Shown piece by piece: positions 1 through 64,000 of a DNA stretch of 64,000 bases. This DNA comes from Thermoplasmatota archaeon. Its GTDB lineage: Archaea > Thermoplasmatota > E2 > JACPAO01 > JAHFTW01. Position 1 is the first letter of the stretch. Each line of letters starts with the position of its first letter. The position numbers and the translations under genes were made by a program. Location of the stretch: NCBI GenBank assembly GCA_041601615.1, contig JBFIHX010000001.1:371997-435996 (forward strand), given 5' to 3'. Below the pieces are notes generated by a model. The model had not been told where the DNA came from. It worked only from the letters and a program-made list of their open reading frames with translations, and did not search any database.

Positions 1-90
1 CCTTTCGCCTAGCCACAAGGAGAAAAATAGCCCGGAAAGGGGGCCGGTTATGACCGCTTCCAAAATCCGATTGCATTATCAAGCGGAGCC

Positions 91-1455
91 ATGACTGGAC
101 GGAAGTCCATGTACGTGATCGTCGGAGGTGCCGGGGAGGTCGGGTTCCATGTAGCCCGCGCATTGCGAGACGAAGGTCACGACGTAGCCGTGGTCGAATC
201 CGATCCGCGACGACTGGAACGCGTAAGCGGCCTTGACGTGCTTGCCATCGAAGGCAACATCGCCAGCCGCCGCGTGCTGGAAGAAGAAGCCAACATCGGC
301 CAAGCGCAACTCTTGATCGCTTGCACGGGCGTGGACGAAATCAACATGGTCGCCGCAGCCCTTGCCAAAACCTACGGCTTGCGCACCATCGCCCGCATCA
401 ACGAACCCGAGTACCTCAACGTCCCCTACAGCGACGAGTATGCCGGCATGGGCATCGACGTAGCCGTTTCCCCCGAAATGGTCGCCGCCATCCGCATCCG
501 GCGCCTCCTGAACCAACCGGACCTTGTCAACACCGACGTATTTGCCCAAGGAAAAGTCGTCGTGGCCGAGGGCCGCGTTTCCGAAGACGCATTCGTCGTA
601 GGCAAGCGCGTGGCAGACGTGGAGCCCCCCGCTGGCTTCAATCTCTTTGCCATCTACCGAGGCGACGACGTCATCATCCCACGGGGCCACACGCGCTTCC
701 AAGCCCACGACCGCCTCCTGATGGCAATGAAAAACAAGGACGTCCTTGCGGAAGTAGAACCCTATATCGGCCGCATGAAAGCTGTGCAGACGCCCAAAAA
801 AATCCAGCGCGTGATGATCGCAGGCGCCACCCGTGTCGGCGTGCACCTAGCCCGCCTGTTGGAGCAATCCAAGCGCGACGTGGTCCTCGTAGATGCCGAC
901 GCCGAACGCTGCCGCCGCGCCGGAGAACGCCTCCAAAAAGCCCTCGTCGTGCACGGAGACGCCACAGACCGTGACGTATTGATCCAAGAGAACGTCGACA
1001 CATTCGACGCATTCGTCGCCGCCACCCGCGTCGAAGAATACAACGTACTCGCCGCCCTCATGGCCAAAGAACTCGGCGTGGAATTGACCGTGGCCGTCAT
1101 CAACCAACCCGAACTCAAGCAATTTCTGGAAACCCTCGACATCGACCTCGCCGTAGCACCCCGCCTCAGCACCGTCGGCGCCATCCTCAAACACGTTCAT
1201 GCCGAAACCGAAGAGGTAAGCCTCCAAAACATGGGTGAAGAGCGCATCATCATCATGAAAGTACACGACGGCTCCGCCGCCTCCGGCAAACCCGTCAAAA
1301 AACTCGCCATTCCAACCCACAGCATCCTGGCCGCCGTCGTGCGCGGCGAAGACGTCATCCTCCCTCGCGGCGACGACATCTTGCATCCCGGCGACACAGT
1401 CGTCGCCTACGCCTTGACCGAGGCCGTGGAGAAACTGGAGCGACTGTTCCGATGA
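91..1455 (+). CDS. trkA: Trk potassium uptake system NAD-binding subunit TrkA
   Basis: Two RCK_N (GAGEVG, GATRVG) plus RCK_C repeats; overlaps trkH by 4 nt. True start may be the ATG at 109. Confidence 0.95.
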   Translation: MTGRKSMYVIVGGAGEVGFHVARALRDEGHDVAVVESDPRRLERVSGLDVLAIEGNIASRRVLEEEANIGQAQLLIACTGVDEINMVAAALAKTYGLRTIARINEPEYLNVPYSDEYAGMGIDVAVSPEMVAAIRIRRLLNQPDLVNTDVFAQGKVVVAEGRVSEDAFVVGKRVADVEPPAGFNLFAIYRGDDVIIPRGHTRFQAHDRLLMAMKNKDVLAEVEPYIGRMKAVQTPKKIQRVMIAGATRVGVHLARLLEQSKRDVVLVDADAERCRRAGERLQKALVVHGDATDRDVLIQENVDTFDAFVAATRVEEYNVLAALMAKELGVELTVAVINQPELKQFLETLDIDLAVAPRLSTVGAILKHVHAETEEVSLQNMGEERIIIMKVHDGSAASGKPVKKLAIPTHSILAAVVRGEDVILPRGDDILHPGDTVVAYALTEAVEKLERLFR

Positions 1456-2957
1456 ACCTCGGGCCCCGGCTCCTGTCGGGACTTGCAGACGTAGTCGTCG
1501 TCACCAGCCTCGTGCTTCTTGTCCCCGTCGTCTTTTCCCTCCTCTTTGACCCATGGAGCGCCACCTACGCCGGCATCCACTACCCGCCCGCTGCGGTCGC
1601 GTTTCTTGCCTCCAGTGTTCTCGCCATCTTGTTCTGGCTCCCGGCCAAAATCCTCACCCGCAACGTACCCACGCACCTCAACGAACGCGACGCCCTGCTG
1701 CTGGCCGGCACCGCATGGCTGCTCACCGCAGCGTTCGCCTCCGTGCCGTTTCTGATTTCGGGCACCTTCGCACGCCCCGAAGACGCCTTCTTTGAAGCCA
1801 TGAGCGGACTCACCGCCACCGGCGCAACCCTCCTTGCCCGGCCCGAATCCGCCGCACCCAGCATCCTGCTGTACCGAGCCTTGTTGCAATTCGTCGGCGG
1901 ACTAGCCATCATCGTCCTCAGCGTCGCCTTGCTCTCCCGCATCGCACACACAGGAGCCCGACTCCTTGGCGAAACCGGCCGAGGAGTCGCACGCATGCGC
2001 CCAAAAGTCGGACAAGCCGCCCGCGCCCTTTGGAAAATCTACGCAATCTTTGCCGGGCTCCTATTCGCCATCCTCGTGCCCGTGTTCACCTTCCACGTCG
2101 GCTTACCCTGGAAACTTGCGGTTTTCGAAGCCCTGGCCCACGCCATGGCAACCATAAGCACCGGCGGCTTCACCACCCACGCCACCAACATCTCCTTCTT
2201 CGACAGCGGACTCCTCGAAGGCATCCTCGTCGCCTTCATGCTCCTATCCGGCATGAACTACACCCTCCACCATCGACTCTGGAACGGCGACTGGAAACGA
2301 ATGGTGCGCGATGCCGAATGGCGCATCTACCTCGCCGTGGTGGCCATCACCGCCGCCGGACTCACAGGAAGCCTCTGGTGGGCCGGCGAAGGACTCGCCG
2401 AAGCATTGCGCCACGGGCTATTTACCACCGTCAGCTTTCTGACCAGCACCGGCTACGTCATCGCCGACACTGACCAATGGAGCCAGGCCGCCAAACTCGT
2501 ACTCGTAGCACTCATGTTCGTGGGCGCCTCCGCCGGCAGCACAGCAGGCGGCATGAAACTCCTACGCGTCCTATTGCTCTGGCGCGTCGTACAACGAGAA
2601 CTACGCAGGCTCCTGCACCCCCGCGCCGTCATCCCCGTGCGCCACGCAGACCGCATCGTCCCCGAAACCGCCGTCCTCACCGTCGTGGCTTTCTTCTTTG
2701 CCTTCCTCACCGTCTGGATGGTCGGAGCACTTCTGTTGATCCTCCTCGACCCCGCCCTAGGCCTGTTTGACGGCTCCGTGGCGGCAGCAGCAGCCATCGG
2801 CAACACCGGCCCAGCCCTCGGCGTCGTCGGCCCCACCGAAAGCTACGCCGCACTCGCACCCGCAAGCCGCATCATCATGGCGGCGCTGATGTTTGTCGGA
2901 CGACTGGAAGTGTTTGCCGCCCTCGTCGTATTCCATCCGGCAAGCTGGAAGAACTGA
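1452..2957 (+). CDS. trkH: TrkH family potassium uptake permease
   Basis: Multi-TM protein with FFEAMSGLTATGAT, STGGF, GASAGSTAGGMK and MFVGRLE motifs. Confidence 0.95.
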   Translation: MNLGPRLLSGLADVVVVTSLVLLVPVVFSLLFDPWSATYAGIHYPPAAVAFLASSVLAILFWLPAKILTRNVPTHLNERDALLLAGTAWLLTAAFASVPFLISGTFARPEDAFFEAMSGLTATGATLLARPESAAPSILLYRALLQFVGGLAIIVLSVALLSRIAHTGARLLGETGRGVARMRPKVGQAARALWKIYAIFAGLLFAILVPVFTFHVGLPWKLAVFEALAHAMATISTGGFTTHATNISFFDSGLLEGILVAFMLLSGMNYTLHHRLWNGDWKRMVRDAEWRIYLAVVAITAAGLTGSLWWAGEGLAEALRHGLFTTVSFLTSTGYVIADTDQWSQAAKLVLVALMFVGASAGSTAGGMKLLRVLLLWRVVQRELRRLLHPRAVIPVRHADRIVPETAVLTVVAFFFAFLTVWMVGALLLILLDPALGLFDGSVAAAAAIGNTGPALGVVGPTESYAALAPASRIIMAALMFVGRLEVFAALVVFHPASWKN

Positions 2958-2983
2958 AGAGCCACCCCCGCCTCGGCGACCCC

Positions 2984-4681
2984 GTGGTCCACTCCGAGGT
3001 CGCATTGCATGTCGCCCAAGGCGTGGAAGCGGCACTGCGCGCCGGCAACATCACCGACAAAGACGGCATCCAGCGCGTCAAGAAGGTCCTCCTGCGCGGC
3101 CAACACGCCGCCGTGACCCCAACCGACGCAGACCTGCTTGCCCTGATCGCTCCCGACGCCGCAGCCACTTGGGGCCACCTCTTTTTGAAAAAGCCCATGC
3201 GCAGCCAATCCGGCGTCGCCGTCGTCGCCGTCATGAGCAGCCCCGCATCCTGCCCCCACGGCAAGTGCATCTACTGCCCCGGCGGCCCCGAAGTCAACTC
3301 ACCACAGAGCTACACCGGCTTCGAGCCCAGCACCATGCGCGCCAAGCGCAACAACTACGATCCCTACCGCATCGTACGCGGCCGCCTCGAAGGCCTCGAA
3401 CACAACGGCCACGCCATCGACAAAGTCGAACTCATCGTCCAAGGCGGCACCTTCCCCGCCCGCGACGACGCCTACCAGGACTGGTTCATCGCCGGGCTAT
3501 ACGCAGGCTGCAACGAAGGCCCCGGCAAAGGCCTCGATCCATGGGAAGACATCGAAGACTGGGAAGCAATGCCGGAGGCCCAACGCACCGCCCGCCTCGA
3601 AGCGCTCCAAGCCACCAACGAATCCGCCCGCTGCCGCGTGGTCGGCCTCACGATCGAAACCAAGCCAGACTGGTGCATGGAGCCCCACGTCGACCGCATG
3701 CTGCGCCACGGAGCCACCCGCGTCGAACTGGGCATCCAATGCCTCGACGAAGAAACCACCAAGCGCACCAACCGAGGCCACACGGTGCAAGACGGCATCG
3801 ACGCCATGCGCATCGCCCGCGACGCCGGCTTCAAAATCTGCATCCACCTCATGCCGGGCCTGCCCCGCGTCGTCACCGAAACCGGCTGGGCCGTGGACGG
3901 CGACGCCGACGCCCGCGACATGCAACAAGTGTTCGAAGACCCCGAGTGGCGTCCAGACATGCTCAAAGTCTACCCGACGCTCATCGTCGAAGAAGGCGAA
4001 ACCACCCTCAAACGCTGGTGGAAAGAAGGCCGCTTCGAGCCCATGGACACCCAAGCGGCTTCCACCGTCATCTCCAAGGGCCTCCAATTTGTTCCTGAGT
4101 GGTGCCGCATCCAGCGCATCGACCGCGACATTCCCACCACACACGTGCTTGCGGGCGTCCAGAACTCGAATCTGCGCCAAATCGCCGAGGCCGAAGCCCA
4201 AGACGCCGGCACGAAGCTGCGCGACATCCGCAGCCGCGAAGTCGGCATGAGGCTCCGCGAGGGCCACACCATTGAACCCGACCGCCTCGTCGTCGTGCGC
4301 CGCGACTACGAAGCCGGAAACGGCCTCGAAACCTTCCTTAGCCTCGAAGACCCCGAAGTGGACGCACTCGTTGGATTCCTACGACTACGCCGCGTCGGCC
4401 CCGGTGCCCACCGGGCTGAATTCCAAGTCGAGGGAGGCGCTGCCGTCATCCGCGAATTGAAAGTGTATGGAGCGGCACTCGGACTTGGCGAACACTCAGA
4501 ATCCGCCTGGCAGCACCGAGGATTCGGCGCGCAACTCGTGCGTGAGGCGGAGGCCATCGCGTTTGAGGAATGGAACGTGGGGCGGCTGCTCGTGATTGCA
4601 GGTGTTGGGGTGAAGGAGTACTACCGGAAGCTTGGGTACGGGGATGAGGGTGTGTTTGTGGCTCGCGACCGCCTGATTTGA
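2984..4681 (+). CDS. elp3: tRNA U34 modification radical SAM/acetyltransferase Elp3
   Basis: CPHGKCIYCPGG, QSYTG, GGTF, RIQRIDRDIP, RELKVYG and QHRGFG motifs. Confidence 0.95.
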   Translation: MVHSEVALHVAQGVEAALRAGNITDKDGIQRVKKVLLRGQHAAVTPTDADLLALIAPDAAATWGHLFLKKPMRSQSGVAVVAVMSSPASCPHGKCIYCPGGPEVNSPQSYTGFEPSTMRAKRNNYDPYRIVRGRLEGLEHNGHAIDKVELIVQGGTFPARDDAYQDWFIAGLYAGCNEGPGKGLDPWEDIEDWEAMPEAQRTARLEALQATNESARCRVVGLTIETKPDWCMEPHVDRMLRHGATRVELGIQCLDEETTKRTNRGHTVQDGIDAMRIARDAGFKICIHLMPGLPRVVTETGWAVDGDADARDMQQVFEDPEWRPDMLKVYPTLIVEEGETTLKRWWKEGRFEPMDTQAASTVISKGLQFVPEWCRIQRIDRDIPTTHVLAGVQNSNLRQIAEAEAQDAGTKLRDIRSREVGMRLREGHTIEPDRLVVVRRDYEAGNGLETFLSLEDPEVDALVGFLRLRRVGPGAHRAEFQVEGGAAVIRELKVYGAALGLGEHSESAWQHRGFGAQLVREAEAIAFEEWNVGRLLVIAGVGVKEYYRKLGYGDEGVFVARDRLI

Positions 4682-4695
4682 TAGACCCCATATTC

Positions 4696-4712
4696 TGATA
4701 GGGTCCCTATCA
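4696..4712. promoter_or_regulatory. Perfect palindrome TGATAGGG-T-CCCTATCA upstream of the ATPase gene; candidate operator
   Basis: 8-bp inverted repeat with 1-nt spacer in a 68-nt AT-richer intergenic region. Function is inferred. Confidence 0.45.
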
Positions 4713-4749
4713 TTTATCTGATATAGGTCGTGTTCCAATAGGCTTTCCC

Positions 4750-5913
4750 ATGGAGCCACCCTTTCGCGTCGGCGGCGGCGAAGTTGAAAGCCCTTACTTC
4801 ATCGGCCGTTGGAACGAGTTGAACGATCTCGTGCACACCCTTGGCTCCATGAGCGAGAACAAAGTGGTGCTCGGAATCCGCCGCGTGGGCAAATCATGCC
4901 TCATTCACAACGCACTCCGAGCCATCCGAACCACCTATCCTGGCGTTTTGTGTGGCAAAATCAATTGTCGCGGAATCGGCTCCCATCGCAGCCTCGCAGA
5001 TGAGATTGTCCTCGCAGCCCTCCAGGCATACAAAGATGAGGCCCTCGTTCGCGGCTGGACGCGGCTTCGAGGGCACCTTGCAAGTCGACGAATCGCCCAA
5101 GCCATCGACGCCGTGAACGCCATTGAATTTACGGCCGTCCAGGAGTTGTTTCGGGCGCGCATCGAACTGCACGAGCGGAGCTTGTCCGAGGAACAATTTC
5201 TGCGCCGCGCCTTTCAATTCCTTCGCGAGTTCACAACGGCCGACCGGCAATTGGTCCTTGCCCTAGACGAGTTCCAGGAACTCGAAAAGCTCCCGGGCGA
5301 CATTTTCCAGCATTTCAAAGCGGCAAGCGACAGCCTACCGAATGTCCGTTTCGTGTTCAGCGGCAGCAGCCTCGGCTTGCTGGAGAAAGTGTTTCTTCGT
5401 CCCGACAGCCCCCTCTACCTCATGGCGGGAAAAATGCACTTGGCGCCCTTGCCAGACCTCGCCGTGGAAGCATTCGTCGGCGACCGACTTCAGCTTGCAG
5501 GCATTGAGGCAGACAAGGATACCTGTCTGCATGTCCACACGCGCACCGGCGGCATCCCGTACTATGTCCAGAAGCTTGGTTTACTCATGTGGATTCGAGC
5601 GCTCCAGAGCAGAATGCTGCAAGTCACGACTGACGATGTGGACGCGGCGTTCGAGGAAATGTTGCGGGAAGTGGGCGGCGAGTTTGAGTCACGCCTTGAA
5701 CACAAGTATGGGCCGCTACAGAAGGACATTCTTCGAGCCATTTCAGAAGGATTCCACCGCCGCCGAGACATCGCCACCGCCATCGACCGACCGGAAGGGC
5801 AACTAAGTGCGGCGCTTCGCAGCATGGAAGCAGGGCAAGTGATTTTCAAGGCGGGGCGAGGAGTCTACGAAATTGCAGATCCGGTTTTCCAGGAGTGGCT
5901 TCGAAGGCTGTAA
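4750..5913 (+). CDS. Archaeal-type AAA/P-loop ATPase with C-terminal winged HTH
   Basis: FIGRWNEL, Walker A GIRRVGKS, Walker B LALDEFQ, SGS, TGGIPYYVQ, and C-terminal YEIADPVFQEWL. Confidence 0.85.
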   Translation: MEPPFRVGGGEVESPYFIGRWNELNDLVHTLGSMSENKVVLGIRRVGKSCLIHNALRAIRTTYPGVLCGKINCRGIGSHRSLADEIVLAALQAYKDEALVRGWTRLRGHLASRRIAQAIDAVNAIEFTAVQELFRARIELHERSLSEEQFLRRAFQFLREFTTADRQLVLALDEFQELEKLPGDIFQHFKAASDSLPNVRFVFSGSSLGLLEKVFLRPDSPLYLMAGKMHLAPLPDLAVEAFVGDRLQLAGIEADKDTCLHVHTRTGGIPYYVQKLGLLMWIRALQSRMLQVTTDDVDAAFEEMLREVGGEFESRLEHKYGPLQKDILRAISEGFHRRRDIATAIDRPEGQLSAALRSMEAGQVIFKAGRGVYEIADPVFQEWLRRL

Positions 5914-5941
5914 CCAGATTTGCCCTAGCGCGCAGGATTGC

Positions 5942-7594
5942 CTAAAGATCCCCACCCGCAACGTATTCTCCCCACGCCTCGCGCATGACGCCACAAATCT
6001 CTCCGACCGTCGCATAGCTGCGAACCGCGTCGAGAATGAACGGCAACACGTTCTCGCTTCCGGCGGCGGCACCCCGCAGCGCCTCTAGTTTCTGGGCCAC
6101 CACGTCCGCGTCTCGTTCCGCCTTCAGGGCTGCGAGTTTGGCCAGTTGGGCTTTCTCGGCGGAATCGTCGAGCTTCAGGACCTCGAAATGGTCCTCGTCT
6201 TCCATGACGTAGTCGTTGACGCCCACGACGGTGCGCTCATTTCGCTCCACTTCGCGCTGGAAGCGGAAGGCGGCATCGTGGATTTGGTGCTGGACCCAGC
6301 CCTTTTCGATGGCGCGAAGCACTCCGCCCATGTCGTCGATTTTCTGGATGATCTCGAATGCTTCTGCCTCCAGTTCATCCGTGAGTTTCTCGACGGCAAA
6401 GCTGCCGGCGACGGGGTCGATGGTGTTGGTGACGCCGGACTCTTCGGCGATGATTTGCTGCGTGCGCAGGGCGATGCGGGCGGATTTTTCCGTGGGAAGG
6501 CCGAGCGCTTCGTCCATGGCATTGGTGTGCAGGCTCTGGGTGCCGCCAAGAACCGCCGCGAGTGCCTGGAGTGCGACGCGGACTACGTTGTTTTCCGGTT
6601 GCTGCGCCGTGAGCGTGGAGCCGGCCACTTGCGTGTGGAATCGAAGCATGGCGCTTTTTGGGTCCTTGGCGCCAAACCGCTCGGTCATGATGGTGTGCCA
6701 CATGCGGCGGGCGGCGCGGAACTTGGCGATTTCCTCCAAGAAGTCGTTGTGTCCGTTGAAGAAGAAGGCAAGGCGGGGGCCGAAGGTATCCACGTCTTGG
6801 CCTGCGTCCACGGCGGCTTGCACGTAGGCGATGCCGTCGGCCAAGGTGAATGCGAGTTCCTGGGCTGCGGTGCTGCCGGCTTCGCGGATGTGGTAGCCGC
6901 TGATGCTGATGGTGTTCCACTTCGGGACGTTCTCGGCACAGTACGCAAAGGTGTCCGTAATGAGACGCATGCTGGGTGCGGGCGGGAAAATGTAGGTGCC
7001 GCGAGCGACGTATTCCTTGAGAATGTCATTCTGGATCGTGCCCGAGACCTTCGCCATGTCGACGCCTTGCTTTTCGGCGACGGCGAGGTACATACAGAGA
7101 AGTACTGCGGCGGGCGCGTTGATGGTCATGCTCGTGGTGACCTTGTCCAGCGGGATGCCGTCGAAGAGAATCTCCATGTCGCGCAGGCTGTCGATGGCAA
7201 CGCCCACTTTGCCCACTTCGCCTTCGCTCATGGGGTCGTCCGAGTCCATGCCGATTTGCGTAGGCAAGTCGAAGGCGACACTGAGGCCGGTGCTGCCTTG
7301 CTCTAGGAGCATCTTGTAGCGCTGATTGGATTCCTCAGGCGTGCTGAAGCCGGCGTACTGGCGCATGGTCCAGAAGCGGCCTCGGTACATGGTGGGCTGG
7401 ACGCCGCGGGTGTAGGGCGCCTCGCCGGGATAGCCAAGCTTTGCGTCCGGATCGAAGCCCGCAAGGTCGTCGCCTGCGTACAGCGCCTCCAATTCGCGGC
7501 CGCTGAAAGCCGAAAAGGATTCCTTGCGTTCGGGACGCTTGGCCGTGAACGGCTCGTACGTCTCGCGTTCCCAGTCCCGCTTGGACCGCACCAT
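5942..7594 (-). CDS. Methylmalonyl-CoA mutase family, large (substrate-binding) subunit
   Basis: [47 protein letters not shown] and ALRTQQIIA motifs; no B12-binding domain in this ORF. Confidence 0.95.
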
Positions 7595-7697
7595 GAGTCG
7601 TTCGGAGGCGGGCGCCGGTTACAAAGGCGGCGGCCTGCATCGGCGGCATTTTGATCAAAACCCCCCAAGTGCAAAGCGAGACGCAGAAACCGATAGA

Positions 7698-8186
7698 CTA
7701 GGTGACTTGTTCCCGCTCTGCTTCCATCACGGCCTCTTTGGCCAATTCTAGGCATTTTTGTACAGAGTCGCGCCGGATGTCGTCGCGGTCGCCGTCAAAG
7801 TGGTACTTGTGGACCGACAAGAGATCCACTGGGCCAAGCACCGCGATCCAGACGGTCCCGACCGGTTTTGCCTCGGTTCCCCCATCGGGCCCTGCGATGC
7901 CGCTGACGGCGATGGCCACGTCCACTGCGAACCGTGTGCGCAACCCGCGAGCCATCGCTTCCACGGTTGCGCCACTGACCGCGCCGTGGGTTGCCAATTG
8001 GGCCTTGGTGACCCCGAGGATGTCTCGTTTGACATCGTTGTGGTACGCAAGGATGCCGCCGCGAAAAACGGCGCTGGCACCCGGTACGGCGGTGATGGCA
8101 GCCCCCAGGAGGCCACCCGTGCAGGATTCAGCAACGGCCATGCTTAGGCCGCGCGAACGAAGAGAATCAAGGATTTCGTGCACCAT
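7698..8186 (-). CDS. CinA-C / PncC nicotinamide mononucleotide deamidase
   Basis: AVAESCTGG and SGIAGPDGGTEAKPVGTV motifs. Confidence 0.92.
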   Translation of the reverse strand: MVHEILDSLRSRGLSMAVAESCTGGLLGAAITAVPGASAVFRGGILAYHNDVKRDILGVTKAQLATHGAVSGATVEAMARGLRTRFAVDVAIAVSGIAGPDGGTEAKPVGTVWIAVLGPVDLLSVHKYHFDGDRDDIRRDSVQKCLELAKEAVMEAEREQVT

Positions 8187-8194
8187 GGCCCGTG

Positions 8195-8698
8195 TCAGGC
8201 GGGCACCCCCGATTCCAGGCTACGAATCCTCTTGTCGGCGCCCATTTCGTCCAAGATGGACACGATGGCTGGGGGGACGGCGTCGCGCCAAGCACGGTCG
8301 CCCGCTGCAAGCCGCATGCGGACGGTGGCGCCTTTTTGGTCGTCGCGTGCAACGAGTCCGGTTCGGCGAATGGGAATGCCGGCGTCCTCGAAGAGGTCGA
8401 GGGTCCGTTCATCGTTGCCGAAGACACGATCCACAGGACCGACGGTTTTCATCACGTGGTCTGCCCAGTTGGGCGGGTCGTGAATATCAGGGACAGACAG
8501 CACCTCCACGGTGTCGCCGAAGACGGCGCGAACCATGCGCTCCCGTTCTTCGAACGTGAACGGGTTGCGCACGCTGACGGGGGCGTTGCTGCTTCCGATG
8601 CCGACGACCACGTGGACACAGTCCTCGATGGCGGCTCGGATGACACTGGCATGTCCCTTGTGGAGGGGTTGGAAACGTCCGATGACGAGGCCACGCAC
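8195..8698 (-). CDS. nadM: Nicotinamide-nucleotide adenylyltransferase (archaeal NadM type)
   Basis: IGRFQPLHKGH, GIGSS and NPFTFEER motifs; adjacent to PncC. Confidence 0.9.
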   Translation of the reverse strand: MRGLVIGRFQPLHKGHASVIRAAIEDCVHVVVGIGSSNAPVSVRNPFTFEERERMVRAVFGDTVEVLSVPDIHDPPNWADHVMKTVGPVDRVFGNDERTLDLFEDAGIPIRRTGLVARDDQKGATVRMRLAAGDRAWRDAVPPAIVSILDEMGADKRIRSLESGVPA

Positions 8699-8761
8699 GC
8701 ATTCAGATGCGCACCGCCTGCTTATGCCTCTTTCCCTGGGAATTGCCAGCCCGGAAACGGC

Positions 8762-10789
8762 CTAGAAGTCGTTCTTGGTTGGGACGTTTTCCATGGGTAT
8801 GGCCGCAGTGGGCCCGCCTTCCAGGGACTCTTCGAGCACGCTGAGTTTCTCCAGGAGTTCCTGCTTGGCGGGGCTGTCCACGAGCGCGTGGCGCACCACG
8901 TCGTGGATGGTGTCGCAGGGGATGACCTTGATCTTGTCCGCGTAGTCGTCCTCGATGAGCACGTCGATCTCGTTGGCCTTGGGAATCAAGACGGTCTTGA
9001 TGCCAATCTTGGCCGCTGCTTCGATCTTGGCCGTGACACCGCCGACGGGGAGCACGAGGCCGTGCACGCTGAGGCTACCGGTCATGGCGACGTCTTGGCG
9101 CACGCGGGTCTTGGTGAGGGCAGAAAGCACGGCGGTGGCCACGGTGACACTTGCGGAGTCGCCTTCAACGCCTTCGTGGGCCAAGACGAACTGAACGTGG
9201 ATGTCGTGGTTGCTTACGTCCTCGCGCAGGAACCGCTTGACGATGGCGCTGATGTTCTGGACCGATTCCTTGGCGATCTCGCCGAGTTTTCCGGTGGCGA
9301 TGATCTTGCCCTCGCCGCGGGAGCTTGCGGGGGCAATCTGGGCGTCGATCTCCATGACGATGCCGCTGTGTTCGTTCATGCCGCCGCCGGCGGAGAAGAC
9401 GGCGAGGCCGTTGACGACGCCGATGAGGGCGCCGGTGGTGCGGATGAGGTTGTATTGTTCCTTGTATTCGATCTGCCGGTCGTAGATCTGCTGTTCCAGA
9501 GAGCGGGCCACACTCTTGGCACGCAGGACGTGGTCTGCGGTGGCAAATTCGGCTTCTTCTTCCTTGGCAAGGTCCCCGGCGACGCGCACGAGGCCGCCGA
9601 GTTCACGCAGGCGCAGGGTCAGGGTGCCTTTGCGGCCGGCGCGTCGTTGGGCCTCGTGGATGATTTCGGCGACTCCGGTGCGGTCGAAGTGGGGGATTTT
9701 GTCGGCTTCCTTGGCGACTTCTTGGGCGACGAACCGCACGAGTTTGTGGCGGTTTTCGTCCGTGTCTTCCATGTGGTCCTTGACGTAGACTTCGTAGCCG
9801 TAGCCTCGGATGCGGCTGCGCAGGGCAGGGTGCATGCCTTGCAAGGCGTCGAGGTTGCCGGCGGCGATTAGAATGAAGTCGCAGGGTACGGGCTCGGTCT
9901 TGACCATGGCGCCGCTGCTGCGTTCGCTCTGGCCGGTGATCTGGAATTTCTTGTCCTGGATGGCCGTGAGCATGTGCTGTTGGCTTTGCAGGTGCAGCGT
10001 GTTGATTTCGTCGATGTACAAGACGCCTCGGTGGGCCTTGTGGATGGCGCCGGCTTCGACGCGGTCGTGGGCGGGGGTTTCGAGGCCGCCGGCTTGGAAC
10101 GGGTCGTGGCGCACGTCACCAAGCAAGGCACCGCTGTGGGCGGCGGTGGCGTCGATGAAGGGTGCGGTTTCGTCTTGGTCATGCCCGACGAGTAATTTGG
10201 GAACGACTTGGTTGGGCCGGTTCATGCCCATGGAGCGGAAAATGAAGAAAACGAGGAGGATGCCAAGAAGGCCGAACAGGATGAAGCTGTATTCTTTGGT
10301 GGTGAATGCGATGAATACGGCGAGGCCGCCGAGGGTCATCATGAGGATCATCATCAGGAAGCCGCGTTGTTCCTGTTTCTTGCGCGCTTCGAATTTTTGA
10401 GCGTCGACGATTTCTTTGCCCTTGCCGGCGGGCACGACGCGGATGCGGGGAGTGTTTTGATCCTCCACGTTGGGGTAAGCGATGACATCTTCCAGTTCCT
10501 CTTTGGGCAGGAATTCAGTCATGGCGCGTGCGAGCATGGATTTGCCCGTGCCGGGGTCGCCGACCATCATGACGTGGCGTTTTTGGACGGCGGCTTTGCG
10601 AACGACGGTGACGGCGTGGTCTTGGCCGATGACTTGGTCTAGGAGCCGCTTGGGGACCTCGATGTCGGCGGTGGTTTGGATGTCCACCATTTCCATCCAT
10701 TCGTTGACAGGAGGCAGGGGTGCTGCGGCCTCCCTGGGCGCCTTGCCCTCGGTGCCGTTGCTCGGGGCCTCTGGTCCATCGTCCGACAT
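8762..10789 (-). CDS. lonB: Membrane-anchored ATP-dependent protease LonB
   Basis: DQVIGQ, Walker A GDPGTGKS, two TM helices inside the AAA domain, catalytic EGDSAS and [10 protein letters not shown]. Start placed at ATG 10789. Confidence 0.95.
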
Positions 10790-10969
10790 GGGTGTCTGGT
10801 ACCACCGAAGTCTCCGATAAAAGCACGGGGTTAGGGGGCGGCGGGCTGCCTTCTGTGGGCGCGGGGCAAATTGGGCCTTGTACAGGAGGACGGAGGGGCA
10901 GGGGCCCAAACTGCACCGTTTTAGAGAATCGCCAAAGTGGCTAAATAGCTACCAAAGCGCAGCAAGTGT

Positions 10970-11470
10970 TTGGGTGTATCCCAAATGAAGCAGAAGACCC
11001 TCCTCCAACTCGTTCCTCCCCCCAACGAACGGGACTACTTGGAGCACTTCCAGAGCCTCGCAAGCGTGAACCTGGAGATTCGACAGCGGGGACCCACGGC
11101 AGAACGACTGCTTCGCAAGTCCATCCTTGAAATGGATCTCGGTAACTTTTCGGCAAGCTTGGATGCCGCACGAGACGCGGCCGAGTTGCATCACAAGGAC
11201 CCGGAGGCGCGCTACCAAGAAGCAATGGCACTCGTGATGCTGGCCTTCACCAAGGCTGGCGTTCTTGCGGGTGCTGCGGGCATGGAGTCGCCGCTGGCGT
11301 CCACGCAGACGCTGATGAAGCAGGCAACCCAGGCGTTCGCCGAGGTCGTCAAGTACAATCCTGAAGACGAGGAGGCAGCGGAGGACCTTGCGGCCCTGTC
11401 CCGCTTCCTCATGGAGCATCCAGCCGAGAAGGACCTGGATGCCGGCCTACAGTCCCTGTGGGCCAACTGA
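10970..11470 (+). CDS. Hypothetical TPR-like helical protein
   Basis: Helical repeats ending KDPEA / YNPEDEEA; start may be 10985. Confidence 0.6.
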   Translation: MGVSQMKQKTLLQLVPPPNERDYLEHFQSLASVNLEIRQRGPTAERLLRKSILEMDLGNFSASLDAARDAAELHHKDPEARYQEAMALVMLAFTKAGVLAGAAGMESPLASTQTLMKQATQAFAEVVKYNPEDEEAAEDLAALSRFLMEHPAEKDLDAGLQSLWAN

Positions 11471-11627
11471 GGAAATCCGATCAACATGGGTATCTCCTTT
11501 CTCCTCTTTTCTCCCTTGCAGTTTCGAAGATTGGATGCGAATGGCTGCCAGCATCAGTGAACCATCTTTTTGGCGAACCATACATGCATGGCGATTTGTT
11601 TTCTGATTATTGCGCGCGATGGTTGCG

Positions 11628-12095
11628 TCACGGGCGCTTCCGTCGATACACATCGATTTCACCGCGCAGGCTGGTGGCGGTTCCGATGGTTTGCCAATCT
11701 CGAACCAGAAAGGACTGGGCTTGGGATTCGTCCACGCTCGTGTAGAGCGCCTCCGCCCCTCGGTTCCAGGCTTCCGTTTCGATGGCGGCGATGAGACGCT
11801 GCCGAATTTGCTGGGTGTGTGGCGCCTCGATTTCGGGCAGCATTCCAGTCAGCCACGGCCCCAAATCAGGGTGGCTGATGGAGGAATCTCGCAGGCATGC
11901 GGTTCCGCGCTGGGTGTCGTTGTCCAGTGCTAGGACACAGTACGGGGCTCCTTTTTTGGCATCGAGACGAGCTTCTAGGTCTCGCTTGGCGTCGCCTGGA
12001 CCGTCTTTGTAGTATGGCGCCCAGGCCTTTTCGTACCACGCCACAAGCTCAGGCAGACGTGCGGGGTGAAGTGATAGAGGCTCGATGCTGATCAT
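11628..12095 (-). CDS. GNAT family acetyltransferase (degenerate acetyl-CoA motif)
   Basis: HPDLGPWL...RLIAAIETEAWNRGAEALY pattern; overlaps the LVIVD gene stop. Confidence 0.65.
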   Translation of the reverse strand: MISIEPLSLHPARLPELVAWYEKAWAPYYKDGPGDAKRDLEARLDAKKGAPYCVLALDNDTQRGTACLRDSSISHPDLGPWLTGMLPEIEAPHTQQIRQRLIAAIETEAWNRGAEALYTSVDESQAQSFLVRDWQTIGTATSLRGEIDVYRRKRP

Positions 12096-13483
12096 GCAAA
12101 GCTGGTGTGCGTTTCCTTGCCGGCGGGGTCGGCGTTGTGGTGCAGAATGTAGAATCCGCCGTGTGCGTCGCCGGTGATCATGTAGCCATTCCAGACGACC
12201 ACGTCCCAGGCTCCGACGCTGTAGTTAGCGCCGTCCATGCGGGGTTCGTGGGGCATGTAGCTGCCGACGGGTTCGGGAGCGGCGAGGTTCGCGTCGCTGT
12301 CTACGTCGAGGACCCAGAGGCCGCCGTGGTACATGGCGAGGTACAGTTTTCCGTCCACGAATTGGAAATTGTGCATTGAAAAGCTGCCACTTTCGCCTTC
12401 AAAGTCCTCCAGTGCGGTCCATTCGGCCAGCAGTTCCGGGGCGGAGTAGTCGGTGGTGTCGAGGATGAAGAGAGCGGGCGGGTTGGCGCCTTCGGGAATG
12501 GTGGCGGTGATGCGGCGGTCGCCGCCGGGTGTCTCGTGTTTCCAGCTCATGGAGGTGTGGAGGACTCCGTCGTATTTCGTCGCCCCTTCGCCCATCCAGG
12601 AACCTATTTCGATGGGCACTTCGGGGATGCTGACGTCTACGAAGCGGACGCCGAGGTTCCAGAAGCTGACCATGAGCATTGGGGTGCCGGTGAGTGGGTC
12701 TTCTTGGTAGGTCATGTCCTGGTGGCCGCTGACAAAGTGCGTGGGCCAGCCGCTCGGGTTTTCCTGTAGCAGATTCACTTCTTGACCTACGTATTTGGTG
12801 GTGGCGGGGGTCCAGCGGGCGACCGTGAGCACCTCGCGAACACCGTTGACTTCGGGCAAGAGTTGGCCGACGTAGATGGCGTTGTCCAGGGGGGCGCAGA
12901 AGAGGTATTCTTGTTCGTCGATGATGGCGTACTCGACCATATGGCAGCCTGCTAGGAGGCCGGGTACGGGCCAGAAGCCGGCGAGCACCGGGTTTTGCTT
13001 GTCTCGGGTGTCGTAGATGAGGAGGCCAGGGGTGGCGCTCAATTCCATGCCGAGAAAGACCCAGTCTCCTGTGCTGTCTACTTTCAAGTCGGCGGTGTAT
13101 TTGCCCAGGACGAGGGATTCGGGTGCGACGGTTTCGGTCAGGCTGACCAATTCGGGGTTGGCGGAGTCGGCGAGGTCGACGATGGCAAAGCCGTAATCGA
13201 ACAACGTGACGAAGGCGTAGCCGCCTGCCACATCGATTTCACCAATGCGGCCGGGGGGCCCGTTGGCGCCGAGGGGGTTGTGGCCGATGAGGTCCACGTT
13301 GTTGCTGAGTGTGTGCGCGGAAAGGTCGCCGTGTTCGTGGCCGTCTCCTGAAAGAACGACGGGATTGACGAAGGGTTGCAGCGCGTTGTCTACGAGCGAG
13401 TCGGCGGGGTCTGGGGTGTCTGAATCCAAGCATCCGGAGAAGCCGAGGCCAACAAGCAGGAACGTCAGGAGGAGGACGCGCAT
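12092..13483 (-). CDS. LVIVD-repeat beta-propeller lipoprotein
   Basis: Lipobox FSGC; repeats FAIVDLADSANP, LLIYDTRDKQNP, VRFVDVSIPEVP, LWVLDV. Start placed at ATG 13483. Confidence 0.85.
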   Translation of the reverse strand: MRVLLLTFLLVGLGFSGCLDSDTPDPADSLVDNALQPFVNPVVLSGDGHEHGDLSAHTLSNNVDLIGHNPLGANGPPGRIGEIDVAGGYAFVTLFDYGFAIVDLADSANPELVSLTETVAPESLVLGKYTADLKVDSTGDWVFLGMELSATPGLLIYDTRDKQNPVLAGFWPVPGLLAGCHMVEYAIIDEQEYLFCAPLDNAIYVGQLLPEVNGVREVLTVARWTPATTKYVGQEVNLLQENPSGWPTHFVSGHQDMTYQEDPLTGTPMLMVSFWNLGVRFVDVSIPEVPIEIGSWMGEGATKYDGVLHTSMSWKHETPGGDRRITATIPEGANPPALFILDTTDYSAPELLAEWTALEDFEGESGSFSMHNFQFVDGKLYLAMYHGGLWVLDVDSDANLAAPEPVGSYMPHEPRMDGANYSVGAWDVVVWNGYMITGDAHGGFYILHHNADPAGKETHTSFA

Positions 13484-13527
13484 CGAGCACGAGGCTGGGA
13501 CGGGCAACTTTAGGTTTGGGGTGATGC

Positions 13528-13547
13528 CACGAGCGTTCCAAAAGTCC
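13528..13547 (+). repeat. Left terminal inverted repeat CACGAGCGTTCCAAAAGTCC
   Basis: Exact reverse complement of 25546-25565. Confidence 0.92.
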
Positions 13548-13662
13548 CAGCGGCTTCCATAACTAGGGGAACCAATTGCTAAATGGGGGGCCCTAAGGAG
13601 AGGGCGTTCAAGGGGTGAGGTGGGGGAGTAGGTTGCATAAGTGGGGGAGTCTGCCAGGGGCG

Positions 13663-13956
13663 TTAGTCTTGATGGGGTGGCTCCCGCCATCCTTCATCGC
13701 GTCGTTGCCTCCACCGGGCTTCGCGTTCTTTCCGCCATTGTTCGACTCGTTGGTGTTGATTTTCGAGTTCTTCCCGAGTGGGGCGGCGGAACGTCACAAC
13801 CACATAGTCGCCTTGGTCAATGCCTAGAGCTTCTGAATCATTTTTGGAAAACGGCACATAATGGACGAATCCCGTTCGGCGGATTCTCTTCGTGCGTTTC
13901 AGGGTCAGAGACTCAATCTCTGGGCAGTCTTCATGCGTCGTGTTTGTCGGGGTCAT
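13663..13956 (-). CDS. Small AbrB/MazE/SpoVT-like DNA-binding protein with charged C-terminal helix (97 aa)
   Basis: KRIRRTGFVHYVPFSKNDSEALGIDQGDYVVVTF fits the swapped-hairpin pattern; start overlaps the upstream ORF stop. Confidence 0.65.
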   Translation of the reverse strand: MTPTNTTHEDCPEIESLTLKRTKRIRRTGFVHYVPFSKNDSEALGIDQGDYVVVTFRRPTREELENQHQRVEQWRKEREARWRQRRDEGWREPPHQD

Positions 13957-14300
13957 AGTTTCACTTCCATTCGTGGTTTTCTTTCCTGGTGTTTGGCCCA
14001 AGGTGGGCCGTCTAGTACGACCTGGATTTCTCCTGTAAACAGGGTTCCGAGGTCTTCGTAAAGGGCAGGGTAAGTAGTGCGAAGGTGATCCTCCAATTCT
14101 CGAAGGGCGGTGGAAACGCGATTTATGGCGCAGATTTCGGATTCGTCGAGATTGATGACGTACCCACCCATGACACGGGCAACGCGCAACTCTCGAAGGT
14201 CTGCCAAAGAACTGTGAATGTGTGTTCCGACAACGGTTCCCAAAGTCCCACTTGTCCAAGCACCGTGGCGAATTGGTGCAAGAACACGAATTACAACCAC
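13953..14300 (-). CDS. Hypothetical protein
   Basis: ORF coupled to the downstream AbrB-like gene; start uncertain. Confidence 0.45.
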   Translation of the reverse strand: MVVIRVLAPIRHGAWTSGTLGTVVGTHIHSSLADLRELRVARVMGGYVINLDESEICAINRVSTALRELEDHLRTTYPALYEDLGTLFTGEIQVVLDGPPWAKHQERKPRMEVKL

Positions 14301-14372
14301 CCCCGCAAAGCTGGCCAGATTCGAGGCTCAAATCCAGGGATACGGTTGATTGAGCATCTTTGATTGTCGGTG

Positions 14373-14660
14373 CTACTTTTCACGGCGACAGCCCCCCATT
14401 TCAATGATGACAAGTGACCCACAGGCTGGACAAGACGCCGACCAGATGCCTACGGGGCCTGCATCTGGATCTTCGACTTGCCCCCATTGCGTGATGGGGG
14501 TGTTGCAGCCTCGGCACTCGACCGGAGATCTTGTGGGCCGCTGCTGGCAAACAAAATCGAAGCGGGGAGATTTTGCCTCCGATTCGCCGGAGAACCTGTT
14601 TGAGGCGTTTTGGGCCATGTGGGCCAATAGCCCACTTGGGCTACTTATCATCTGCCCCAA
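14373..14660 (-). CDS. Small zinc-ribbon protein
   Basis: CRGC...CPACG pair; start uncertain (14618, 14651 or 14660). Confidence 0.5.
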   Translation of the reverse strand: MGQMISSPSGLLAHMAQNASNRFSGESEAKSPRFDFVCQQRPTRSPVECRGCNTPITQWGQVEDPDAGPVGIWSASCPACGSLVIIEMGGCRREK

Positions 14661-14731
14661 ATAGGCTGTTGACCCATATGGGCCATTTATATTGCGCGGG
14701 CTTTTAGCCCTGGGCCGACATCTGGCCCAAC
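14605..14731. promoter_or_regulatory. Divergent promoter region rich in TGGGCY/RGCCCA half-sites, with a TATA-like TTTATATT
   Basis: TAGCCCA-CT-TGGGCTA (14628-14643), CCCATATGGG (14673-14682), TGGGCC-N7-GGCCCA (14711-14729), TTTATATT (14686-14693). Confidence 0.55.
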
Positions 14732-14905
14732 GTGGACGCGCGACCGAAGCCAGATGTAGCCCGGAGCATCGACAGCACAGGTCGATTGCGGCTACCGCCA
14801 GAAGTCAAGAAACGACTCAAACTTGACTCCGGGGATTCCGTTGGGTTCTTCTTTGAGGACGACCGAATCTGGATCAGTAAAGTCGAATTTGTGGCGACCG
14901 ACTAG
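14732..14905 (+). CDS. AbrB/MazE/SpoVT family DNA-binding protein (57 aa, absent from the ORF track)
   Basis: Manual translation MDARPKPDVARSIDSTGRLRLPPEVKKRLKLDSGDSVGFFFEDDRIWISKVEFVATD has the canonical IDxxGRxxLP...LxxGDxV pattern. Confidence 0.85.
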   Translation: MDARPKPDVARSIDSTGRLRLPPEVKKRLKLDSGDSVGFFFEDDRIWISKVEFVATD

Positions 14906-14909
14906 AGCC

Positions 14910-16364
14910 CTAAACGGTTCGCACCAATTCCGCGTCAGGCATTAGGGCCGCCGCTGGCTCCAATGGTCGCCATTCCATGCGTTGGTTGAACTCGATCATC
15001 CGACCTCGGGCCCCATCCACCGTTTGCGGGACGCATTGGTCGAAGAACGGACTAAGCCCTTCGATGGCGGCTTCTTCTCGTGGCTCGTCTCCGAGCCGGT
15101 GGTGCATTGCGTATACGTTCCGCCAAAACGCCGTCAGAATCATTGGATCGTCTGCCGACAATTCGAGTGCTGCTAGGAGCAACTGGCTTGCTTCCTGATT
15201 TCCGGCAGGGCCCCCCAATGACTCGGCCAGATTGATTCGAGACAATACGCGCCTGTAATTGTCGAGTGTTTCGTCGAATGCGGCAAGGGAACGGCGCATA
15301 TGAGTCTCAAAATCAGAGATTCGGTTTACCCGACGGAAGTGGATTGCCGCGTTTTCGAGTAGGTGTCCACGTTGAATGTCATTCAGCCCTTTCATGTCGG
15401 CGGCGATGCCAAGAGGAAGCCCTGCTTCGCGTTCCGTATCCCATCGCACAAGCCCTATGCTAGCCCTCTGGAGCAATATTGACCCGTACCGGCCCCACTC
15501 TGGGTCTTTCTCTGCCAATTCGAGCCAGAGCTTTCCTGCGGCCTCTGCGTCGTGCTTCGTATAATTGAAAACGCGAGGTGTTCGCAGGAGGGCTTCTTGG
15601 AGATCGGGGCCCTTGGAGCGCCACCAGTCGTTGACCAGGATACTTGAGACATGATTCGCTAGAACAGTGACTGCTAGCGGATGAACCAAAGTTTGAGCTT
15701 TGATGGATTTCTCCCTAGTGCCGTTTGAAAGTCGTGAAATTGCCATATGAACCTGTTCTCTGACTAGCCCCCATACTCGAAGGGTTTCAGGGTAAGTCCC
15801 CAGAATAAGGCCGTTAACCTCGATCCAGTCCAGGGCGTCCTTGAAGCGTTTCTTTGGAGCATCAAGCCAGTCCATAATGTCTGGTTCGGGATATTCGCCG
15901 GAGTGCCATTTCGTTTCGGACGTTTGGTCGAAAACGGTGGAGATTGTCGCCTGCCGTGCATCGTTGGATTTTGAGTGCTGGTCAATGGAGATTGCATCAG
16001 AGAGATACTTCTTCGCCATTCGGGCCTGTTGGCGACCGATATTTGCATCGCGACGACCCCCGGTTTCTGCCTTTGACCAATCTTGAAGAGATCCTTCTTC
16101 CGTGAGGGCCTTCGCGACAACGGCTGAAACTAGGGACTTGATGCGATTGTCATACTTGTTGGATTGCATTTCTCGGGCCACATGGCGGTGCAATCCGGGG
16201 TAGAAGCAACGACGGTTGAGAAATTCATTGTGAGGGCTGTCCTCGGTGATGACAAAATTTGGTGCTTGTTCTCGCTGGCGGTCCTGATCGGCTAAGGCGT
16301 ACTGGATGTACCCATGAGTGATGGCTGCAAGCGTGCTCCAGTCCAAATCTTCTGGTTTGTTCAT
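14910..16364 (-). CDS. Hypothetical 484-aa protein, C-terminal half TPR-like
   Basis: Long ORF with GAGGT SD; helical repeats such as HLLENAAIHFRR and LSRINLAESLG. Confidence 0.7.
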   Translation of the reverse strand: MNKPEDLDWSTLAAITHGYIQYALADQDRQREQAPNFVITEDSPHNEFLNRRCFYPGLHRHVAREMQSNKYDNRIKSLVSAVVAKALTEEGSLQDWSKAETGGRRDANIGRQQARMAKKYLSDAISIDQHSKSNDARQATISTVFDQTSETKWHSGEYPEPDIMDWLDAPKKRFKDALDWIEVNGLILGTYPETLRVWGLVREQVHMAISRLSNGTREKSIKAQTLVHPLAVTVLANHVSSILVNDWWRSKGPDLQEALLRTPRVFNYTKHDAEAAGKLWLELAEKDPEWGRYGSILLQRASIGLVRWDTEREAGLPLGIAADMKGLNDIQRGHLLENAAIHFRRVNRISDFETHMRRSLAAFDETLDNYRRVLSRINLAESLGGPAGNQEASQLLLAALELSADDPMILTAFWRNVYAMHHRLGDEPREEAAIEGLSPFFDQCVPQTVDGARGRMIEFNQRMEWRPLEPAAALMPDAELVRTV

Positions 16365-16402
16365 GATTACCTCGGGGGAAGAGGGGGATGAGGATTGAAG
16401 CC

Positions 16403-16528
16403 TTACTTGCGATTGGCTTCTGCTTTGGTTTGAGCCCCGGTGGGCGATTCACCACTCGATCGCCAGTGCGTCGGGTGCTGGGGGTTCAGTTGGTTGCTGC
16501 GGTTGTCGTTTTGCGCTTTGTCGGGCAT
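16403..16528 (-). CDS. 41-aa micro-protein with NDNRSNQLNP motif (absent from the ORF track)
   Basis: Manual translation MPDKAQNDNRSNQLNPQHPTHWRSSGESPTGAQTKAEANRK; AGGA upstream; ends 39 nt before the 484-aa gene. Confidence 0.6.
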   Translation of the reverse strand: MPDKAQNDNRSNQLNPQHPTHWRSSGESPTGAQTKAEANRK

Positions 16529-16609
16529 GTCTGTCTTCCTGCGGCGCTTGCCGTGATGGTACATAGCGCGACGAAAGACAAGTGGAAATCGGACAAAACT
16601 GGTTTTCTA

Positions 16610-18320
16610 GCCGAGATCGGTTGGCGAGTCTCGGCGCGAGATGTCTCGAATCTCGAAGTGAAACCCCGGAAGTCTGGGAAATCGAGACCCCTGAAACCAG
16701 TCTCGCGAGTCTCAAATGAAGGGTCCAGGGGAGACCCTTGCAACAGGAGGCCGAATCCGTCTCGCGAGACCCCGCCGAGACCCCCGAGACTCATTGGAGT
16801 CTCGGCTTGAGACCCCGAAATGGGTCACGCAACAGGAGAGCCGAGACCGAAATTGAAACCCCCCAGACCCCACGGACCGGGGAGTCTCAAGGAATCTCAA
16901 AAGGGGTCTCGCAACAGGAGACGGAGACCGAGTTTGAATCTCGTTTGGCTTCACGGGTCTCGTGGGACCTGATTTGGAGTCTCGAATTGGGGTCTCGGGT
17001 CGAGTGAACGGAGTTCATGCTCGGGGCCTCGGGGTCGTCCAGGAGGGGTTAGGATTGGGGTCGATTCAAGCCGTGGATTCGGGTCTTCGGACCCCAACAA
17101 ACGGAGTGTCCCGAAGCCGACCCCACCGGGTACCCGGAACCCGACGAAAACGGGTCTCCGACACCCACCCATCGGGTCCCGGAGACCCGACCCAAAACGG
17201 GTACCCAACACCCAACCCAGCCGGGTACCCGATACCCAATCCATTTTGGACCCTTGCAACAGGAGGCAGGACACCCGTTTTGGGTACCCATGAACCCAAC
17301 CCAAAGCGGGTACCCAGAACCCAACCCACGCGCAAACAAGGCCCCAACAGAGGTGGGTCTCGGATACCCACCCAACGGGTCCCAGGGACCCCACCCAAGC
17401 CGGGTACCCTGGAACCCCCATTCCGAATTACCCAGGGCTCAATCCATGAGATCCATCAACCCTGGGAAGGAGCCCCTTGTTTGAGGGGTTCGAGGGTTCG
17501 GCACAAGGGGTTCGGTTTTGAGGCTCGTTTGAACCCTTGCCGCTCCTGTTGCGGGGGTATGCTCGTGTGGGTTCGCGAAGGGTTGGCTTGTGAACGCTTG
17601 CGAGGGTTCGCGAGGGTAGGCTCGATTGAACCCTCGCGCCTCCTGTCGCAAGAGTAGGCTCGGGAGGGTTCGCGAACGTCGGCTCATGAACCCTGGCGAG
17701 GGTTCGCGAGGGTTCATTTTTCCGAGCATCCCAGGTGTTCGAGGGTTCGGAAATCGAACTCCGAGGATGTTCAGCTAGGGTTCAGGTTTGAGGGCTCGGG
17801 AGGGTTCGTGGGGTCGCTCTTACGGGGTTTGAATCGGGGTCGAATCTTGCCATGAATTCGGGCCTCCGGACCCCGGCAAACGGGGTACCCCGAACCCACC
17901 CCAAACGGGGTACCCCAAAGCCGACCCCACTGGGGTACCCCGCGACCCCGCCCTGATTCGGCCCCGCCAACGGAAGGAATCGACCCCACTTTGACCCCGG
18001 CACACGGGGTACCCCGATTTGGAACCCCAAAAACGGGGTCTGTCCCTCCTGTCAAATTGGGGTGGATTGGGTGGGGTCAAACGGGCCCCGAGCGGGGTAC
18101 CCCGGCAAAAAACCCCAAAAATCACCCCTTCCTCTCCTGTTAGATTGGGGTTGTTCTGGGTGGGGTCCAATAGACCCCACGCGGGGTAACCCAGAATTGA
18201 CCCCGCTGGCACCCCCACCGACCCCCAGATGGGCACCCCGAATCCGACCGCACGGAGAAATTCGGACCCTGCCTATCTGGCGCCGAACGGGTTCCGATCT
18301 GGGATTTTGGCCCCCGCCGA
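16610..18320. repeat. Non-coding region of four motif-saturated blocks with eight ACAGGAG boxes
   Basis: Blocks dominated in turn by GAGAC/GTCTC, GGGTACCC/ACCC, GGGTTC/GAACCC and GGGGTACCCC; ORFs here are only low-complexity. Confidence 0.85.
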
Positions 18321-18345
18321 TGGTGGTTGGATCGGCGGGTCGTGT

Positions 18346-21300
18346 TCAGGCACTTGCTTGAAGAATGCAGGTTTCGAGGTCTGTAATTTGGCGTTCATCG
18401 AACAAGGCATCCCATCCCTTCGGAGCCAGATCGGTAAACGGCGGCTCGTAGAGCGCCTTGATCTGAATGGACCCATGCTCGACGATGTAGTCCACGACCA
18501 TGTTGAGGAATTGGATTTGGTGCGAGTTCATGTTCCGTTCATTCAGGAATTTTCCGAATGCTCGTTTTGCTACGTCGCGATCCAAGCCGACGAGGGAACG
18601 CACGAACCCGGCCGTACCGTTTGCGGCCTCTCGGACTTGCTTTAGCATGGAATTGTCTGATCCGGCGATGCCTTCCAGGAGGGATTCGAGGTGTGCCAGT
18701 CCCTCTGAATTGAGGGGTTCACCACGTCGAACGCACTGTACCACGGGGTCTTCGTCGAGGCTTCGCAAGTGATACTTGGCCTTCTCGCGGAACCGCTGGA
18801 AATCACCATTTGTAGTCGTGCCGGGGAGAGTCAAGGGAACTGCCATACCAATTTCATCCTCGAAATCAGTATAGAGCGGGGTTCTTACGTGCTTGTCGAG
18901 GAGGTGAATGAGAGTACGCAACTGACGCCGGGCATGTTCCAGCATGGCCGTTGTCACGTCTTCCCACCAAGCGTCGGTTTGGAGGTCTTGAATCAGGTTC
19001 AATTCCTTTTGAACGACTGGAATGTTGCGCTTTTCCTCCAATCGTTCGGCCAGGGATCGCACCTTGTCACGCAAGCCCGGAGCGTTTGGATCATCGCGAA
19101 GAAGTGCAAGTTCAAGCGTGAGCATCATGAGGTCGAACCGCTTCGCCTCCTCCTGCTCTGGTGGCATTTCTGCGGGGAGCGGCGCGACTTTCTTTGCAAG
19201 CTCGGGCGCTTGTTCTGGCTCAAGGAAGCCCCAGGCTTCCTCTTTGCTAAATCGCTCCACGAGTTTTCGCTGGGGGCGCACGACGAAGTTCTCCAAGTTC
19301 ATGGAGGCTACCTCGTGGCGCAAGGTCTCGGCAAATTCCCGACGCAAGGGATCGGCTGCATCTGGCTTGTCGCCAGGGGGCCCGCCGTCGCGTTGGTCAA
19401 ATTCTTGAACGAGGCCCAAACGGGTTTGGAACAATCGCTCCTTGAGACTTGGCGCAACACTGGCACTTCCTTCGGGAAGGTCGAGGCTGAAGTGTTCCAG
19501 GTTGCGGCAAAAGTCGAAGATGAAGAACGACTTTTTGTCTTGCCCAGGGCCGAACAAGTTCTCGCAGAGGCGGGTTCCTCGTCCGATCATTTGCCAGAAT
19601 TTGGTCTTGGATCGAACGACTTTGAAGAAGACGAGGTTGCAGACTTCGGGAACGTCGATTCCCGTGTCGAGCATGTCCACGGAGATCGCCATTCCGGGGT
19701 CTGGGAGGCGTTTGAAGTCCTTGATGAGGGTATCAGCGTACTTGGTCTGGTAAGTGATTACACGGGCAAATTTGCCGGCCAAGTGGGGATAATGGACGTT
19801 GAAGCGTTTGTCGATGAAGTCTGCGTGGGCTTGATTCTTGGCAAAGATGATGGTCTTGGCCAACCGATCGCCGCCCTCGATTTTCTGGCCGTTTGTCATG
19901 ACATGGGCGAGTGCCTTGTCCACCGTGTCGTCGTTGAAGAGCCACTTGTTCACATGGTCGGCGTCCACGTCGCGGGGCGGTTCGTCCTCCTCCCCCCAAT
20001 CTAGGTTGTCCCACTGCTCTTTGTCTTCGTCTGGAAGCTCGTCGTAATGGATGCCTTCGCGAGGGAACAGGAGTGGGACAGAGTGGGCCTCTGGCGGAAC
20101 GAGGTAACGATCCTTGATGGCTTCATCCAGGTTGTAGGCGTCGGTGGGAACGCCTGCTTCCAAGTCAAAAGTCGAGTACGTGTTGCGTTCAATTTCGTCC
20201 TTGGGTGTCGCGGTGAGGCCGAGCAAGGGCGCGTCAAAGTACTCGAAAATTGCCTTGTATTTTCGGAAAATGGATCGGTGGGCCTCGTCGATAATAACCA
20301 AGTCGAAGTGGCCTACGCTGAATCGACGCTGGCCTTCTTTGACCTCGTCGATGAGGTTCATCATGGTGTGGTATGTGGAAACGTAGATGCGGCCTTCGGT
20401 GTCCTTTTCCTCAAGTAGGTTGACTGGGTTGAAGCTGGGGAGGTGCGTTTTGAAACCCTCACCGGCTTGATTGGCGAGTTCGCGCCGATCGGCCAAAAAC
20501 AGGATTCGTTTGGCCCAATTGGCTCGCATCATTACGTCTGCTAGAGCGATGGCGGTTCGGGTTTTGCCGGTGCCTGTCGCCATGACGAGGAGGGCCTTTC
20601 GGCGCTGGTCGGACTCGAAGGATTCACAGATGCGTCGAATTGCACGATTCTGGTAGTGCCGATCGACGATGGATTTCTTGATTTGGGTCTCTGCAAGGCT
20701 GTGGCGCGTGGTGCGGCGCTGGATGAGGAGTTGAAGTTCGGCCTTGCTGTAGAAGCCCTGAATTTCGCGTGGCGGGTAGCGGTCGTCTTCCCAAATCCAG
20801 TGTTTGTATCCGTTGCTGTAGAAGATCACGGGCCGTTGACCGGTTTCGGCTTCTAGGCAATCAGCGTAGAGCTTGGCTTGCTGTTGCCCAATTCGCGGGT
20901 CATTCTTGGTGCTCTTTGCTTCCACAATGCCCAGTGGTGAGCCGTCGTCGCCCCATAGAACATAATCGACGTAACCCTTTCGCGAGGGATTGGGCATTCC
21001 CTGGACTTCGTATTCGAGGTCATTGGGGCCATTGAGTTTCCAGCCAGCCTCCTTCAGGAGCAAGTCAATGAAGAAATCCCGCGTTTCTGCCTCGTTGAAG
21101 TCGTGGTCCACGGGGACGGCTTCGTTGGCTTTTCGGGTTTCCTCGATTTGGGCGCGAAGGCGCTTGAGCTCGTCGTTTAATTCGCCGTGAACGACTAGGA
21201 TTTTCGTGAGTTTTTCGTCTTGCTCGGCGCGTTGTGCTTGCAAGGCGGCGAGTTCGGCGGCGGTGCTCCTGGATCCTACGGCTTCTCGGGGAAGCAAGGA

Positions 21301-21702
21301 TTTGTCGAACTGCATGGGCCCCGGCGGGTCCTTGCTGTAGGTGCAAGCAAACCAGTACAGGATTTGCCAGAGTTCGCGCACGGCAGCGATTCCGTCTTCC
21401 TCTCGAATCGTGGCGGAGCCGTGGACCGCTTCGTTGCCAAGCCGAGCCAAGATTCGGCACTTGGTGAATACAGGTCGCCCCACGACATCCTGGAATGATG
21501 GTTCGTGGATGAGTGCCGAGAGATTGTCATTGTATGGAAGCTTGAGGCGATTGTCGTGCTTGTATGCCCAATGTAAGGCCAATTCCAGCGCACGGCGAGC
21601 ATGGAAACAGGCGGTGCGTGGGTCCGGGATGGCCAAGGATTCAGCTTGGAGGGCGGGTTCTTGGACCTCGGGGAATGAATTGAGGAACGGTAATTGATTC
21701 AC
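18346..21702 (-). CDS. hsdR: Type I restriction endonuclease subunit R (EcoAI/EcoEI-like, N-terminal DUF4145-like domain)
   Basis: VDYVL...IVEAK nuclease motif, QQQAKLYA, MATGTGKT, DEAHRS, LTATP and QMIGRGTR. Confidence 0.95.
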   Translation of the reverse strand: MNQLPFLNSFPEVQEPALQAESLAIPDPRTACFHARRALELALHWAYKHDNRLKLPYNDNLSALIHEPSFQDVVGRPVFTKCRILARLGNEAVHGSATIREEDGIAAVRELWQILYWFACTYSKDPPGPMQFDKSLLPREAVGSRSTAAELAALQAQRAEQDEKLTKILVVHGELNDELKRLRAQIEETRKANEAVPVDHDFNEAETRDFFIDLLLKEAGWKLNGPNDLEYEVQGMPNPSRKGYVDYVLWGDDGSPLGIVEAKSTKNDPRIGQQQAKLYADCLEAETGQRPVIFYSNGYKHWIWEDDRYPPREIQGFYSKAELQLLIQRRTTRHSLAETQIKKSIVDRHYQNRAIRRICESFESDQRRKALLVMATGTGKTRTAIALADVMMRANWAKRILFLADRRELANQAGEGFKTHLPSFNPVNLLEEKDTEGRIYVSTYHTMMNLIDEVKEGQRRFSVGHFDLVIIDEAHRSIFRKYKAIFEYFDAPLLGLTATPKDEIERNTYSTFDLEAGVPTDAYNLDEAIKDRYLVPPEAHSVPLLFPREGIHYDELPDEDKEQWDNLDWGEEDEPPRDVDADHVNKWLFNDDTVDKALAHVMTNGQKIEGGDRLAKTIIFAKNQAHADFIDKRFNVHYPHLAGKFARVITYQTKYADTLIKDFKRLPDPGMAISVDMLDTGIDVPEVCNLVFFKVVRSKTKFWQMIGRGTRLCENLFGPGQDKKSFFIFDFCRNLEHFSLDLPEGSASVAPSLKERLFQTRLGLVQEFDQRDGGPPGDKPDAADPLRREFAETLRHEVASMNLENFVVRPQRKLVERFSKEEAWGFLEPEQAPELAKKVAPLPAEMPPEQEEAKRFDLMMLTLELALLRDDPNAPGLRDKVRSLAERLEEKRNIPVVQKELNLIQDLQTDAWWEDVTTAMLEHARRQLRTLIHLLDKHVRTPLYTDFEDEIGMAVPLTLPGTTTNGDFQRFREKAKYHLRSLDEDPVVQCVRRGEPLNSEGLAHLESLLEGIAGSDNSMLKQVREAANGTAGFVRSLVGLDRDVAKRAFGKFLNERNMNSHQIQFLNMVVDYIVEHGSIQIKALYEPPFTDLAPKGWDALFDERQITDLETCILQASA

Positions 21703-22631
21703 AGGCGCGGCACCCCATAGATGGCCTCAGAATCAAATTGTCGAAGAGCATACGGCGTTACACCGGCTAGGAGCATAGTAGTTGAAAGCCAGTCTCGAAG
21801 CGTAAGATCACGAGACGGCAAGTCTCGGCTAGTTCCGTGGCGCACCCCGCCATACTTGTTTGCAAATGAAGAAACTTGGATTGCTGCACCTTTTACCTGC
21901 CCGTGCGGCCAGTCCTTGATTTCGGCAAGCATCGCGTTCAAGGTTTGGGCAGCAACGTCGGGGTGCGTTGCACCAAGGGATTCCAAATGGATAATGTGAC
22001 TTGCTACACAGTTTTTGACACGTTTTTCGGAAATTCCAAGGCGTAAATCGCGCATTGATTCCTTAAATTCATCAAGGCGTTGCGCTTGTACTGCATCTTG
22101 ATAGCAGGAATTCTCGATGTTGCGAACAAATGATGATAATAGGCCCGGCAATGTAGGGTAGATTCGGCCTGACGCCTGCAACTCGTAGCGCAAACTGTAG
22201 GTGTCAATGAAGTGATGCCAAAGAGACAGGTACAGATCCGTTAGCCCAGGGAGCGAAAATTCCTCAAGTGTTTCAAAGACAGACTCCATGAAGCAGATAA
22301 TTTCTGACTCTGTCCGGAGACCACGAACTAGTTTTACTTGGAATTTAGCGGGTAGTGCATCAATTGCATCATCGCCCAGATCTTTAGCTAGTTCCGCCCC
22401 TCTCTCTTGACGGGCCTGTCTGACTTTTCGCTCGACTGGAATTTCGGCTGGAGTGCCTGCCACATTGCCTCGTGCCGCCTGCTCTTTAGCACGTTGAAGG
22501 CGATCCAAATGTGAGTGAAGCAAAGTATACAGGTCTGCTGTCAAACTAGCGGGGGCCCGATCATAGTCCAAAAGGGGTTGCCAGATTTCGTCACTGGATC
22601 TTGCCCATATGGGCTGGAATTCGCCCCTCAT
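21699..22631 (-). CDS. Accessory protein inside the hsd operon, AbiJ/HEPN-like C-terminus
   Basis: 4-nt overlaps with hsdS and hsdR; C-terminal FANKYGGVRHG resembles the AbiJ-type G(I/V)RH motif. Confidence 0.6.
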   Translation of the reverse strand: MRGEFQPIWARSSDEIWQPLLDYDRAPASLTADLYTLLHSHLDRLQRAKEQAARGNVAGTPAEIPVERKVRQARQERGAELAKDLGDDAIDALPAKFQVKLVRGLRTESEIICFMESVFETLEEFSLPGLTDLYLSLWHHFIDTYSLRYELQASGRIYPTLPGLLSSFVRNIENSCYQDAVQAQRLDEFKESMRDLRLGISEKRVKNCVASHIIHLESLGATHPDVAAQTLNAMLAEIKDWPHGQVKGAAIQVSSFANKYGGVRHGTSRDLPSRDLTLRDWLSTTMLLAGVTPYALRQFDSEAIYGVPRL

Positions 22632-23818
22632 ACACTACCCCTAGAAAACAAATGAAATTGAATGCTTGCTTGAAACGTATTTGCATGTTCCAAGCAATCG
22701 CTCAACAACTGTCGCTGCCGTTCAATTGCTGCAATCTGAGAAGCAAACTTAAATTGCAGTTCTACCGGGGGCAATGGGATTTTTGCTCGGGCCAGCCGAC
22801 CCTTTGAGATGTTTGGCATAGAACCGGCAGATCCTCCGGCCAAATCCTGAATTCGTTCACGCTGGCCAGGGTGCATCAAAAGTGCGGCTAGGTATTCCCC
22901 ATTTGTTTTATCATTCTTCAGAATGAGTCGAAATATCAAATCAGGGATTAGCAGTTTGTTTCGAGTTTCCCGGACAACTGCACACGCCCCTACGAGGTCG
23001 CGTGTATTCTTTCGAGTAAAGAGAACGTCGCCTTCCCGCACTTCGTTGGCGCTTTCATAATGTGTGCCCATTGGAAGTGCTTTGTTTTTGGTGGCATTGT
23101 ATCGACCCCATGTTACTGCACCAAGTTTCAGCACGCCCCACTCGTCGGGTTCGGCGGGCCGAGCGTGGCATTTGGGGCTCTTGCCACTGTCTATTTTGTA
23201 GATAATATCCTGTAATTCCACCACACCCCATCCCTTTTCATTCAGGATGGGATCTCCAAACATCTCCAAAAATAGCGATTGCTCTAACTCGTCAAGCAAT
23301 GCCAAGGCACGTTTGCGTTTGGCGAGGAGGGCGTCGGATTGGTCGAGGATTTTGGCGATGCGGCGTTGTTCGGGGAGGGGAGGAAGGGGGATTTTGAGGC
23401 TCTTAACTATGCCTTGACTAATATTGGGTTGGGCACCGCCGACCCCTTTGGCAATTATTGATTTCACTTGGGCAGACAATGCATAATAGAGGTAGTCTCG
23501 GTCTACGCGATCGTTATTGGGAATCAGGTGACAAACAGCTTGATTTGTCGTAGCTTCAATTCCGAGAATCCCGAGTCGGCCAACTGTGGCCCCATACATT
23601 GCGAGCAGAATAGAATCCGGGGGAATTAGCTTCAGCCTCGCTGCCTTCACCGCAGCCCCTGTTATTTTTTCTTGAGTGTCGAGTATTGTACTTTCGCGTA
23701 ATTCGCCTGATTTTACCCAAGGTATGGTGCCCCCATCATAATAATCTGCTAATTTTTTACGTGACGGGGTAGAACCTGAGCCGACTTGACAAATTTCTCC
23801 AATTAATGCCGTTCTCAA
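22628..23818 (-). CDS. hsdS: Type I restriction-modification specificity subunit S
   Basis: Two AT-rich TRDs; conserved IPLPPLPEQRRIAKILD and IPLPPVELQFKF segments. Confidence 0.95.
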   Translation of the reverse strand: MRTALIGEICQVGSGSTPSRKKLADYYDGGTIPWVKSGELRESTILDTQEKITGAAVKAARLKLIPPDSILLAMYGATVGRLGILGIEATTNQAVCHLIPNNDRVDRDYLYYALSAQVKSIIAKGVGGAQPNISQGIVKSLKIPLPPLPEQRRIAKILDQSDALLAKRKRALALLDELEQSLFLEMFGDPILNEKGWGVVELQDIIYKIDSGKSPKCHARPAEPDEWGVLKLGAVTWGRYNATKNKALPMGTHYESANEVREGDVLFTRKNTRDLVGACAVVRETRNKLLIPDLIFRLILKNDKTNGEYLAALLMHPGQRERIQDLAGGSAGSMPNISKGRLARAKIPLPPVELQFKFASQIAAIERQRQLLSDCLEHANTFQASIQFHLFSRGSV

Positions 23819-25353
23819 ACCAACATCCCCTCGAGCTCCTTCAACTCCTTCTGAATCTCATCTTCGAGCGCCTGTAATTCTCGAATAATCTCCAATGGGT
23901 CGCGGTGTTCTACGGGCTCGTAGACTTCCTTCTTGTATCGGTTAATGGACAGGTCGTATCCCTCGGCTGCAATATCGGCCTTCGACACGCAGAAAGATTG
24001 GTCCGTTCGCTCTCGCTTCAGTTCGTCTCCCTCGCGGTTGGACCACCGTTTTAGGGCATCTGGGAGGTTGTTCTTTTCGTGGTCCTCGTCGGAGAGAGGC
24101 ACCGCCGGAGCCACACCCAGTTTGCCTTCGTCTAGGAGTTCTTGCCGCTTGTCGTCAAGGCTCCAACCGTCGGCCTTCATGTCGTAGAACCAAACGTGGT
24201 CCGTGCCGCCGCTGTTGGTCTTGGTGAACAACAGAATCGCCGTGCTGACTCCGGCGTAGGGCTTGAAGGCGCCACTGGGAAGGCTCACAATGCCCTCCAA
24301 TTGCTGCTCCTCTACCAGCATTTGCCGAAGCGCCTTGTGGGCCTTCGTGGAGCCAAACAAGACGCCGTCGGGGACAATAACGGCCGCGCGGCCGCCGGTC
24401 TTCAACAAGCGCAAGAAAAGCGCCAGGAACAATAGTTCCGTCTTCTTCGTCTTGACAATCGCCAACAAGTCCTGGGCCGTTGCCTCGTAGTCAAGGCTCC
24501 CCGCAAATGGCGGATTGGCCAGAATCAAGGAGAAAGCATTCGACACGCCCGAATGGGCCTCTTCTAGGGAGTCCCGATACTCGATGCGAGGATTCTCCAC
24601 GCCATGCAGCATCATGTTCATGCTCCCAATGCGCAGCATCGTCGAATCAAAGTCGAACCCGTGAAACAGGTCCGAATTGAAGTGGTCGCGGGGCGCACGG
24701 TTCAGCAACGCATCCGCTTGGTGCTTGCGAATGTACTCCCCCGCCTCCACCAAGAAACCCGCCGTGCCACACGCCGGGTCGCAAATTTCGTCCGAAATAG
24801 TCGGCTCGCGCATGGCCACCATGAGTTGGATGATGTGGCGCGGAGTGCGGAACTGGCCGTTTTGGCCGGCACTTGCGATCTTGCCAAGCATATACTCGTA
24901 CAAGTCGCCCTTCGTGTCCCGATCTTCCATTGGAATCTTCTCAAGCAAGTCCACGACCTTCGCCAAAAGAGCCGCCTTGGGAATCGTAAACCGGGCGTCC
25001 TTCATGTGCTTGGCATACGTCGAATCGTCCCCGCCCATCTCGCGCAAGAACGGGAATACACGATCCGCCACAACCGAAAACATCAGTTCCGGCGCCATAT
25101 TCGTAAACCGCGACCAGCGCAAATCCGAGTATGAACGACTAAACTCGTCCTCGCCAGACGGGAACACCGGCCGCTCGATTGGCTCCTTTAGCCGACTCGC
25201 CTTGTTTTCTGCTAAGGTGTGCAAATCATCCAACCGCTTGATGAACAACAGATACGTAATCTGCTCCAAGACCTCCATTGGATTGGCAATCCCACCACTC
25301 CAAAAGGCATCCCAGACCGCATCCACCTTCGATTTAACCTCGCCAGTAATCAC
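23815..25353 (-). CDS. hsdM: Type I N6-adenine DNA methyltransferase subunit M
   Basis: GQFRTPRHII, DPACGTAGFL and NPPF motifs. Confidence 0.95.
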   Translation of the reverse strand: MITGEVKSKVDAVWDAFWSGGIANPMEVLEQITYLLFIKRLDDLHTLAENKASRLKEPIERPVFPSGEDEFSRSYSDLRWSRFTNMAPELMFSVVADRVFPFLREMGGDDSTYAKHMKDARFTIPKAALLAKVVDLLEKIPMEDRDTKGDLYEYMLGKIASAGQNGQFRTPRHIIQLMVAMREPTISDEICDPACGTAGFLVEAGEYIRKHQADALLNRAPRDHFNSDLFHGFDFDSTMLRIGSMNMMLHGVENPRIEYRDSLEEAHSGVSNAFSLILANPPFAGSLDYEATAQDLLAIVKTKKTELLFLALFLRLLKTGGRAAVIVPDGVLFGSTKAHKALRQMLVEEQQLEGIVSLPSGAFKPYAGVSTAILLFTKTNSGGTDHVWFYDMKADGWSLDDKRQELLDEGKLGVAPAVPLSDEDHEKNNLPDALKRWSNREGDELKRERTDQSFCVSKADIAAEGYDLSINRYKKEVYEPVEHRDPLEIIRELQALEDEIQKELKELEGMLV

Positions 25354-25545
25354 GCAAAAGCCCCCAAGAGGGAAGCGAGGGAATCATTAGACGCAAGCGT
25401 CACACCGGAACAAGTGCCACCAAGCAGGGCCACAACAGGCAAACAAGGGGCCCACATTAGGCGGTTTCCTACCTGGCCTCCCCCGCCCGGACGGCATCAG
25501 ATTTCAAAATGGGGGGAGGCGAATTTCAAAATGAGGGGCGCGGCT

Positions 25546-25565
25546 GGACTTTTGGAACGCTCGTG
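25546..25565 (-). repeat. Right terminal inverted repeat
   Basis: GGACTTTTGGAACGCTCGTG followed by GTGATGC. Confidence 0.92.
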
Positions 25566-25579
25566 GTGATGCCCCGACT

Positions 25580-26041
25580 TTGTCCCGTAAGGTTCGAGTG
25601 GCGGGCGGATTTGCGCAGTCTGTGGCCAAGCCAGCGCCCCCCACTGACGTTGATGCACTTCTGGCCGCGGCAAGTCCTCGGTTCCAAGCCGTGCACAAGG
25701 CGCTCGGCACCGCCGTACGCGAGGTATTCTCGGAAGCCACGAAATCGGTTGCGTGGAATATGCCCGGCTGGATCATCCCCGTGCCCCAGCCCCCTGCCGA
25801 GGCGGATTGGAAGGGAACGCTGCCCCGCACGCACTTGACGATCCTGGCAAGCGAGAAGAAGGCAGGCTTGACATTCCACGTTTGGCACCCGAATCGACCT
25901 GGCTTGCTGCAAGAGGAGGCGGCCTGGCTCAAAGCGGCCGGTTTCAAGCCGATGGTGGGTTGCGTGCAGTGGAACCGCAAAGGTGATCCGCCGATGGAGG
26001 CCTTTGAGCGGCTGCTTCGTGTGGCCAGGGATGCGTGTTGA
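25580..26041 (+). CDS. Hypothetical protein, DUF1801/YdhG-like
   Basis: VDALLAA...VAWNMPGW...FKPMVGCV pattern; overlaps the alaX-like gene. Confidence 0.55.
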   Translation: MSRKVRVAGGFAQSVAKPAPPTDVDALLAAASPRFQAVHKALGTAVREVFSEATKSVAWNMPGWIIPVPQPPAEADWKGTLPRTHLTILASEKKAGLTFHVWHPNRPGLLQEEAAWLKAAGFKPMVGCVQWNRKGDPPMEAFERLLRVARDAC

Positions 26042-26775
26042 TGGAGGGGCGAGCGGGCCAGGAGCGACTCTGGATCACCGAGCCCCGTCGCGTCACTTGC
26101 CTCTGCACCGTAACGGCAGTCCAAGGCGATCGCTTCGTGGTGGATCGCGCCCTGTTTGCCCCTCGCAGCCGCGCAGTCAGGCACCCGCAGTACGCGGACG
26201 CTGGAACGGTCTGGTGGGATGGCGAAAAGAGAAGGCTCGCCAGCGTCGAGGACCGCGATGGAACGGTTTGGTATCGGCTTCGGGGCACGGTGCCGGAGGT
26301 GGGTGTGGAGTTGCAGTGTCAACTGGACCAAGACATCCGTGATTTGAACGACCGGGCACACACGGCGATGCATCTGTTGATTGCGGCGTTGCAGCAGGCG
26401 GGCGCGCCTCCGATGACGGCGGACCCGGAGGTCAAGGGTGGTGGCAATGCGCGGTTGACGTTCCAGCGCCCGGTGGCGCGCAATGTGCTCGCGGCAGCGG
26501 TGCAGCGCGTGACGCAGTGGATTCAGGCCGATGTTCCGGTGCAGCGGGCGTGGGCCACACGGGCAGAAGCAGAGCGGTTTGCCACCGTACAGAATTTTTC
26601 GCCTTTTGACCCGGTGCCGGGTGGCGATCCGGTGCCACTTGTGCGCATCGAGGGTGTTTGCGTGTTTGGCTGCGATGGCACGCACGCGGACCGGACGGGG
26701 CGCGTCGGGGGGTTCGGCATCGGCCACGCGGCGCAGGGGAAGGAGGGTTTTGTTGTGGTGGGGCGCGTGCTCTAG
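26035..26775 (+). CDS. AlaX-like tRNA-editing protein (AlaX-M type)
   Basis: Zn-binding HTAMH and CDGTH motifs, plus QYADAG in the N-domain. Confidence 0.8.
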   Translation: MLMEGRAGQERLWITEPRRVTCLCTVTAVQGDRFVVDRALFAPRSRAVRHPQYADAGTVWWDGEKRRLASVEDRDGTVWYRLRGTVPEVGVELQCQLDQDIRDLNDRAHTAMHLLIAALQQAGAPPMTADPEVKGGGNARLTFQRPVARNVLAAAVQRVTQWIQADVPVQRAWATRAEAERFATVQNFSPFDPVPGGDPVPLVRIEGVCVFGCDGTHADRTGRVGGFGIGHAAQGKEGFVVVGRVL

Positions 26776-26869
26776 GCTCGGCTTTGCGTTGCATGAGCAA
26801 AACCCGGCGCGGTCGTGGCGTCGTTTGGGCCACTCGCGAGGAGAATGAATGTGGGCTATGGGCTGCCGG

Positions 26870-28321
26870 TTAGCCGACCCGGAACAGCAGCACGAGGTCG
26901 AGGATAAACAAGACCACGATCATCAGTTCCAGGAGAATGCCACGGCGGTGGTTGGTTTCTTCCTGGGCGAGGTGGAACATGTCCTCCAGCACCTCGGTTT
27001 TGTGCGCCACGGCACTTTCCCAGGCGCCGATGCGCATCCGTTCGTGGAGTTTTGCGTGCAGTCGCTCGGTGAAACGGTCGCCGAATGCTTTGCCGGTTCC
27101 GTGCAGGGGGTCGGTGAGACGGGCGACTTCTACGCGCACTTGGGCAAGTTCTCGAAGGGCGGCCCGGGCGGACCGGAAGAGGCCTCCGGCAGCCCAGAGG
27201 CGATCCAGGGAACGGAAGGAGCCTTCGAGGCGGCGGTCGAGGTAGGAATCGTAGGTTCGAAACTCCAGCAACTCGGCGCGGGCAAGTTCCAGTACGTCTA
27301 GGATGTCGCGTCCCCCGTCCTCGGCGCACCAGACCACGGCGCGGTCACGGCCTACGAGGATCGCTTCCTTGCCTCGTCGTTGTACTTCGGCGTCGGCGTC
27401 GGCGTCACCAAATACGTAGGCGCGGGCACTTTCTAGGTCCGATTCGGGGCCATGGACGACTCGTACGTCCCAGCGTTCCACGACCGCCGTTACGGTGTAG
27501 GTTTCGCGGACGGCCGCATCCACTTCTTGACGTACTTGGGAGCGCCACGCCAGGGTTCGTGCTTCTACGTCTCCGGCGGATTCCCCCACGGGCCGGGTGA
27601 TGCGGATGGCTAGGACGCCGACGCTGTGCAAGCGGGCTTCTATACGGTGGCCTTGGTCCTCGAATGCAACGGCAAGCGGCGCCGAGAATGGTCCAAAACG
27701 GCCTCCTTCGACTCCGTCGACCAGTTCCACGCGGCGAGGGGTGTGTCCGAGCAAGGTCGTGACTGCACCAAGGTCCAATGTGGCACCGAGGTCCACGAGT
27801 GCAAACGTGACCGCCTCCGTTCCTGTTTCGGCGAGTTTGGCAGGTACGCGGACGGCCAGCAACCAGCGATCCCGGCGCATGGGCACGGAGGAATCGCCGC
27901 GCCATGCCGCGTCAAACTCTTCGAGGCTCATCGAAGATTCGGGCCCGGTCCACGGATCATGCAAGACAATTTCGCGATTGTTGATACGGGAGACAACCGC
28001 GTAGTGGTCCGTGTTTTCGGACTCCAGCCAGTAGCACACAATCACCACATGGCGGGCCCGCATCAATTGGCCAATCTCTGAGACCTTGGTGGTGCTGTGA
28101 TGGACGACACTCTCCAGGCCTAGATCCTCCACGAATTTGGCGAGGACTTTCTGCCGAGTGCCGATGTGCGCGTCCGTGCCGAGTTGTTCTGCAAGGCTCT
28201 GTTCTTCGATGCGGATGCCCCAGAGGCCATCTAGGACCATCTTGAGGGCGGCGGGCCCGCATGTAAAATCGGTCTCCTGCTCATGGTGCGGGATGTCGAT
28301 AGGGGCCGAGTGTTGGACCAC
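26870..28321 (-). CDS. C39-like cysteine peptidase fused to an RMD1/DUF155-like domain with C-terminal TM helix
   Basis: QETDFTCGPAALKMVL, HYAVV, HDPW triad motifs; C-terminal LLEFRTYDSYLD...LELMIVVLFILDL. Confidence 0.7.
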   Translation of the reverse strand: MVQHSAPIDIPHHEQETDFTCGPAALKMVLDGLWGIRIEEQSLAEQLGTDAHIGTRQKVLAKFVEDLGLESVVHHSTTKVSEIGQLMRARHVVIVCYWLESENTDHYAVVSRINNREIVLHDPWTGPESSMSLEEFDAAWRGDSSVPMRRDRWLLAVRVPAKLAETGTEAVTFALVDLGATLDLGAVTTLLGHTPRRVELVDGVEGGRFGPFSAPLAVAFEDQGHRIEARLHSVGVLAIRITRPVGESAGDVEARTLAWRSQVRQEVDAAVRETYTVTAVVERWDVRVVHGPESDLESARAYVFGDADADAEVQRRGKEAILVGRDRAVVWCAEDGGRDILDVLELARAELLEFRTYDSYLDRRLEGSFRSLDRLWAAGGLFRSARAALRELAQVRVEVARLTDPLHGTGKAFGDRFTERLHAKLHERMRIGAWESAVAHKTEVLEDMFHLAQEETNHRRGILLELMIVVLFILDLVLLFRVG

Positions 28322-28404
28322 GAATGTGGAATAGAACCCTCAGGTGGATGAAGTCATGCCCCGACCAGCGGGTTTGGAGACCTCTTGCAAGCTCCAGGTC
28401 CACT

Positions 28405-28425
28405 ACCACCACCACCACCACCACC
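28405..28425 (+). repeat. (ACC)7 trinucleotide repeat in a divergent intergenic region
   Basis: Read directly from the sequence. Confidence 0.85.
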
Positions 28426-28446
28426 AAATACCCCAAGCGCGCATGT

Positions 28447-28662
28447 ATGCTTGTGTCCGTAATCAGCATCCGTATACCCGAGGAGACGACAGAGGTGTAT
28501 CGGCGGCTCGGGCTTCGACCGTCCGTGGTCGCCAAGGAGTACCTCATGCAACACGCTCGAGAATTGGAACTGGACGGACGCCTCCAGAGATTTGCCGTCT
28601 ACCGAAAGCCATCCACGCACCCCGTCGTGGACGACCTACGCGACGTTCGCGACCATGACTAG
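28447..28662 (+). CDS. VapB-like antitoxin (ribbon-helix-helix-like N-terminus)
   Basis: SVISIRIPEE start; C-terminal VVDDLRDVRD; overlaps the PIN gene. Confidence 0.7.
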   Translation: MLVSVISIRIPEETTEVYRRLGLRPSVVAKEYLMQHARELELDGRLQRFAVYRKPSTHPVVDDLRDVRDHD

Positions 28663-29077
28663 AACCGAAGTCGTCGTCGACGCAAGCATCCTCCTGAAGC
28701 TTGTCTTGGAGGAGGCAGACAGCCCCGCTTGCCTCCTGTGGTACGAACGAGCCATCAAGGCCGACCACCGACTCATGGCCCCCGCCAACCTGTACGCAGA
28801 GACGGGGCGCGTGGTGCAGCGGCGATTTCCAGAATTGACCGATGGCGAGAGACAACTTGTGCACGAGGACATTGTCGCCGGCATCGAGTTTCTACCACCC
28901 AACAAGGAGGCAGATTGGGGTGCTGCCCAGCACCTGGAGTTCTTTGACGCGCTCTATCTTGCTGCGGCGCAGGGGCGCAGCCTCGCCACGGCAGACAAGC
29001 GTATGGCAAAGGCCGCATCAGCGCTGGGCATTCCCCTCGTAGATTTGCCCATCGTGGCAACAACGAACGAAACCTAG
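28655..29077 (+). CDS. vapC: VapC-type PIN-domain toxin
   Basis: VVVDASILLK, E, FDALYLAAA and LATADKR acidic PIN motifs. Confidence 0.88.
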   Translation: MTRTEVVVDASILLKLVLEEADSPACLLWYERAIKADHRLMAPANLYAETGRVVQRRFPELTDGERQLVHEDIVAGIEFLPPNKEADWGAAQHLEFFDALYLAAAQGRSLATADKRMAKAASALGIPLVDLPIVATTNET

Positions 29078-29301
29078 CTCGTCGCCCATTGCAGCGGCCT
29101 CGCCCCGAAAGGGCCCAGAATTGGTCTTGCTTACCGAACAAATCCAGGCAAAAGGCCAACCTCTGATCCCCTGAGGCGGCGTCGTTGCGCACCAGCTTCA
29201 CTCGATGGCAAGGACACCCGGCGCAAGGCAGCTTCAGAGTGGCCTTGCAATGAGCAACGCGGTGCGCTGTAGTGATTCGCTGTGTCGGGATTTCCGTTTG
29301 A

Positions 29302-30786
29302 CTAGTAGGTCCGTGCGAAGCGGATCCACTCGGTCGCCGGCTCCCCGGTGACGGCGCAGACTTGACCCGAGGCGTCCGAGTCCACATCGACTGGAACCCC
29401 GAGCGTCTTGATGTCGAGCGCCTTCTCGACCTCCTGGGCCGCCGCATCGTCCTTGATGGGCATCTCGAAGATGCATTCGAGTTTTTCTTCGGCGTCCACG
29501 GCTTTGGCTTCGTCGAGGGTCTGCACGCGCTTGATGCGTTCGTTGCAGAAGTTGGCCTGGCGCTCGTACATTGCCTCCTGGATGACGCCCAGAAGTTGCT
29601 CCACGTCTTCTTCGAGTCGAGCCAATTGCAGGGGTTGTTTGCCGTCGCGGCCGGGAATGTCGCGGCGGGCGGCGAACACCGATTCTTTTTCGACGTCCTT
29701 GGGGCCGATTTCGAGGCGCAGGGGCACGCCGCGCACTTCCCAGTGGAAGTATTTCTCGCCAGGGCTCTTTTCGCGGGTGTCGATCTTGACGCGGAGGCCG
29801 GCCGCGATGAGGCGGTCGGTGACGTCCTGTGCATAGCTGCGGATGCGCTCGGCATCGCCCTTGAAGAGGATGGGCACGACGACCACTTGCACCGGCGCAA
29901 CACTGGGGGGAAGTAGGAGGCCGTTGTCGTCGCCGTGGCAGCCCACGACGGCACCAACGAGGCGCTCGGACATGCCGTATGTGGTCTGGTGGCAGTGCTT
30001 GTGGGTCTTGTCCTCCGCCTCGTACGTCATGTCGTACGCCTCGGCGAAATTGGTGCCGTAGTAGTGCACCGTCGCGCATTGGAGCACCTTGCCACTGGGC
30101 ATGATGACGTCGGCGGCGTTGCTCTCTACGGCGCCGGGGAACTTGTCCCACTCTGGGCGCCGGGTGCGAATGGTCGGCAGTGCGAGGTTGTCGAACACCT
30201 CGCCGACAATTTCCAAGTCCAAGTCCACATGGGCGCGGGCGTCTTCTTCGGTGGCAAAGACGCTGTGGTCCTCGAAGAAGTGGATTTCGCGTACGCGCAT
30301 GAACGCCCGCGTCTGCTTGGTTTCATAGCGGAAGACATTGCAGATTTGGTAGGTTTGAAGCGGCAGGTCCGAGTGGCTGCGGATCCAGAGCGGAAACACC
30401 TCGTACATGGCGCACTCGCTCGTGGGGCGGACTACCCAGCGTTCGCCATCGGGGAGGGGGTTGTTGCCAGCTCGGTCGACCCAGAACACCTCGCCGCCGA
30501 ATCCCTTGATTTGGTCGGCTTCCTTCATGAACAGTTTTTCTGGAATCATGAGGGGGAACGAAACTTCGTCGTGGCCTGTGTGCTCCATTTGCGTGCGCGT
30601 GAACTGGTCGATGCGGCTCATGATGGACTGGCCATAGGGACGCCAAATGTTCATGCCCTTGATCGGGTAGCGCTTGTCCGTGAGTTCCGCTTCTTCCACG
30701 ATGTGGTTGTACCACTCCATGAAGTCTTGGCTCTTGAGAGGGCGGCGGGTGGGCTCCTCGACGGTCGCGGGCATTGCACCGGCCAC
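29302..30786 (-). CDS. proS: Proline--tRNA ligase, archaeal/eukaryotic type
   Basis: VRPTSE, FRYETKQTRAFMRVREI, HGDDNGLLLPPSVAP motifs; C-terminal FARTY. Confidence 0.96.
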   Translation of the reverse strand: MAGAMPATVEEPTRRPLKSQDFMEWYNHIVEEAELTDKRYPIKGMNIWRPYGQSIMSRIDQFTRTQMEHTGHDEVSFPLMIPEKLFMKEADQIKGFGGEVFWVDRAGNNPLPDGERWVVRPTSECAMYEVFPLWIRSHSDLPLQTYQICNVFRYETKQTRAFMRVREIHFFEDHSVFATEEDARAHVDLDLEIVGEVFDNLALPTIRTRRPEWDKFPGAVESNAADVIMPSGKVLQCATVHYYGTNFAEAYDMTYEAEDKTHKHCHQTTYGMSERLVGAVVGCHGDDNGLLLPPSVAPVQVVVVPILFKGDAERIRSYAQDVTDRLIAAGLRVKIDTREKSPGEKYFHWEVRGVPLRLEIGPKDVEKESVFAARRDIPGRDGKQPLQLARLEEDVEQLLGVIQEAMYERQANFCNERIKRVQTLDEAKAVDAEEKLECIFEMPIKDDAAAQEVEKALDIKTLGVPVDVDSDASGQVCAVTGEPATEWIRFARTY

Positions 30787-30839
30787 TCAGGGGGCTATGA
30801 AAAAACCGTCCGCCTCGGTTCTCGGCGCGTCATGGGGCT

Positions 30840-31778
30840 TTAGGACCGCCATGTAACAGGTTTGCCAAGTTCTGAAAGCCCGTCTGCGTCGAAAAGCGCC
30901 GGGTCGGTTCCTTGGTCCACAAAGGCGCTCTTGTGATCAATCAGGAATCCCTCCAGTGGCCGCGGCGGCATGCCCGTGAGCCGGCTGACGGCATCCGTCG
31001 CCTTCGCGTGCACTTGGGTCGAAAGCAACGCCGCAATTTCCGTCGCGGCCTCCAGTTCGTGGCCATGATCCATCAAGTGGGCGGTGAATTCCTCTGGATC
31101 CACGCGACGAACTTGCACCGGGTGCCCCACGTTGTAGCCCAACATCTCGGCAACCTCAGGTAGGCCCCAGGCGCGGGGCCCGGTGAGCACATGCTCCTGG
31201 CCTCGGTGCACAATCTGGGTGAGGACGCTGACCAGGGAATCTGCCACGTCCCGCACATCCACATACGGCACACCGGCGCCGTTGGTCGGGTCAAGGATGT
31301 CGGTGCCGGCGCGCACGTCGGCGGCGAACTCCAAGAGGTCCTGGTGGTAGAGGTGCGGAGACAAGATCGTGTGCCGAAGGCCGCTTTGACGCAGCGCTTC
31401 GTTTGCCCTGCCGTGGCGCCGGAGTACGGCGCTTTCTGCGTCCACGCTTGCGCGCACCATGCTCAGGCGCACCACATGGTTGATGCCCACCGCGGAAGCT
31501 GCCTCGAGGAGTACCGATTCGTATTCCTCGTCGACGCGGTGGCCGCGCCCCATGACCAGGAGCACCTTCACATCCCCGAGCATCCGCCGCAATCCCCGCT
31601 GTAGGTGCACGTCCGCGTCCCGTATCTCGACGCCCTGTACGAATGGCACCTCCGCCTCCGCTTCCCCCACTTCCGGGCGAGGATTGGGTGCAAGCAATGC
31701 CACGGGATGGTTGAAAAGAACCAACCTCTGGGCCACCAAGCGACCCAGGAACCCCCCGGGGCTGCTGAACAGAATCAT
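30840..31778 (-). CDS. NmrA-like NAD(P)-binding atypical SDR
   Basis: PGGFLG, VVRLS, VDVRDVA and LTGP motifs; start placed at ATG 31778. Confidence 0.8.
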   Translation of the reverse strand: MILFSSPGGFLGRLVAQRLVLFNHPVALLAPNPRPEVGEAEAEVPFVQGVEIRDADVHLQRGLRRMLGDVKVLLVMGRGHRVDEEYESVLLEAASAVGINHVVRLSMVRASVDAESAVLRRHGRANEALRQSGLRHTILSPHLYHQDLLEFAADVRAGTDILDPTNGAGVPYVDVRDVADSLVSVLTQIVHRGQEHVLTGPRAWGLPEVAEMLGYNVGHPVQVRRVDPEEFTAHLMDHGHELEAATEIAALLSTQVHAKATDAVSRLTGMPPRPLEGFLIDHKSAFVDQGTDPALFDADGLSELGKPVTWRS

Positions 31779-32179
31779 GCTTCCCGAACAAACCTTGGAT
31801 TCGTGGCTATTTAGTTGCAGGACGTTCCCTCTGCCCCTCCGCCCCAAGAGGGCAACGGGCTGTTTTTCCCTCTGCACGACTTGGGATTGTGCACGCTCAG
31901 CGACCTAGCCAAGCTCCAAGGGGTCGAGCGGTTGTTGGTGGTGCCGATTGCAGCCGATTCTCCGAAGGTCCCACGCGCACCAAGTGCAGGCACCCAGCCA
32001 AGAGGGGAACCTTGGAGCTGGCTGAAGGGATTGCCAATTGACCGCCAAACTAGAGATTATTCGTCACTTTATTACCCTCAATGGTACAACAAAATGACAC
32101 ATAACACTATAATTTCGATGTTAATGGGTTCATTGTGGACTATATGTACACGGGTAACAAAACAACGCATCGAAAATTC

Positions 32180-34093
32180 ATGAGAAGCATCTATGCTCTC
32201 TTGACCATCTCCCTGTTCCTGGGAGCGACCTCTGCCGGTGCCATCGGAGACAACGGCGGCGACGACGACCAGGACAAGGAAGATCCACGCGTCCATTGCG
32301 CAAGCTCGGCCCGCATCGAATCCTTGGCCAGCTCCCCCACCAACAACCCACGCGCCACCTGCAACGCCGCTCCGCCTTGCAGCTTCGTGCGCGGAGACAA
32401 TCAGCGCGCACAGACCGACCCCCAATGCCTCTCGGAGGCACCTTGCAGGGGCCGTTCCTCCGGCGTCGCCACCCGCGCGACCCTAGGCTTTGACAGCGAA
32501 GTCGCTTCGGCCAACTACGATTTCCGCACAGACAGCCGGCATATCGCCACGCCCAAGGCCATCGAATTCGCCACGCCAGCCCGGGGCATCGAGAGCAACC
32601 TGCTCAAGAGCCCCATCCAATTCTTCGAGCACCCCGACCCTTGCAAGACCAGCAGAGGCTCGGACGTGCCTCGATTATGGAACGAGAACGCCGACGAAGG
32701 CACCCCCATCTCGAAGGACGCCGCCGGTCGATTCCGCTGCACCCCACCCACGAGCCTCACCGATCTGGACTACGACAACCCGGCAATCATCCCGTCCTCG
32801 ACCGGCTACGGCGCCATCGTCGCATACGCCCACGAACGCGGCAGCAAGTACGAACTGCACGCCCAGCGACTCAGCCTTCAAGGCAACGTCAAGTGGCCCG
32901 TTGCCAACAACGACGCCAGCACGGACATCGCCGTCGCGCCCGGCCCCAGCACTTTCCAGTGCGAACCCGTCATGATTCCCGACGGATCCGGCGGCGCCAT
33001 TCTTGCCTGGGAAGACCTCCGCAATGGCGACCTCGACATCTACGCCCAGCGCATTGATCTCAACGGAAATGTGGTCGCGGGCGGCGCCTGGCAAGCATCC
33101 GGGCGCCCCGTCGCCTCTGTGGCGGGCATGCAAAGCAACCCCGCCATCGCATCCGACGACAACAGCGGCGCATTCATCGCCTGGCAAGACAGTCGCAGCG
33201 GCACCGACCACATCTACGTCCAGCACCTCGATGCCAGCGGAGCCGCCTCATGCGACCCCAATGGCGAACCGGTCTTGAGCACCGGCACCAGCCCCCGCCA
33301 GCGCGCCGTCTCCATCGCCGCCGACGGCAGCGGAGGCGCCTTCCTTGCTTGGGAAGAAAGCGGTGCAGACAAGGACATTTTTGGCATGCACATCGATGCA
33401 AACTGCCAACAAAGCTGGCTCTCCACGGGCCCCGGCCTTCCCATCTCAGAAGCCACAGGCAACGAATGGAGCCCCACCATCATCTCGGATGAAGCCGGCG
33501 GCGCCATCGTGACCTGGAGCAACGATTACTCCGGCGTCCACGCCGCACACATCGTCGGCATCGGCACACGCGACTGGTCCAAGACCCTGAACGGACCCGG
33601 CAACGTGCACGACCTTCGCGCCATCCCCGACGGCAATGGCGGCGCGGTGCTTGCTTGGACCCAAGTCCACGCCTACACCCAGCACATTGACAGCGACGGC
33701 ACCGCCCTGTTTGGCAACCCCGTGGTCATCGCCCAAGGCGATTACCCCACCCGAATCTTCCGAGACCTCGACCTTGCAACCGACGGCAATGGCGGCGCCC
33801 TCGTCACCATGTCCCAGTTCTCCAAGGTCGTCTCTTCCAGCTTCGATGTGGTCGCAAACCATGTCACAAGCACGGGAGCCCTCCCCTGGGGCGCAACCCC
33901 CATCGAAGTAGGCAACGCCGACAGCTACCAAGAGCTGCCCCATGTCTCCTATGTCACCGACCGAGGCACCGATGGCCCTGCCTGGATGGTGGTTTGGTTC
34001 GACGGCCGCGACGAAGCCGCAGACGTCTACGGCCAGTGCATCAGCCCAGACAGCACCCTAGGCAACTGCTGGCCCAACGCCCCCGACCTCTAA
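32180..34093 (+). CDS. Secreted repeat protein (WxDxR...DIYAQ repeats, probable beta-propeller)
   Basis: Signal peptide; repeated DGxGGAxxAW and DIYAQRI units; Cys-rich N-terminus; AT-rich upstream region. Confidence 0.75.
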   Translation: MRSIYALLTISLFLGATSAGAIGDNGGDDDQDKEDPRVHCASSARIESLASSPTNNPRATCNAAPPCSFVRGDNQRAQTDPQCLSEAPCRGRSSGVATRATLGFDSEVASANYDFRTDSRHIATPKAIEFATPARGIESNLLKSPIQFFEHPDPCKTSRGSDVPRLWNENADEGTPISKDAAGRFRCTPPTSLTDLDYDNPAIIPSSTGYGAIVAYAHERGSKYELHAQRLSLQGNVKWPVANNDASTDIAVAPGPSTFQCEPVMIPDGSGGAILAWEDLRNGDLDIYAQRIDLNGNVVAGGAWQASGRPVASVAGMQSNPAIASDDNSGAFIAWQDSRSGTDHIYVQHLDASGAASCDPNGEPVLSTGTSPRQRAVSIAADGSGGAFLAWEESGADKDIFGMHIDANCQQSWLSTGPGLPISEATGNEWSPTIISDEAGGAIVTWSNDYSGVHAAHIVGIGTRDWSKTLNGPGNVHDLRAIPDGNGGAVLAWTQVHAYTQHIDSDGTALFGNPVVIAQGDYPTRIFRDLDLATDGNGGALVTMSQFSKVVSSSFDVVANHVTSTGALPWGATPIEVGNADSYQELPHVSYVTDRGTDGPAWMVVWFDGRDEAADVYGQCISPDSTLGNCWPNAPDL

Positions 34094-34304
34094 CCACAAC
34101 ACTCCCACCTTTCCCCCCTCCCCCCCTCATCCAACTCCTTCTCCGCATCCCCCCTGTCCCCTACTGCCCCTCCGCCTCCACCGTCTCCTCCATCCTCTGC
34201 ATCTCCCGCCAACCCCATTCCCATTCACCCAACCCACGAGCCGCACGCCCGGCCATCTCACGCCGCTGCGAAACCTCCTTGCCCCAGCCCCCGCTCGCCG
34301 CCGC

Positions 34305-35087
34305 ATGTCCCTCTCCGTACGCAACGACAACGGCGTCGCCATCATCACCCTAGAAAACGGCGAACGGATGAACAGCTTCGACCCCGCATTCCTGCGCCAA
34401 CTGCGCACCACCTTCCGAGACCTGCTCGAAGACCCAGCCGTCACCGCCCTCGTACTCACCGGCAACGGCAAGGCATTCTCCGTCGGCGCCGACGTCAGCG
34501 GCTTCCACCAAGCCAACCAAGACGGCACCACCAGCGATTTCATCCTCGCCGCCACCGAACAACTCCACCCCATGCTGCGCGACCTCCACCAAAGCGCCAA
34601 ACCGTTCGTCGCCGCCGTCAACGGAGTCGCAGCCGGAGGAGGACTCGGCCTCGCACTCGCCGCCGACGCCCGCATCGGCAGCCCCACGGCCCGCTTTGCC
34701 GCCGGTTACTTCGGCATCGGCGCCAGCCCCGACGGCGGCAGCACATGGTTCCTGCCCCGCCTCATCGGATTTGCCCGCACGAAGCGATTTTTCTTGGACA
34801 ACCAAGTCATGGACGCCGACACCGCCCACAACCTCGGCCTCCTCGACGAAATCGTTGCCCCCGAGAACTTGCTGGAAACCGCCGTGGCGCTGGCGCGCCG
34901 CTGGAGCCAATGGGCACCCCACAGCATCGAAAGCACCAAACGCCTCCTCGAAAACAGCCTCCAAAGCGACCTAGCCACCCAACTCGACCTCGAACGAGGC
35001 CTCATCGGCGCCGCCGGAGGCACCGCAGATTTCCGCGAAGGAGTCGCCGCATTCGTCGAAAAACGCAAGCCCAAATTCGGCCCTTGA
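34305..35087 (+). CDS. Enoyl-CoA hydratase/isomerase family protein (PaaG-like)
   Basis: FSVGAD, AVNGVAAGGG, PDGGSTWFLPRLIG and DFREGVAAFVEKRKP motifs. Confidence 0.92.
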   Translation: MSLSVRNDNGVAIITLENGERMNSFDPAFLRQLRTTFRDLLEDPAVTALVLTGNGKAFSVGADVSGFHQANQDGTTSDFILAATEQLHPMLRDLHQSAKPFVAAVNGVAAGGGLGLALAADARIGSPTARFAAGYFGIGASPDGGSTWFLPRLIGFARTKRFFLDNQVMDADTAHNLGLLDEIVAPENLLETAVALARRWSQWAPHSIESTKRLLENSLQSDLATQLDLERGLIGAAGGTADFREGVAAFVEKRKPKFGP

Positions 35088-35167
35088 TGCCCAAAATAGG
35101 TCAATCAGGCCCAATTTTCGCGGCCCCACGTGCGTGCTCATAAGTAGGATGGAGGGTCGGAACCCCC

Positions 35168-36643
35168 ATGGACGCCCGAACCACCCTCAGACGCCGCGTC
35201 GGCGACACTCCGATTCTCAAGGCCCCCCACCTGGCCGCAGCCACGGGCCTCCACAACCTACGCCTCAAAATGGAAGGCGCCAACCCCACCGGCACCCAAA
35301 AAGACCGCATCGCACGCCTTGAACTAGGAGACGCCGCCGCCCACGGCGCCAAAGGCGTCAGCGTCGGATCATGCGGCAACTTCGGCGTCGCCATGGCCCA
35401 CGCCGCCTACGTCCACGACCTCGAATGCCACGTCTTCGTGCCCGAAGACTTCCGCGGCGAACGCATCGCACTCATGAAAGACCTCGGCGCCACTGTCCAC
35501 CGCGTCCCCGGCGCCTACGAAGACGCCGTGCGCGAAAGCCGCCGCTACTCCGAAGAAAACGAACTCTTCGACGCCAACCCCGGCGGCCCCAACACCCTCC
35601 GAACCCTCGCCGGCTACAGCCGCATCGCCGAAGAAATCGTCACCCGACTCAAAGCCACCCCCCGCGCCATCGGCGCCCCCGTCGGCAACGGCAGCACCCT
35701 CGCCGGCGTCCACCTCGGATTCCGCACCGCCTGGGCCCAAGGCCGCGCCAAAGACATGCCCATCTTCTTTGCCGGCAGCAGCCAAGGCCAAAACCCCGTC
35801 CTCACCAGCTTCTCACGCCAACAAGAACGCTGCAGCCCCCTCGACCCCCGCGCCATCACCGAAACCGAAGTCAACGAACCCCTCGTCAACTGGGACGCCC
35901 TCGACGGAACCGCCTGCCTCACCGCCATCCAAGACAGCCGCGGCCAAGCCTACGGATTCACCGACGAAGAACTGCTAACCCTCCACACCGCACTCCTCGA
36001 AGACGGCATCGACGCCCACCCCGCAAGCCTTGCCGCCGTGGCCGCACTCCAGCAAGCGCTGCGCGACGGCCACATCCAAGCCGACGATTTGGTGGTCGCC
36101 GTCCTCACAAGTGGCCGCCCCCAAACCCACGTCGAACAAATCACCCAACCCGAGGACCTCGACGCCTTCATCAAGGGCCTTCAGACCAACCTCGGGCGCT
36201 TTGGCGACCCCAGCAACGAAATGCGCCAAGCCATCCAAGCCGCCTTCACCGACGGCTTCGTCCTCCAAGCCCTCGACCACGAAGGCGTCCTCGGCCACAC
36301 CATCCTCACCCCGATGGAACTGTCCGAATTCTTCCCCCGCTACCACCTCAGCTACATCGCCGTGGACCCACGCGCACGCGGCCGAGGCGTCGGAAGCATC
36401 CTCCTCGAAGAAGCGATCCGTGTCACCGACGGAGACGTCAGCCTCCACGTCGACACCGACAACGAAAGCGCCATTCGACTCTACGAGAAATTCGGCTTCC
36501 AGAAAAAATACTACCGCATGCTCTACAAGGGCGCCCGCGCCGCCCAAGTGGACCCCTCCGCCGGCAGCGGCTGGCACGAATCCAACGCCGATCCCACTGA
36601 ATCCACGCTCACGAAGGATCCGCCGCGTACAATTCCGGTCTAA
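35168..36643 (+). CDS. PLP-dependent threonine-synthase-like enzyme fused to a C-terminal GNAT domain
   Basis: KMEGANPTGTQKDR, SCGNFG, PVGNGST; C-terminal IAVDPRARGRGVG...NESAIRLYEKFGF. Confidence 0.85.
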   Translation: MDARTTLRRRVGDTPILKAPHLAAATGLHNLRLKMEGANPTGTQKDRIARLELGDAAAHGAKGVSVGSCGNFGVAMAHAAYVHDLECHVFVPEDFRGERIALMKDLGATVHRVPGAYEDAVRESRRYSEENELFDANPGGPNTLRTLAGYSRIAEEIVTRLKATPRAIGAPVGNGSTLAGVHLGFRTAWAQGRAKDMPIFFAGSSQGQNPVLTSFSRQQERCSPLDPRAITETEVNEPLVNWDALDGTACLTAIQDSRGQAYGFTDEELLTLHTALLEDGIDAHPASLAAVAALQQALRDGHIQADDLVVAVLTSGRPQTHVEQITQPEDLDAFIKGLQTNLGRFGDPSNEMRQAIQAAFTDGFVLQALDHEGVLGHTILTPMELSEFFPRYHLSYIAVDPRARGRGVGSILLEEAIRVTDGDVSLHVDTDNESAIRLYEKFGFQKKYYRMLYKGARAAQVDPSAGSGWHESNADPTESTLTKDPPRTIPV

Positions 36644-37598
36644 CCCGAGGAACGAACGCCATCAACACCGCGGCCCCCGTAAGCGCCGTGCGATCCATCA
36701 AGCCATCCAGTAGGTACCCAATCGCCCCAGTCGTGCCGCCAATGCGCGGATCGCCCGCCACGGGGCCCAAAATGTCGCTGATCATCTCTCCGGCCTCCGC
36801 GCGCCGCCGCACCCAATCCGGGTAATGGAACCCAGGGCCCCAACCCACGGTTTCGCCCCCGTTTCGATCCACCACCACGCACGCCTGCACATCCACCGCC
36901 GCGTCGTCGCCCGGAAACTGCACGAGCCCCGCTTCCACACCCACCGCGTAATCAGCATCCGGCACCGCAGTCAACGCCGCCCGCGCCCGATTTTTCGCCC
37001 CCGCCAACGTGGCCGCGCCCTGCGGCTGCTCGGAAACACCCGACGGCACCGACACGCCACGAATCTGCACAGCACCCTCGAGCACACGCACCACTTCCGC
37101 TTCCACCGCCGCAACCTTCACCGGATTCTCACTCCCAACCACCACCAAAACAGGCCGAAGCCGAGCTCCCATGCGGTCGATGCGGCCCTCCGCGACCGCC
37201 GTGGCACTGACAGGAAGCCGATCCTCACCCAGCACATGCGGCACCAAACGCACCGCCAGCCGAGCCAAACCCGCCGCCGCTCGCGATGCATTGATGCGCT
37301 CGGCACTCTGGGCCGTCTCAGGGCTCGCCACAATCACATCGAAAGGCTCCGTCGCCGCCGGACCCGCCGCATCACGAAGCGCCTCGACGCGCACCTCGCC
37401 TTGAAAATCGAGAGAACCCAGAAAAGCACGCACCGCCTTTGCGCGCTCGCTCCAATCAGGCACCACGCGATTGCGCGCGGCAAGCGGTCCATCCGTGACA
37501 CCCACAAACACCTCGCCCGCCCCCTCCACCGCAGCCCGCAACAACGCCTCATGGCCCACATGGAACGGATGGAACGTGCCACCCAGACACACACGCAT
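36609..37598 (-). CDS. coaD: Archaeal phosphopantetheine adenylyltransferase fused to inosine/xanthosine triphosphatase (YjjX)
   Basis: GGTFHPFHVGHEALL and VASPET, then VGSENPVK, GAKNRA, VGVEAG, GAIGYL. Confidence 0.88.
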   Translation of the reverse strand: MRVCLGGTFHPFHVGHEALLRAAVEGAGEVFVGVTDGPLAARNRVVPDWSERAKAVRAFLGSLDFQGEVRVEALRDAAGPAATEPFDVIVASPETAQSAERINASRAAAGLARLAVRLVPHVLGEDRLPVSATAVAEGRIDRMGARLRPVLVVVGSENPVKVAAVEAEVVRVLEGAVQIRGVSVPSGVSEQPQGAATLAGAKNRARAALTAVPDADYAVGVEAGLVQFPGDDAAVDVQACVVVDRNGGETVGWGPGFHYPDWVRRRAEAGEMISDILGPVAGDPRIGGTTGAIGYLLDGLMDRTALTGAAVLMAFVPRVRPELYAADPS

Positions 37599-37674
37599 AC
37601 ACCGCCCAGCGGCCAAGTCTGGAAAGCCGAACCGGTGCGCAACGTTTCAAGCACCCCCGACAGTCAAGGGCCCG

Positions 37675-38478
37675 ATGAAGTACCGCCTCGCCGTCATCGG
37701 ATGCGGCAACATGGGCCAAGCAATCGTACGCGGCCTCCTGCGTGAACACTGGGCCGAACCCAGTGAAATCATCGCCACCAACCCCAGCACCGAAAAGACC
37801 CACGCGCTTGCCACCGAACTCGGCATCAGCGTCAGCACCGACAACGCGCTCGCCGCACGCGACGCCGAAGTGGTCCTACTGGGCGTCAAACCACAAATCA
37901 TCAAAGGTGCACTCAAAGACCTGCGCGGCGTCGTCAAACCAGGCCAACTCGTCATCAGCATCGCAGCCGGCATCAGCACTCGCTTCATCGAATACTACAC
38001 CGAAAACGCCCCCGTAGTACGCGCCATGCCCAACCTCGCCGTCACCGTCGGCATGGGCGCCACCGCCATTTGCCCCGGCACCCTCTGCACACCCGAGCAC
38101 CTCGCCACCGCGGACGGCATCTTCACCAGCGTCGGAACCGTAGAACACGTCCACGAAAGCCTCATGGACGCCGTTACAGGCCTCAGCGGCACCGGCCCCA
38201 TGTACATCTTCCACGTCATCGAAGCACTCAGCGACGCAGGCGTCAAAATGGGCCTGCCACGAGAAACCGCCACGCGACTAGCAACCCAAACCGTCCGAGG
38301 CAGCGCCCGGCTCGTCCAAGAGTCCGGAGAACACCCCGCCGCCCTACGCGACTCCGTCACAAGCCCCGGAGGAACCGCCATCACCGCCCTGCATGTCCTT
38401 CGCAAGCAAGCCTTCGCAGCGATCTTGATGGACGCGGTGGAAGCAGCAACAAGGCGAAGCGCGGAACTCGGAGAATAG
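37675..38478 (+). CDS. proC: Pyrroline-5-carboxylate reductase
   Basis: IGCGNMG, VKPQ, RAMPN and VTSPGGTAI motifs. Confidence 0.95.
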   Translation: MKYRLAVIGCGNMGQAIVRGLLREHWAEPSEIIATNPSTEKTHALATELGISVSTDNALAARDAEVVLLGVKPQIIKGALKDLRGVVKPGQLVISIAAGISTRFIEYYTENAPVVRAMPNLAVTVGMGATAICPGTLCTPEHLATADGIFTSVGTVEHVHESLMDAVTGLSGTGPMYIFHVIEALSDAGVKMGLPRETATRLATQTVRGSARLVQESGEHPAALRDSVTSPGGTAITALHVLRKQAFAAILMDAVEAATRRSAELGE

Positions 38479-38693
38479 ACCGTTGCAAGGCCAAGCAGAA
38501 AAAGAAGGAGAACACGGGCCAGGACTTCGTTCAAGGCGCTTGGGACCGCGGTGCGACAAGGCCCCAAATCGCCCGACGCGTCACGAATGTCAAATCGGGT
38601 GAATTCTGCAGCCCGGAACATTCACAAACGACGGGTGGGTCGCACGCCTGTCCGCCCTGGCTTTTCTTCGAGAACCGAGGGTTTGATCGTCTC

Positions 38694-38765
38694 GCCGACG
38701 TGGCTTAGCGGTATAGCAGCTGTCTTGTAAACAGCAGGTCGAGGGTTCAAATCCCTCCGTCGGCT
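38694..38765 (+). tRNA. tRNA-Thr(TGT)
   Basis: Cloverleaf: acceptor GCCGACG/CGTCGGC, anticodon arm GCTGT-CT-TGT-AA-ACAGC, T arm GAGGG-TTCAAAT-CCCTC; CCA not encoded. Confidence 0.95.
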
Positions 38766-38804
38766 CTTCTTCTTCCCCCTCGGGGCCTCGATTGCAAACT
38801 GAAA

Positions 38805-39113
38805 TCAGATCTGCATCGAGATTGTCTTGGACCAGTCTACGCCCGTCTCCTGCGAGCCGCCGCTGTAGGTCTGGACGCTGCCGCCGGAGGTTACTTTGAC
38901 CTCGTATCGGCCGGGGCCGCCCCAGTTGACACCAATCATGGTCAGGTCGTAGGTTCCGGGAGCCAGGACCGCATCCGGGTAGACCGTGATGTCCACGGGC
39001 TTGTTGTAGCCGGACTTGTAGTGCAAGAGGGTCGAGCTACCGGCCGGGGTGGACGCGATGAGCATGATTTCGTTGTCAGCGGCAGTAACTTGGATTTGGG
39101 TGGTTTTCGACAT
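38805..39113 (-). CDS. Hypothetical 102-aa beta-rich protein between two tRNA-Thr genes
   Basis: Clean ORF with AAGGAG SD and AT-rich upstream DNA. Confidence 0.75.
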   Translation of the reverse strand: MSKTTQIQVTAADNEIMLIASTPAGSSTLLHYKSGYNKPVDITVYPDAVLAPGTYDLTMIGVNWGGPGRYEVKVTSGGSVQTYSGGSQETGVDWSKTISMQI

Positions 39114-39377
39114 ATCAGTGTACTCCTTGGTTTACTTTCTATTGGGACATCGTTGTTTCCCAACAGTGAACTTTGGCGAGATAGATACAATATATAATTA
39201 TGGCGTGTTGATTTCATCAACTTTGAAACATCAACCCCCAACGATGTAGCTTCCCTGGCCGCCCCTGCCACCTTCTTGAGCCTGAAACCCTCAACACAAC
39301 CCGCATCCTTCGTAGCGCTCATATAGGGGGTCTGGGTCGGCGGACTTGCGCAGCGCCTCGGTACTGCATCACCCGCC

Positions 39378-39449
39378 GCCGCTGTGGCTTAGAGGTATAG
39401 CGGCTCCTTGGTAAGGAGCAGGTCGCGTGTTCAATTCACGCCAGCGGCT
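39378..39449 (+). tRNA. tRNA-Thr(GGT)
   Basis: Cloverleaf: acceptor GCCGCTG/CAGCGGC, anticodon arm GCTCC-TT-GGT-AA-GGAGC, T arm GCGTG-TTCAATT-CACGC; followed by a T-rich tract. Confidence 0.95.
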
Positions 39450-39599
39450 TTTCTTTTCCCTTTTTTGACGACCCGGACCACGTTGGTTTCGGGGGCGATT
39501 GATGGCCGATTTTTTTGGGTCCGGGCATCTCCGCCCAACCGTTGGGTAAGGCGATTGACTAAACGCTTATGTCGACGCCGCAAATGGTTCCCAACAACC

Positions 39600-39977
39600 A
39601 TGGTAGCTTCGATCGACGAGATGTTTCAGGTCATCCAGTCGAACCCGTTCATCGACGGCATCGGCTACTTCGTGGAGATCACCACCCAGAAGGAAGTCCC
39701 CCAAGCGGGCTTAGAAACGCTCACCGAGAAGATGCAGCAGAATTTCTGCGACCACTCCCAAGCGACTCTTGAGGGCGAAAACGTCCTAGGGCTGGATTTC
39801 CACGAGCACATCCTGACCCAAGGCGAGGACGCCGACTACTTCATGCAGGCCTTGGAAGGAATGCTGCGCGAAGTGGAGATGCTGTACGGCATCGAACACT
39901 TGTGCATGGAGTTCCAATTCGATTTCAGCCGCGCCAAGGCTGCCCGCGTCCAAATCGACGAATTGCTACAGCCGTAG
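39600..39977 (+). CDS. Hypothetical acidic protein (125 aa)
   Basis: Genome-typical codon usage from ATG 39600; the upstream extension overlaps the tRNA and is spurious. Confidence 0.7.
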   Translation: MVASIDEMFQVIQSNPFIDGIGYFVEITTQKEVPQAGLETLTEKMQQNFCDHSQATLEGENVLGLDFHEHILTQGEDADYFMQALEGMLREVEMLYGIEHLCMEFQFDFSRAKAARVQIDELLQP

Positions 39978-40048
39978 ACCGCTCGGCCCTTTATCGGCAA
40001 CTTGCCCCGACGGCTGGGCCTGGCCTCCTGGGACCGGACCTGCTCGGA

Positions 40049-40375
40049 TTAGTTGAACAAACCAACCAGAAACTGCACGCCGATCCATAGGATCCAGGCC
40101 ACGAAACCAATCCCCGCGCCCGCAAGCCAGCGCGCACGGTAGACAAGCGCCGCAACGAGCGCCCACGCAGCAAGCGCCAGGAGACTGCCGAGCCAGCCAA
40201 ATCCGGCGCCAAGCAACACGAGGCCCGCCAACAAGTTGCCAAGGAAAGCCACGACAATCGCTTGCAAGTAGCGGCCGTGCCCGGTGACAATCTTGGCAGC
40301 CACATGCACAAACAGCGCGGTGATCAAAAGCGAGATGACGCCGCCGATGAGCGCGTCGGAAATTTGGAACTCCAT
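40049..40375 (-). CDS. Small membrane protein (3-4 TM)
   Basis: Hydrophobic 108-aa ORF. Confidence 0.7.
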   Translation of the reverse strand: MEFQISDALIGGVISLLITALFVHVAAKIVTGHGRYLQAIVVAFLGNLLAGLVLLGAGFGWLGSLLALAAWALVAALVYRARWLAGAGIGFVAWILWIGVQFLVGLFN

Positions 40376-40481
40376 GCACTAGGTTCTATCTTCGTGAGGG
40401 ATGAAACTTCCGAGTCGAACCAGACGCACACGCACGGCTCGTGTGGGAACCGTCTTCTCCCGCCAGCGCTGAAGCCCCTTC

Positions 40482-42299
40482 GTGGACTCCCTGCGCGACC
40501 GCGTCGCCCGTCTGCCCCGCTCTCCGGGGGTCTACCAGTGGCTCGGCGCCGACGGCGGCGTATTGTACGTGGGCAAAGCGAAGGACTTGCGATCGCGCAC
40601 GATGCAGTACATCCAGGACGGCGCGCACAAACCCGAGATGATGGAGCACGCCCGCGACATCGCCTTCATTGCCGTCCGCACGAACAAGGAAGCGCTTCTG
40701 CTGGAGCAGACACTCATCAAGCGCCACAAACCGCGCTACAACGTTCGCCTCACAGACGACAAGCAGTATCCATACCTCAAACTCACCTCCGGCCCCTGGC
40801 CGCGCCTTCTCAAGACGCACCGACGCCTCGACGATGGCGCCACCTACTTTGGCCCCTTCCCTGACGGCTATGGCGCATACCATGTCCTGCATGTGCTGAA
40901 CGACTTGTTTCCGTTGCGCCGCTGCAAGACCGTGCCGACCCAGAAGTGCCTCTACTACGACATCGGCAAGTGCATCGCGCCCTGCATCGACGCCTGCACC
41001 CCCGACGAATACGCCACCGTCGTTGCCGAAATCAAGGACGTTCTGAAAGGCCGCAGCAAAAATCTCCTGCGTCGCGTCAAAGCCGACATGGAAACAGCCG
41101 CCGCGAGCCATCGCTTCGAGGACGCAGCCAGGCTTCGCGACCAACTGCGCGGACTCGAAGGAGTGCTCGAAAAGCAACACATGGTCCAAGACCGCCTCCA
41201 GGACCGCGACGTTGCCGCCATCGAAGCACGCGGAGATCTCGGTGTCGTCAGTCTCCTGCACCAGCGCGACGGCAAAATCGTCGGCCAAAGCCTGTTCACC
41301 GTCCACGTTGCCGACGAAACGCCCGAAGAAGCGCTCGCCGATTTCCTGCGCGGACACTACACGGACCGCCCTGTGCCGCGCCATGTGGCTGCACTGCTTG
41401 CCGAATCCGAAGGGCCCGTCCTTGAAATGGACTTGCGCACCCTCGCCGGCCACGCCGTGACGGTGGAAGTTCCTCAGCGCGGTGAGAAAATGCGTTGGCT
41501 AGACGTAGCAGGCACCAACGCTCGTCTGCGCCTCGAAGAAGAAAGCCTGCGCCGCCAGCGACGTGGCATGGGCGCCGTGGAAGCACTGCAAGCGGCCCTA
41601 GGCCTCGCGGAACTCCCCCGCGTCATCGAAGGATTCGACGTCAGCCACCAGGCCGGCCACCACACCCGTGCTGCGATGGTCCGTTTCGTGGATGGCGAGC
41701 CCGACAAGAAGGGCTACCGCACGTTTGGAATGAAATCGGTGGGAGAGGACGCCATCGCCAAGGGCCAGACCGTGCGCAAGTACGGCGCGGGCCGGGAAGT
41801 GGACGACTTTGCCAGCATGGAAGAAGCTGTCAGTCGCCGCTTCCGTGGCCTCGTGGAGCGCGAGGAGCCCTTCCCGGATCTGGTGCTCATCGACGGCGGA
41901 CCCGGACAACTCGGAGCAGCAAGGCGGGCCATGGCAGAGCAAGGAGCCGCGCACGTGGCCGTGTGCAGCCTCGCCAAGCAAGACGAAGAAGTGTTCTTGC
42001 CGAAGCGATTGCACCCAGTGAAGCTACGGCGGGACGACATTGGATTGCAATTGCTTCAGAGGGTACGCGACGAATCGCACCGCTTCGGCATCACCCAGGT
42101 GCGCAAGAAGGCCGTCGCAAGCGTCGTGTCTGGGCCACTGGATGAGGTCAAGGGCATCGGGCCGAAGCGCCGGGCGGAGTTGATCAAGGCGTTTGGAGGA
42201 TTGGAAGGGCTGAGGGCGGCGAGTGTGGAGGATTTGGCGAAGTTTCCGGGAATAAGCGAGGCACTGGCTAGGCGCGTTGTTGCGGTGTTAAATTCATAG
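40482..42299 (+). CDS. uvrC: Excinuclease ABC subunit C
   Basis: GIY-YIG (PGVY, YVGKAKDLR), UVR domain, IEGFDVSH, LIDGGPGQL, RDESHRF, HhH. Confidence 0.96.
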   Translation: MDSLRDRVARLPRSPGVYQWLGADGGVLYVGKAKDLRSRTMQYIQDGAHKPEMMEHARDIAFIAVRTNKEALLLEQTLIKRHKPRYNVRLTDDKQYPYLKLTSGPWPRLLKTHRRLDDGATYFGPFPDGYGAYHVLHVLNDLFPLRRCKTVPTQKCLYYDIGKCIAPCIDACTPDEYATVVAEIKDVLKGRSKNLLRRVKADMETAAASHRFEDAARLRDQLRGLEGVLEKQHMVQDRLQDRDVAAIEARGDLGVVSLLHQRDGKIVGQSLFTVHVADETPEEALADFLRGHYTDRPVPRHVAALLAESEGPVLEMDLRTLAGHAVTVEVPQRGEKMRWLDVAGTNARLRLEEESLRRQRRGMGAVEALQAALGLAELPRVIEGFDVSHQAGHHTRAAMVRFVDGEPDKKGYRTFGMKSVGEDAIAKGQTVRKYGAGREVDDFASMEEAVSRRFRGLVEREEPFPDLVLIDGGPGQLGAARRAMAEQGAAHVAVCSLAKQDEEVFLPKRLHPVKLRRDDIGLQLLQRVRDESHRFGITQVRKKAVASVVSGPLDEVKGIGPKRRAELIKAFGGLEGLRAASVEDLAKFPGISEALARRVVAVLNS

Positions 42300-42389
42300 T
42301 GGTGGTAGAGCGCGTGGTAAGTTGCCTAAACCAAATATCAAATTGCAGCAGAGTGTTTTTTATAGCTAGATTGTAGTTAAGAAATATCG

Positions 42390-42959
42390 GTGGCTCGAAC
42401 TATGGATCCAGAATTTAAAAAGCTTCAATCAATTCAAATAAAACAGGCATATGAATTCGGGAGCATTCTTACCAAAGAATCTGACCGAGGTTGTGCTTTA
42501 TTCGCAGCTGCCTTTCTTGATCAAGCATTATTAGAATACCTGACTAATCGACTTGTTGCTAGTAAGGGAAAAACTCGAGATAGCTTTTACAATGGGACGG
42601 GCCCGCTTGCTACATTTTCAGCTAGAATAAACATGGCTTATTTTCTCGGGGGCATCTCAGCCCCCACAAAATCTGATCTCAACATAATCCGTAAAATAAG
42701 GAATGAATTTGCTCATTCAGTAGAAGTAAATTCCTTTAATGAGAAAACAATTGCAGATAAATGCAAATCTCTGAAACGTTCATATCACGAATCTGATGTG
42801 GAGCCGCGTATGCATTTTACAGCGGCATCATATGGATTATTGGGAGCAATTAATGGAGCTACATTGATGACTAAAAATGAAAATGAGAAACCATGTGATG
42901 CACCAACGAAGGAAACTAAGAAAGAGTTTAAGAAAATTTTTCATCCCGATTCTGAATGA
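42390..42959 (+). CDS. MltR/MtlR-like (HEPN-fold) protein in an AT-rich cassette
   Basis: ESDRGCALFAAAFLD, GPLATFSARINMAY and IRKIRNEFAH motifs. Confidence 0.75.
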   Translation: MARTMDPEFKKLQSIQIKQAYEFGSILTKESDRGCALFAAAFLDQALLEYLTNRLVASKGKTRDSFYNGTGPLATFSARINMAYFLGGISAPTKSDLNIIRKIRNEFAHSVEVNSFNEKTIADKCKSLKRSYHESDVEPRMHFTAASYGLLGAINGATLMTKNENEKPCDAPTKETKKEFKKIFHPDSE

Positions 42960-43148
42960 ATTTACTGATTTTACCAGTTAAAATTTTAATAATGAACTTT
43001 CTAGGGCAAATATTTTATAATTATATAATACTTGGACATTAATTATGATCTATTAACAATTTTGAATTTTTGTTCCCAAGGTTTGCTTGTTTGGCAAACT
43101 TGATCTATGATATTTCCTGATAATAGAAAAATACCACAAAAAATCTTT

Positions 43149-43937
43149 TTAAACTTTGGTTTCCACATCCAAAAACCGATGCTCCACCCCAAATCGCTCC
43201 TTGACCCATGCCCCAAGCGCCTGCACTCCGCCGCGCTCCGTCAGGTAATGCCCGCCGGCAACGAAGTGAATCCCCGCCTCCTTGGCCAAGTGATAGACCC
43301 CTTCCGTCGCTTCGCCCGTGACGTAGGCGTCGAGCCCCATGTCGATGGCGTCCTGGACCTGGTAGGGGGCGGCGCCGCTGACGAAGCCGATGGATTCGAT
43401 CTCCTGCTTGCCGAAGGGCCAGACTTGGAACGGGCCGGTGTCGACATTGCTGCCGGCGCGTAGGTTTTGCTCGAATCCATTGACCCAGGCACCAAACGCG
43501 GTGGGCCGCTCCAGCAGACCGACGGTGCCGATGGTGGGGCCCTTGTACGCGAAGGCGGGCTCGAAGTCGGTGCAGCCGGCGGCGCGTGCCAGTTCTGCGT
43601 TGTTGCCAAGCGTCGGGTGTGCGTCCAATGGCAAGTGGTAGGTGATGAGATTGAGATCCGCTGCGAGCATGCGGGCGAGTCGGTCGCGTCGCACCCCTTG
43701 GACGTGCAGAGGTTGGTTCTTCCACAAGAGGCCGTGGTGGGTGAGCAGGGCGTCGGCGCCCCACGCAATCGCGGCGTCGATGCTTTCGCGGCTGACGCTG
43801 ACGGCGGTCGCCACGCGGTGAATCTCTTGCTTGCCTTCGATTTGCAGGCCGTTGTGTTGGCCGTCGCTGAATTCGCCAGCACGCAGTTCCGCGTCGAGGG
43901 CGGCCACCAGATCCCGCGTCAAGGCCGGCGGAGTCAT
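43149..43937 (-). CDS. Nif3-like dinuclear metal-centre protein
   Basis: NGLQIEG, LTHHGLLW, YHLPLDAHPTLGNN and GHYLTE motifs; start ATG 43937. Confidence 0.92.
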   Translation of the reverse strand: MTPPALTRDLVAALDAELRAGEFSDGQHNGLQIEGKQEIHRVATAVSVSRESIDAAIAWGADALLTHHGLLWKNQPLHVQGVRRDRLARMLAADLNLITYHLPLDAHPTLGNNAELARAAGCTDFEPAFAYKGPTIGTVGLLERPTAFGAWVNGFEQNLRAGSNVDTGPFQVWPFGKQEIESIGFVSGAAPYQVQDAIDMGLDAYVTGEATEGVYHLAKEAGIHFVAGGHYLTERGGVQALGAWVKERFGVEHRFLDVETKV

Positions 43938-45565
43938 TCGAGGCTCAACTCGAAGGCAACGGTGGCGGCTCCGAGGCCGAATTTGATGATGGTGTCCGGG
44001 TGCAGTTCGCCAAAGTGGCCGATGCGTTGGCCGTCCACCATGATCGCTCCGGCGCGGCCTTCGATGTAGCCGGCGGGAGTCGCGGGTTCGAGCGTTGCTT
44101 CGATGCCGAGGTCCGACACGAACGCCTCCACGAGCGCTTTGATGTTGCTGAATCCGGTCTTGGCGGCTTGCTCCACGGCGGCGACGTGCAAGCGGTTGCG
44201 CCAGGCGCCCTCGTCGTCTTCGAGCACCACTTGGCCGACTTCGAAGATGCGTTGCGGCAGGGGCCGGTGGCGGTTGGCGGCCAGCACTTGCAGGAGGCTC
44301 GGCACCAGTTTCTGACGAAGCACCGTGCGGTCTTCGAGGACCGGATTGCGCACGGTCACGGCGGCGGCGACTGGTTCTCCCCAGTGCGTCCATTGCTCAT
44401 CGGAGCCGCTCAAGGTAAGGGTGCGCGCTTCGGACCAGCCCTGTCCAAGCAATGCGGTGCGGGCGCGGGCTTCGGTTTCTTGGGCCGGCAGCGGCTTGCC
44501 CCAGGTCAGATTACCTGGTTGTTCGCCCTCGAAGTTTTCGAATCCGTGCCCGATGGCAACATCTTCCATGAGATCCACGGCGTGCAGGATGTCGAAGCGC
44601 CAGGCAGGCGTGCGCACGAGGATGGTGTTGTCGTAGGGTTCCGCTTCGTGGCCCATGCGGGCAAGGCTTTCGGCGATTTCATCGGCCGATAGGTCCTTGC
44701 CAAGCATCCGAACGACCGCTTCCGTGTCCAACTTTCGCTCGCTGGGCTTCAAATTGGGGCTTGTCCAGGTGCCGCTTGCGTCGTGGATTGTCACGGCTTC
44801 GATGGTGCCGCCGCGTTCGGCAAATCCGGTGGCAAGGAGTGCGATGGTGCGCTTGACGCTGGCTTCGTCGGTGCCCGTGACGTCGAGCAGGAGGTCCGTG
44901 GTTGCGGAGGTGACGGTGGTTTTGGCGGCGTTGATGACGGGAGGCAGGCTCAGGACCTCGCCGGAGCCGTCCAGAAACACCGGAAATTGGCCGGGAGGCA
45001 ACAAGTGTGCATATTCCTGGCCCTTCGGGTGCTGCTCCATGATTTCGGCAGGCGTCAACACACCCTCCCATGCCAGGGGTTCGAACGGCTTATCGTCGCC
45101 GCCAACGCAGGTGTAGGTGAATGGGCCAGAGACACCGCTTGCGTCATGAATGCCGATGGCGATTTTGCGGCGCTTGCGTCCCGGAGCCAGGGTTAGTTTT
45201 TCCTGGGCATCGATGACGAGTTGCACGTAGTTGTCGTCGAAGGGCACACCGCGAACGAAGCACAAGGCCGCGAAGGGGCGGACGGCGGCGACACTTGGAT
45301 CCACGCGCAGTTCGGTCTTCGCGGGCAGCACTTTGTACTGGGGAAGGCCCGTCTCGACACCCCAGAACGCCCGCAGCGCCCGACCCGTGCCTTCGAGGGT
45401 CAGAAGGTCTGGTCGATCCGGGAACCATTCGATGGTGATCGCTTCGCCATCCACTTTGTCCAAGTCGCCGCCGATCATCGGCATGCGGCGGGTCAATTCG
45501 TCCATGGGAACGTCCGTGCGCATGAGACGCAGGAGGTCGGGACGCTGGAAGGTGACGACGGGCAC
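43934..45565 (-). CDS. pheT: Phenylalanine--tRNA ligase beta subunit (archaeal type)
   Basis: PDRPDLL, RRKIAIGIHD, SLPPVIN, RFDILHAVDLMEDVAIGHGF and GELHP motifs. Confidence 0.95.
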   Translation of the reverse strand: MPVVTFQRPDLLRLMRTDVPMDELTRRMPMIGGDLDKVDGEAITIEWFPDRPDLLTLEGTGRALRAFWGVETGLPQYKVLPAKTELRVDPSVAAVRPFAALCFVRGVPFDDNYVQLVIDAQEKLTLAPGRKRRKIAIGIHDASGVSGPFTYTCVGGDDKPFEPLAWEGVLTPAEIMEQHPKGQEYAHLLPPGQFPVFLDGSGEVLSLPPVINAAKTTVTSATTDLLLDVTGTDEASVKRTIALLATGFAERGGTIEAVTIHDASGTWTSPNLKPSERKLDTEAVVRMLGKDLSADEIAESLARMGHEAEPYDNTILVRTPAWRFDILHAVDLMEDVAIGHGFENFEGEQPGNLTWGKPLPAQETEARARTALLGQGWSEARTLTLSGSDEQWTHWGEPVAAAVTVRNPVLEDRTVLRQKLVPSLLQVLAANRHRPLPQRIFEVGQVVLEDDEGAWRNRLHVAAVEQAAKTGFSNIKALVEAFVSDLGIEATLEPATPAGYIEGRAGAIMVDGQRIGHFGELHPDTIIKFGLGAATVAFELSLE

Positions 45566-45668
45566 GAAGCCCCTCGATGCCGAAGGGGTTCAAAGGGGCG
45601 GCGGAGCGTTCCTGGATGAACCGGAACCACCACGCCACGATTTTCAAGGCGGAACCGTCTGCACTCGG

Positions 45669-45920
45669 ATGCTTCGCATTCTGACCCTGCTCATGCTCGC
45701 GCTTGTCGCAACCGCCCTCGCCCCCGGCGCTGCCTCAGCATCCCTCGAAGAATCTGCCATGGTGGGCTGGTGTGAGGGCCTCGTGGATGTGAACTGCGTC
45801 TACTGCGCGTACGACTCCGACCCAAGGCATGGAGTGCCGTACTACTACTGCACCACAGGGACCCCCGGCACCGACCGCCACCTCTGCGACGTATGGGCCG
45901 CCAACACATGCCTGGTCTGA
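45669..45920 (+). CDS. Secreted Cys-rich miniprotein (83 aa)
   Basis: Signal peptide ending ASA; six Cys; paralog of 46044-46283. Confidence 0.75.
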   Translation: MLRILTLLMLALVATALAPGAASASLEESAMVGWCEGLVDVNCVYCAYDSDPRHGVPYYYCTTGTPGTDRHLCDVWAANTCLV

Positions 45921-46043
45921 ACAGGTCCCAACTGGACCAATCACCCCCCGTAGGCGACCAACCAAGCACTTTGCCTCGAGAGTCCCGTTCGATACTTGGG
46001 AACCAGTCCAGAATCCCTATCGTTCCGGCACCAATGCCGCGGC

Positions 46044-46283
46044 ATGCTCCGCATCACCGCAGCGATTCTGCTTTTGTCCATCGCCACCGCATCCTTTGCC
46101 CCCACCGCATCCGCATGGATTGACCCCATTACGGACTGCGAGACATTCGTAGACGCCCGCTGCATGTACTGTGCCGAGCCCGAGGGAACCTACGCAGACC
46201 CCAATTCTTGCAATGAGATACAGCCTGCCAACGAATGGACGTTCTGCATGGTCTTCGTCGGACGCTCTTGCATCGTGCATTGA
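46044..46283 (+). CDS. Secreted Cys-rich miniprotein (79 aa)
   Basis: Signal peptide ending ASA; same Cys framework as the upstream paralog. Confidence 0.75.
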   Translation: MLRITAAILLLSIATASFAPTASAWIDPITDCETFVDARCMYCAEPEGTYADPNSCNEIQPANEWTFCMVFVGRSCIVH

Positions 46284-46369
46284 TTCGGTGCCCGCAGCTG
46301 CCGCGTCGCGTGAGATCACCAAAGAAACCCATCGGCGGCGTTCAAGAGCACCTTGGGAGTGCCACGCCC

Positions 46370-47620
46370 GTGCCCTCCTGGTCCGGCTTCCACCGGCTCC
46401 CGCTTGAACAGCGCCTTGCTCGCCTTGCAGTCCACGCCCGACTCACCGACAAGGAGCTTGAAACCCTGCATGCGGCCTTAAGCCTCGATACCGCCGACGG
46501 CTTGATCGAGAACGCTGCGGGCACCTATGCGGTTCCGGTGGGTCTTGCGGTCGGTTTTGTCGTGGACGGCGAGGACGTGGTGGTGCCGATGGCCATCGAG
46601 GAATCGAGCGTGGTGGCGGCAGCGTGCAATGGCGCGAAGCTTGCGGCCGCGGGCGGCGGCATTGAAACGGAGGCCACAGACCCTGTGACCATTGGCCAAA
46701 TTGAAGTGCGCGACGTTCCCGACTTGGATGCTGCCATGGAAGCGGTTGCGGCCCATGCTTCGACGTGGATGGACAGCCTGAACGCCGGCATTCCCCGTAT
46801 GATTGAGCGCGGCGGCGGCGTCGTGGGCGTGCTGGCCCGACCCCTTGGCGGCGGCCGACTGGTGGTGCATTTGCATGTGGATTGTCGTGACGCCATGGGT
46901 GCAAACCTCGTGAATTCCTTGTGCGAGCAGATCTCCGAGCGCGTTGTCGCGGCTACGGGCGGCACCGTGGGTTTGCGCATTCTTTCAAATCTTGCCACCC
47001 AGCGGCTTGCCACGGCTCGCTTTCGGATTCCGGTCGCGGCAGTCGGAGGCTTGGAAGTCGCCGAGGGTATTGTGGCGGCCAATGAGTTTGCCGTCGTGGA
47101 CCCGTACCGCGCCGCGACGCACAACAAGGGCATCATGAACGGCATCGATCCGATTGTGCTTGCCACCGGGAATGACTGGCGCGCAGTCGAGGCGGGAGCA
47201 CACGCATATGCCGCGACTCAGGACGGTCCATACCGGGCGCTCACGGACTACCACATCGAGGAAGGGCACCTAATTGGAGAGCTAACCATGCCCATGAGCC
47301 TCGGCACCGTCGGCGGCGTCACGGCGTTGCACCCAACGGCCCGAACGTGCCTGAAAATCCTCGGCAACCCTGGAGCAACACGGCTTGCGCGCATCGTGGT
47401 CGCCGTGGGGCTGGCACAGAATCTTTCAGCGCTGCGGGCTTTGTCCACGGAGGGCATCCAGCGCGGCCACATGGGGCTTCATGCGCGCAACCTCGCCATG
47501 CAAGCGGGCCTCACCGGCACCGAAGCCATGGAAGCGGCCTCTCGCATGGTCCAAGAGGGAGACGTTTCGACAACACGCGCACGCGCCCTCGCCTCTGCTT
47601 ATAAGCAAAACACGGATTGA
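46370..47620 (+). CDS. mvaA: Class II hydroxymethylglutaryl-CoA reductase
   Basis: IEN, PMAIEESSVVAA, DAMGAN, RAATHNKG, GNDWRA and GIQRGHM motifs; start placed at GTG 46370. Confidence 0.93.
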   Translation: MPSWSGFHRLPLEQRLARLAVHARLTDKELETLHAALSLDTADGLIENAAGTYAVPVGLAVGFVVDGEDVVVPMAIEESSVVAAACNGAKLAAAGGGIETEATDPVTIGQIEVRDVPDLDAAMEAVAAHASTWMDSLNAGIPRMIERGGGVVGVLARPLGGGRLVVHLHVDCRDAMGANLVNSLCEQISERVVAATGGTVGLRILSNLATQRLATARFRIPVAAVGGLEVAEGIVAANEFAVVDPYRAATHNKGIMNGIDPIVLATGNDWRAVEAGAHAYAATQDGPYRALTDYHIEEGHLIGELTMPMSLGTVGGVTALHPTARTCLKILGNPGATRLARIVVAVGLAQNLSALRALSTEGIQRGHMGLHARNLAMQAGLTGTEAMEAASRMVQEGDVSTTRARALASAYKQNTD

Positions 47621-47641
47621 ACCCAAACGATTAATCTCTCG

Positions 47642-48007
47642 GTGCATCGATTGGTGGTTGTGAGTCGACTTGTAGACATGCTCCGGGAACGGATGCGCAT
47701 GCTCAAGGACGACGCCATGGCGGTGTCCAAAGTCGTAGAGGAGGCATTCCTCGGAGCCAGCGAGCTCGACGACGATCGCTTGGACCCCCATCTTCGGCAA
47801 GTGTTCTACGACTTGCAAGACGAGGACATCCTCAAAGTGCGCCGTCAGGAATACACCAAGGACGGCCGCTTGCTTCGTGGCTACTTCTGGAGCGTTTCGG
47901 AAGCCGAGCGCGGACTGACGCCGATTCAGCGACCGCCCCAGGACCCCATGGCGGACTTGTACAGCGAGTTGCGCGATGGCGCCTGGGAACGTCGCCGACC
48001 CCAGTAA
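47642..48007 (+). CDS. Hypothetical wHTH-like protein, resembles DUF6015
   Basis: DDRLDPHLRQVFYDLQDEDIL...DGRLLRGYFW pattern; family call from memory. Confidence 0.6.
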   Translation: MHRLVVVSRLVDMLRERMRMLKDDAMAVSKVVEEAFLGASELDDDRLDPHLRQVFYDLQDEDILKVRRQEYTKDGRLLRGYFWSVSEAERGLTPIQRPPQDPMADLYSELRDGAWERRRPQ

Positions 48008-48027
48008 ACGAAGGTCCGATCTCGTAG

Positions 48028-48357
48028 CTAGGTGGGGCCGCCGGGTCCGCGTCTCTGTCGGGCAAACTCCTTGATTTCTCGCGCCGCCTTGGCCCTTGTT
48101 TTCCGCTTTTGCGCATCGTGGCGGGCGCCGCGAATCAGCGATCTCCAAGCAAATACCGTGAGCCCGACGCTGAACAGGCTTGCGAGCACAAAAAATACGA
48201 TTTGCGCAGGGTCGCGGACGTTCTCGAAAGTAGGCACGGGACTGTCGGCCGGCGGGGTGTAGCCGCTGAGCACGAGGAGCGTGTACGGCACCGTTACGAG
48301 GCTCGCGATGAGCCCGAAGACAGTGATTCCGACAAACACGCGGCTGGGAACCCCCAC
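48028..48357 (-). CDS. Hypothetical 2-TM protein
   Basis: Two hydrophobic segments and a basic tail. Confidence 0.55.
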   Translation of the reverse strand: MGVPSRVFVGITVFGLIASLVTVPYTLLVLSGYTPPADSPVPTFENVRDPAQIVFFVLASLFSVGLTVFAWRSLIRGARHDAQKRKTRAKAAREIKEFARQRRGPGGPT

Positions 48358-48410
48358 AACAGCGACTCCCGACCGGCGTGCTCAAGGGTTTCGGTCGGTT
48401 CGCGGGGCCT

Positions 48411-49790
48411 ATGGGACGAATGTTTGGGACCAATGGCGTCCGCGGCATCGTAGGCGAAACCATGACGCCAGAACTGGCGCTGCGACTGGGCCAAGCAGTT
48501 GGTACGTGGCTAGAGCCAGGTAATCGCCTATGCGTTGGCACGGACGCGAGGCGAAGCGCCGATTTGTTGAAAGCGGCGTTTGTGGCGGGCGTGCAGAGCA
48601 CGGGCGTGGACACGGTGGATCTCGGGGTCTGCCCTAGCCCCGGCATCCAGCTCTATGCCCGAGACAAGGGTTTCTCGGCTGGCGCGATCATCACCGCCAG
48701 CCACAATCCTCCCGTCTACAACGGCATCAAGCTCATTGCCCCGGACGGAACCGAGACGAGCGCGGACGAAGAGGCGGCCGTGGAAGCGTTGTACTTTGGC
48801 GATTCCCTGCGATCGGCAGATTGGAAGTCCGTCGGCCACAGCCTGCCTGCCGAGGACGCCGTTTCGTACTATGTGGACGCGGTCCTGCGACAAGTGGACA
48901 CCGAAGCGATCCGCAAGGCCAGCCTCAAGGTCGTCCTGGACCCAGGCGGGGGCGCAGGTTGCGTTGCTGCCCCCCGCCTCATGAAGGCCCTCGGGGTCCA
49001 ATTTTTGCCGCTGAGTTGCGAATTGGACGGAGCCTTCAGCGACCGCCCAAGCGAACCGTCGCCCGAAAACAGCGCCGCCTGCATCCAGGCCGTCAAGGAC
49101 TCCGGAGCGGACCTGGGCATCCTCCAGGACGGCGACGCAGACCGCGCCGTGTTCATCACCGAAGGAGGCGACTATGTTTGGGGTGATACTGCATTGGCGC
49201 TTGGTGCCAAGTACGAATTGGCGCGCCACCCCAAGGGCAGCGTCGTCTGCACCGCTGTGAGCAGCAGCAGTTGCGTCCGCGACACCGTGGAGGCGGCAGG
49301 CGGACGACTTGAATGGACCGTGGTCGGCTCGCCCATCGTTGCTCGCGAAATGCTGCGACAATCAGCCGTCTACGGCGGCGAGGACAACGGCGGACTGATG
49401 TTCACCCGCCACCAAGTCTGCCGCGACGGCTTGATGGCCATGGCGTTTATGCTCGAACTCATCGCCACCACCGGCAAGCCGTTCTCGGCGCTCGTGGCGG
49501 AAATTCCTCGCTATGCGCTGGTCAAACAGAAGCTGGCGGTGCCGGAGGCGTCCAAGGTGGAAGTGCTGGCTCGATTCAAGGAAGCAGCCACCAACATCGA
49601 AGGCGTGCTGGAAGTGGACGCCCGCGACGGCGTCAAAGCATACCTGAACGAAGGATGGGTCCTCGTCCGGCCCTCGGGCACAGAGCCGATTTTCAGGGTC
49701 CAAGCGGAAGCAGCAGACGCCGCCGCGGCGGAGGCGTTGGCCTCCAGGTTCCGCGCCGTATTGGAAGCGTCCCTCACAACAATCGCGTGA
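48411..49790 (+). CDS. glmM: Phosphoglucosamine mutase / phosphohexomutase
   Basis: FGTNGVRG, TASHNP, DGDADR and RPSGTEP motifs. Confidence 0.9.
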   Translation: MGRMFGTNGVRGIVGETMTPELALRLGQAVGTWLEPGNRLCVGTDARRSADLLKAAFVAGVQSTGVDTVDLGVCPSPGIQLYARDKGFSAGAIITASHNPPVYNGIKLIAPDGTETSADEEAAVEALYFGDSLRSADWKSVGHSLPAEDAVSYYVDAVLRQVDTEAIRKASLKVVLDPGGGAGCVAAPRLMKALGVQFLPLSCELDGAFSDRPSEPSPENSAACIQAVKDSGADLGILQDGDADRAVFITEGGDYVWGDTALALGAKYELARHPKGSVVCTAVSSSSCVRDTVEAAGGRLEWTVVGSPIVAREMLRQSAVYGGEDNGGLMFTRHQVCRDGLMAMAFMLELIATTGKPFSALVAEIPRYALVKQKLAVPEASKVEVLARFKEAATNIEGVLEVDARDGVKAYLNEGWVLVRPSGTEPIFRVQAEAADAAAAEALASRFRAVLEASLTTIA

Positions 49791-50000
49791 TTTCGCCCCG
49801 GATCGTCGGCCATCGGCCGGCGGTCCCTCTGGGGTAATCCGAGGGCGTGAAACGCCCTAGGCGGGGGACGGGAGCCGATTTTCAGGGTCCAAGCGGAAGC
49901 AGCAGACGCGGCGACGGCGGAGGCGTTGGCCTCCAGGTTCCGCGCCGTATTGGAAGCGTCCCTCACAACAATCGCGTAATTTCGCCCCGGATCGTCGGCC
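49683..50000 (+). repeat. 129-bp direct repeat of the glmM 3' end (49683-49811 and 49872-50000)
   Basis: Manual alignment gives 4 mismatches and a 60-nt spacer. Confidence 0.95.
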
Positions 50001-50092
50001 GCAGGCCGGATACCCATCCCGAAAGGCCCGAGGCCCAGAAGGACCCTAGGTGTGCCACAACCCTTAATCACCTGCCCGAGTCGGCGAAGCCC

Positions 50093-51535
50093 ATGCGCGC
50101 ATTCCTGCTCACGAGCGTCCTGCTCCTCGTGACGTTTGCCGGCTGTCTATCGGACGAGCCGACGGACAAAGCCGACGACGTCAGCACCGACGACAACCTT
50201 CTGATGGGCCCTGGCTCCATCTCTGGCCACCCCGCCTTCGGCTTCGTCACCAACGACGACCTCGTAGCCTCCGCCGACGCCGCCGTGCCCCGGCCCGCCC
50301 GCGACATCAACGGGGCCGTCATCGCACCCGGCATCAACGCCTGGATGAAACCCGCATACGATCCCCTGCCCGAGACCCTCAACGGCATGGAGCTTCTGAG
50401 CCGCAGCGAAGGCGCCAAGGGCACCCAAGGTATCGGTGTCTTCGGCCCCATCGCCGTTGCCGGCGGCAACCCCCTGCAAGTCATCGACATCAGCGACGTC
50501 ACCAACCCCCACGTCATCGGCACCCTCGACGACGTGCCCGTGCGCGACGCTGACTTCATCATCTACCCTGACGGCCGCCTCGTGGTCGTCACCACCGGCG
50601 GCGGCAGCCAAATGTTCTTCGTGGACATCACCGACGCCTACGAGCCCACCCTCGTCGGCCAACTCGCCACCCCCCACAACAACCACAACCTCGTGGTCGT
50701 TCCGGGATCCCCCATCGTCTACAACAGCCCCAGCAATGGCGCCGGCGAATCCCTCGCCCCCACCGTTGGCGACCCCCGCAGCGAAGGGATTGCCTACACG
50801 GACATCATCGACGCCAGCGACCCCGCCAACCCGGTCCTTGTACAAGAGTGGCAAAACGGCTACGGCTGCCACGACATCACGTTCTACATGAACCCCGCCG
50901 AGGACAAATTCCGCGGCTACTGCGCCGGCATCGAAGCCCTGCAAATCTGGGACCTCGCCAACATCACCGCCCCCACCGTCGTCAACACCTGGGGCTGGCC
51001 GGCACTCGGCATCCACGACACCGGCGCCATCAGCCTCGTCACGTTTGCCCACCTAGCCATGGTCAACCACGACGCCAGCATCATGATCCTCGGCGACGAA
51101 ACCGGCGGAGGCGCTGCTCCCGGCTGCGACGTCGGTGTGCACGCCCAAGGCACCACCGTGTCCGGACCCCTTGGCAACCTGTGGTTCTACAACATCGAAG
51201 ACGAAATGAACCCCATCCTGCAAGGCCATGTGTCCCCCAGCGCCCACGAGCAACGCGGCTCCTGCACGGCGCACTTTGGCAAGGTCATCGAAGACACCAA
51301 CCACGTCGTCATGGGCTTCTACAGCGCCGGCGTCGCCCTCGTGGACTTCACCGACCCCGAGAACCCCTACATCAAGAGCCGCTACGCCCCCATGGACGCC
51401 GGCGGCACCTGCCCCAACCCGATTGGTGGCGACAATTGCCCCAAGACGGGCAGCCTCTGGGACGTATGGTACCACAGCGGCTACCTGATCACCGGCGACA
51501 TGACGTTCGGTGTCGAGATTCTGACGCTGAACTAA
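50093..51535 (+). CDS. LVIVD-repeat lipoprotein
   Basis: Lipobox FAGC; LQVIDISDVTNP-type repeats; CHDI, AHLA and CTAHFG motifs. Confidence 0.85.
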   Translation: MRAFLLTSVLLLVTFAGCLSDEPTDKADDVSTDDNLLMGPGSISGHPAFGFVTNDDLVASADAAVPRPARDINGAVIAPGINAWMKPAYDPLPETLNGMELLSRSEGAKGTQGIGVFGPIAVAGGNPLQVIDISDVTNPHVIGTLDDVPVRDADFIIYPDGRLVVVTTGGGSQMFFVDITDAYEPTLVGQLATPHNNHNLVVVPGSPIVYNSPSNGAGESLAPTVGDPRSEGIAYTDIIDASDPANPVLVQEWQNGYGCHDITFYMNPAEDKFRGYCAGIEALQIWDLANITAPTVVNTWGWPALGIHDTGAISLVTFAHLAMVNHDASIMILGDETGGGAAPGCDVGVHAQGTTVSGPLGNLWFYNIEDEMNPILQGHVSPSAHEQRGSCTAHFGKVIEDTNHVVMGFYSAGVALVDFTDPENPYIKSRYAPMDAGGTCPNPIGGDNCPKTGSLWDVWYHSGYLITGDMTFGVEILTLN

Positions 51536-51702
51536 GCCGCCCAGACATCCTCTATCTTCCTCTCCCCCCCTCATCTTCCTTCCTCTCCCCACATCTCCAG
51601 CCCTTTCCAACCCCATTCCACCTTCCGTCTCCTGTGTCGGCCGCCTTTTTCATCCAATGCTACCGCCACAACCTTGAACCCTGGAACTCTGAATCAGCGC
51701 CC

Positions 51703-53040
51703 ATGCGCATCAAGACGGCGGCCCTCCTGGTCGTTTTGTTCTCAGCCGGCCTCGCAGGCTGCCTCGACAACACCCCGGACACTCCAGACCTGGACCCCGC
51801 CGGCATCACCGGAACCTTCGTTCCCGGGCCCGGCAGCCATCCTGCGTACGGCTACCCCACCGCCGCCGACTTGCCCACGGCCGGAGAAGACGGCCCCGGC
51901 CTGCCCGACGACTGGCGCAAACCCCTCCCCCTCCCCATTCCCGAGCCCATCACCGGCTTCAACCACCTCGGCCGCATGGGCGGCGTCAGCAGCGGCGCCG
52001 GCATCGCCATCTTCGGCCCCTACGTCTACGTGGGCGCCTACGACAGCGACGCCTTCTGGGTCCTCGAATTGGACGACTTTAGCCAACCCAGGCTGCGCGG
52101 ATTCACCGAGACCAAGGCCGGCGACGCAGATGTCATCGCCTACCCCGACGGCCGCCTCGTCGTCGTCACCGCCACCCGAGGCAGCAGCATGCTCGTGGTG
52201 GACGTCACCGACCCCGACGACCCCTACCTCATCAGCGTCATCGACACCATCCACGGCAACCACAACCTCGCCATCGTCCCCGGCACCCCCATCGTCTACA
52301 ACACCGGCAGCGACGGCCAAGAAGGCAGCGTCGAAATCTACGACCTCAGCGACCCCGTCAACCCCGTTCTGGTGCAAGACTGGCCCCAGGGCGCCTCCTG
52401 CCACGCCGCAAGCTTCTATGTCAACGCCGACGAAGGCCGCTACCGAGGCTACTGCGCCGGCGTCGAAATCACCCAAATCTGGGACATCACCGACCCCCTC
52501 AACCCCACCATCATCAGCAGCATGCCGTTCCCCACCGGCGGCCAAGACTTCGGCATCGGCGGCGTCGGACCCGTCGCCTTCAGCCACCTCGCTATGCCCA
52601 ACCACGACGGCACCGTCCTCATCGTGGGCGACGAAACCGGCGGCGGCGCTGCCCCCGGCTGTGACGCCTACGCAGAAGCCGGCGGATCCACCATCTCGGG
52701 CCCGCTAGGCAACCTGTACTTCTACGACATCACCGACGAAACCAACCCCGTCCTACACGGCCACGTCAGCCCCGGCGCCGAAACCCAACGCGGCTCCTGC
52801 ACCGCCCACTTTGGCGGCATCGTCGAAGACAAGCCCCTCGTCGTCATGGCATTCTACACCTCCGGCATCGTGCTCATCGACTTTGAAGACCTCGACAACC
52901 CGCGCATCGTAGACACCTGGGGCCGCACCGAAACCGACCAACCCTGCACCCTCTGCGGCGTCTGGGATGCCCAATACTACCAAGGCGCCATCATCAGCGG
53001 CGACATCGACCGAGGACTGGACATCCTCAGCTTCGTCTAA
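51703..53040 (+). CDS. LVIVD-repeat lipoprotein (tandem paralog)
   Basis: Lipobox LAGC; shares GDETGGGAAPGCD and QRGSCTAHFG with the upstream gene. Confidence 0.85.
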   Translation: MRIKTAALLVVLFSAGLAGCLDNTPDTPDLDPAGITGTFVPGPGSHPAYGYPTAADLPTAGEDGPGLPDDWRKPLPLPIPEPITGFNHLGRMGGVSSGAGIAIFGPYVYVGAYDSDAFWVLELDDFSQPRLRGFTETKAGDADVIAYPDGRLVVVTATRGSSMLVVDVTDPDDPYLISVIDTIHGNHNLAIVPGTPIVYNTGSDGQEGSVEIYDLSDPVNPVLVQDWPQGASCHAASFYVNADEGRYRGYCAGVEITQIWDITDPLNPTIISSMPFPTGGQDFGIGGVGPVAFSHLAMPNHDGTVLIVGDETGGGAAPGCDAYAEAGGSTISGPLGNLYFYDITDETNPVLHGHVSPGAETQRGSCTAHFGGIVEDKPLVVMAFYTSGIVLIDFEDLDNPRIVDTWGRTETDQPCTLCGVWDAQYYQGAIISGDIDRGLDILSFV

Positions 53041-53287
53041 ACCACGAAGCCACGAAGCCGGGGAAGGCCCTCCAATCGAGCCAAAACCAAAGCCAAAGCC
53101 TCCGCCACAAACGGCCCGCACCCCAAATGCGTCCCCGCCGACCAAACCGGCTGGACAACCTTCCCCGCTTCGTAGCCAAACAAATCATCCGCAACTTCTC
53201 CCTCCCTGAAGCTTCCAAGGAACCTCAAGAGAAACGACCGTTCCAAAGGTTCAACAATCCAACCCAAACTGCACGGCTTGGTTCTCT

Positions 53288-53962
53288 ATGACTCGTTCTT
53301 TCCTACGGTCCCTCGGCGCAAGCCTAGGTGTCGCCGCCGCCATCGGCTTTGGACTCATGATCACCTTCATCGTGGCCAATGCCACAAGCGAGGACAACCT
53401 CGAAGCGATCTTCATGATGTTCATGATTTTCTTGATCACCATCGCAGGCGCCGCCCTCACCGGCGCCCTCGTGGGCATCATCGCAGGCCGACACGCCCCC
53501 GGACGCCTCTCCGCCGCCGGCGCAGGCGCATTGTCCGGCCTTCTGGGGCAATTCTTGATCCTCGTCATGGTCTTCACCGCCGCAGGAATCATCGCCCAAG
53601 ACGAAAGCACCACAAACGACCCATTTGCAGAAGAAGACAGCTCTGAGCTCATTGGATGGGGCGACTTTGCAACCACGTTGCTCTACATCCTTCCCGCCGG
53701 CATCGTCGCAGCCCTCGTCGCCCCCCTCGCATACACAACCCCCTCCAGCAGTGACGCCATGCCCTGGTCCCGCAAAGCCTCGAACCACGACGAAACCCAC
53801 GGATCATCCAGTGGCTTTGACGCCGCCCCCAAACCCGAACCAACCCCACCCACCGGAGCCCGGAAACTGCGCTGCCCCGAATGCGCCGTCGTCAACCACG
53901 TCCCCCCCGGCGACCCCATCCGATGCACCGGATGCGGACTGTCCGGACGCAGCCCCGCCTAG
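53288..53962 (+). CDS. 4-TM membrane protein with C-terminal zinc ribbon
   Basis: Hydrophobic helices; CPEC...CTGCG. Confidence 0.75.
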   Translation: MTRSFLRSLGASLGVAAAIGFGLMITFIVANATSEDNLEAIFMMFMIFLITIAGAALTGALVGIIAGRHAPGRLSAAGAGALSGLLGQFLILVMVFTAAGIIAQDESTTNDPFAEEDSSELIGWGDFATTLLYILPAGIVAALVAPLAYTTPSSSDAMPWSRKASNHDETHGSSSGFDAAPKPEPTPPTGARKLRCPECAVVNHVPPGDPIRCTGCGLSGRSPA

Positions 53963-54010
53963 CTGCCCCCGTCCGCCGCCTTTTTCTCTTCATCCCGTTC
54001 TGCGCACCCA

Positions 54011-54571
54011 ATGGCATTCCCTTGGATCCCAGTTCTGCTGGTCGCGTTCGTCGCAATTTTGCTGCTCTGGGTCGTCGGCCTCTACAACAAATTCGTGCGC
54101 CTGGAGAACCGCATCGACAACTCCTGGGCCCAGATCGACGTGCAACTACAACGGCGCGGCGAACTCATCCCGAACCTGTTGGAGACCGTCAAGGGATACA
54201 TGAAACACGAGCGCGAAACACTCGAATCCGTCACCAAGGCCCGCACCGCCATGATGACCGCCAACACCCCCGCCGGCAAGATGGCCGGCGAAGGCATGCT
54301 CGAACAGGCCCTCGGCAAGCTCTTCGCGGTCGCCGAAGCCTACCCCGACCTCAAGGCCAACACCAACTTCCTGCAACTGCAAGACGAGTTGACCCACACC
54401 GAGAACAAAATCGCCTTCACCCGCCAGCACTACAACGACAGCGTCCTCGCCTACAACAACGCCGTCGAAACCTTCCCCGCCAACGTCATCGCCAACATGA
54501 CCGGCCGCAAGGAAAAGCCGATGCTGGAAGTCCCCGTAGAGAGCAAGGCGCTGCCCAAGGTCCAGTTCTAG
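54011..54571 (+). CDS. lemA: LemA family protein
   Basis: WAQIDVQLQRRGELIPNL, AEAYPDLKANTNF and ENKIAFTRQHYN motifs. Confidence 0.95.
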   Translation: MAFPWIPVLLVAFVAILLLWVVGLYNKFVRLENRIDNSWAQIDVQLQRRGELIPNLLETVKGYMKHERETLESVTKARTAMMTANTPAGKMAGEGMLEQALGKLFAVAEAYPDLKANTNFLQLQDELTHTENKIAFTRQHYNDSVLAYNNAVETFPANVIANMTGRKEKPMLEVPVESKALPKVQF

Positions 54572-54572
54572 C

Positions 54573-55475
54573 ATGGATGAACGCTGGATGCTGGAGGACC
54601 AGATCCGCCACAACAAGCGCGCCACAGTAGGACTGTTCATCACAGTCTTCGTCATTCTGTGGCTGCTCGTTCTGGCCATCGGAGTCGTCCTGAACTACCC
54701 CCCCATACTCACCGCAGGCTTCGCCCTCATCTTCGGCATCATCTACCTCCTGATGGCAAGCGGCTTCAGCGTGGAAGCGATTCTCAAGTCAAGCCGTGCT
54801 CGACCCGCCAATCCCAAGGTACGCGAGGAGAAGCTTCTCCTGTACAAGGTGGAGGAAATGGCGCTGGCCGCAGGCATTCCCGTGCCCAAAGTCTACGTCA
54901 CACCCAGCCCCGACATCAACGCATTCGCCACCGGCCGCAAACCGGAGGACTCGGTCATTGCAGTGACCCAAGGCGCACTCGTGAAGCTCAAGCCCGACGA
55001 ACTGGAGGGGGTGCTTGCGCACGAAATGAGCCACATCCTCAACTGGGACATTCGCATCCAAACCTACTCCATAGCACTCATCGGCCTCATCGCCATGCTT
55101 GCCGAGATGGTGTTCTACAGCCTCTTTTGGGGCGGACGCGGACGCAGCGACAACAAGACCCACCCTGCGATGATCGTCATCGCCATCGTGCTCATCATCG
55201 TCGCGCCGCTGCTCAGTCGCCTCGCCCACATGGCCATCAGCCGAAAACGCGAGTACCTTGCCGACGCCACAGGAGCCCGCCTGACACGCAACCCCGAAGG
55301 CCTCGCCCGCGCACTCGCCAAGATTGGCGGCAGCGAGCCCGAGGACATCCACCGCGGCGACAAGACCGTGGCGAGTCTGTACTTTGCCAACCCGTTCAAG
55401 CGGGTACGCAAGGAAAGCCTGTGGAGCACGCACCCACCCATCGACGAGCGTATTGCTCGCCTGAAACGGATGTAA
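54573..55475 (+). CDS. htpX: Zinc metalloprotease HtpX (M48)
   Basis: NAFATG, HEMSH, REYLADA and STHPP motifs; follows lemA. Confidence 0.93.
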   Translation: MDERWMLEDQIRHNKRATVGLFITVFVILWLLVLAIGVVLNYPPILTAGFALIFGIIYLLMASGFSVEAILKSSRARPANPKVREEKLLLYKVEEMALAAGIPVPKVYVTPSPDINAFATGRKPEDSVIAVTQGALVKLKPDELEGVLAHEMSHILNWDIRIQTYSIALIGLIAMLAEMVFYSLFWGGRGRSDNKTHPAMIVIAIVLIIVAPLLSRLAHMAISRKREYLADATGARLTRNPEGLARALAKIGGSEPEDIHRGDKTVASLYFANPFKRVRKESLWSTHPPIDERIARLKRM

Positions 55476-55670
55476 GAACCTCGCAACGGGACCCGGCATC
55501 GACCCTTCGCAAGGAACCGAAGCCCCGCCAAGCACCATGCCTTCAAGCATCATAGCCTAGCATCTCAAGCGCTTTTCTTCCAGGGCCAAAAAGTGCTTTT
55601 TGGGCCCAAGCAATCCCTGACGACCATTGCGAAAAGCCCATACGCCGGGCCAACCCAATCCCCCCTACTC

Positions 55671-56087
55671 ATGTCGAAGTTGAGCCGGATCCGGCCGCAG
55701 GCCAGTGCAGTACTGGTCGTCGACGACGAACCGGACCTCCTAGAATCTCTCAAGGAGCTCCTGGAGGATTGCATCCCCGGCCTCGTCGTCCACACGGCAC
55801 CCGACGGCAACGAGGGCCTCAAAGTCCTAGAGTCGGAGGACGTTGACTTGGTCATCAGCGACTTTCGCATGCCCGGCATGGACGGCATCACTTTCCTTTG
55901 CACCGCCCGCGAACGGCACCCCCGCGTTGCCCGCATCTTGCTGACCGCCTACCCCGACAAGGAACTGGCGCGCCAAGCAACCGAGGAGGCCATGGTGGAG
56001 ACCTTCCTCACCAAACCCCCGCGCATGAACGAACTGCTCACCGCCGTCAACGCCGCCATTTTCAAGGGTCGACAAGCCGCCCGCTAA
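55671..56087 (+). CDS. Stand-alone response regulator receiver protein
   Basis: VLVVDDE, SDFRMPGMDG, LTA and TKP motifs. Confidence 0.9.
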   Translation: MSKLSRIRPQASAVLVVDDEPDLLESLKELLEDCIPGLVVHTAPDGNEGLKVLESEDVDLVISDFRMPGMDGITFLCTARERHPRVARILLTAYPDKELARQATEEAMVETFLTKPPRMNELLTAVNAAIFKGRQAAR

Positions 56088-56112
56088 ATTCGAGCAGCGC
56101 CACAACGGCCAA

Positions 56113-57819
56113 ATGGCGCCCGGTGCCTCGAAGCGCATGCGCGTTGCGGCCATGGTGGCCCTCCTAATGTCAAGCCTTGCCTTTGCAGGGTGCCTAAGCA
56201 GTAGCGACGGACCCGTGGACGACGTCCAAAACGACCCTTGGGCAACCCTTCGCCCCGTCTCGGAGAAAATCTTCGACATCTTGCCCGTGGAAGAACTCTG
56301 GATCAATGCCAACGACGGCAAAGGCCTCCACCACGCCATCTACCGCCCCGACACCGACGAACCAGTGCCGGTGTTCATCAACTTCAGCCCCTACTGGGGC
56401 GACACCGCAGAACTCGGCGGCGACGGCTTTGCGCAGTACATGATCAACGAATACGTCCCCCGTGGCTACGCCGTGGTCCTGTCCGCCATCCGAGGCACCG
56501 GCCACAGCGAAGGCTGCTTCCAAATCGGCGGCGACCGCGAAGTGGCGGACCTCTACGACATGGTCAACTACTTTGCCAACGAACCCTGGAGCAACGGCAA
56601 CGTCGCCGCAGGCGGCAAATCCTACGACTCCACGACCCAAAATGGCATGATTGCCAAAATGCCCCACCCGGCACTCAAAGGCATCTTCCACGTCAGCGGC
56701 ATCACCGACATGTACCGCTACAACTACGTCAACGGCGTCCCCTACGCCTCCGGCCCGATCTTCAACACCTACTACTACCTCCAAGGGACCGACGAATACG
56801 GCCTCAGCTTCCTCTCCACCCCCAGCCCCAACGTACTGGAGGAGGAAGACGCCACAAGCCTCGCCCGCGCCATCGAGGACGCCGCCTGCACCGAACTGCC
56901 GCAGATGCAAGCAAGTGGAGTCGGCAGCGGAGTCACCGGCCTCAAAGACGCCTACTGGCAAGAACGAGACTGGAACCGCTACATTGGCGACTCCGACTGG
57001 GACGGCTCCATATTCTTCGTGCACGGCCTGCAAGACTGGAACGTCAAACCCGACCACATCCTCCCCTGGATCGACGCCCTTCCCGACCAAATCCGCGTCA
57101 AAGGATGGCTGCACCAGGACACCGAAAACAACGGCCACCTGTACCCGATGCGCGACGACTGGAACAAAACCATGCTCGCCTGGCTCGACTCCGAACTCAA
57201 AGGGGCTGACACCGGAATCTGGAACCAGCCCAACTGGGACGTGCAAGGCACCGACGGCAACTGGCGCCAAAGCAACACCTGGCCGCCCACCGCTGAGGTC
57301 CAAACGCTCCAAGAAAGCAACATCATTCCTCCCGGAAACGTGGCCATCGGCATCAGCCCAAACAACGTCCTGCGCGTCGAATTTGACCCCTCCGAACTGG
57401 GAGCCGGAGCCGCAAACGCAACAGGATACACCCGCCTCAGCGGATCGCCCCGCATCCACATCGCCGCCACCGCCACCGGCCCCGACCCAATCCTTTCTGC
57501 AGTCCTCCTCGTGGACGGCACCTGGGTCGGCGAAGCGGTCCTTCGCGCCATCTACAAAAACGGCCTCGACGCACCAGAGCCCGTCGTGCCTGGAATGTCC
57601 GCCACGTACACACTCGAAGCATACCCCCTCGATCTCGTGCTGGCACCCGGGCAAAAGCTGACCGTCGAATTCGGCGCCAGCCCACGCGAAGCCCTAGCGC
57701 TGCCCACCAACCTCGCCATGGTGCAATACGACGCTTCTCTCATCGACTTTGAAGGAACGTTCACGCCCGCCGACACCCGCAGCAACCAACCCGCCCCGAC
57801 GACCTGTTTCGCCTGCTGA
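56113..57819 (+). CDS. CocE/NonD family (peptidase S15) serine hydrolase lipoprotein
   Basis: Lipobox FAGC; RGTGHSEGC, GKSYD nucleophile, HGLQDWNVKP. Confidence 0.88.
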   Translation: MAPGASKRMRVAAMVALLMSSLAFAGCLSSSDGPVDDVQNDPWATLRPVSEKIFDILPVEELWINANDGKGLHHAIYRPDTDEPVPVFINFSPYWGDTAELGGDGFAQYMINEYVPRGYAVVLSAIRGTGHSEGCFQIGGDREVADLYDMVNYFANEPWSNGNVAAGGKSYDSTTQNGMIAKMPHPALKGIFHVSGITDMYRYNYVNGVPYASGPIFNTYYYLQGTDEYGLSFLSTPSPNVLEEEDATSLARAIEDAACTELPQMQASGVGSGVTGLKDAYWQERDWNRYIGDSDWDGSIFFVHGLQDWNVKPDHILPWIDALPDQIRVKGWLHQDTENNGHLYPMRDDWNKTMLAWLDSELKGADTGIWNQPNWDVQGTDGNWRQSNTWPPTAEVQTLQESNIIPPGNVAIGISPNNVLRVEFDPSELGAGAANATGYTRLSGSPRIHIAATATGPDPILSAVLLVDGTWVGEAVLRAIYKNGLDAPEPVVPGMSATYTLEAYPLDLVLAPGQKLTVEFGASPREALALPTNLAMVQYDASLIDFEGTFTPADTRSNQPAPTTCFAC

Positions 57820-57884
57820 CCAAACGCCGCCAGGCCACCCACTGCGGGCCAAACCCTCATCCCCCGCGCCGCCACTAGCCGCGC

Positions 57885-58505
57885 GTGCCCTCCTTCCTAC
57901 CCCATCTGGTCGTCCCCTTGCTGTTTGCCTTGGCGGTGCTACCGATGGCCCGGCGCCAAATCTTGCTCTGGGCACCCATGGTCTGGGTACCGGACCTCGA
58001 CTTCTTCTTTGCCAAGCAATACCACCGAGCGCTTCTGAGCAACATCTGGATCCCCCTCGCCCTCGGCGCGGCCCTCTATTTGCTCTGGCGCCGCCGCGAC
58101 CCCACGAGCCGACTCACGGAATTCATGTTCCGCCCCGGCACCCCCGGCGCCCTCTTCCTGTCCATGTACTACTTCGCCGGCCACATCCTCATGGACATCT
58201 TCGCCGGCGGCGTCGCCCTCTTCTGGCCCCTCAGCACCTACTCCCCGTACCTCTTCCTGAGCATCCAAGTCAACACCGCCACCGGCCAAACCAACGTACT
58301 CGGCGAAGGCGGCGCACCCCCCAACATTCCCGAAATCACCCCCGTCTACGAATGGTTCAGCACCATCGACGCCGCCATGCTCGCGTTTCTGGTCGCCGGA
58401 ACCATCATCCACACCACCTGGCGCCTCTGGAAGCACCGAACCGACCCCGCGCCCCTCCGAGTGCGCACCCGAGCAACACTTCGCTCCCCCATCCAAAAAG
58501 AATAA
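57885..58505 (+). CDS. Membrane-bound metal-dependent hydrolase (YdjM-like)
   Basis: H, PDLD, HRALL and HILMD motifs. Confidence 0.8.
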   Translation: MPSFLPHLVVPLLFALAVLPMARRQILLWAPMVWVPDLDFFFAKQYHRALLSNIWIPLALGAALYLLWRRRDPTSRLTEFMFRPGTPGALFLSMYYFAGHILMDIFAGGVALFWPLSTYSPYLFLSIQVNTATGQTNVLGEGGAPPNIPEITPVYEWFSTIDAAMLAFLVAGTIIHTTWRLWKHRTDPAPLRVRTRATLRSPIQKE

Positions 58506-58529
58506 GCCCCCGCCCCCGTGGCACAATCC

Positions 58530-58658
58530 GTGTCCCGGGCCCTCCTTGCCGCCCTCCTGTTGATGAGCCTCGCGCTGGCCGGCTGCAGCGGGAAGTCCGA
58601 TACGGGCACGAACATCGCATCAGTCGGCATCTCCCATGTTGTATCAGACCAAGAGTGA
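58530..58658 (+). pseudogene. Truncated duplicate of the 5' end of the 59343 lipoprotein gene
   Basis: MSRALLAALLLMSLALAGCSG versus MSKALLAALLLMSLALAGCSG, then a stop after 42 aa. Confidence 0.75.
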
Positions 58659-58809
58659 TTCAGCACCATCAACGCCACTATTTGGACTTTATTTATAGTT
58701 GGCCGCACCACCCATATTTTAACATTTTTTTTATTATAGGTGGGGGGAAAGGATATTTTAAGAGGTTAACTTGGTGTTGTGCCCCATTCCCTGATTTAAT
58801 GTCATTAAA

Positions 58810-59091
58810 TCAGGACACATTAACACATGACGAATACGGAGGCGTAGCTGGGTCTACATCAACGTACACGTAGCAAACACCACCATTGGGCAGTCCACAA
58901 AGATAATCCACAGTCCCCCCACAGCACCTAGCGGCTTGTTGATTGCAGGCTTCTGCGCTAGTGCCATCCCCATAGTCAGTGGCAATATCAGATGCAACTA
59001 CACCGCTAGTCATCGTGATTGCTATTACCATCAGGAGTGTGGCCTTAGGGAACTTGTTAGTTTCCATAATGATTGTAAACGCTTGGACCAT
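58810..59091 (-). CDS. Secreted Cys-rich miniprotein in an AT-rich cassette
   Basis: Hydrophobic leader; CGGTVDYLC...CYVYV...CV resembles the 45.7-46.3 kb pair; start uncertain. Confidence 0.65.
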   Translation of the reverse strand: MVQAFTIIMETNKFPKATLLMVIAITMTSGVVASDIATDYGDGTSAEACNQQAARCCGGTVDYLCGLPNGGVCYVYVDVDPATPPYSSCVNVS

Positions 59092-59342
59092 ATAAATATT
59101 TGTGATGCCCCCTGGTTTAGTAATTGAATGGAAGGACGTTATTTCAATATTTTTTTTGACTTGGCAACATCTGATAAAAAACCAATTTTATGTTAATAAT
59201 TAAATTTGTATGTAATATTTTCTTTTGTTTGTTTTTTTATACATATATAACTAGATAGCTGTAGTAAGTGATTCACTGAATCGAGGTTTGGTGCTACCCT
59301 CCATCCACAAAGAATAAGCCCCGCGCCCCGTGGCACGGCCCT

Positions 59343-60476
59343 GTGTCCAAAGCCCTCCTGGCCGCTCTCCTATTGATGAGTCTCGCACTTGCAGGTTGCA
59401 GCGGCGGCTCCGACAAGGACACGGACGGCGACGGCATCAGCGACGCCGACGAAGAACGCGGCTTCGAGATCATCGTCGATCTTCTGGGCAAGCGCGTCGG
59501 CTACCGCGCCTACCCCGACCCCACCAAGGCCGACACGGACGGCGACGGCCTCGGCGACGCCTTCGAACTGCAACTGTTCCCGCCTCTCGACCCCACCAAG
59601 GCCGACACCGACGAAGACGGCCTCACCGACTGCCAGGAAGCCCTCCACAGCAACCGCACCGAATGCGAAAGCCCCACATGGAGCGGCCAAACCGACGGCG
59701 GCACCGGCACCGACCCCGCCAACGCCGACAGCGACGCCGGCTATAGCCGCTACGTCACCAACACCCTCAAGTTCCGCGACCTCACCGGAACCACGCAAAC
59801 CCCCGTGCCCTGGGGCGACGGGATTTCCGACGGCGAAGAACTCGCCGGCTACAACATCACCATCGGCGACGGATGGAAACGGCACATCGTGACCGACCCG
59901 CGCAAGGGAGATACGGACGGGGACGGATTGGAGGACGGCGAAGAACGGTATCTGTACGGGAGTGATCCGACGATGATCAACACGGACGGAGACGGGTGCG
60001 ATGATGGAAATGACCCGGTTCCGGCGTACCCCGAGACCTACATGGCCGGACTCGACACCATCGAATTGTACCGAGCCTTCGAAGGCAATGGCGCCAACCT
60101 CGTCCTCCAACTCAACATCGGGGACAAAGAATACCTCATCGGCGCGCCGGACGGCACCCACTACCCCAGGGGAAGTCAGCAAAGCCTTGCCGCCCTGGAC
60201 CCAGGCCCAAAACCATGGACCCTCTGCTCTGCAAGCCCCATCGATCCCTGGATGCGCATCCAATTCCAGCTCTACCACGCCGGCGGCGAATACCTCGAAG
60301 CGATTGATATGAGCAGCAGCACCCTGACCCAGGTGGATGACAGCATCCCGGCAATCTGGCTCTACATTCCAGATGGAACGTTTGCCTTCGACCACGGCGC
60401 ACAACGGTTCGATGGACCCATTACTTGGACCGGGGCGGACGCGCAAGTCGTTTGGTACCCCCGGGTTCTCTCCTGA
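59343..60476 (+). CDS. Lipoprotein with DxDxDG (TSP3-like) calcium-binding repeats
   Basis: Lipobox LAGC; repeated DPTKADTDGDGL / DTDGDG units. Confidence 0.85.
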   Translation: MSKALLAALLLMSLALAGCSGGSDKDTDGDGISDADEERGFEIIVDLLGKRVGYRAYPDPTKADTDGDGLGDAFELQLFPPLDPTKADTDEDGLTDCQEALHSNRTECESPTWSGQTDGGTGTDPANADSDAGYSRYVTNTLKFRDLTGTTQTPVPWGDGISDGEELAGYNITIGDGWKRHIVTDPRKGDTDGDGLEDGEERYLYGSDPTMINTDGDGCDDGNDPVPAYPETYMAGLDTIELYRAFEGNGANLVLQLNIGDKEYLIGAPDGTHYPRGSQQSLAALDPGPKPWTLCSASPIDPWMRIQFQLYHAGGEYLEAIDMSSSTLTQVDDSIPAIWLYIPDGTFAFDHGAQRFDGPITWTGADAQVVWYPRVLS

Positions 60477-60589
60477 ACCAAGGACCTCTGAGTCAAGCTT
60501 CGCAACCAGAACCCTTATGTCTCGGCCCTGAAGTGGGACACTTGTTGGAACGGCCGACCATCGGCTGCACCCAAGAGGAGAACGTCACA

Positions 60590-61546
60590 ATGTACCGCCG
60601 CATCATCGCAGCAACTGTCTTCCTGGCCTTGTTTGCCTCCATGGCACTCATGCCCGTGGTCAGTGCACAAGCCTCGATCATCACGAACAGCGCGAACACG
60701 AAGGGTATTCCCATCTCCCCGCTGCTTCCCGAGATCGACACCGCAGGCATTTCCCTCGGTTTCACCTACAAAATGCCCCAACAGGCATACAATGCCCTGG
60801 GACTTTCCCAGGCGACCGCCGCCGCCTCCATCACCATCCAGTGCGATGACCCGAACATCATCGTCACTGGCCCGAAGAGTACTTCCATCACCCTCACGCC
60901 CGGCACTGACGCCGGTACCAGTGTCGAGAAGGACTTCACTTTCGGCCCCCTGGTTGTCTCGGTCACACGCGACCTGCCCGGCCTGAAGCAGATTGAGTGC
61001 AATTACTCCGCGACTGTCGATGCCGTCGGCCCCACCACCGCGGGCATCGCACAGGCAACCGGCGGCGAGAGTTCCTTCACCGTCAGTGCGAAGTTCTACT
61101 CCGTCATCCAATCCAAGGTCGCCCAGCAAATCAAGCAAGCCGGCCCTCAGAAGGACGTGCCCTTTGAAATCCAACTGGACAACTTCGGCAACGCCCGCAC
61201 CCAGGTCTCGTTCGAGATCAACGAGCGCCCCGGCAGCGGCAAGTGGAATGCAGTCGTCCCCGGCGACATCATTCTCGACAGCCCCGCCAGCGGCGGTGCC
61301 AAGACATCCGACACGGCAGTCTTCACCATCACAACGCCGTACAAGAACGGATGGAACAACGAGCAGGGCACCTACCGCCTCAAGATGAAGACCTTCGCCG
61401 CAGACGACCCCAGCCAGGAGGGCATCGAGCTCTTCTCCAACGTGCTGGTCCGTGTGCGCGGTGTCTACGTCCCCAGCCTCGAGCCCTTCGTGATGGTCGG
61501 CGCCGTCCTTGGCAGCGCCCTCATCGCCCGCAGGAAGCTCCAGTAA
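60590..61546 (+). CDS. Cell-surface protein with C-terminal membrane anchor (choice-of-anchor T / PGF-CTERM-like)
   Basis: Signal peptide, beta-rich body, C-terminal VPSLEP + TM + RRK. Confidence 0.7.
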   Translation: MYRRIIAATVFLALFASMALMPVVSAQASIITNSANTKGIPISPLLPEIDTAGISLGFTYKMPQQAYNALGLSQATAAASITIQCDDPNIIVTGPKSTSITLTPGTDAGTSVEKDFTFGPLVVSVTRDLPGLKQIECNYSATVDAVGPTTAGIAQATGGESSFTVSAKFYSVIQSKVAQQIKQAGPQKDVPFEIQLDNFGNARTQVSFEINERPGSGKWNAVVPGDIILDSPASGGAKTSDTAVFTITTPYKNGWNNEQGTYRLKMKTFAADDPSQEGIELFSNVLVRVRGVYVPSLEPFVMVGAVLGSALIARRKLQ

Positions 61547-61612
61547 AGCGGTCGTGACACTCCTCGCTTTTTCCCGTCCTCCCCTCTCCTCATTCCTCCC
61601 TCTTCCAATCCT

Positions 61613-63241
61613 TTGGTGGAACCGGTGATTCGACCCGTCCTCGTTTTGATCATCCTGGCGGCTTTCGTTCCCGTCACTGCAGCCCAGCAAGTGGAACTTC
61701 TTGGCCTTGAAGTAGAGGTCTCTGAATCGCTCGTCGTCGTCCCTCTTGGCGGCGTTGGCCCCTTCGTGGTCACCGTTACGGACCGCTCGAACGACGGGAC
61801 GGGAAACATTCCAGGTGGGCCTGCCGCAGGACTTGTCCACACCGTCACGTTCGAGGTTGAAGGCGACCAACCTCGCGGCTGGTCCATGAATATTCCTCCA
61901 AGCCGCGTCATCAACAGTGGGCAATCCATCGATTTCCAATTCCGTTTCCTATCGACCCAAGCGGTGGGAAATCCATACTATCCTGTTACTATCGGCGTCA
62001 TCCTGAGTGGCAACGGCGAGTCCATTCGCCACAACCTTACAGTCACCGCATACTCACCCGGCCGAGACGGTTTCAACGCGCAGGTCTCGAGCTCCTTTCA
62101 GGTCGCCCCCGAACAAATTGAATCGGTACCCCTGAAGATCACCAACATCGGCCTTTACCCTCGCACGTTTGATCTTGCAGTCGGAGACAACCCCTGCGGC
62201 GTCGGAATCGTGCCCCCTTCCAGCATCTTAGTAGCTGGCAAGTCGACCTTGGAAATTTCCATCAGCCTTCAGGGCCCCACGGACAAAATCTGGTACTTCA
62301 CGGAGGCCTGTTCCATCACCCTCCGTCTCATCCCCCAGGACAACCCCAACATCGATCAGACCGTCATCCTTGGCGGCCAGGTCAACGGGGGCTATTTCAA
62401 CCCCGTCTGGGCCTTCTGGGCTGTCGCCATTGTCTTGGCTGCGATCCTGCTCTTCTTCTTCATTGCAGGCCGCAAGGCCCGCATCGAGGAGGAACTCCTG
62501 GGCAAGCCGCAACGCCCGTGGACGATTCCGGTTGAAGCGGTGTACCTGAAGCACCTCAAGGAGCGCGACCCTCGCGCCCATTACGTGGTGCGCCACTTCC
62601 TGATGGAAGAAGAATACCAGTCCTCGCTCCTGTGGTACAAGGAATTCAAGCACGCTACCCGTGGCGGCCGTTCCAAGGAACGCCTCGTGGTGGCCCAGGA
62701 GCACAAGCTCGAACGCTTCGAGAAGCGCTGGAAGCGCCGCCTTGCGCATCCGTTGTTATTGGCAGACCGCCTCGAGTCAAAGCTTCAGAAGAAACTGGAC
62801 CGCAAAGGCAAGGGGTCGCTTCGCAAGCAGCACCGCAACTGGCGCAAAATCACGAAGAAAATGCAGGCGGCGCATGAGGCCAAGGTCTCGAAGGCGACAG
62901 AGAAGTGGGAAAAGCAAGCCGCCAAGGCAGCCAAGAAGGGCAAACCTGCCCCAGAGGCGCCCACGTTTGCCACCCCAGACTATCCTATCGAGCCGAGCCT
63001 GGACCGCCTTCTTCTGGCAGACCACAAGTGGAACAAGAAGGCGGAGCGGTTCCGCCGCAAGCAGGTCAAGCGCCAGGGCAACCTAGAGGTCAAGTTCGAA
63101 CGCAAGGAAGCGCGGTTGCTTCGCAAGGTGCGCCGGCGCGTGGAGAAGGTTGCGCGCAAGCTGGACGATCCTGATTTCGCCGCAGAGCACCCGATGCTGG
63201 GCGGCAAGTCGGCTGCGAAGGCTGCCCGCAAGCAGCATTGA
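61613..63241 (+). CDS. Membrane protein: extracellular Ig-like domains, TM helix, highly basic cytoplasmic tail
   Basis: Signal peptide, ITNIG motif, TM helix, then K/R-rich coiled-coil-like segment. Confidence 0.75.
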   Translation: MVEPVIRPVLVLIILAAFVPVTAAQQVELLGLEVEVSESLVVVPLGGVGPFVVTVTDRSNDGTGNIPGGPAAGLVHTVTFEVEGDQPRGWSMNIPPSRVINSGQSIDFQFRFLSTQAVGNPYYPVTIGVILSGNGESIRHNLTVTAYSPGRDGFNAQVSSSFQVAPEQIESVPLKITNIGLYPRTFDLAVGDNPCGVGIVPPSSILVAGKSTLEISISLQGPTDKIWYFTEACSITLRLIPQDNPNIDQTVILGGQVNGGYFNPVWAFWAVAIVLAAILLFFFIAGRKARIEEELLGKPQRPWTIPVEAVYLKHLKERDPRAHYVVRHFLMEEEYQSSLLWYKEFKHATRGGRSKERLVVAQEHKLERFEKRWKRRLAHPLLLADRLESKLQKKLDRKGKGSLRKQHRNWRKITKKMQAAHEAKVSKATEKWEKQAAKAAKKGKPAPEAPTFATPDYPIEPSLDRLLLADHKWNKKAERFRRKQVKRQGNLEVKFERKEARLLRKVRRRVEKVARKLDDPDFAAEHPMLGGKSAAKAARKQH

Positions 63242-63277
63242 GTTGGCCCGCGGGTTCGGCTTGACCCGGTGTTCCGC

Positions 63278-63721
63278 CTAGTCCTTCATGGGCTTGAGAT
63301 CTACGACTTTGATGTCGTAGTTCATGGGGCAATCGATTTTCTTGCCCACTTTGTCAATGGCGTACCGGACGCCCGGGGCGACACCCATGGGATGGCACAG
63401 TTTCCAGTTCTTGCACTCGGGGTAGCCGCAGTCAATGGGGGTCCAGGTGGCAGCGGTTCCCTTCAGGTGCTTGGGGGCGAGGCTGGTTTGGAAGCCGGCG
63501 CGTTGTACCTTGACGGCGGCCACTCGGCCCTCGTCGTGCAATTCGCAGGGGTGGCGCACGTTGCGCACTTCCATCACTTCGTACATGGCTCCTGCTTGAA
63601 GGTTGAAGCAGAGCTTTTGGACGGGGCACCCAGCGCATTCGATGCCCTTGTTGGGCCCGAGGAAAGTAAAGCGGTAGCCGGGCTTGGCAAGCTCGACGGG
63701 GACAAGGGTGAGGCCCTCCAT
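63278..63721 (-). CDS. UPF0179 family protein
   Basis: ECAGCPVQKLC, HPCELH, CGYPECKNWKLC and IDCP Cys pattern of this archaeal family. Confidence 0.85.
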   Translation of the reverse strand: MEGLTLVPVELAKPGYRFTFLGPNKGIECAGCPVQKLCFNLQAGAMYEVMEVRNVRHPCELHDEGRVAAVKVQRAGFQTSLAPKHLKGTAATWTPIDCGYPECKNWKLCHPMGVAPGVRYAIDKVGKKIDCPMNYDIKVVDLKPMKD

Positions 63722-63819
63722 GTTCGCGCGACGATGGGGGGGTTCTTGAGGTTGGGGCTTGCGGTCGGCCCGGACCTATCCAGATTGTCCGATTGTGCGG
63801 TGCCTGGGACGGCCGTGTT

Positions 63820-64000
63820 CTACAACACACCCGTCGTGTTGCAAGCCGACAAAGCGGCATCCTTGGTGAGACCGCTACCGCCGAGGATCGTATACCGTGA
63901 CCAGCGTGGTCGCGCGCATAGGGGGGCCTACGACCCCCCGGTTCATCGATGAGCGATCCTACAACACACCCGTCGTCTTGCAAGCCGACAAGGCAGCGTC
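63820..64000 (-). repeat. 42-bp duplication (63820-63861 and 63959-64000), probably the 3' end of a minus-strand gene running off the window
   Basis: 4 mismatches, all at codon third positions: DAALSACKTTGVL* versus DAALSACNTTGVL*. Confidence 0.75.

What the first reader, a model, noticed from the sequence alone, without database searches (positions are those of the whole stretch)
13521..25572. 12-kb TIR/TSD-bounded defence transposon with no recognisable transposase
Seen: 13528-13547 (CACGAGCGTTCCAAAAGTCC) is the exact reverse complement of 25546-25565, and GTGATGC flanks both ends as a direct repeat. An equivalent reading is 21-bp TIRs starting CCAC with a 5-bp TSD TGATG. The reconstructed empty site is symmetric (GGGG-TGATG-CCCC) and lies between two divergent host genes. 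Established: TIR plus TSD is the footprint of DDE transposases or casposases. I see no DDE transposase, Cas1, PolB, or Tyr/Ser recombinase inside. Inference: this is either a large non-autonomous cargo transposon mobilised in trans, or one of its unknown ORFs is a new type of mobiliser. Large size, TIRs, an internal repeat region and small DNA-binding genes loosely recall Asgard aloposons, but this may be an undescribed archaeal family moving R-M/Abi defence.
Basis: partly seen in the sequence, partly recalled or inferred. Interest (0 to 1): 0.92.

Follow-up and report, generated by a model that had tools for sequence, protein, structure and literature searches.

The report
Transposase-less defence transposon of viral family
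A 12-kb piece of archaeal DNA carrying a restriction-modification defence system is a genuine transposon insertion that has no transposase of its own, and its sister element elsewhere in the same genome carries both the matching transposase and virus capsid genes.

Summary
The element (E1) runs from 13529 to 25564 (12,036 bp). It has 18-bp terminal inverted repeats (ACGAGCGTTCCAAAAGTC) and a 9-bp target duplication (GGTGATGCC), not 5 or 7 bp. It carries a type I R-M operon with an embedded AbiJ-like gene, a TPR protein, a Zn-ribbon/AbrB gene pair and a 2-kb repeat-rich stretch. No transposase or recombinase was detected. Two sisters with the same ends exist. E2 lies in the same genome (contig C2, 12,278 bp, TSD CTGGGAGGT). 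E3 lies in a congeneric genome (TSD CCAACCGCC). The E2 and E3 sites are unoccupied in the other genome, each holding one copy of the 9-mer. E2 encodes an IS5-like DDE transposase next to one end, a double jelly-roll capsid protein (Foldseek E 3e-15 to the STIV MCP) and an ATPase. A syntenic 12,432-bp contig in another family of the order ends in homologous inverted repeats. E1 is therefore best read as a transposase-less, capsid-less relative of a virus-like DDE transposon, able to move only in trans. Trans-mobilisation itself is inferred. No empty site for E1 was found. Bacterial R-M units with TIR/TSD and no transposase are in print; I found no archaeal case and no virus-like partner.

The parts
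13520..13528 (.). left copy of the 9-bp target site duplication GGTGATGCC
   Evidence: the 9-bp length is fixed by the sisters E2 and E3 and their empty sites
13529..13546 (+). left terminal inverted repeat, core ACGAGCGTTCCAAAAGTC
13575..13590 (+). subterminal motif ATTGCTAAATGGGGGG, related to the two copies at the right end and in the same absolute orientation
   Evidence: family D11; the E3 end is 91% identical over 13529-13605
13663..13956 (-). 97-aa ORF of unknown function; no family match, so the gene is uncertain
14373..14660 (-). Zn-ribbon protein (95 aa), shared with E2
   Evidence: weak Pfam DZR hit; blastp to the E2 ORF gives E 7e-17, 35% over 63 aa
14732..14905 (+). AbrB/MazE-fold DNA-binding protein (57 aa), shared with E2 and divergent from the Zn-ribbon gene
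   Evidence: Pfam MazE_antitoxin E 1.5e-5, 25.3 bits against a cut-off of 24.7; blastp to the E2 ORF gives E 1e-5
14910..16364 (-). 484-aa protein with TPR repeats in its C-terminal half; N-terminal half unknown
   Evidence: 21 relatives at E<=1e-3; 11 of 17 aligned members match TPR_12; the profile hits consensus TPR structures at E 1e-9; the AF2 model was unusable, pLDDT 42
16400..18340 (.). repeat-rich stretch with no ORF matching any family. It holds five exact GCAACAGGAG copies, GGGTACCC/GGGGTACCCC palindromes at 24-25-bp spacing, and a piece (17147-17281) related to the Pro/Thr-rich linker of an E2 gene
18346..21702 (-). hsdR, type I restriction subunit (1118 aa)
   Evidence: Pfam ResIII, EcoEI_R_C and HSDR_N; PADLOC REase_I E 5e-176
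21699..22631 (-). 310-aa gene inside the R-M operon, possibly AbiJ-like
   Evidence: no Pfam, NCBIfam, PHROG or PADLOC match; Atlas feature search gives clusters with AbiJ_NTD4 on 40-60% of members, score 0.95, which is a lead only
22628..23818 (-). hsdS, specificity subunit (396 aa)
   Evidence: Pfam Methylase_S E 1.8e-38, two stretches
23815..25353 (-). hsdM, methyltransferase subunit (512 aa)
   Evidence: Pfam N6_Mtase E 2.8e-58 and HsdM_N E 1.9e-15
25501..25538 (+). two subterminal copies of ATTTCAAAATG(G/A)GGGG, 22 bp apart
   Evidence: family D11; also present at the matching E3 end
25547..25564 (-). right terminal inverted repeat, identical core
   Evidence: a contig of run X1 departs from the window exactly after 25564 into the E2 flank (table 7)
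25565..25573 (.). right copy of the 9-bp target site duplication GGTGATGCC

Best explanation
E1 (window 13529-25564) is a 12,036-bp non-autonomous DNA transposon. It belongs to a family of about 12-kb elements found in this archaeal order. Their complete members are virus-like: a double jelly-roll capsid protein, an ATPase and other conserved genes. They insert with an IS5-like DDE transposase encoded next to one end, which makes a 9-bp staggered cut (shown by the duplications and by empty sites). E1 keeps the family's 18-bp ends, the subterminal sequences and a small Zn-ribbon/AbrB regulatory gene pair. In place of the capsid module and the transposase it carries a type I R-M operon with an Abi-like gene, and a TPR protein. 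Inferred: E1 can be cut out and re-inserted only by a transposase supplied in trans. The obvious source is E2 on contig C2 of the same genome, because E1's ends fall within the variation between E2's own two ends. Once inserted, the R-M/Abi cargo protects or addicts the host.
For: (1) The ends are real: the TIR is not found in shuffles, and a blind scan for a 9-bp direct repeat plus at least 12/18 TIR matches returns only E1 in its 19-kb locus and only E2 in its own. (2) Three elements share the ends, each with a different perfect 9-bp duplication: E1 GGTGATGCC; E2 at G000:C2:312335-324612, CTGGGAGGT; E3 in congeneric G002, CCAACCGCC. (3) Empty sites: both flanks of E2 align onto a single 9-mer CCGGGAGGG in G002:C3. 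The right flank of E3 aligns locally, and the left flank in a global alignment, to G000:C3 up to a single CGCCCCGCC. (4) E2 encodes a DDE_Tnp_1 protein (Pfam E 5e-7; NCBIfam IS5 E 3e-18, below cut-off). It is single-copy in the genome, with no inverted repeat closely flanking the gene among the 25 longest of 84 pairs listed for E2. D324, D401 and E465 are invariant in 6 of 6 aligned homologues. (5) The transposase belongs to the element: the 12,432-bp contig G029:C91 is syntenic with E2 from the C2H2 protein through ATPase and MCP to the transposase at the same end. The contig terminates in the inverted repeats GGCTGCGTTCCTAAA, which match the E1 core at 12 of 18 positions. (6) E1's TIR differs from E2-right at 1 of 18 and from E2-left at 3 of 18 positions, while E2's two ends differ from each other at 3 of 18. 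(7) E1 has no transposase by tblastx against E2 or by family scans. (8) E1 shares only the Zn-ribbon ORF, the AbrB ORF and a linker-like piece with E2. (9) The E2 capsid protein: AF2 pLDDT 84; Foldseek top hits are STIV MCP E 3e-15 and PM2 P2 E 6e-15, followed by PRD1 P3.
Against: No empty site for E1 itself was found. Its flanks are not in G002, and in G001 the neighbourhood is rearranged, lacking the LVIVD gene as well. No second copy of E1 with the same cargo exists in any collection searched. The R-M could therefore have replaced the viral genes after insertion, in which case the present E1 may never have moved. E1's subterminal sequences resemble E3's (91% and 81%) far more than E2's, so its natural partner may be an E3-type element whose interior is unassembled. 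No transposase homologue was found in G002 (86% complete). The transposase scores below NCBIfam's IS5 cut-off and has no solved relative by sequence. Its activity and its binding to these ends are untested.
Confidence: 0.62

Rival explanations
1. Immobile relic. A complete virus-like element inserted here by transposition, and its capsid and transposase genes were later replaced in place by a horizontally acquired R-M/Abi block. On this reading E1 as it stands has never moved, and may never move.
For: The R-M part has distinctly lower GC (0.48-0.56 at 21500-24500) than the left module (0.54-0.62). There is a 2-kb decayed-looking repeat stretch with only a linker-like remnant of an E2 gene. No second copy with this cargo was found.
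Against: Both TIRs are identical over 20-21 nt and the 9-bp duplication is perfect, so the ends remain usable substrates. A matching transposase gene with intact catalytic residues sits in the same genome. The two readings differ only in history, not in present capacity.
Confidence: 0.25
2. Satellite of the virus-like element. E1 is not only transposed but also packaged by E2-type capsids, and so spreads its defence cargo between cells.
For: Near-identical lengths despite unrelated cargo: E1 12,036 bp, E2 12,278 bp, G029:C91 12,432 bp. Shared ends and a shared regulatory gene pair. A contig that ends at the TIRs fits a free linear form with transposon ends.
Against: Three lengths are few. The G047 relative is 9,887 bp. 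No virion data exist. The contig ends may simply be assembly breaks.
Confidence: 0.1
3. Autonomous element with a new kind of mobiliser among its unknown ORFs (the 484-aa, 310-aa or small ORFs).
For: Those ORFs have no assigned function in Pfam, NCBIfam, PHROGs or PADLOC.
Against: The 484-aa family is TPR-repeat and is absent from E2 and G029:C91. The 310-aa ORF sits inside the R-M operon and looks AbiJ-like. Among the family members searched (E2, G029:C91, the G047 candidate), the gene that sits inside TIR/TSD-bounded elements is the DDE transposase.
Confidence: 0.03

Closest known systems
Bacterial R-M units flanked by inverted repeats and short target duplications, without a transposase (Furuta, Abe and Kobayashi 2010, PMC2853133; passages read)
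   Same: R-M genes inside a unit with terminal inverted repeats, a short target duplication (8 bp there) and an empty site in a relative, with no transposase inside. The authors raise trans-mobilisation as a possibility.
   Different: Those cases are bacterial; the paper states that no archaeal system survived its screen. No partner element was identified. Here the unit is 12 kb, the duplication is 9 bp, and a sister with a transposase is in the same genome.
Mobile insertion cassettes (MIC231 moved in trans by IS231A in Bacillus cereus). Recalled from memory; no paper was read.
   Same: IS-type ends flanking passenger genes, no transposase, mobilised by the cognate IS enzyme.
   Different: MICs are 1-2 kb and derive from a plain IS. 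E1 is 12 kb and derives from a virus-like element.
Polintons/Mavericks of eukaryotes and transposable phage Mu (features recalled; Polintons are mentioned in passages of PMC5894146)
   Same: For the family, not E1 itself: capsid genes plus a DDE-type integrase or transposase, terminal inverted repeats and a fixed short target duplication.
   Different: Polintons use an rve-type integrase, protein-primed PolB and a 6-bp TSD. Mu is a tailed phage with a 5-bp TSD. E2 has an IS5-like (DDE_Tnp_1) enzyme and a 9-bp TSD, and no polymerase was found.
HGV-2 gut Vinavirales prophages with an IS630-family DDE transposase (PMC9502842; one passage read)
   Same: Double jelly-roll prokaryotic viruses proposed to integrate with a DDE transposase.
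   Different: They are bacterial, use a different transposase family, and the passage read reports no TIR/TSD or empty-site evidence. No transposase-less derivative is mentioned there.
Asgard aloposons (PMC8813620; passages read)
   Same: Large archaeal mobile elements with cargo.
   Different: Aloposons are defined there by tandem genes for 3,000-6,000-aa proteins, integration at tRNA genes and a MinD/ParA ATPase block. E1 has none of these.
Casposons (PMC4046053 seen in search listings only; features recalled)
   Same: Archaeal TIR/TSD-bounded elements of similar size.
   Different: No Cas1 and no PolB in E1 or E2. The TSD is 9 bp, against about 14-15 bp recalled for casposons.

Membership tests
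DDE cut-and-paste transposon, non-autonomous member | terminal inverted repeats shared by the copies | tested here: met
   The same 18-bp core is seen at 5 of 6 ends with at most 3 mismatches. The sixth end (E3_b) also has 3 mismatches.
DDE cut-and-paste transposon, non-autonomous member | target site duplication of fixed length, different at each site | tested here: met
   9 bp in E1, E2 and E3, and in the G047 candidate.
DDE cut-and-paste transposon, non-autonomous member | empty site with a single copy of the target in a relative | tested here: inconclusive
   Met for E2 and E3. Not obtainable for E1: its flanks are absent from G002 and rearranged in G001.
DDE cut-and-paste transposon, non-autonomous member | no transposase inside, with a cognate transposase elsewhere in the genome on an element with matching ends | tested here: met
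   E1 has none. The E2 transposase is L018:4908-6545.
DDE cut-and-paste transposon, non-autonomous member | actual mobilisation in trans | not testable with these tools
   Needs a transposition assay.
IS5 family (as defined by NCBIfam NF033579) | transposase scores above the curated cut-off | tested here: not met
   66.3 bits against a cut-off of 140. This makes it IS5-like, not a member by that model.
Type I restriction-modification system | hsdM, hsdS and hsdR together | tested here: met
Double jelly-roll capsid virus (Varidnaviria-type), asked of E1 | DJR major capsid protein and packaging ATPase | tested here: not met
   E1 shows no similarity to the E2 MCP or ATPase. E2 itself meets it.
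Casposon | Cas1 integrase and family B polymerase | tested here: not met
   No such Pfam or NCBIfam match in E1 or E2.
Aloposon | tandem giant genes (3,000-6,000 aa), tRNA target, MinD/ParA block | tested here: not met
   The largest ORF is 1118 aa, HsdR. The nearest tRNA is at 38694. No ParA match.
Integrase-borne genomic island | Tyr/Ser recombinase and att direct repeats, often at a tRNA gene | tested here: not met
   No recombinase. The ends are inverted repeats with a 9-bp duplication.

The most novel reading that the evidence does not exclude
The family is an archaeal counterpart of Polintons: a double jelly-roll virus that lives as a DDE transposon, with an 18-bp TIR, a 9-bp TSD and a free linear form ending at the TIRs. 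E1 would be its capsid-less satellite of the same genome length. It would be transposed and packaged by the helper, and would ferry a type I R-M/Abi defence between cells.
Probability: 0.12. Interest if true: 0.95.

Novelty: new variant of a known kind. Interest (0 to 1): 0.74.

Why it matters
R-M units bounded by transposon-like ends but lacking a transposase have been a loose end since 2010, with no partner known and no archaeal case. A 2019 survey of archaeal integrated elements stated that cargo-bearing DNA transposons had not been detected in archaea (PMC6563490, Discussion passage). Here the likely partner is visible in the same genome, and it is itself unusual: a capsid-encoding element that inserts like an IS. 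If confirmed, this gives a directly testable pair (transposase plus two kinds of substrate). That pair could show how defence genes ride on virus-derived transposons in marine archaea. It would also be a prokaryotic parallel to the virus/transposon duality of Polintons.

Tried and rejected
- Chance TIR/TSD: rejected.
- Reads: four runs X1-X4, all from one study and all kept as contigs (X1 may be the source), were laid on 11500-27500. Contigs bridge the left junction (X3, 13469-15096) and the right junction (X2, 25091-25899; X3, 25013-25823). No contig joined across the element, so no empty-site or excision form was seen. Contigs drop rare variants, so this says little.
- Genome-contig scan with the 15-mer ACGAGCGTTYCAAAA: 120 rows from unrelated bacteria and archaea, which is noise from too short a pattern.
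- IMG/VR (18-mer, 1 locus) and JGI metagenomes (19-mer, 5 loci): all six lack the subterminal sequence and are chance matches.
- The TIR core with up to 2 mismatches was found in 2 of 38 genomes of the order, both in genus g1.
- Loci of 30 transposase matches in 11 of 32 family genomes do not carry the ACGAGCG core and share only the transposase with E2. Their own ends were not resolved, except for one candidate in G047, whose flanks gave no clean empty site in 13 genomes of its genus.
- MCP profile: no relative in IMG/VR or INPHARED phages. It was found in 2 of 197 class genomes and 1 of 401 sampled phylum genomes.
- The transposase has no match in phage records.
- The Zn-ribbon hits at G000:C2:118273, G001:C332 and G002:C159 are short chromosomal look-alikes, not elements.
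- AF2 of the 484-aa protein failed (pLDDT 42), so no fold search was run on it.
- Rfam found nothing in 13000-26000. The promoter/terminator scan was at shuffle level.
- The Charybdis elements paper describes unrelated 4.6-kb circles.
- Supplements of the papers were not opened. Those of PMC5894146 and PMC9502842 may list elements bearing on the claim that no archaeal DJR element with a DDE transposase is in print. That claim rests only on searches.

Full report
**What is there**

The repeat finder gives a 21-nt perfect pair at 13527-13547 / 25546-25566. The 20-mer, allowing 3 mismatches, occurs only at these two places in the window and never in 100 shuffles. The enclosed 12 kb has lower GC (0.48-0.57) than the flanks (0.60-0.64). 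It sits between two divergent host genes: an LVIVD-repeat lipoprotein (12092-13483, minus strand) and a DUF1801 protein (from 25580, plus strand).

**Content of the element (E1)**

From right to left, all on the minus strand:
- hsdM (23815-25353), hsdS (22628-23818), a 310-aa gene (21699-22631) and hsdR (18346-21702). Pfam and PADLOC identify the three R-M subunits strongly.
- The 310-aa gene has no family match. The Atlas feature search places it near clusters carrying AbiJ_NTD4 (score 0.95; a lead only).
- A 2-kb stretch follows (about 16400-18340) without any ORF that matches a family. It is filled with short repeats.
- A 484-aa gene (14910-16364, minus strand).
- A divergent pair of small genes: a 57-aa AbrB/MazE-fold protein (14732-14905, plus strand; Pfam E 1.5e-5) and a 95-aa Zn-ribbon protein (14373-14660, minus strand).

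The 484-aa protein has one close relative (65% identity) and 21 relatives at E<=1e-3 in the 1.84-billion representative library. Of 17 aligned members, 11 match TPR_12. The profile matches consensus TPR structures at E 1e-9 over positions 273-447. Its AF2 model was unusable (pLDDT 42).

No ORF matched a transposase, Cas1, polymerase or Tyr/Ser recombinase in Pfam, NCBIfam, PHROGs or PADLOC. Rfam found nothing.

**Sister elements and the true ends**

The 18-mer ACGAGCGTTCCAAAAGTC, allowing mismatches, marks a second pair of ends in the same genome. These lie at G000:C2:312335 and 324612 and bound a 12,278-bp element, E2. Each end is flanked by CTGGGAGGT.

In the congeneric genome G002, two contigs stop 117 and 75 nt inside a third element, E3. 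Its ends are 91% and 81% identical to E1's left and right ends, and each is flanked by CCAACCGCC.

Aligning the six ends puts the tip at the A of ACGAGCG. That makes E1's duplication GGTGATGCC, 9 bp (13520-13528 and 25565-25573). The 5- and 7-bp readings come from the GG...CC ends of the target, which extend the inverted repeat by chance.

A blind scan for any perfect 9-bp direct repeat enclosing ends with at least 12/18 inverted matches returned only E1 in its 19-kb locus and only E2 in its own. The core with up to 2 mismatches was found in 2 of 38 genomes of the order, both in this genus.

**Empty sites**

- In G002:C3, the left and right flanks of E2 lie next to each other, and both alignments run onto one 9-mer, CCGGGAGGG.
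- In G000:C3, the flanks of E3 are contiguous. The right flank aligns up to a single CGCCCCGCC, where G002 has CCAACCGCC twice. The left flank is more diverged but collinear.
- For E1 no empty site could be obtained. G002 lacks both flanks. In G001 the right-flank genes abut the gene that lies beyond the LVIVD gene, so both the LVIVD gene and the island are missing.
- In more distant relatives (G014, G018, G021, G022) the LVIVD gene and right-flank genes lie on one contig within a few kb, in varying order.
- Contigs of four runs from one study bridge both junctions, and none skips the element.

**What E2 is**

E2 shares with E1 only three things: the Zn-ribbon gene (blastp E 7e-17), the AbrB gene (E 1e-5) and a short piece of the repeat stretch. 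E2 is inverted relative to E1.

Next to its other end E2 has an open frame of 545 codons with a DDE_Tnp_1 domain (Pfam E 5e-7). NCBIfam gives IS5 family at E 3e-18, 66 bits against a cut-off of 140. The gene is single-copy in the genome. No inverted repeat closely flanks it among the 25 longest of the 84 pairs found in E2.

The protein database holds 44 relatives at E<=1e-10. Where they are named, they are called only 'transposase'. In an alignment of six homologues, D324 (HPDGTGL), D401 (GGDKAY) and E465 (NNxExGN) are invariant. That these correspond to the IS5-type DDE motifs is my recollection, not a tool result.

Upstream lies an operon that includes a 245-aa P-loop ATPase (AAA_16/AAA_22; weak PHROG hit to terminase). 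Directly after it comes a 285-aa protein whose weak hits were all to capsid proteins: Pfam P2_C at E 1.4e-3, and the STIV coat protein by sequence at E 0.27. With 21 homologues (alignment A1), AF2 gave pLDDT 84.4 and pTM 0.77. Foldseek's best hits are the STIV MCP (E 3.3e-15, TM 0.71), PM2 P2 (E 6.1e-15) and then PRD1 P3 and PBCV-1 Vp54. This is a double jelly-roll major capsid protein.

**The family beyond this genus**

The MCP profile finds G029, in another family of the order, twice (2 of 197 class genomes; 1 of 401 sampled phylum genomes, G000 only).
- G029:C91 is a whole contig of 12,432 bp, collinear with E2: the C2H2 zinc-finger/Pro-Thr-linker protein, ATPase, MCP, seven further ORFs, and the transposase (49% identity) as the last gene. 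The contig begins and ends with the inverted repeat GGCTGCGTTCCTAAA (positions 1-15 and 12414-12428), which matches the E1 core at 12 of 18 positions. This is either a free linear form or an assembly break at the element's ends.
- G029:C187 is an integrated copy whose end, GGCTGCGCTCCAAAAGCC, abuts host DNA.

Because the transposase keeps its terminal position in two elements this far apart, I take it to be the family's own enzyme and not a nested IS.

A further transposase homologue, in G047, lies inside a candidate 9,887-bp unit. Its ends GGCTGTGTC... match the C91 repeat at 13 of 18 positions. It has a 9-bp duplication CGCCCCACC and a KwaB-like gene. No empty site was found for it.

**Reading**

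Shown:
- E1 is a transposon-type insertion of a family with fixed 18-bp ends and 9-bp duplications.
- Sisters E2 and E3 have verified empty sites.
- E1 lacks a transposase.
- A sister in the same genome has a DDE transposase with intact conserved acidic residues, together with capsid genes.

Inferred:
- The DDE enzyme makes the 9-bp staggered cut and recognises the 18-bp ends.
- It can act on E1. E1's ends differ from E2's two ends at 1 and 3 of 18 positions, no more than E2's ends differ from each other (3 of 18).
- The R-M/Abi cargo serves defence or addiction.

The main uncertainty is history. The R-M block, with its lower GC, may have replaced the viral genes after insertion. E1's closest ends belong to E3, whose interior is not assembled.

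**The repeat stretch**

In E2 and G029:C91 the corresponding DNA encodes the Pro/Thr-rich linker of a conserved protein. That protein has an N-terminal C2H2 finger and a C-terminal hydrophobic domain (blastp between the two: E 3e-46 pairwise, 1.3e-44; Pfam zf-C2H2). In E1 only linker-like similarity survives (17147-17281, tblastn E 1.3e-6). Neither terminal domain is detectable, so I regard most of it as decayed or reshaped.

E1 nevertheless holds five exact GCAACAGGAG copies within 16740-17552, out of 29 in the whole 2.79-Mb genome. None occurs in E2, C91, C187 or the G047 locus. Their role is unexplained.

**Comparison with what is known**

- Furuta et al. 2010 (passages) described bacterial R-M units with inverted repeats, 8-bp duplications and empty sites but no transposase. 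They left trans-mobilisation open, and no archaeal case passed their screen.
- Krupovic et al. 2019 (passage) wrote that transposons with passenger genes had not been detected in archaea.
- Yutin et al. 2018 (passages) found prokaryotic DJR (pro)viruses with tyrosine integrases and one group with Cas1. Its seven 'transpos' occurrences, in the passages shown, concern casposons and polintons.
- A 2022 paper notes IS630-type DDE transposases in one group of bacterial Vinavirales prophages (passage).
- Aloposons are defined by giant tandem genes, tRNA targets and a ParA block, none of which is present here.
- My four searches found no archaeal DJR element with a DDE transposase and no transposase-less derivative of one. 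Supplements were closed, and subscription journals are not covered.

**Verdict**

The kind of element, an R-M unit in transposon ends without a transposase, is known from bacteria. What is new is the archaeal setting, the identified partner and the partner's viral nature. I rate it a new variant of a known kind, with interest 0.74.

Noticed in passing
G000:C2:312335-324612 (L018 4336-16613), outside the window: E2 is a 12,278-bp element with the same TIRs and a 9-bp TSD CTGGGAGGT. It encodes a DJR capsid protein, a P-loop ATPase, a C2H2/Pro-Thr-linker protein, an RNase H-like (RVT_3) protein and an IS5-like DDE transposase. Its site is empty in G002:C3.
   Followed up: yes
L192 = G029:C91:1-12432: A whole contig collinear with E2 whose two ends are the inverted repeat GGCTGCGTTCCTAAA. 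It may be a free linear genome or an assembly break. It also has an extra 457-aa ORF (8702-10075) before the transposase, which was not examined.
   Followed up: partly
L050 (G047:C24) 8231-18117: A candidate 9,887-bp unit with related ends, a 9-bp duplication CGCCCCACC, a transposase homologue in the middle and a KwaB-like (Kiwa defence) gene at 16720-17673, preceded by a 176-aa ORF. No capsid gene was found in that genome.
   Followed up: partly
window 16740-17552: Five exact GCAACAGGAG copies (four on the plus strand, one on the minus) out of 29 in the genome. They are interleaved with GAGTCTC, GGGTACCC and GGTTCGCGA palindromes and are absent from the sister elements. Function unknown.
   Followed up: partly
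window 38694-38766 and 39378-39449: Two tRNA-Thr genes (TGT and GGT) about 600 bp apart, unrelated to the element.
   Followed up: no
G000:C2:118273-118386; G001:C332:4425-4553; G002:C159:1268-1393: Short chromosomal look-alikes (36-41 aa, about 50% identity) of the element's Zn-ribbon protein, one per genome of the genus. This suggests the element's gene has a host relative.
   Followed up: partly
L018:4908-6545 (-): The protein database holds this transposase only as a 275-aa call (P0025), although the frame is open for 545 codons and homologues align from about residue 116. The true start is unsettled.
   Followed up: no
protein lists: Many clusters of MCP and transposase relatives have their longest contig between 9 and 15 kb, which would fit complete elements assembled on their own. 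The contigs could not be fetched.
   Followed up: no

What the first reader, a model, noticed from the sequence alone, without database searches (positions are those of the whole stretch)
16610..18320. 1.7-kb non-coding region of four blocks, each saturated with its own short motif
Seen (approximate hand counts): ~16620-17000 has about 20 GAGAC/GTCTC; ~17030-17420 has six GGGTACCC plus many ACCC; ~17480-17810 has about 14 GGGTTC/GAACCC; ~17810-18320 has five GGGGTACCCC plus many ACCCC. Motifs occur in both orientations at irregular short spacing, so this is neither a tandem repeat nor a CRISPR array. Blocks 2 and 4 begin with an alignable ~85-nt diverged repeat (17031 vs 17810), suggesting two ~780-nt modules. 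Inference: an array of protein-binding sites (centromere-like or origin-like platform, perhaps for the AbrB-like proteins), a structured ssDNA/RNA, or a decoy array. The motifs include restriction-type sites (GTCTC, GGTCTC, GGTACC) and the region abuts hsdR.
Basis: partly seen in the sequence, partly recalled or inferred. Interest (0 to 1): 0.85.

Follow-up and report, generated by a model that had tools for sequence, protein, structure and literature searches.

The report
Non-coding four-block motif repeat region
A 1.9-kb gap between two genes of a marine archaeon is filled with four blocks of degenerate repeats, each built from its own short palindromic word, and one block is a copy of DNA that also forms the flexible linker of a provirus gene in the same genome; whether it does anything is still open.

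Summary
Window 16610-18320 lies in a 1,981-nt gap (16365-18345) between an unknown 484-aa gene and hsdR. It has four blocks, each saturated with its own word, far above composition (0 of 2000 simulations reach any count). It shows no coding signal, matches no Rfam family, and assembles identically in three further samples of the same study.

New findings:
- Every block is a degenerate higher-order repeat of 82-109 nt. Each unit carries a 7-nt core, ACAGGAG: 8 copies, sense in blocks 1-2 and inverted in blocks 3-4.
- Block 2 is collinear over about 350 nt with the Pro-rich linker of a zinc-finger/membrane protein of a provirus-like element elsewhere in this genome. That linker is 60-100 aa longer than in 8 homologues.
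- The region sits in a roughly 14-kb island, with a type I R-M system, inserted relative to one relative (G003).
- Nothing similar was found in the relatives' genomes, phage, plasmid or viral collections searched.

Best reading (0.4): mobile-element-derived low-complexity DNA that became a self-remodelling compound repeat through slippage, unequal exchange and inverted-repeat template switching, with no sequence-specific function. Main rival (0.3): a multi-specificity DNA-level protein-binding or decoy platform. Neither was tested directly.

The parts
16365..16609 (.). Non-repetitive spacer between the start of the 484-aa gene and block 1
   Evidence: Sequence read. No repeat family here. The only ORF with a weakly positive coding score is 16403-16564 (minus strand, 53 aa), and it has no family hit.
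16610..17030 (.). Block 1: GAGAC/GTCTC words (20) in three units of about 82-89 nt
   Evidence: 0 of 2000 simulations reach 20. Dominant lag 82. Includes the 12-nt perfect palindrome GTCTCGCGAGAC at 16759.
17031..17125 (+). Leader of block 2, paralogous to the leader of block 4
   Evidence: Family D5 (74% over 100 nt). Local alignment score 86 vs null maximum 24.
17126..17440 (+). Block 2 body: six GGGTACCC and 28 ACCC in degenerate units of 22-26 nt
   Evidence: Unit spacings 24, 22, 25, 24.
17079..17442 (+). Part of block 2 that is collinear with the linker-coding DNA of the 361-aa zinc-finger ORF of the provirus-like element on contig C2
   Evidence: BLAST: 86% over 74 nt. Gapped collinear alignment over about 350 nt. 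Score 100 vs null maximum 30. The two ends of the alignment are weak.
17441..17809 (.). Block 3: GGGTTC (11) and GAACCC (3) words, with GGGTTCGCGA four times
17521..17714 (.). Two tandem 97-nt units inside block 3, 81% identical
   Evidence: (97 nt, 81.4%), family D7, lag 97.
17810..18320 (+). Block 4: leader, five GGGGTACCCC, 19 ACCCC, 25-nt units and two units of about 88 nt
   Evidence: Significant 12.5-nt word periodicity.
16743..16749 (+). Core ACAGGAG, unit 1 (inside the exact 19-nt repeat GACCCTTGCAACAGGAGGC)
   Evidence: family D12.
16832..16838 (+). Core ACAGGAG, unit 2
16914..16920 (+). Core ACAGGAG, unit 3
17259..17265 (+). Core ACAGGAG, unit 4 (second copy of the exact 19-nt repeat)
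   Evidence: family D12.
17543..17549 (-). Core ACAGGAG, unit 5 (inverted)
17640..17646 (-). Core ACAGGAG, unit 6 (inverted)
18046..18052 (-). Core ACAGGAG, unit 7 (inverted)
18134..18140 (-). Core ACAGGAG, unit 8 (inverted)
18107..18121 (-). Two runs of T on the minus strand (6 and 5 T). They lie downstream of hsdR and could act as archaeal oligo-T terminators. A third run is at 18029-18033.
   Evidence: Read from the sequence. The terminator role is an inference from general knowledge of archaeal termination and was not tested.
14910..16364 (-). Flanking gene: 484-aa all-alpha, TPR-like protein of a rare family. The repeat region lies upstream of it.
   Evidence: No Pfam, PADLOC or NCBIfam hit. 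21 representatives in 1.84 billion proteins. Model pLDDT 88.8; only weak TPR matches.
18346..21702 (-). Flanking gene: hsdR of a type I R-M operon (hsdS 22628-23818, hsdM 23815-25353)
14732..14905 (+). 57-aa MazE/AbrB-like (SpoVT-AbrB fold) ORF, the only recognisable small DNA-binding candidate nearby
   Evidence: Pfam PF04014, E = 1.5e-5, 25.3 bits against a cut-off of 24.7.

Best explanation
The region is non-coding DNA of mobile-element origin that has turned into a compound, self-remodelling repeat.

Proposed origin. The ancestral material is the kind of C-rich, T-poor low-complexity DNA that encodes Pro-rich disordered linkers. That DNA was already organised in units of about 90 nt, each with an ACAGGAG core. 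One copy still sits in frame in the linker of a zinc-finger/membrane protein of a provirus-like element in the same genome.

Proposed remodelling. Once free of coding constraint, the island copy was duplicated into blocks. Each block was then homogenised around its own word by replication slippage and unequal exchange of 24-25-nt and 82-109-nt units. Template switching between short inverted repeats made the arms perfect, so that the reverse complement of a word sits directly next to the word, as in GGGT+ACCC and GGGG T+A CCCC. The same process inverted the spacer that carries the core.

On this reading the block-specific words need no four separate binding proteins, and the array has no sequence-specific cellular function. 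At most, its T-runs end hsdR transcription.

Shown: the anatomy, the non-coding status, the homology to the linker, the island context, and uniqueness in the data searched. Inferred: the mutational mechanisms and the lack of function.
For: 1. Not coding. No frame is sustained. There is no period-3 signal, 0.17-1.22 against 5.8 and 11.6 in genes. Repeat spacings are not multiples of 3 (24, 22, 25, 24). The same units are read in different frames within the chance ORFs. The 231-aa ORF has no homologue other than itself among 5.8 billion clustered proteins.

2. Block 2 is collinear with the provirus linker over about 350 nt. That linker is truly coding: its frame scores positive throughout, and there is one ORF in all four provirus loci. 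So the same DNA family lives both in frame and between genes.

3. The palindrome in each block is always the block's own half-word joined to its reverse complement. At all 6 GGGTACCC sites of block 2, the collinear provirus copy has only ACCC.

4. The core is inverted in blocks 3 and 4 while the flanking ACCCTTGC...GC keeps its orientation. The abstract of PMC8604942 (listing) names arm homogenisation and spacer inversion as the products of template switching between short inverted repeats.

5. Excess self-complementarity is the same on both strands (z = -3.0 to -6.0, against -0.4 to -2.1 in gene controls).

6. No conservation was found. DNA matches were found in 0 of 40 related genomes. The paired-palindrome pattern was found in 0 of 196 other genomes of the class. 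There was no match in 50,697 phage or 72,556 plasmid records. The 17-nt core pattern gave 55 single hits in unrelated taxa, with no locus holding more than one match.

7. The region lies in a roughly 14-kb island. In one relative (G003), the Lon and 407-aa gene matches lie 664 nt apart. The island's genes have atypical codon scores.

8. No partner gene for an origin or a partition system was found among the neighbours.
Against: 1. The 7-nt core is intact in 8 units (0 of 2000 simulations reach 8), although blocks 1 and 3 cannot otherwise be aligned to blocks 2 and 4. This looks like constraint. Part of it is ascertainment, because I found the units by searching for the core, and at least two degenerate cores exist (CAACAGAGG at about 17346 and CCAACGGAAGG at about 17968).

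2. Six plus five perfect palindromes with variable flanks would need many independent template-switch events or very short conversion tracts. Selection for dimer binding sites explains them equally well.

3. The differences between the two 97-nt units of block 3 are clustered, and the words are untouched.

4. Two kilobases of functionless DNA is unusual in a compact archaeal genome. I could not quantify this cleanly.

5. No copy-number variants were seen in contigs of 3 other samples. Contigs hide rare variants, and all runs come from one study.

6. The direction of transfer between the island and the provirus is unresolved. The apparent extension of homology into the conserved domain is not significant.
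Confidence: 0.4

Rival explanations
1. DNA-level protein-binding platform. Each block would be an array of palindromic full sites and scattered half sites for a dimeric DNA-binding protein. The four specificities would have evolved from half-site-rich linker DNA. The array could titrate or assemble proteins in several ways. It could be a decoy for DNA-binding proteins of the related viruses, for example the C2H2 zinc-finger domain of the linker protein. It could be a packaging or partition signal that lets the island ride with such viruses. Or it could be an operator field for the MazE/AbrB-like or 484-aa proteins next to it.
For: - GGGTACCC and GGGGTACCCC are loop-less palindromes. They cannot be hairpins but are typical double-stranded DNA dimer sites.
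- Word densities are far above composition.
- The words stay perfect while their flanks vary.
- The core is conserved in 8 units.
- A MazE/AbrB-like ORF lies 1.7 kb away. A rare TPR-like protein, weakly resembling HTH-TPR regulators, lies directly downstream.
- The setting is a defence island next to a type I R-M system.
- There is a link to a provirus gene whose product carries a zinc finger.
Against: - No initiator, ParA/ParB-type, ribbon-helix-helix or zinc-finger gene was found in the island. A regex scan of 10900-26800 gave one chance C2H2-like hit, inside hsdR.
- There is no AT-rich unwinding element; GC is at least 0.545 throughout.
- Words show no 10.5-bp phasing.
- Four different specificities would need four proteins.
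- In the provirus homologue pair L130/L133 (90% identical), the inverted words are not kept: 6 reversed GACCC words against 1 reversed copy of the top words counted there.
- No related array was found elsewhere.
Confidence: 0.3
2. Structured non-coding RNA or single-stranded DNA. The blocks would be transcribed, or exposed as single strands. The units would fold into hairpins that present the ACAGGAG core (which resembles a ribosome-binding sequence) in a loop, for instance as a protein or ribosome sponge.
For: - All blocks fold better than shuffles (z = -3.7 to -7.5; -3.0 to -6.0).
- In several units the core lies in a loop closed by block-specific stems.
Against: - No Rfam family matches at E <= 1.
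- RNAalifold finds 0 consensus pairs over the 8 units.
- Sense and antisense fold equally well.
- The main words are loop-less palindromes.
- I saw no AT-rich TATA-like stretch when reading the sequence; no archaeal promoter scan was run.
- No start codon lies at ribosome-binding distance after the cores.
Confidence: 0.08
3. Real protein-coding sequence: one or more low-complexity, Pro- or Glu/Thr-rich proteins, possibly needing frameshifts, or a very recent pseudogene of one.
For: - Block 2 is homologous to a true coding linker.
- T-poor DNA leaves long open frames (231 aa, 156 aa, 138 aa).
- Three of the four plus-strand cores can be read as Gln-Gln-Glu, as in the provirus protein.
Against: - No coding score is sustained.
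- There is no period-3 signal.
- Units are in different frames.
- The 231-aa ORF has no homologue.
- A profile of the zinc-finger/linker protein finds nothing in six frames (best domain E-values 0.2-3.7).
Confidence: 0.04
4. Assembly artefact: a chimeric or collapsed repeat.
For: Short-read metagenome assembly of repeat-rich DNA is error-prone. All holders come from a single study.
Against: - One 30.9-kb contig spans the whole stretch.
- Contigs of three other runs match 16520-17272, 17247-17492, 17557-17811, 17876-18142 and other pieces with 0 differences and no joints.
Confidence: 0.02

Closest known systems
Tandem repeats of Borg extrachromosomal elements of Methanoperedens (PMC9879509; search listing, abstract and passages seen)
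   Same: These are repeat regions of an archaeal mobile element. They occur both between genes and in frame inside ORFs, where they encode disordered, often membrane or extracellular, protein regions. They evolve fast, are genome-specific, and are virtually absent from host genomes.
   Different: Borg repeats are perfect head-to-tail units and A-rich. Here the units are degenerate, C/G-rich, built from palindromic words in both orientations, and organised in four blocks with a shared core.
Iteron and centromere-like site arrays of plasmids and phages (P1 incA, R1 parC, TP228 parH tetramer boxes, pSM19035 heptads, lambda ori inside gene O). Recalled from general knowledge; no call.
   Same: They have many short sites in direct and inverted orientation at irregular short spacing. 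Arrays can titrate a protein. Lambda ori lies in the linker-coding middle of its initiator gene, as the block-2-like DNA lies in a linker here.
   Different: Those arrays sit next to the gene of the protein that binds them. Origins also have an AT-rich unwinding element. Neither was found here. Four tandem arrays with different words are not a known layout.
Quasipalindrome / inverted-repeat template-switch mutagenesis (PMC8604942 and PMC7202029; search listing with abstract starts only)
   Same: It predicts homogenised (perfect) inverted-repeat arms and inversion of the spacer between them. Both are seen: perfect word palindromes, and the core inverted in blocks 3-4 while its flanks keep their orientation.
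   Different: It is described for single events in bacteria and yeast, not as the shaper of a 2-kb array. Its role here is an inference.
Rickettsia palindromic elements and other small repeats inserted in frame in genes (PMC10969869 and PMC1779305 seen as search listing only; the rest recalled)
   Same: A nucleotide-level repeat is tolerated in frame inside a protein-coding gene as well as between genes.
   Different: Those elements are dispersed in tens to hundreds of copies. Here there are only two loci in the genome.
CRISPR arrays
   Same: A long non-coding repeat region in a defence-gene neighbourhood.
   Different: There is no constant-length repeat and no regular unique spacers. No CRISPR-like array was found anywhere in the genome by a simple scan.

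Membership tests
CRISPR array | Identical or near-identical direct repeats of 24-48 nt, separated by unique spacers of similar length | tested here: not met
   The repeat families are 60-89% alike with irregular spacing, and the 'spacers' are themselves made of the same words.
Iteron-type replication origin | Clustered repeated binding sites | tested here: met
Iteron-type replication origin | Adjacent AT-rich DNA-unwinding element | tested here: not met
   The lowest GC in 200-nt windows across 16400-18400 is 0.545, against a genome GC of about 0.62.
Iteron-type replication origin | Neighbouring initiator gene (Rep, or Orc1/Cdc6) | tested here: not met
   No such family among the neighbours in Pfam, NCBIfam or PADLOC. 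The 484-aa neighbour is TPR-like.
Centromere-like partition site (parS/parC type) | Adjacent ParA-type ATPase and a centromere-binding protein gene | tested here: not met
   None found among the ORFs of 8.7-28.3 kb that were scanned. Only a MazE/AbrB-like 57-aa ORF.
Borg-type tandem repeats | Perfect head-to-tail units without mismatches | tested here: not met
   Units are 60-89% alike.
Borg-type tandem repeats | The same kind of repeat occurs both between genes and in frame in ORFs, where it encodes disordered regions | tested here: met
   Block 2 compared with the provirus linker.
Dispersed palindromic repeats (REP/BIME, MITE, RPE) | Many dispersed copies in the genome | tested here: not met
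   A unit profile finds only the 8 units themselves at E below 0.5. BLAST finds one other locus.
Known non-coding RNA family (Rfam 15) | Match to a covariance model | tested here: not met
   0 matches at E <= 1 over 15000-20000, both strands.
Protein-coding gene | Sustained frame-specific codon statistics, period-3 signal and homologues | tested here: not met
Restriction-site decoy | The words are targets of a resident restriction system, seen as genome-wide avoidance | tested here: not met
   Observed/expected ratios: GGTACC 0.90, GGTCTC 1.08, GAGAC 1.00, GGGTTC 1.02. Only TCGCGA is low, at 0.60. The specificity of the adjacent type I system is not testable here.

The most novel reading that the evidence does not exclude
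The four blocks are a multi-specificity DNA decoy or hitch-hiking platform on a defence island. Each block would have evolved from captured viral linker DNA into an array of palindromic sites for the DNA-binding (zinc-finger) protein of one variant of a family of small membrane-containing archaeal viruses. The array would then do one of two things. It could titrate that protein and block virus genome handling. Or it could let the island, with its type I R-M cargo, be packaged by those viruses as a satellite.
Probability: 0.12. Interest if true: 0.8.

Novelty: new variant of a known kind. Interest (0 to 1): 0.5.

Why it matters
If the neutral reading is right, this is a clear prokaryotic case of satellite-like DNA evolution. 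Linker-type low-complexity DNA would move between a provirus gene and an intergenic site, then be reshaped block by block by slippage and template switching. That bears on how disordered protein linkers and non-coding repeats feed each other in archaeal mobile elements, as proposed for Borgs.

If the binding-platform reading is right, it would be a new kind of defence-island or satellite component in marine archaea, where virus-host mechanisms are almost unknown. It would also show how new binding-site arrays arise from coding low-complexity DNA.

Either way, the region gives concrete, testable DNA probes (four words and one core) for the small proteins of the island and the provirus.

Tried and rejected
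**Searches and tests that led nowhere or were negative**
- Rfam scan: no match.
- RNA consensus structure over 8 units: no pairs.
- Sense-strand preference of hairpins around the core: none.
- Restriction-site avoidance: not seen (one search was a script error, fixed).
- G-quadruplex motifs: 4 in about 2 kb against 0.155 per kb genome-wide. This is a modest enrichment that does not explain block 1.
- Helical phasing of the words: none.
- CRISPR arrays in the genome: none. The three candidates are roughly 85-115-nt tandem repeats at contig ends.
- Direct or inverted repeats of 12 nt or more at the island borders: none.
- Protein remnants of the provirus zinc-finger, membrane or other genes in the region: none.
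- Extension of block 2 homology into the conserved C-terminal domain: not significant, so dropped (426 of 500 shuffles score at least as high).
- Cis-element hidden in the provirus linkers: weak. Their words are mostly in the coding orientation, and the inverted words of L130 are not kept in L133.
- Unit profile (nhmmer) against the genome and the provirus loci: only the 8 units themselves.

**Collection scans**
- GCAACAGGAG pair pattern in viral contigs: 120 or more unspecific hits, mostly with spacings in multiples of 3, so a wasted scan.
- 17-nt core pattern in genome contigs: 55 single hits in unrelated taxa, none with more than one match.
- GGGGTACCCC pair in genome contigs: 119 or more loci, mostly single pairs in high-GC bacteria and uninformative.
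- 484-aa protein in genome contigs: nothing.
- Provirus proteins in viral contigs: nothing.
- Metagenome scan: one locus, L133.
- Phage and plasmid BLAST: no match.

**Other limits**
- Gap-length ranking in the genome: my crude gene caller misses foreign genes, so I did not use it.
- Expression: no RNA holder was listed among the sequencing runs.
I did not call it.
- No supplementary files were requested. None seems to bear on the claims made.
Full report
**Setting**

The window is contig C1:371997-435996 of a 2.79-Mb, 30-contig genome with about 62% GC. The 16S gene start at the end of contig C2 looks archaeal to me; that judgement rests on my reading, not on a database comparison. All four sequencing runs that hold the region are marine metagenomes from one study.

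The finding lies in a 1,981-nt gap (16365-18345) between two minus-strand genes.
- One is a 484-aa ORF (14910-16364) with no Pfam, PADLOC or NCBIfam family.
- The other is hsdR (18346-21702). It is followed by a 310-aa unknown ORF, hsdS and hsdM.

- GGGTACCC occurs nowhere else in the 64-kb window. It occurs 23 times in the whole genome, 11 of them here.
- In 2000 first-order and 2000 second-order Markov simulations of each block, none reaches the observed count for any word.
- The leaders of blocks 2 and 4 are paralogous: 74% over 100 nt, 779 nt apart, with a score of 86 against a null maximum of 24.
- One 30.9-kb contig spans the stretch. Contigs of three other runs cover most of it in pieces with no differences and no joints. 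These runs belong to the same study, so this excludes a local misassembly but is not independent ecological replication.

**It is not coding and not a known RNA**

- A 3-periodic fourth-order Markov model was trained on 932 long ORFs of this genome. It gives clear frame-specific signal in both flanking genes and none in any frame of 16400-18300.
- No ORF inside the region has a meaningful score.
- Period-3 spectral power is 0.17-1.22 in the blocks, against 5.8 and 11.6 in the flanking genes.
- Repeat spacings are not multiples of three, and chance ORFs read the same unit in different frames.
- The longest ORF (231 aa) has no relative but itself.
- Rfam gives nothing at E <= 1.

- Each block is a higher-order repeat. 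The dominant lags are 82 nt (block 1), 109/47/24 nt (block 2), 97 nt (block 3) and 88/25 nt (block 4). Block 3 holds two tandem 97-nt units that are 81% identical.
- Every unit carries a 7-nt core, ACAGGAG. There are eight copies: four in sense in blocks 1-2 and four inverted in blocks 3-4. Of 2000 simulations, 0 reach eight.
- At least two further, degenerate cores exist. I found the units through the core, so part of this 'conservation' is ascertainment.
- An exact 19-nt repeat around the core links blocks 1 and 2 (family D12).
- In blocks 3-4 the core is inverted, while the flanking ACCCTTGC...GC keeps its orientation.
- The palindrome of each block is always that block's half-word joined to its own reverse complement: GGGT/ACCC, GGGGT/ACCCC, GTCTC..GAGAC, GAACCC..GGGTTC.
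- All blocks fold better than dinucleotide shuffles, equally on both strands (z = -3.0 to -6.0, against -0.4 to -2.1 in gene controls). This is a property of double-stranded symmetry.
- RNAalifold finds no shared structure over the eight units.
- The words are not phased with the helix. Only a half-unit period of 12-12.5 nt appears in blocks 2 and 4.

**A second locus, and what it is**

The only other similar DNA in the genome is on contig C2 (86% over 74 nt). There it lies inside a 361-aa ORF with three parts: an N-terminal C2H2 zinc finger (weak Pfam hits), a long Pro/Thr/Glu-rich linker, and a C-terminal part with two hydrophobic segments.

The ORF belongs to a roughly 9.5-kb run of co-oriented genes beside tRNA-Leu. 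These include a P-loop ATPase and a protein with a weak match to a viral coat domain (P2_C, E = 0.0014). I read this as a provirus-like element, and that label is tentative.

Homologous gene strings (zinc-finger/linker protein, ATPase and further genes) occur at two loci of one genome of the same order (1 of 196 other genomes of the class) and on one metagenome contig. In all of them the zinc-finger/linker/C-terminal protein is one ORF. In C2 its frame stays the best-scoring one through the linker, so there the DNA is coding.

A gapped alignment shows block 2 collinear with the C2 linker over about 350 nt, including both cores (score 100 against a null maximum of 30). Blocks 1, 3 and 4 show nothing above the null.

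The C2 linker is 60-100 aa longer than in all eight homologues available (lengths 260-304 aa against 361). The nearly identical 50-nt patch shared with block 2 lies in a segment that only C2 has. The direction of transfer is unresolved. An apparent continuation of homology into the conserved domain did not pass a shuffle test, and no other provirus protein remnant is present in the region.

**Context**

In one genome of the same family (G003), the matches to the Lon-like protease gene and to the 407-aa ORF at 25504-26727 lie 664 nt apart. Here the matched points are about 14.8 kb apart. Window about 11.3-25.5 kb is therefore an inserted island. It carries an LVIVD-repeat protein, small ORFs, the 484-aa gene, the repeat region and the type I system. 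Most of its genes have atypical codon scores. I found no repeats of 12 nt or more at its borders.

Nearby small ORFs include a MazE/AbrB-like 57-aa protein (14732-14905) and a weak zinc-ribbon-like one (14373-14660).

The 484-aa protein belongs to a rare family. It has 21 representatives among 1.84 billion proteins and none in 400 sampled genomes of the phylum. With a 20-sequence alignment it models confidently (pLDDT 88.8) as an all-alpha, TPR-like solenoid. It has no PDB match at E <= 0.001, and its weak hits are TPR proteins, among them PlcR and Rap-type regulators.

**Searches for relatives of the array**

- No DNA match in 40 related genomes.
- No paired-palindrome pattern in 196 other genomes of the class.
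- No match in the phage or plasmid collections.
- The 17-nt core pattern gave 55 single hits in unrelated taxa, none with more than one match.
- A scan for paired GGGGTACCCC was uninformative.
- The words are not avoided or enriched genome-wide, with observed/expected ratios of 0.90-1.08. This speaks against a link to restriction sites. TCGCGA, which occurs six times here, is under-represented in the genome at 0.60.

**Interpretation**

Two readings fit the anatomy.

The first is neutral, and I give it 0.4. Linker-type low-complexity DNA, once free of coding constraint in a recently acquired island, was duplicated. Each copy was then homogenised by slippage and unequal exchange of its short and long units. 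Template switching between short inverted repeats produced perfect arms and inverted the spacers. The abstract of PMC8604942 lists exactly these two outcomes (listing only). This explains several things without four unknown proteins:
- why each block's palindrome is its own half-word plus complement;
- why the six GGGTACCC sites of block 2 face bare ACCC in the coding copy;
- why the core flips while its flanks do not;
- why the symmetry is the same on both strands;
- why nothing is conserved elsewhere.

The neutral reading explains two features less well: the intact core in eight otherwise diverged units, and the many perfect palindromes with variable flanks.

The second reading, at 0.3, takes these two features as signs of selection for dimer binding sites. 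The region would then be a DNA-level binding, decoy or hitch-hiking platform. Against it stand several points:
- no partner gene was found;
- there is no unwinding element;
- there is no helical phasing;
- it needs four specificities;
- there are no relatives.

Structured RNA (0.08), true coding (0.04) and artefact (0.02) are minor alternatives.

The closest described phenomenon is the tandem repeats of Borg elements. These also occur both between genes and in frame as disordered regions, and they evolve fast (PMC9879509; abstract and passages read). Those repeats are perfect and A-rich.

**Limits**

No expression data were available, since no RNA holder was listed. No long reads or methylation data were available either. 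Names of classical systems used for comparison (lambda ori in gene O, P1 incA, R1 parC, TP228 parH, pSM19035 heptads) are recalled, not checked by any search.

Noticed in passing
Genome contig C2:312900-322300 (locus L127:1900-11300): A provirus-like run of co-oriented genes beside tRNA-Leu(taa). It includes a zinc-finger/Pro-rich-linker/membrane protein (361 aa), a P-loop ATPase (245 aa), a 285-aa protein with a weak viral coat P2_C match (E = 0.0014), and a DDE transposase at the far end. Related gene strings occur at two loci of one genome of the same order and on one metagenome contig.
   Followed up: partly
window 11300-25500: Island of about 14 kb, inserted relative to one genome of the same family (G003). 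There the matches to the Lon-like protease gene and to the 407-aa ORF lie 664 nt apart. No border repeats of 12 nt or more were found.
   Followed up: partly
window 14732-14905 (+) and 14373-14660 (-): A 57-aa MazE/AbrB-like ORF (Pfam PF04014, 25.3 bits) with no recognisable toxin partner. Next to it is a 95-aa ORF with a weak double-zinc-ribbon match (E = 0.006). Both lie in a 580-nt stretch between the 222-aa and 484-aa ORFs.
   Followed up: partly
window 14910-16364 (-): The 484-aa protein belongs to a rare family (21 representatives in 1.84 billion proteins). It models confidently (pLDDT 88.8) as an all-alpha TPR-like solenoid with an unassigned N-terminal part, and has no solved-structure match at E <= 0.001.
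   Followed up: partly
window 18346-21702 (-): hsdR carries an N-terminal DUF4145 domain (residues 20-107) ahead of the usual HSDR_N/ResIII/helicase/EcoEI_R_C parts. A 310-aa ORF with no family sits between hsdR and hsdS.
   Followed up: no
window 8762-10909 (-): A Lon-like AAA+ protease (715 aa) with weak BrxL and sigma-54-type AAA matches. It is conserved in relatives, so it is probably a core gene rather than part of a BREX system.
   Followed up: no
window 38694-38766 and 39378-39449 (+): Two tRNA-Thr genes (anticodons tgt and ggt), about 600 nt apart.
   Followed up: no
Genome contigs C9:1-210, C10:1-230, C18:31200-31454: Near-perfect tandem repeats of about 85-115 nt at contig ends. They probably caused the assembly to break there and are not CRISPR arrays.
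   Followed up: no
window 18290-18345: An inverted repeat (CCGCCGAT ... ATCGGCGG) lies directly after the hsdR stop codon. T-runs on the minus strand follow further downstream at 18107-18121 and 18029-18033.
   Followed up: no
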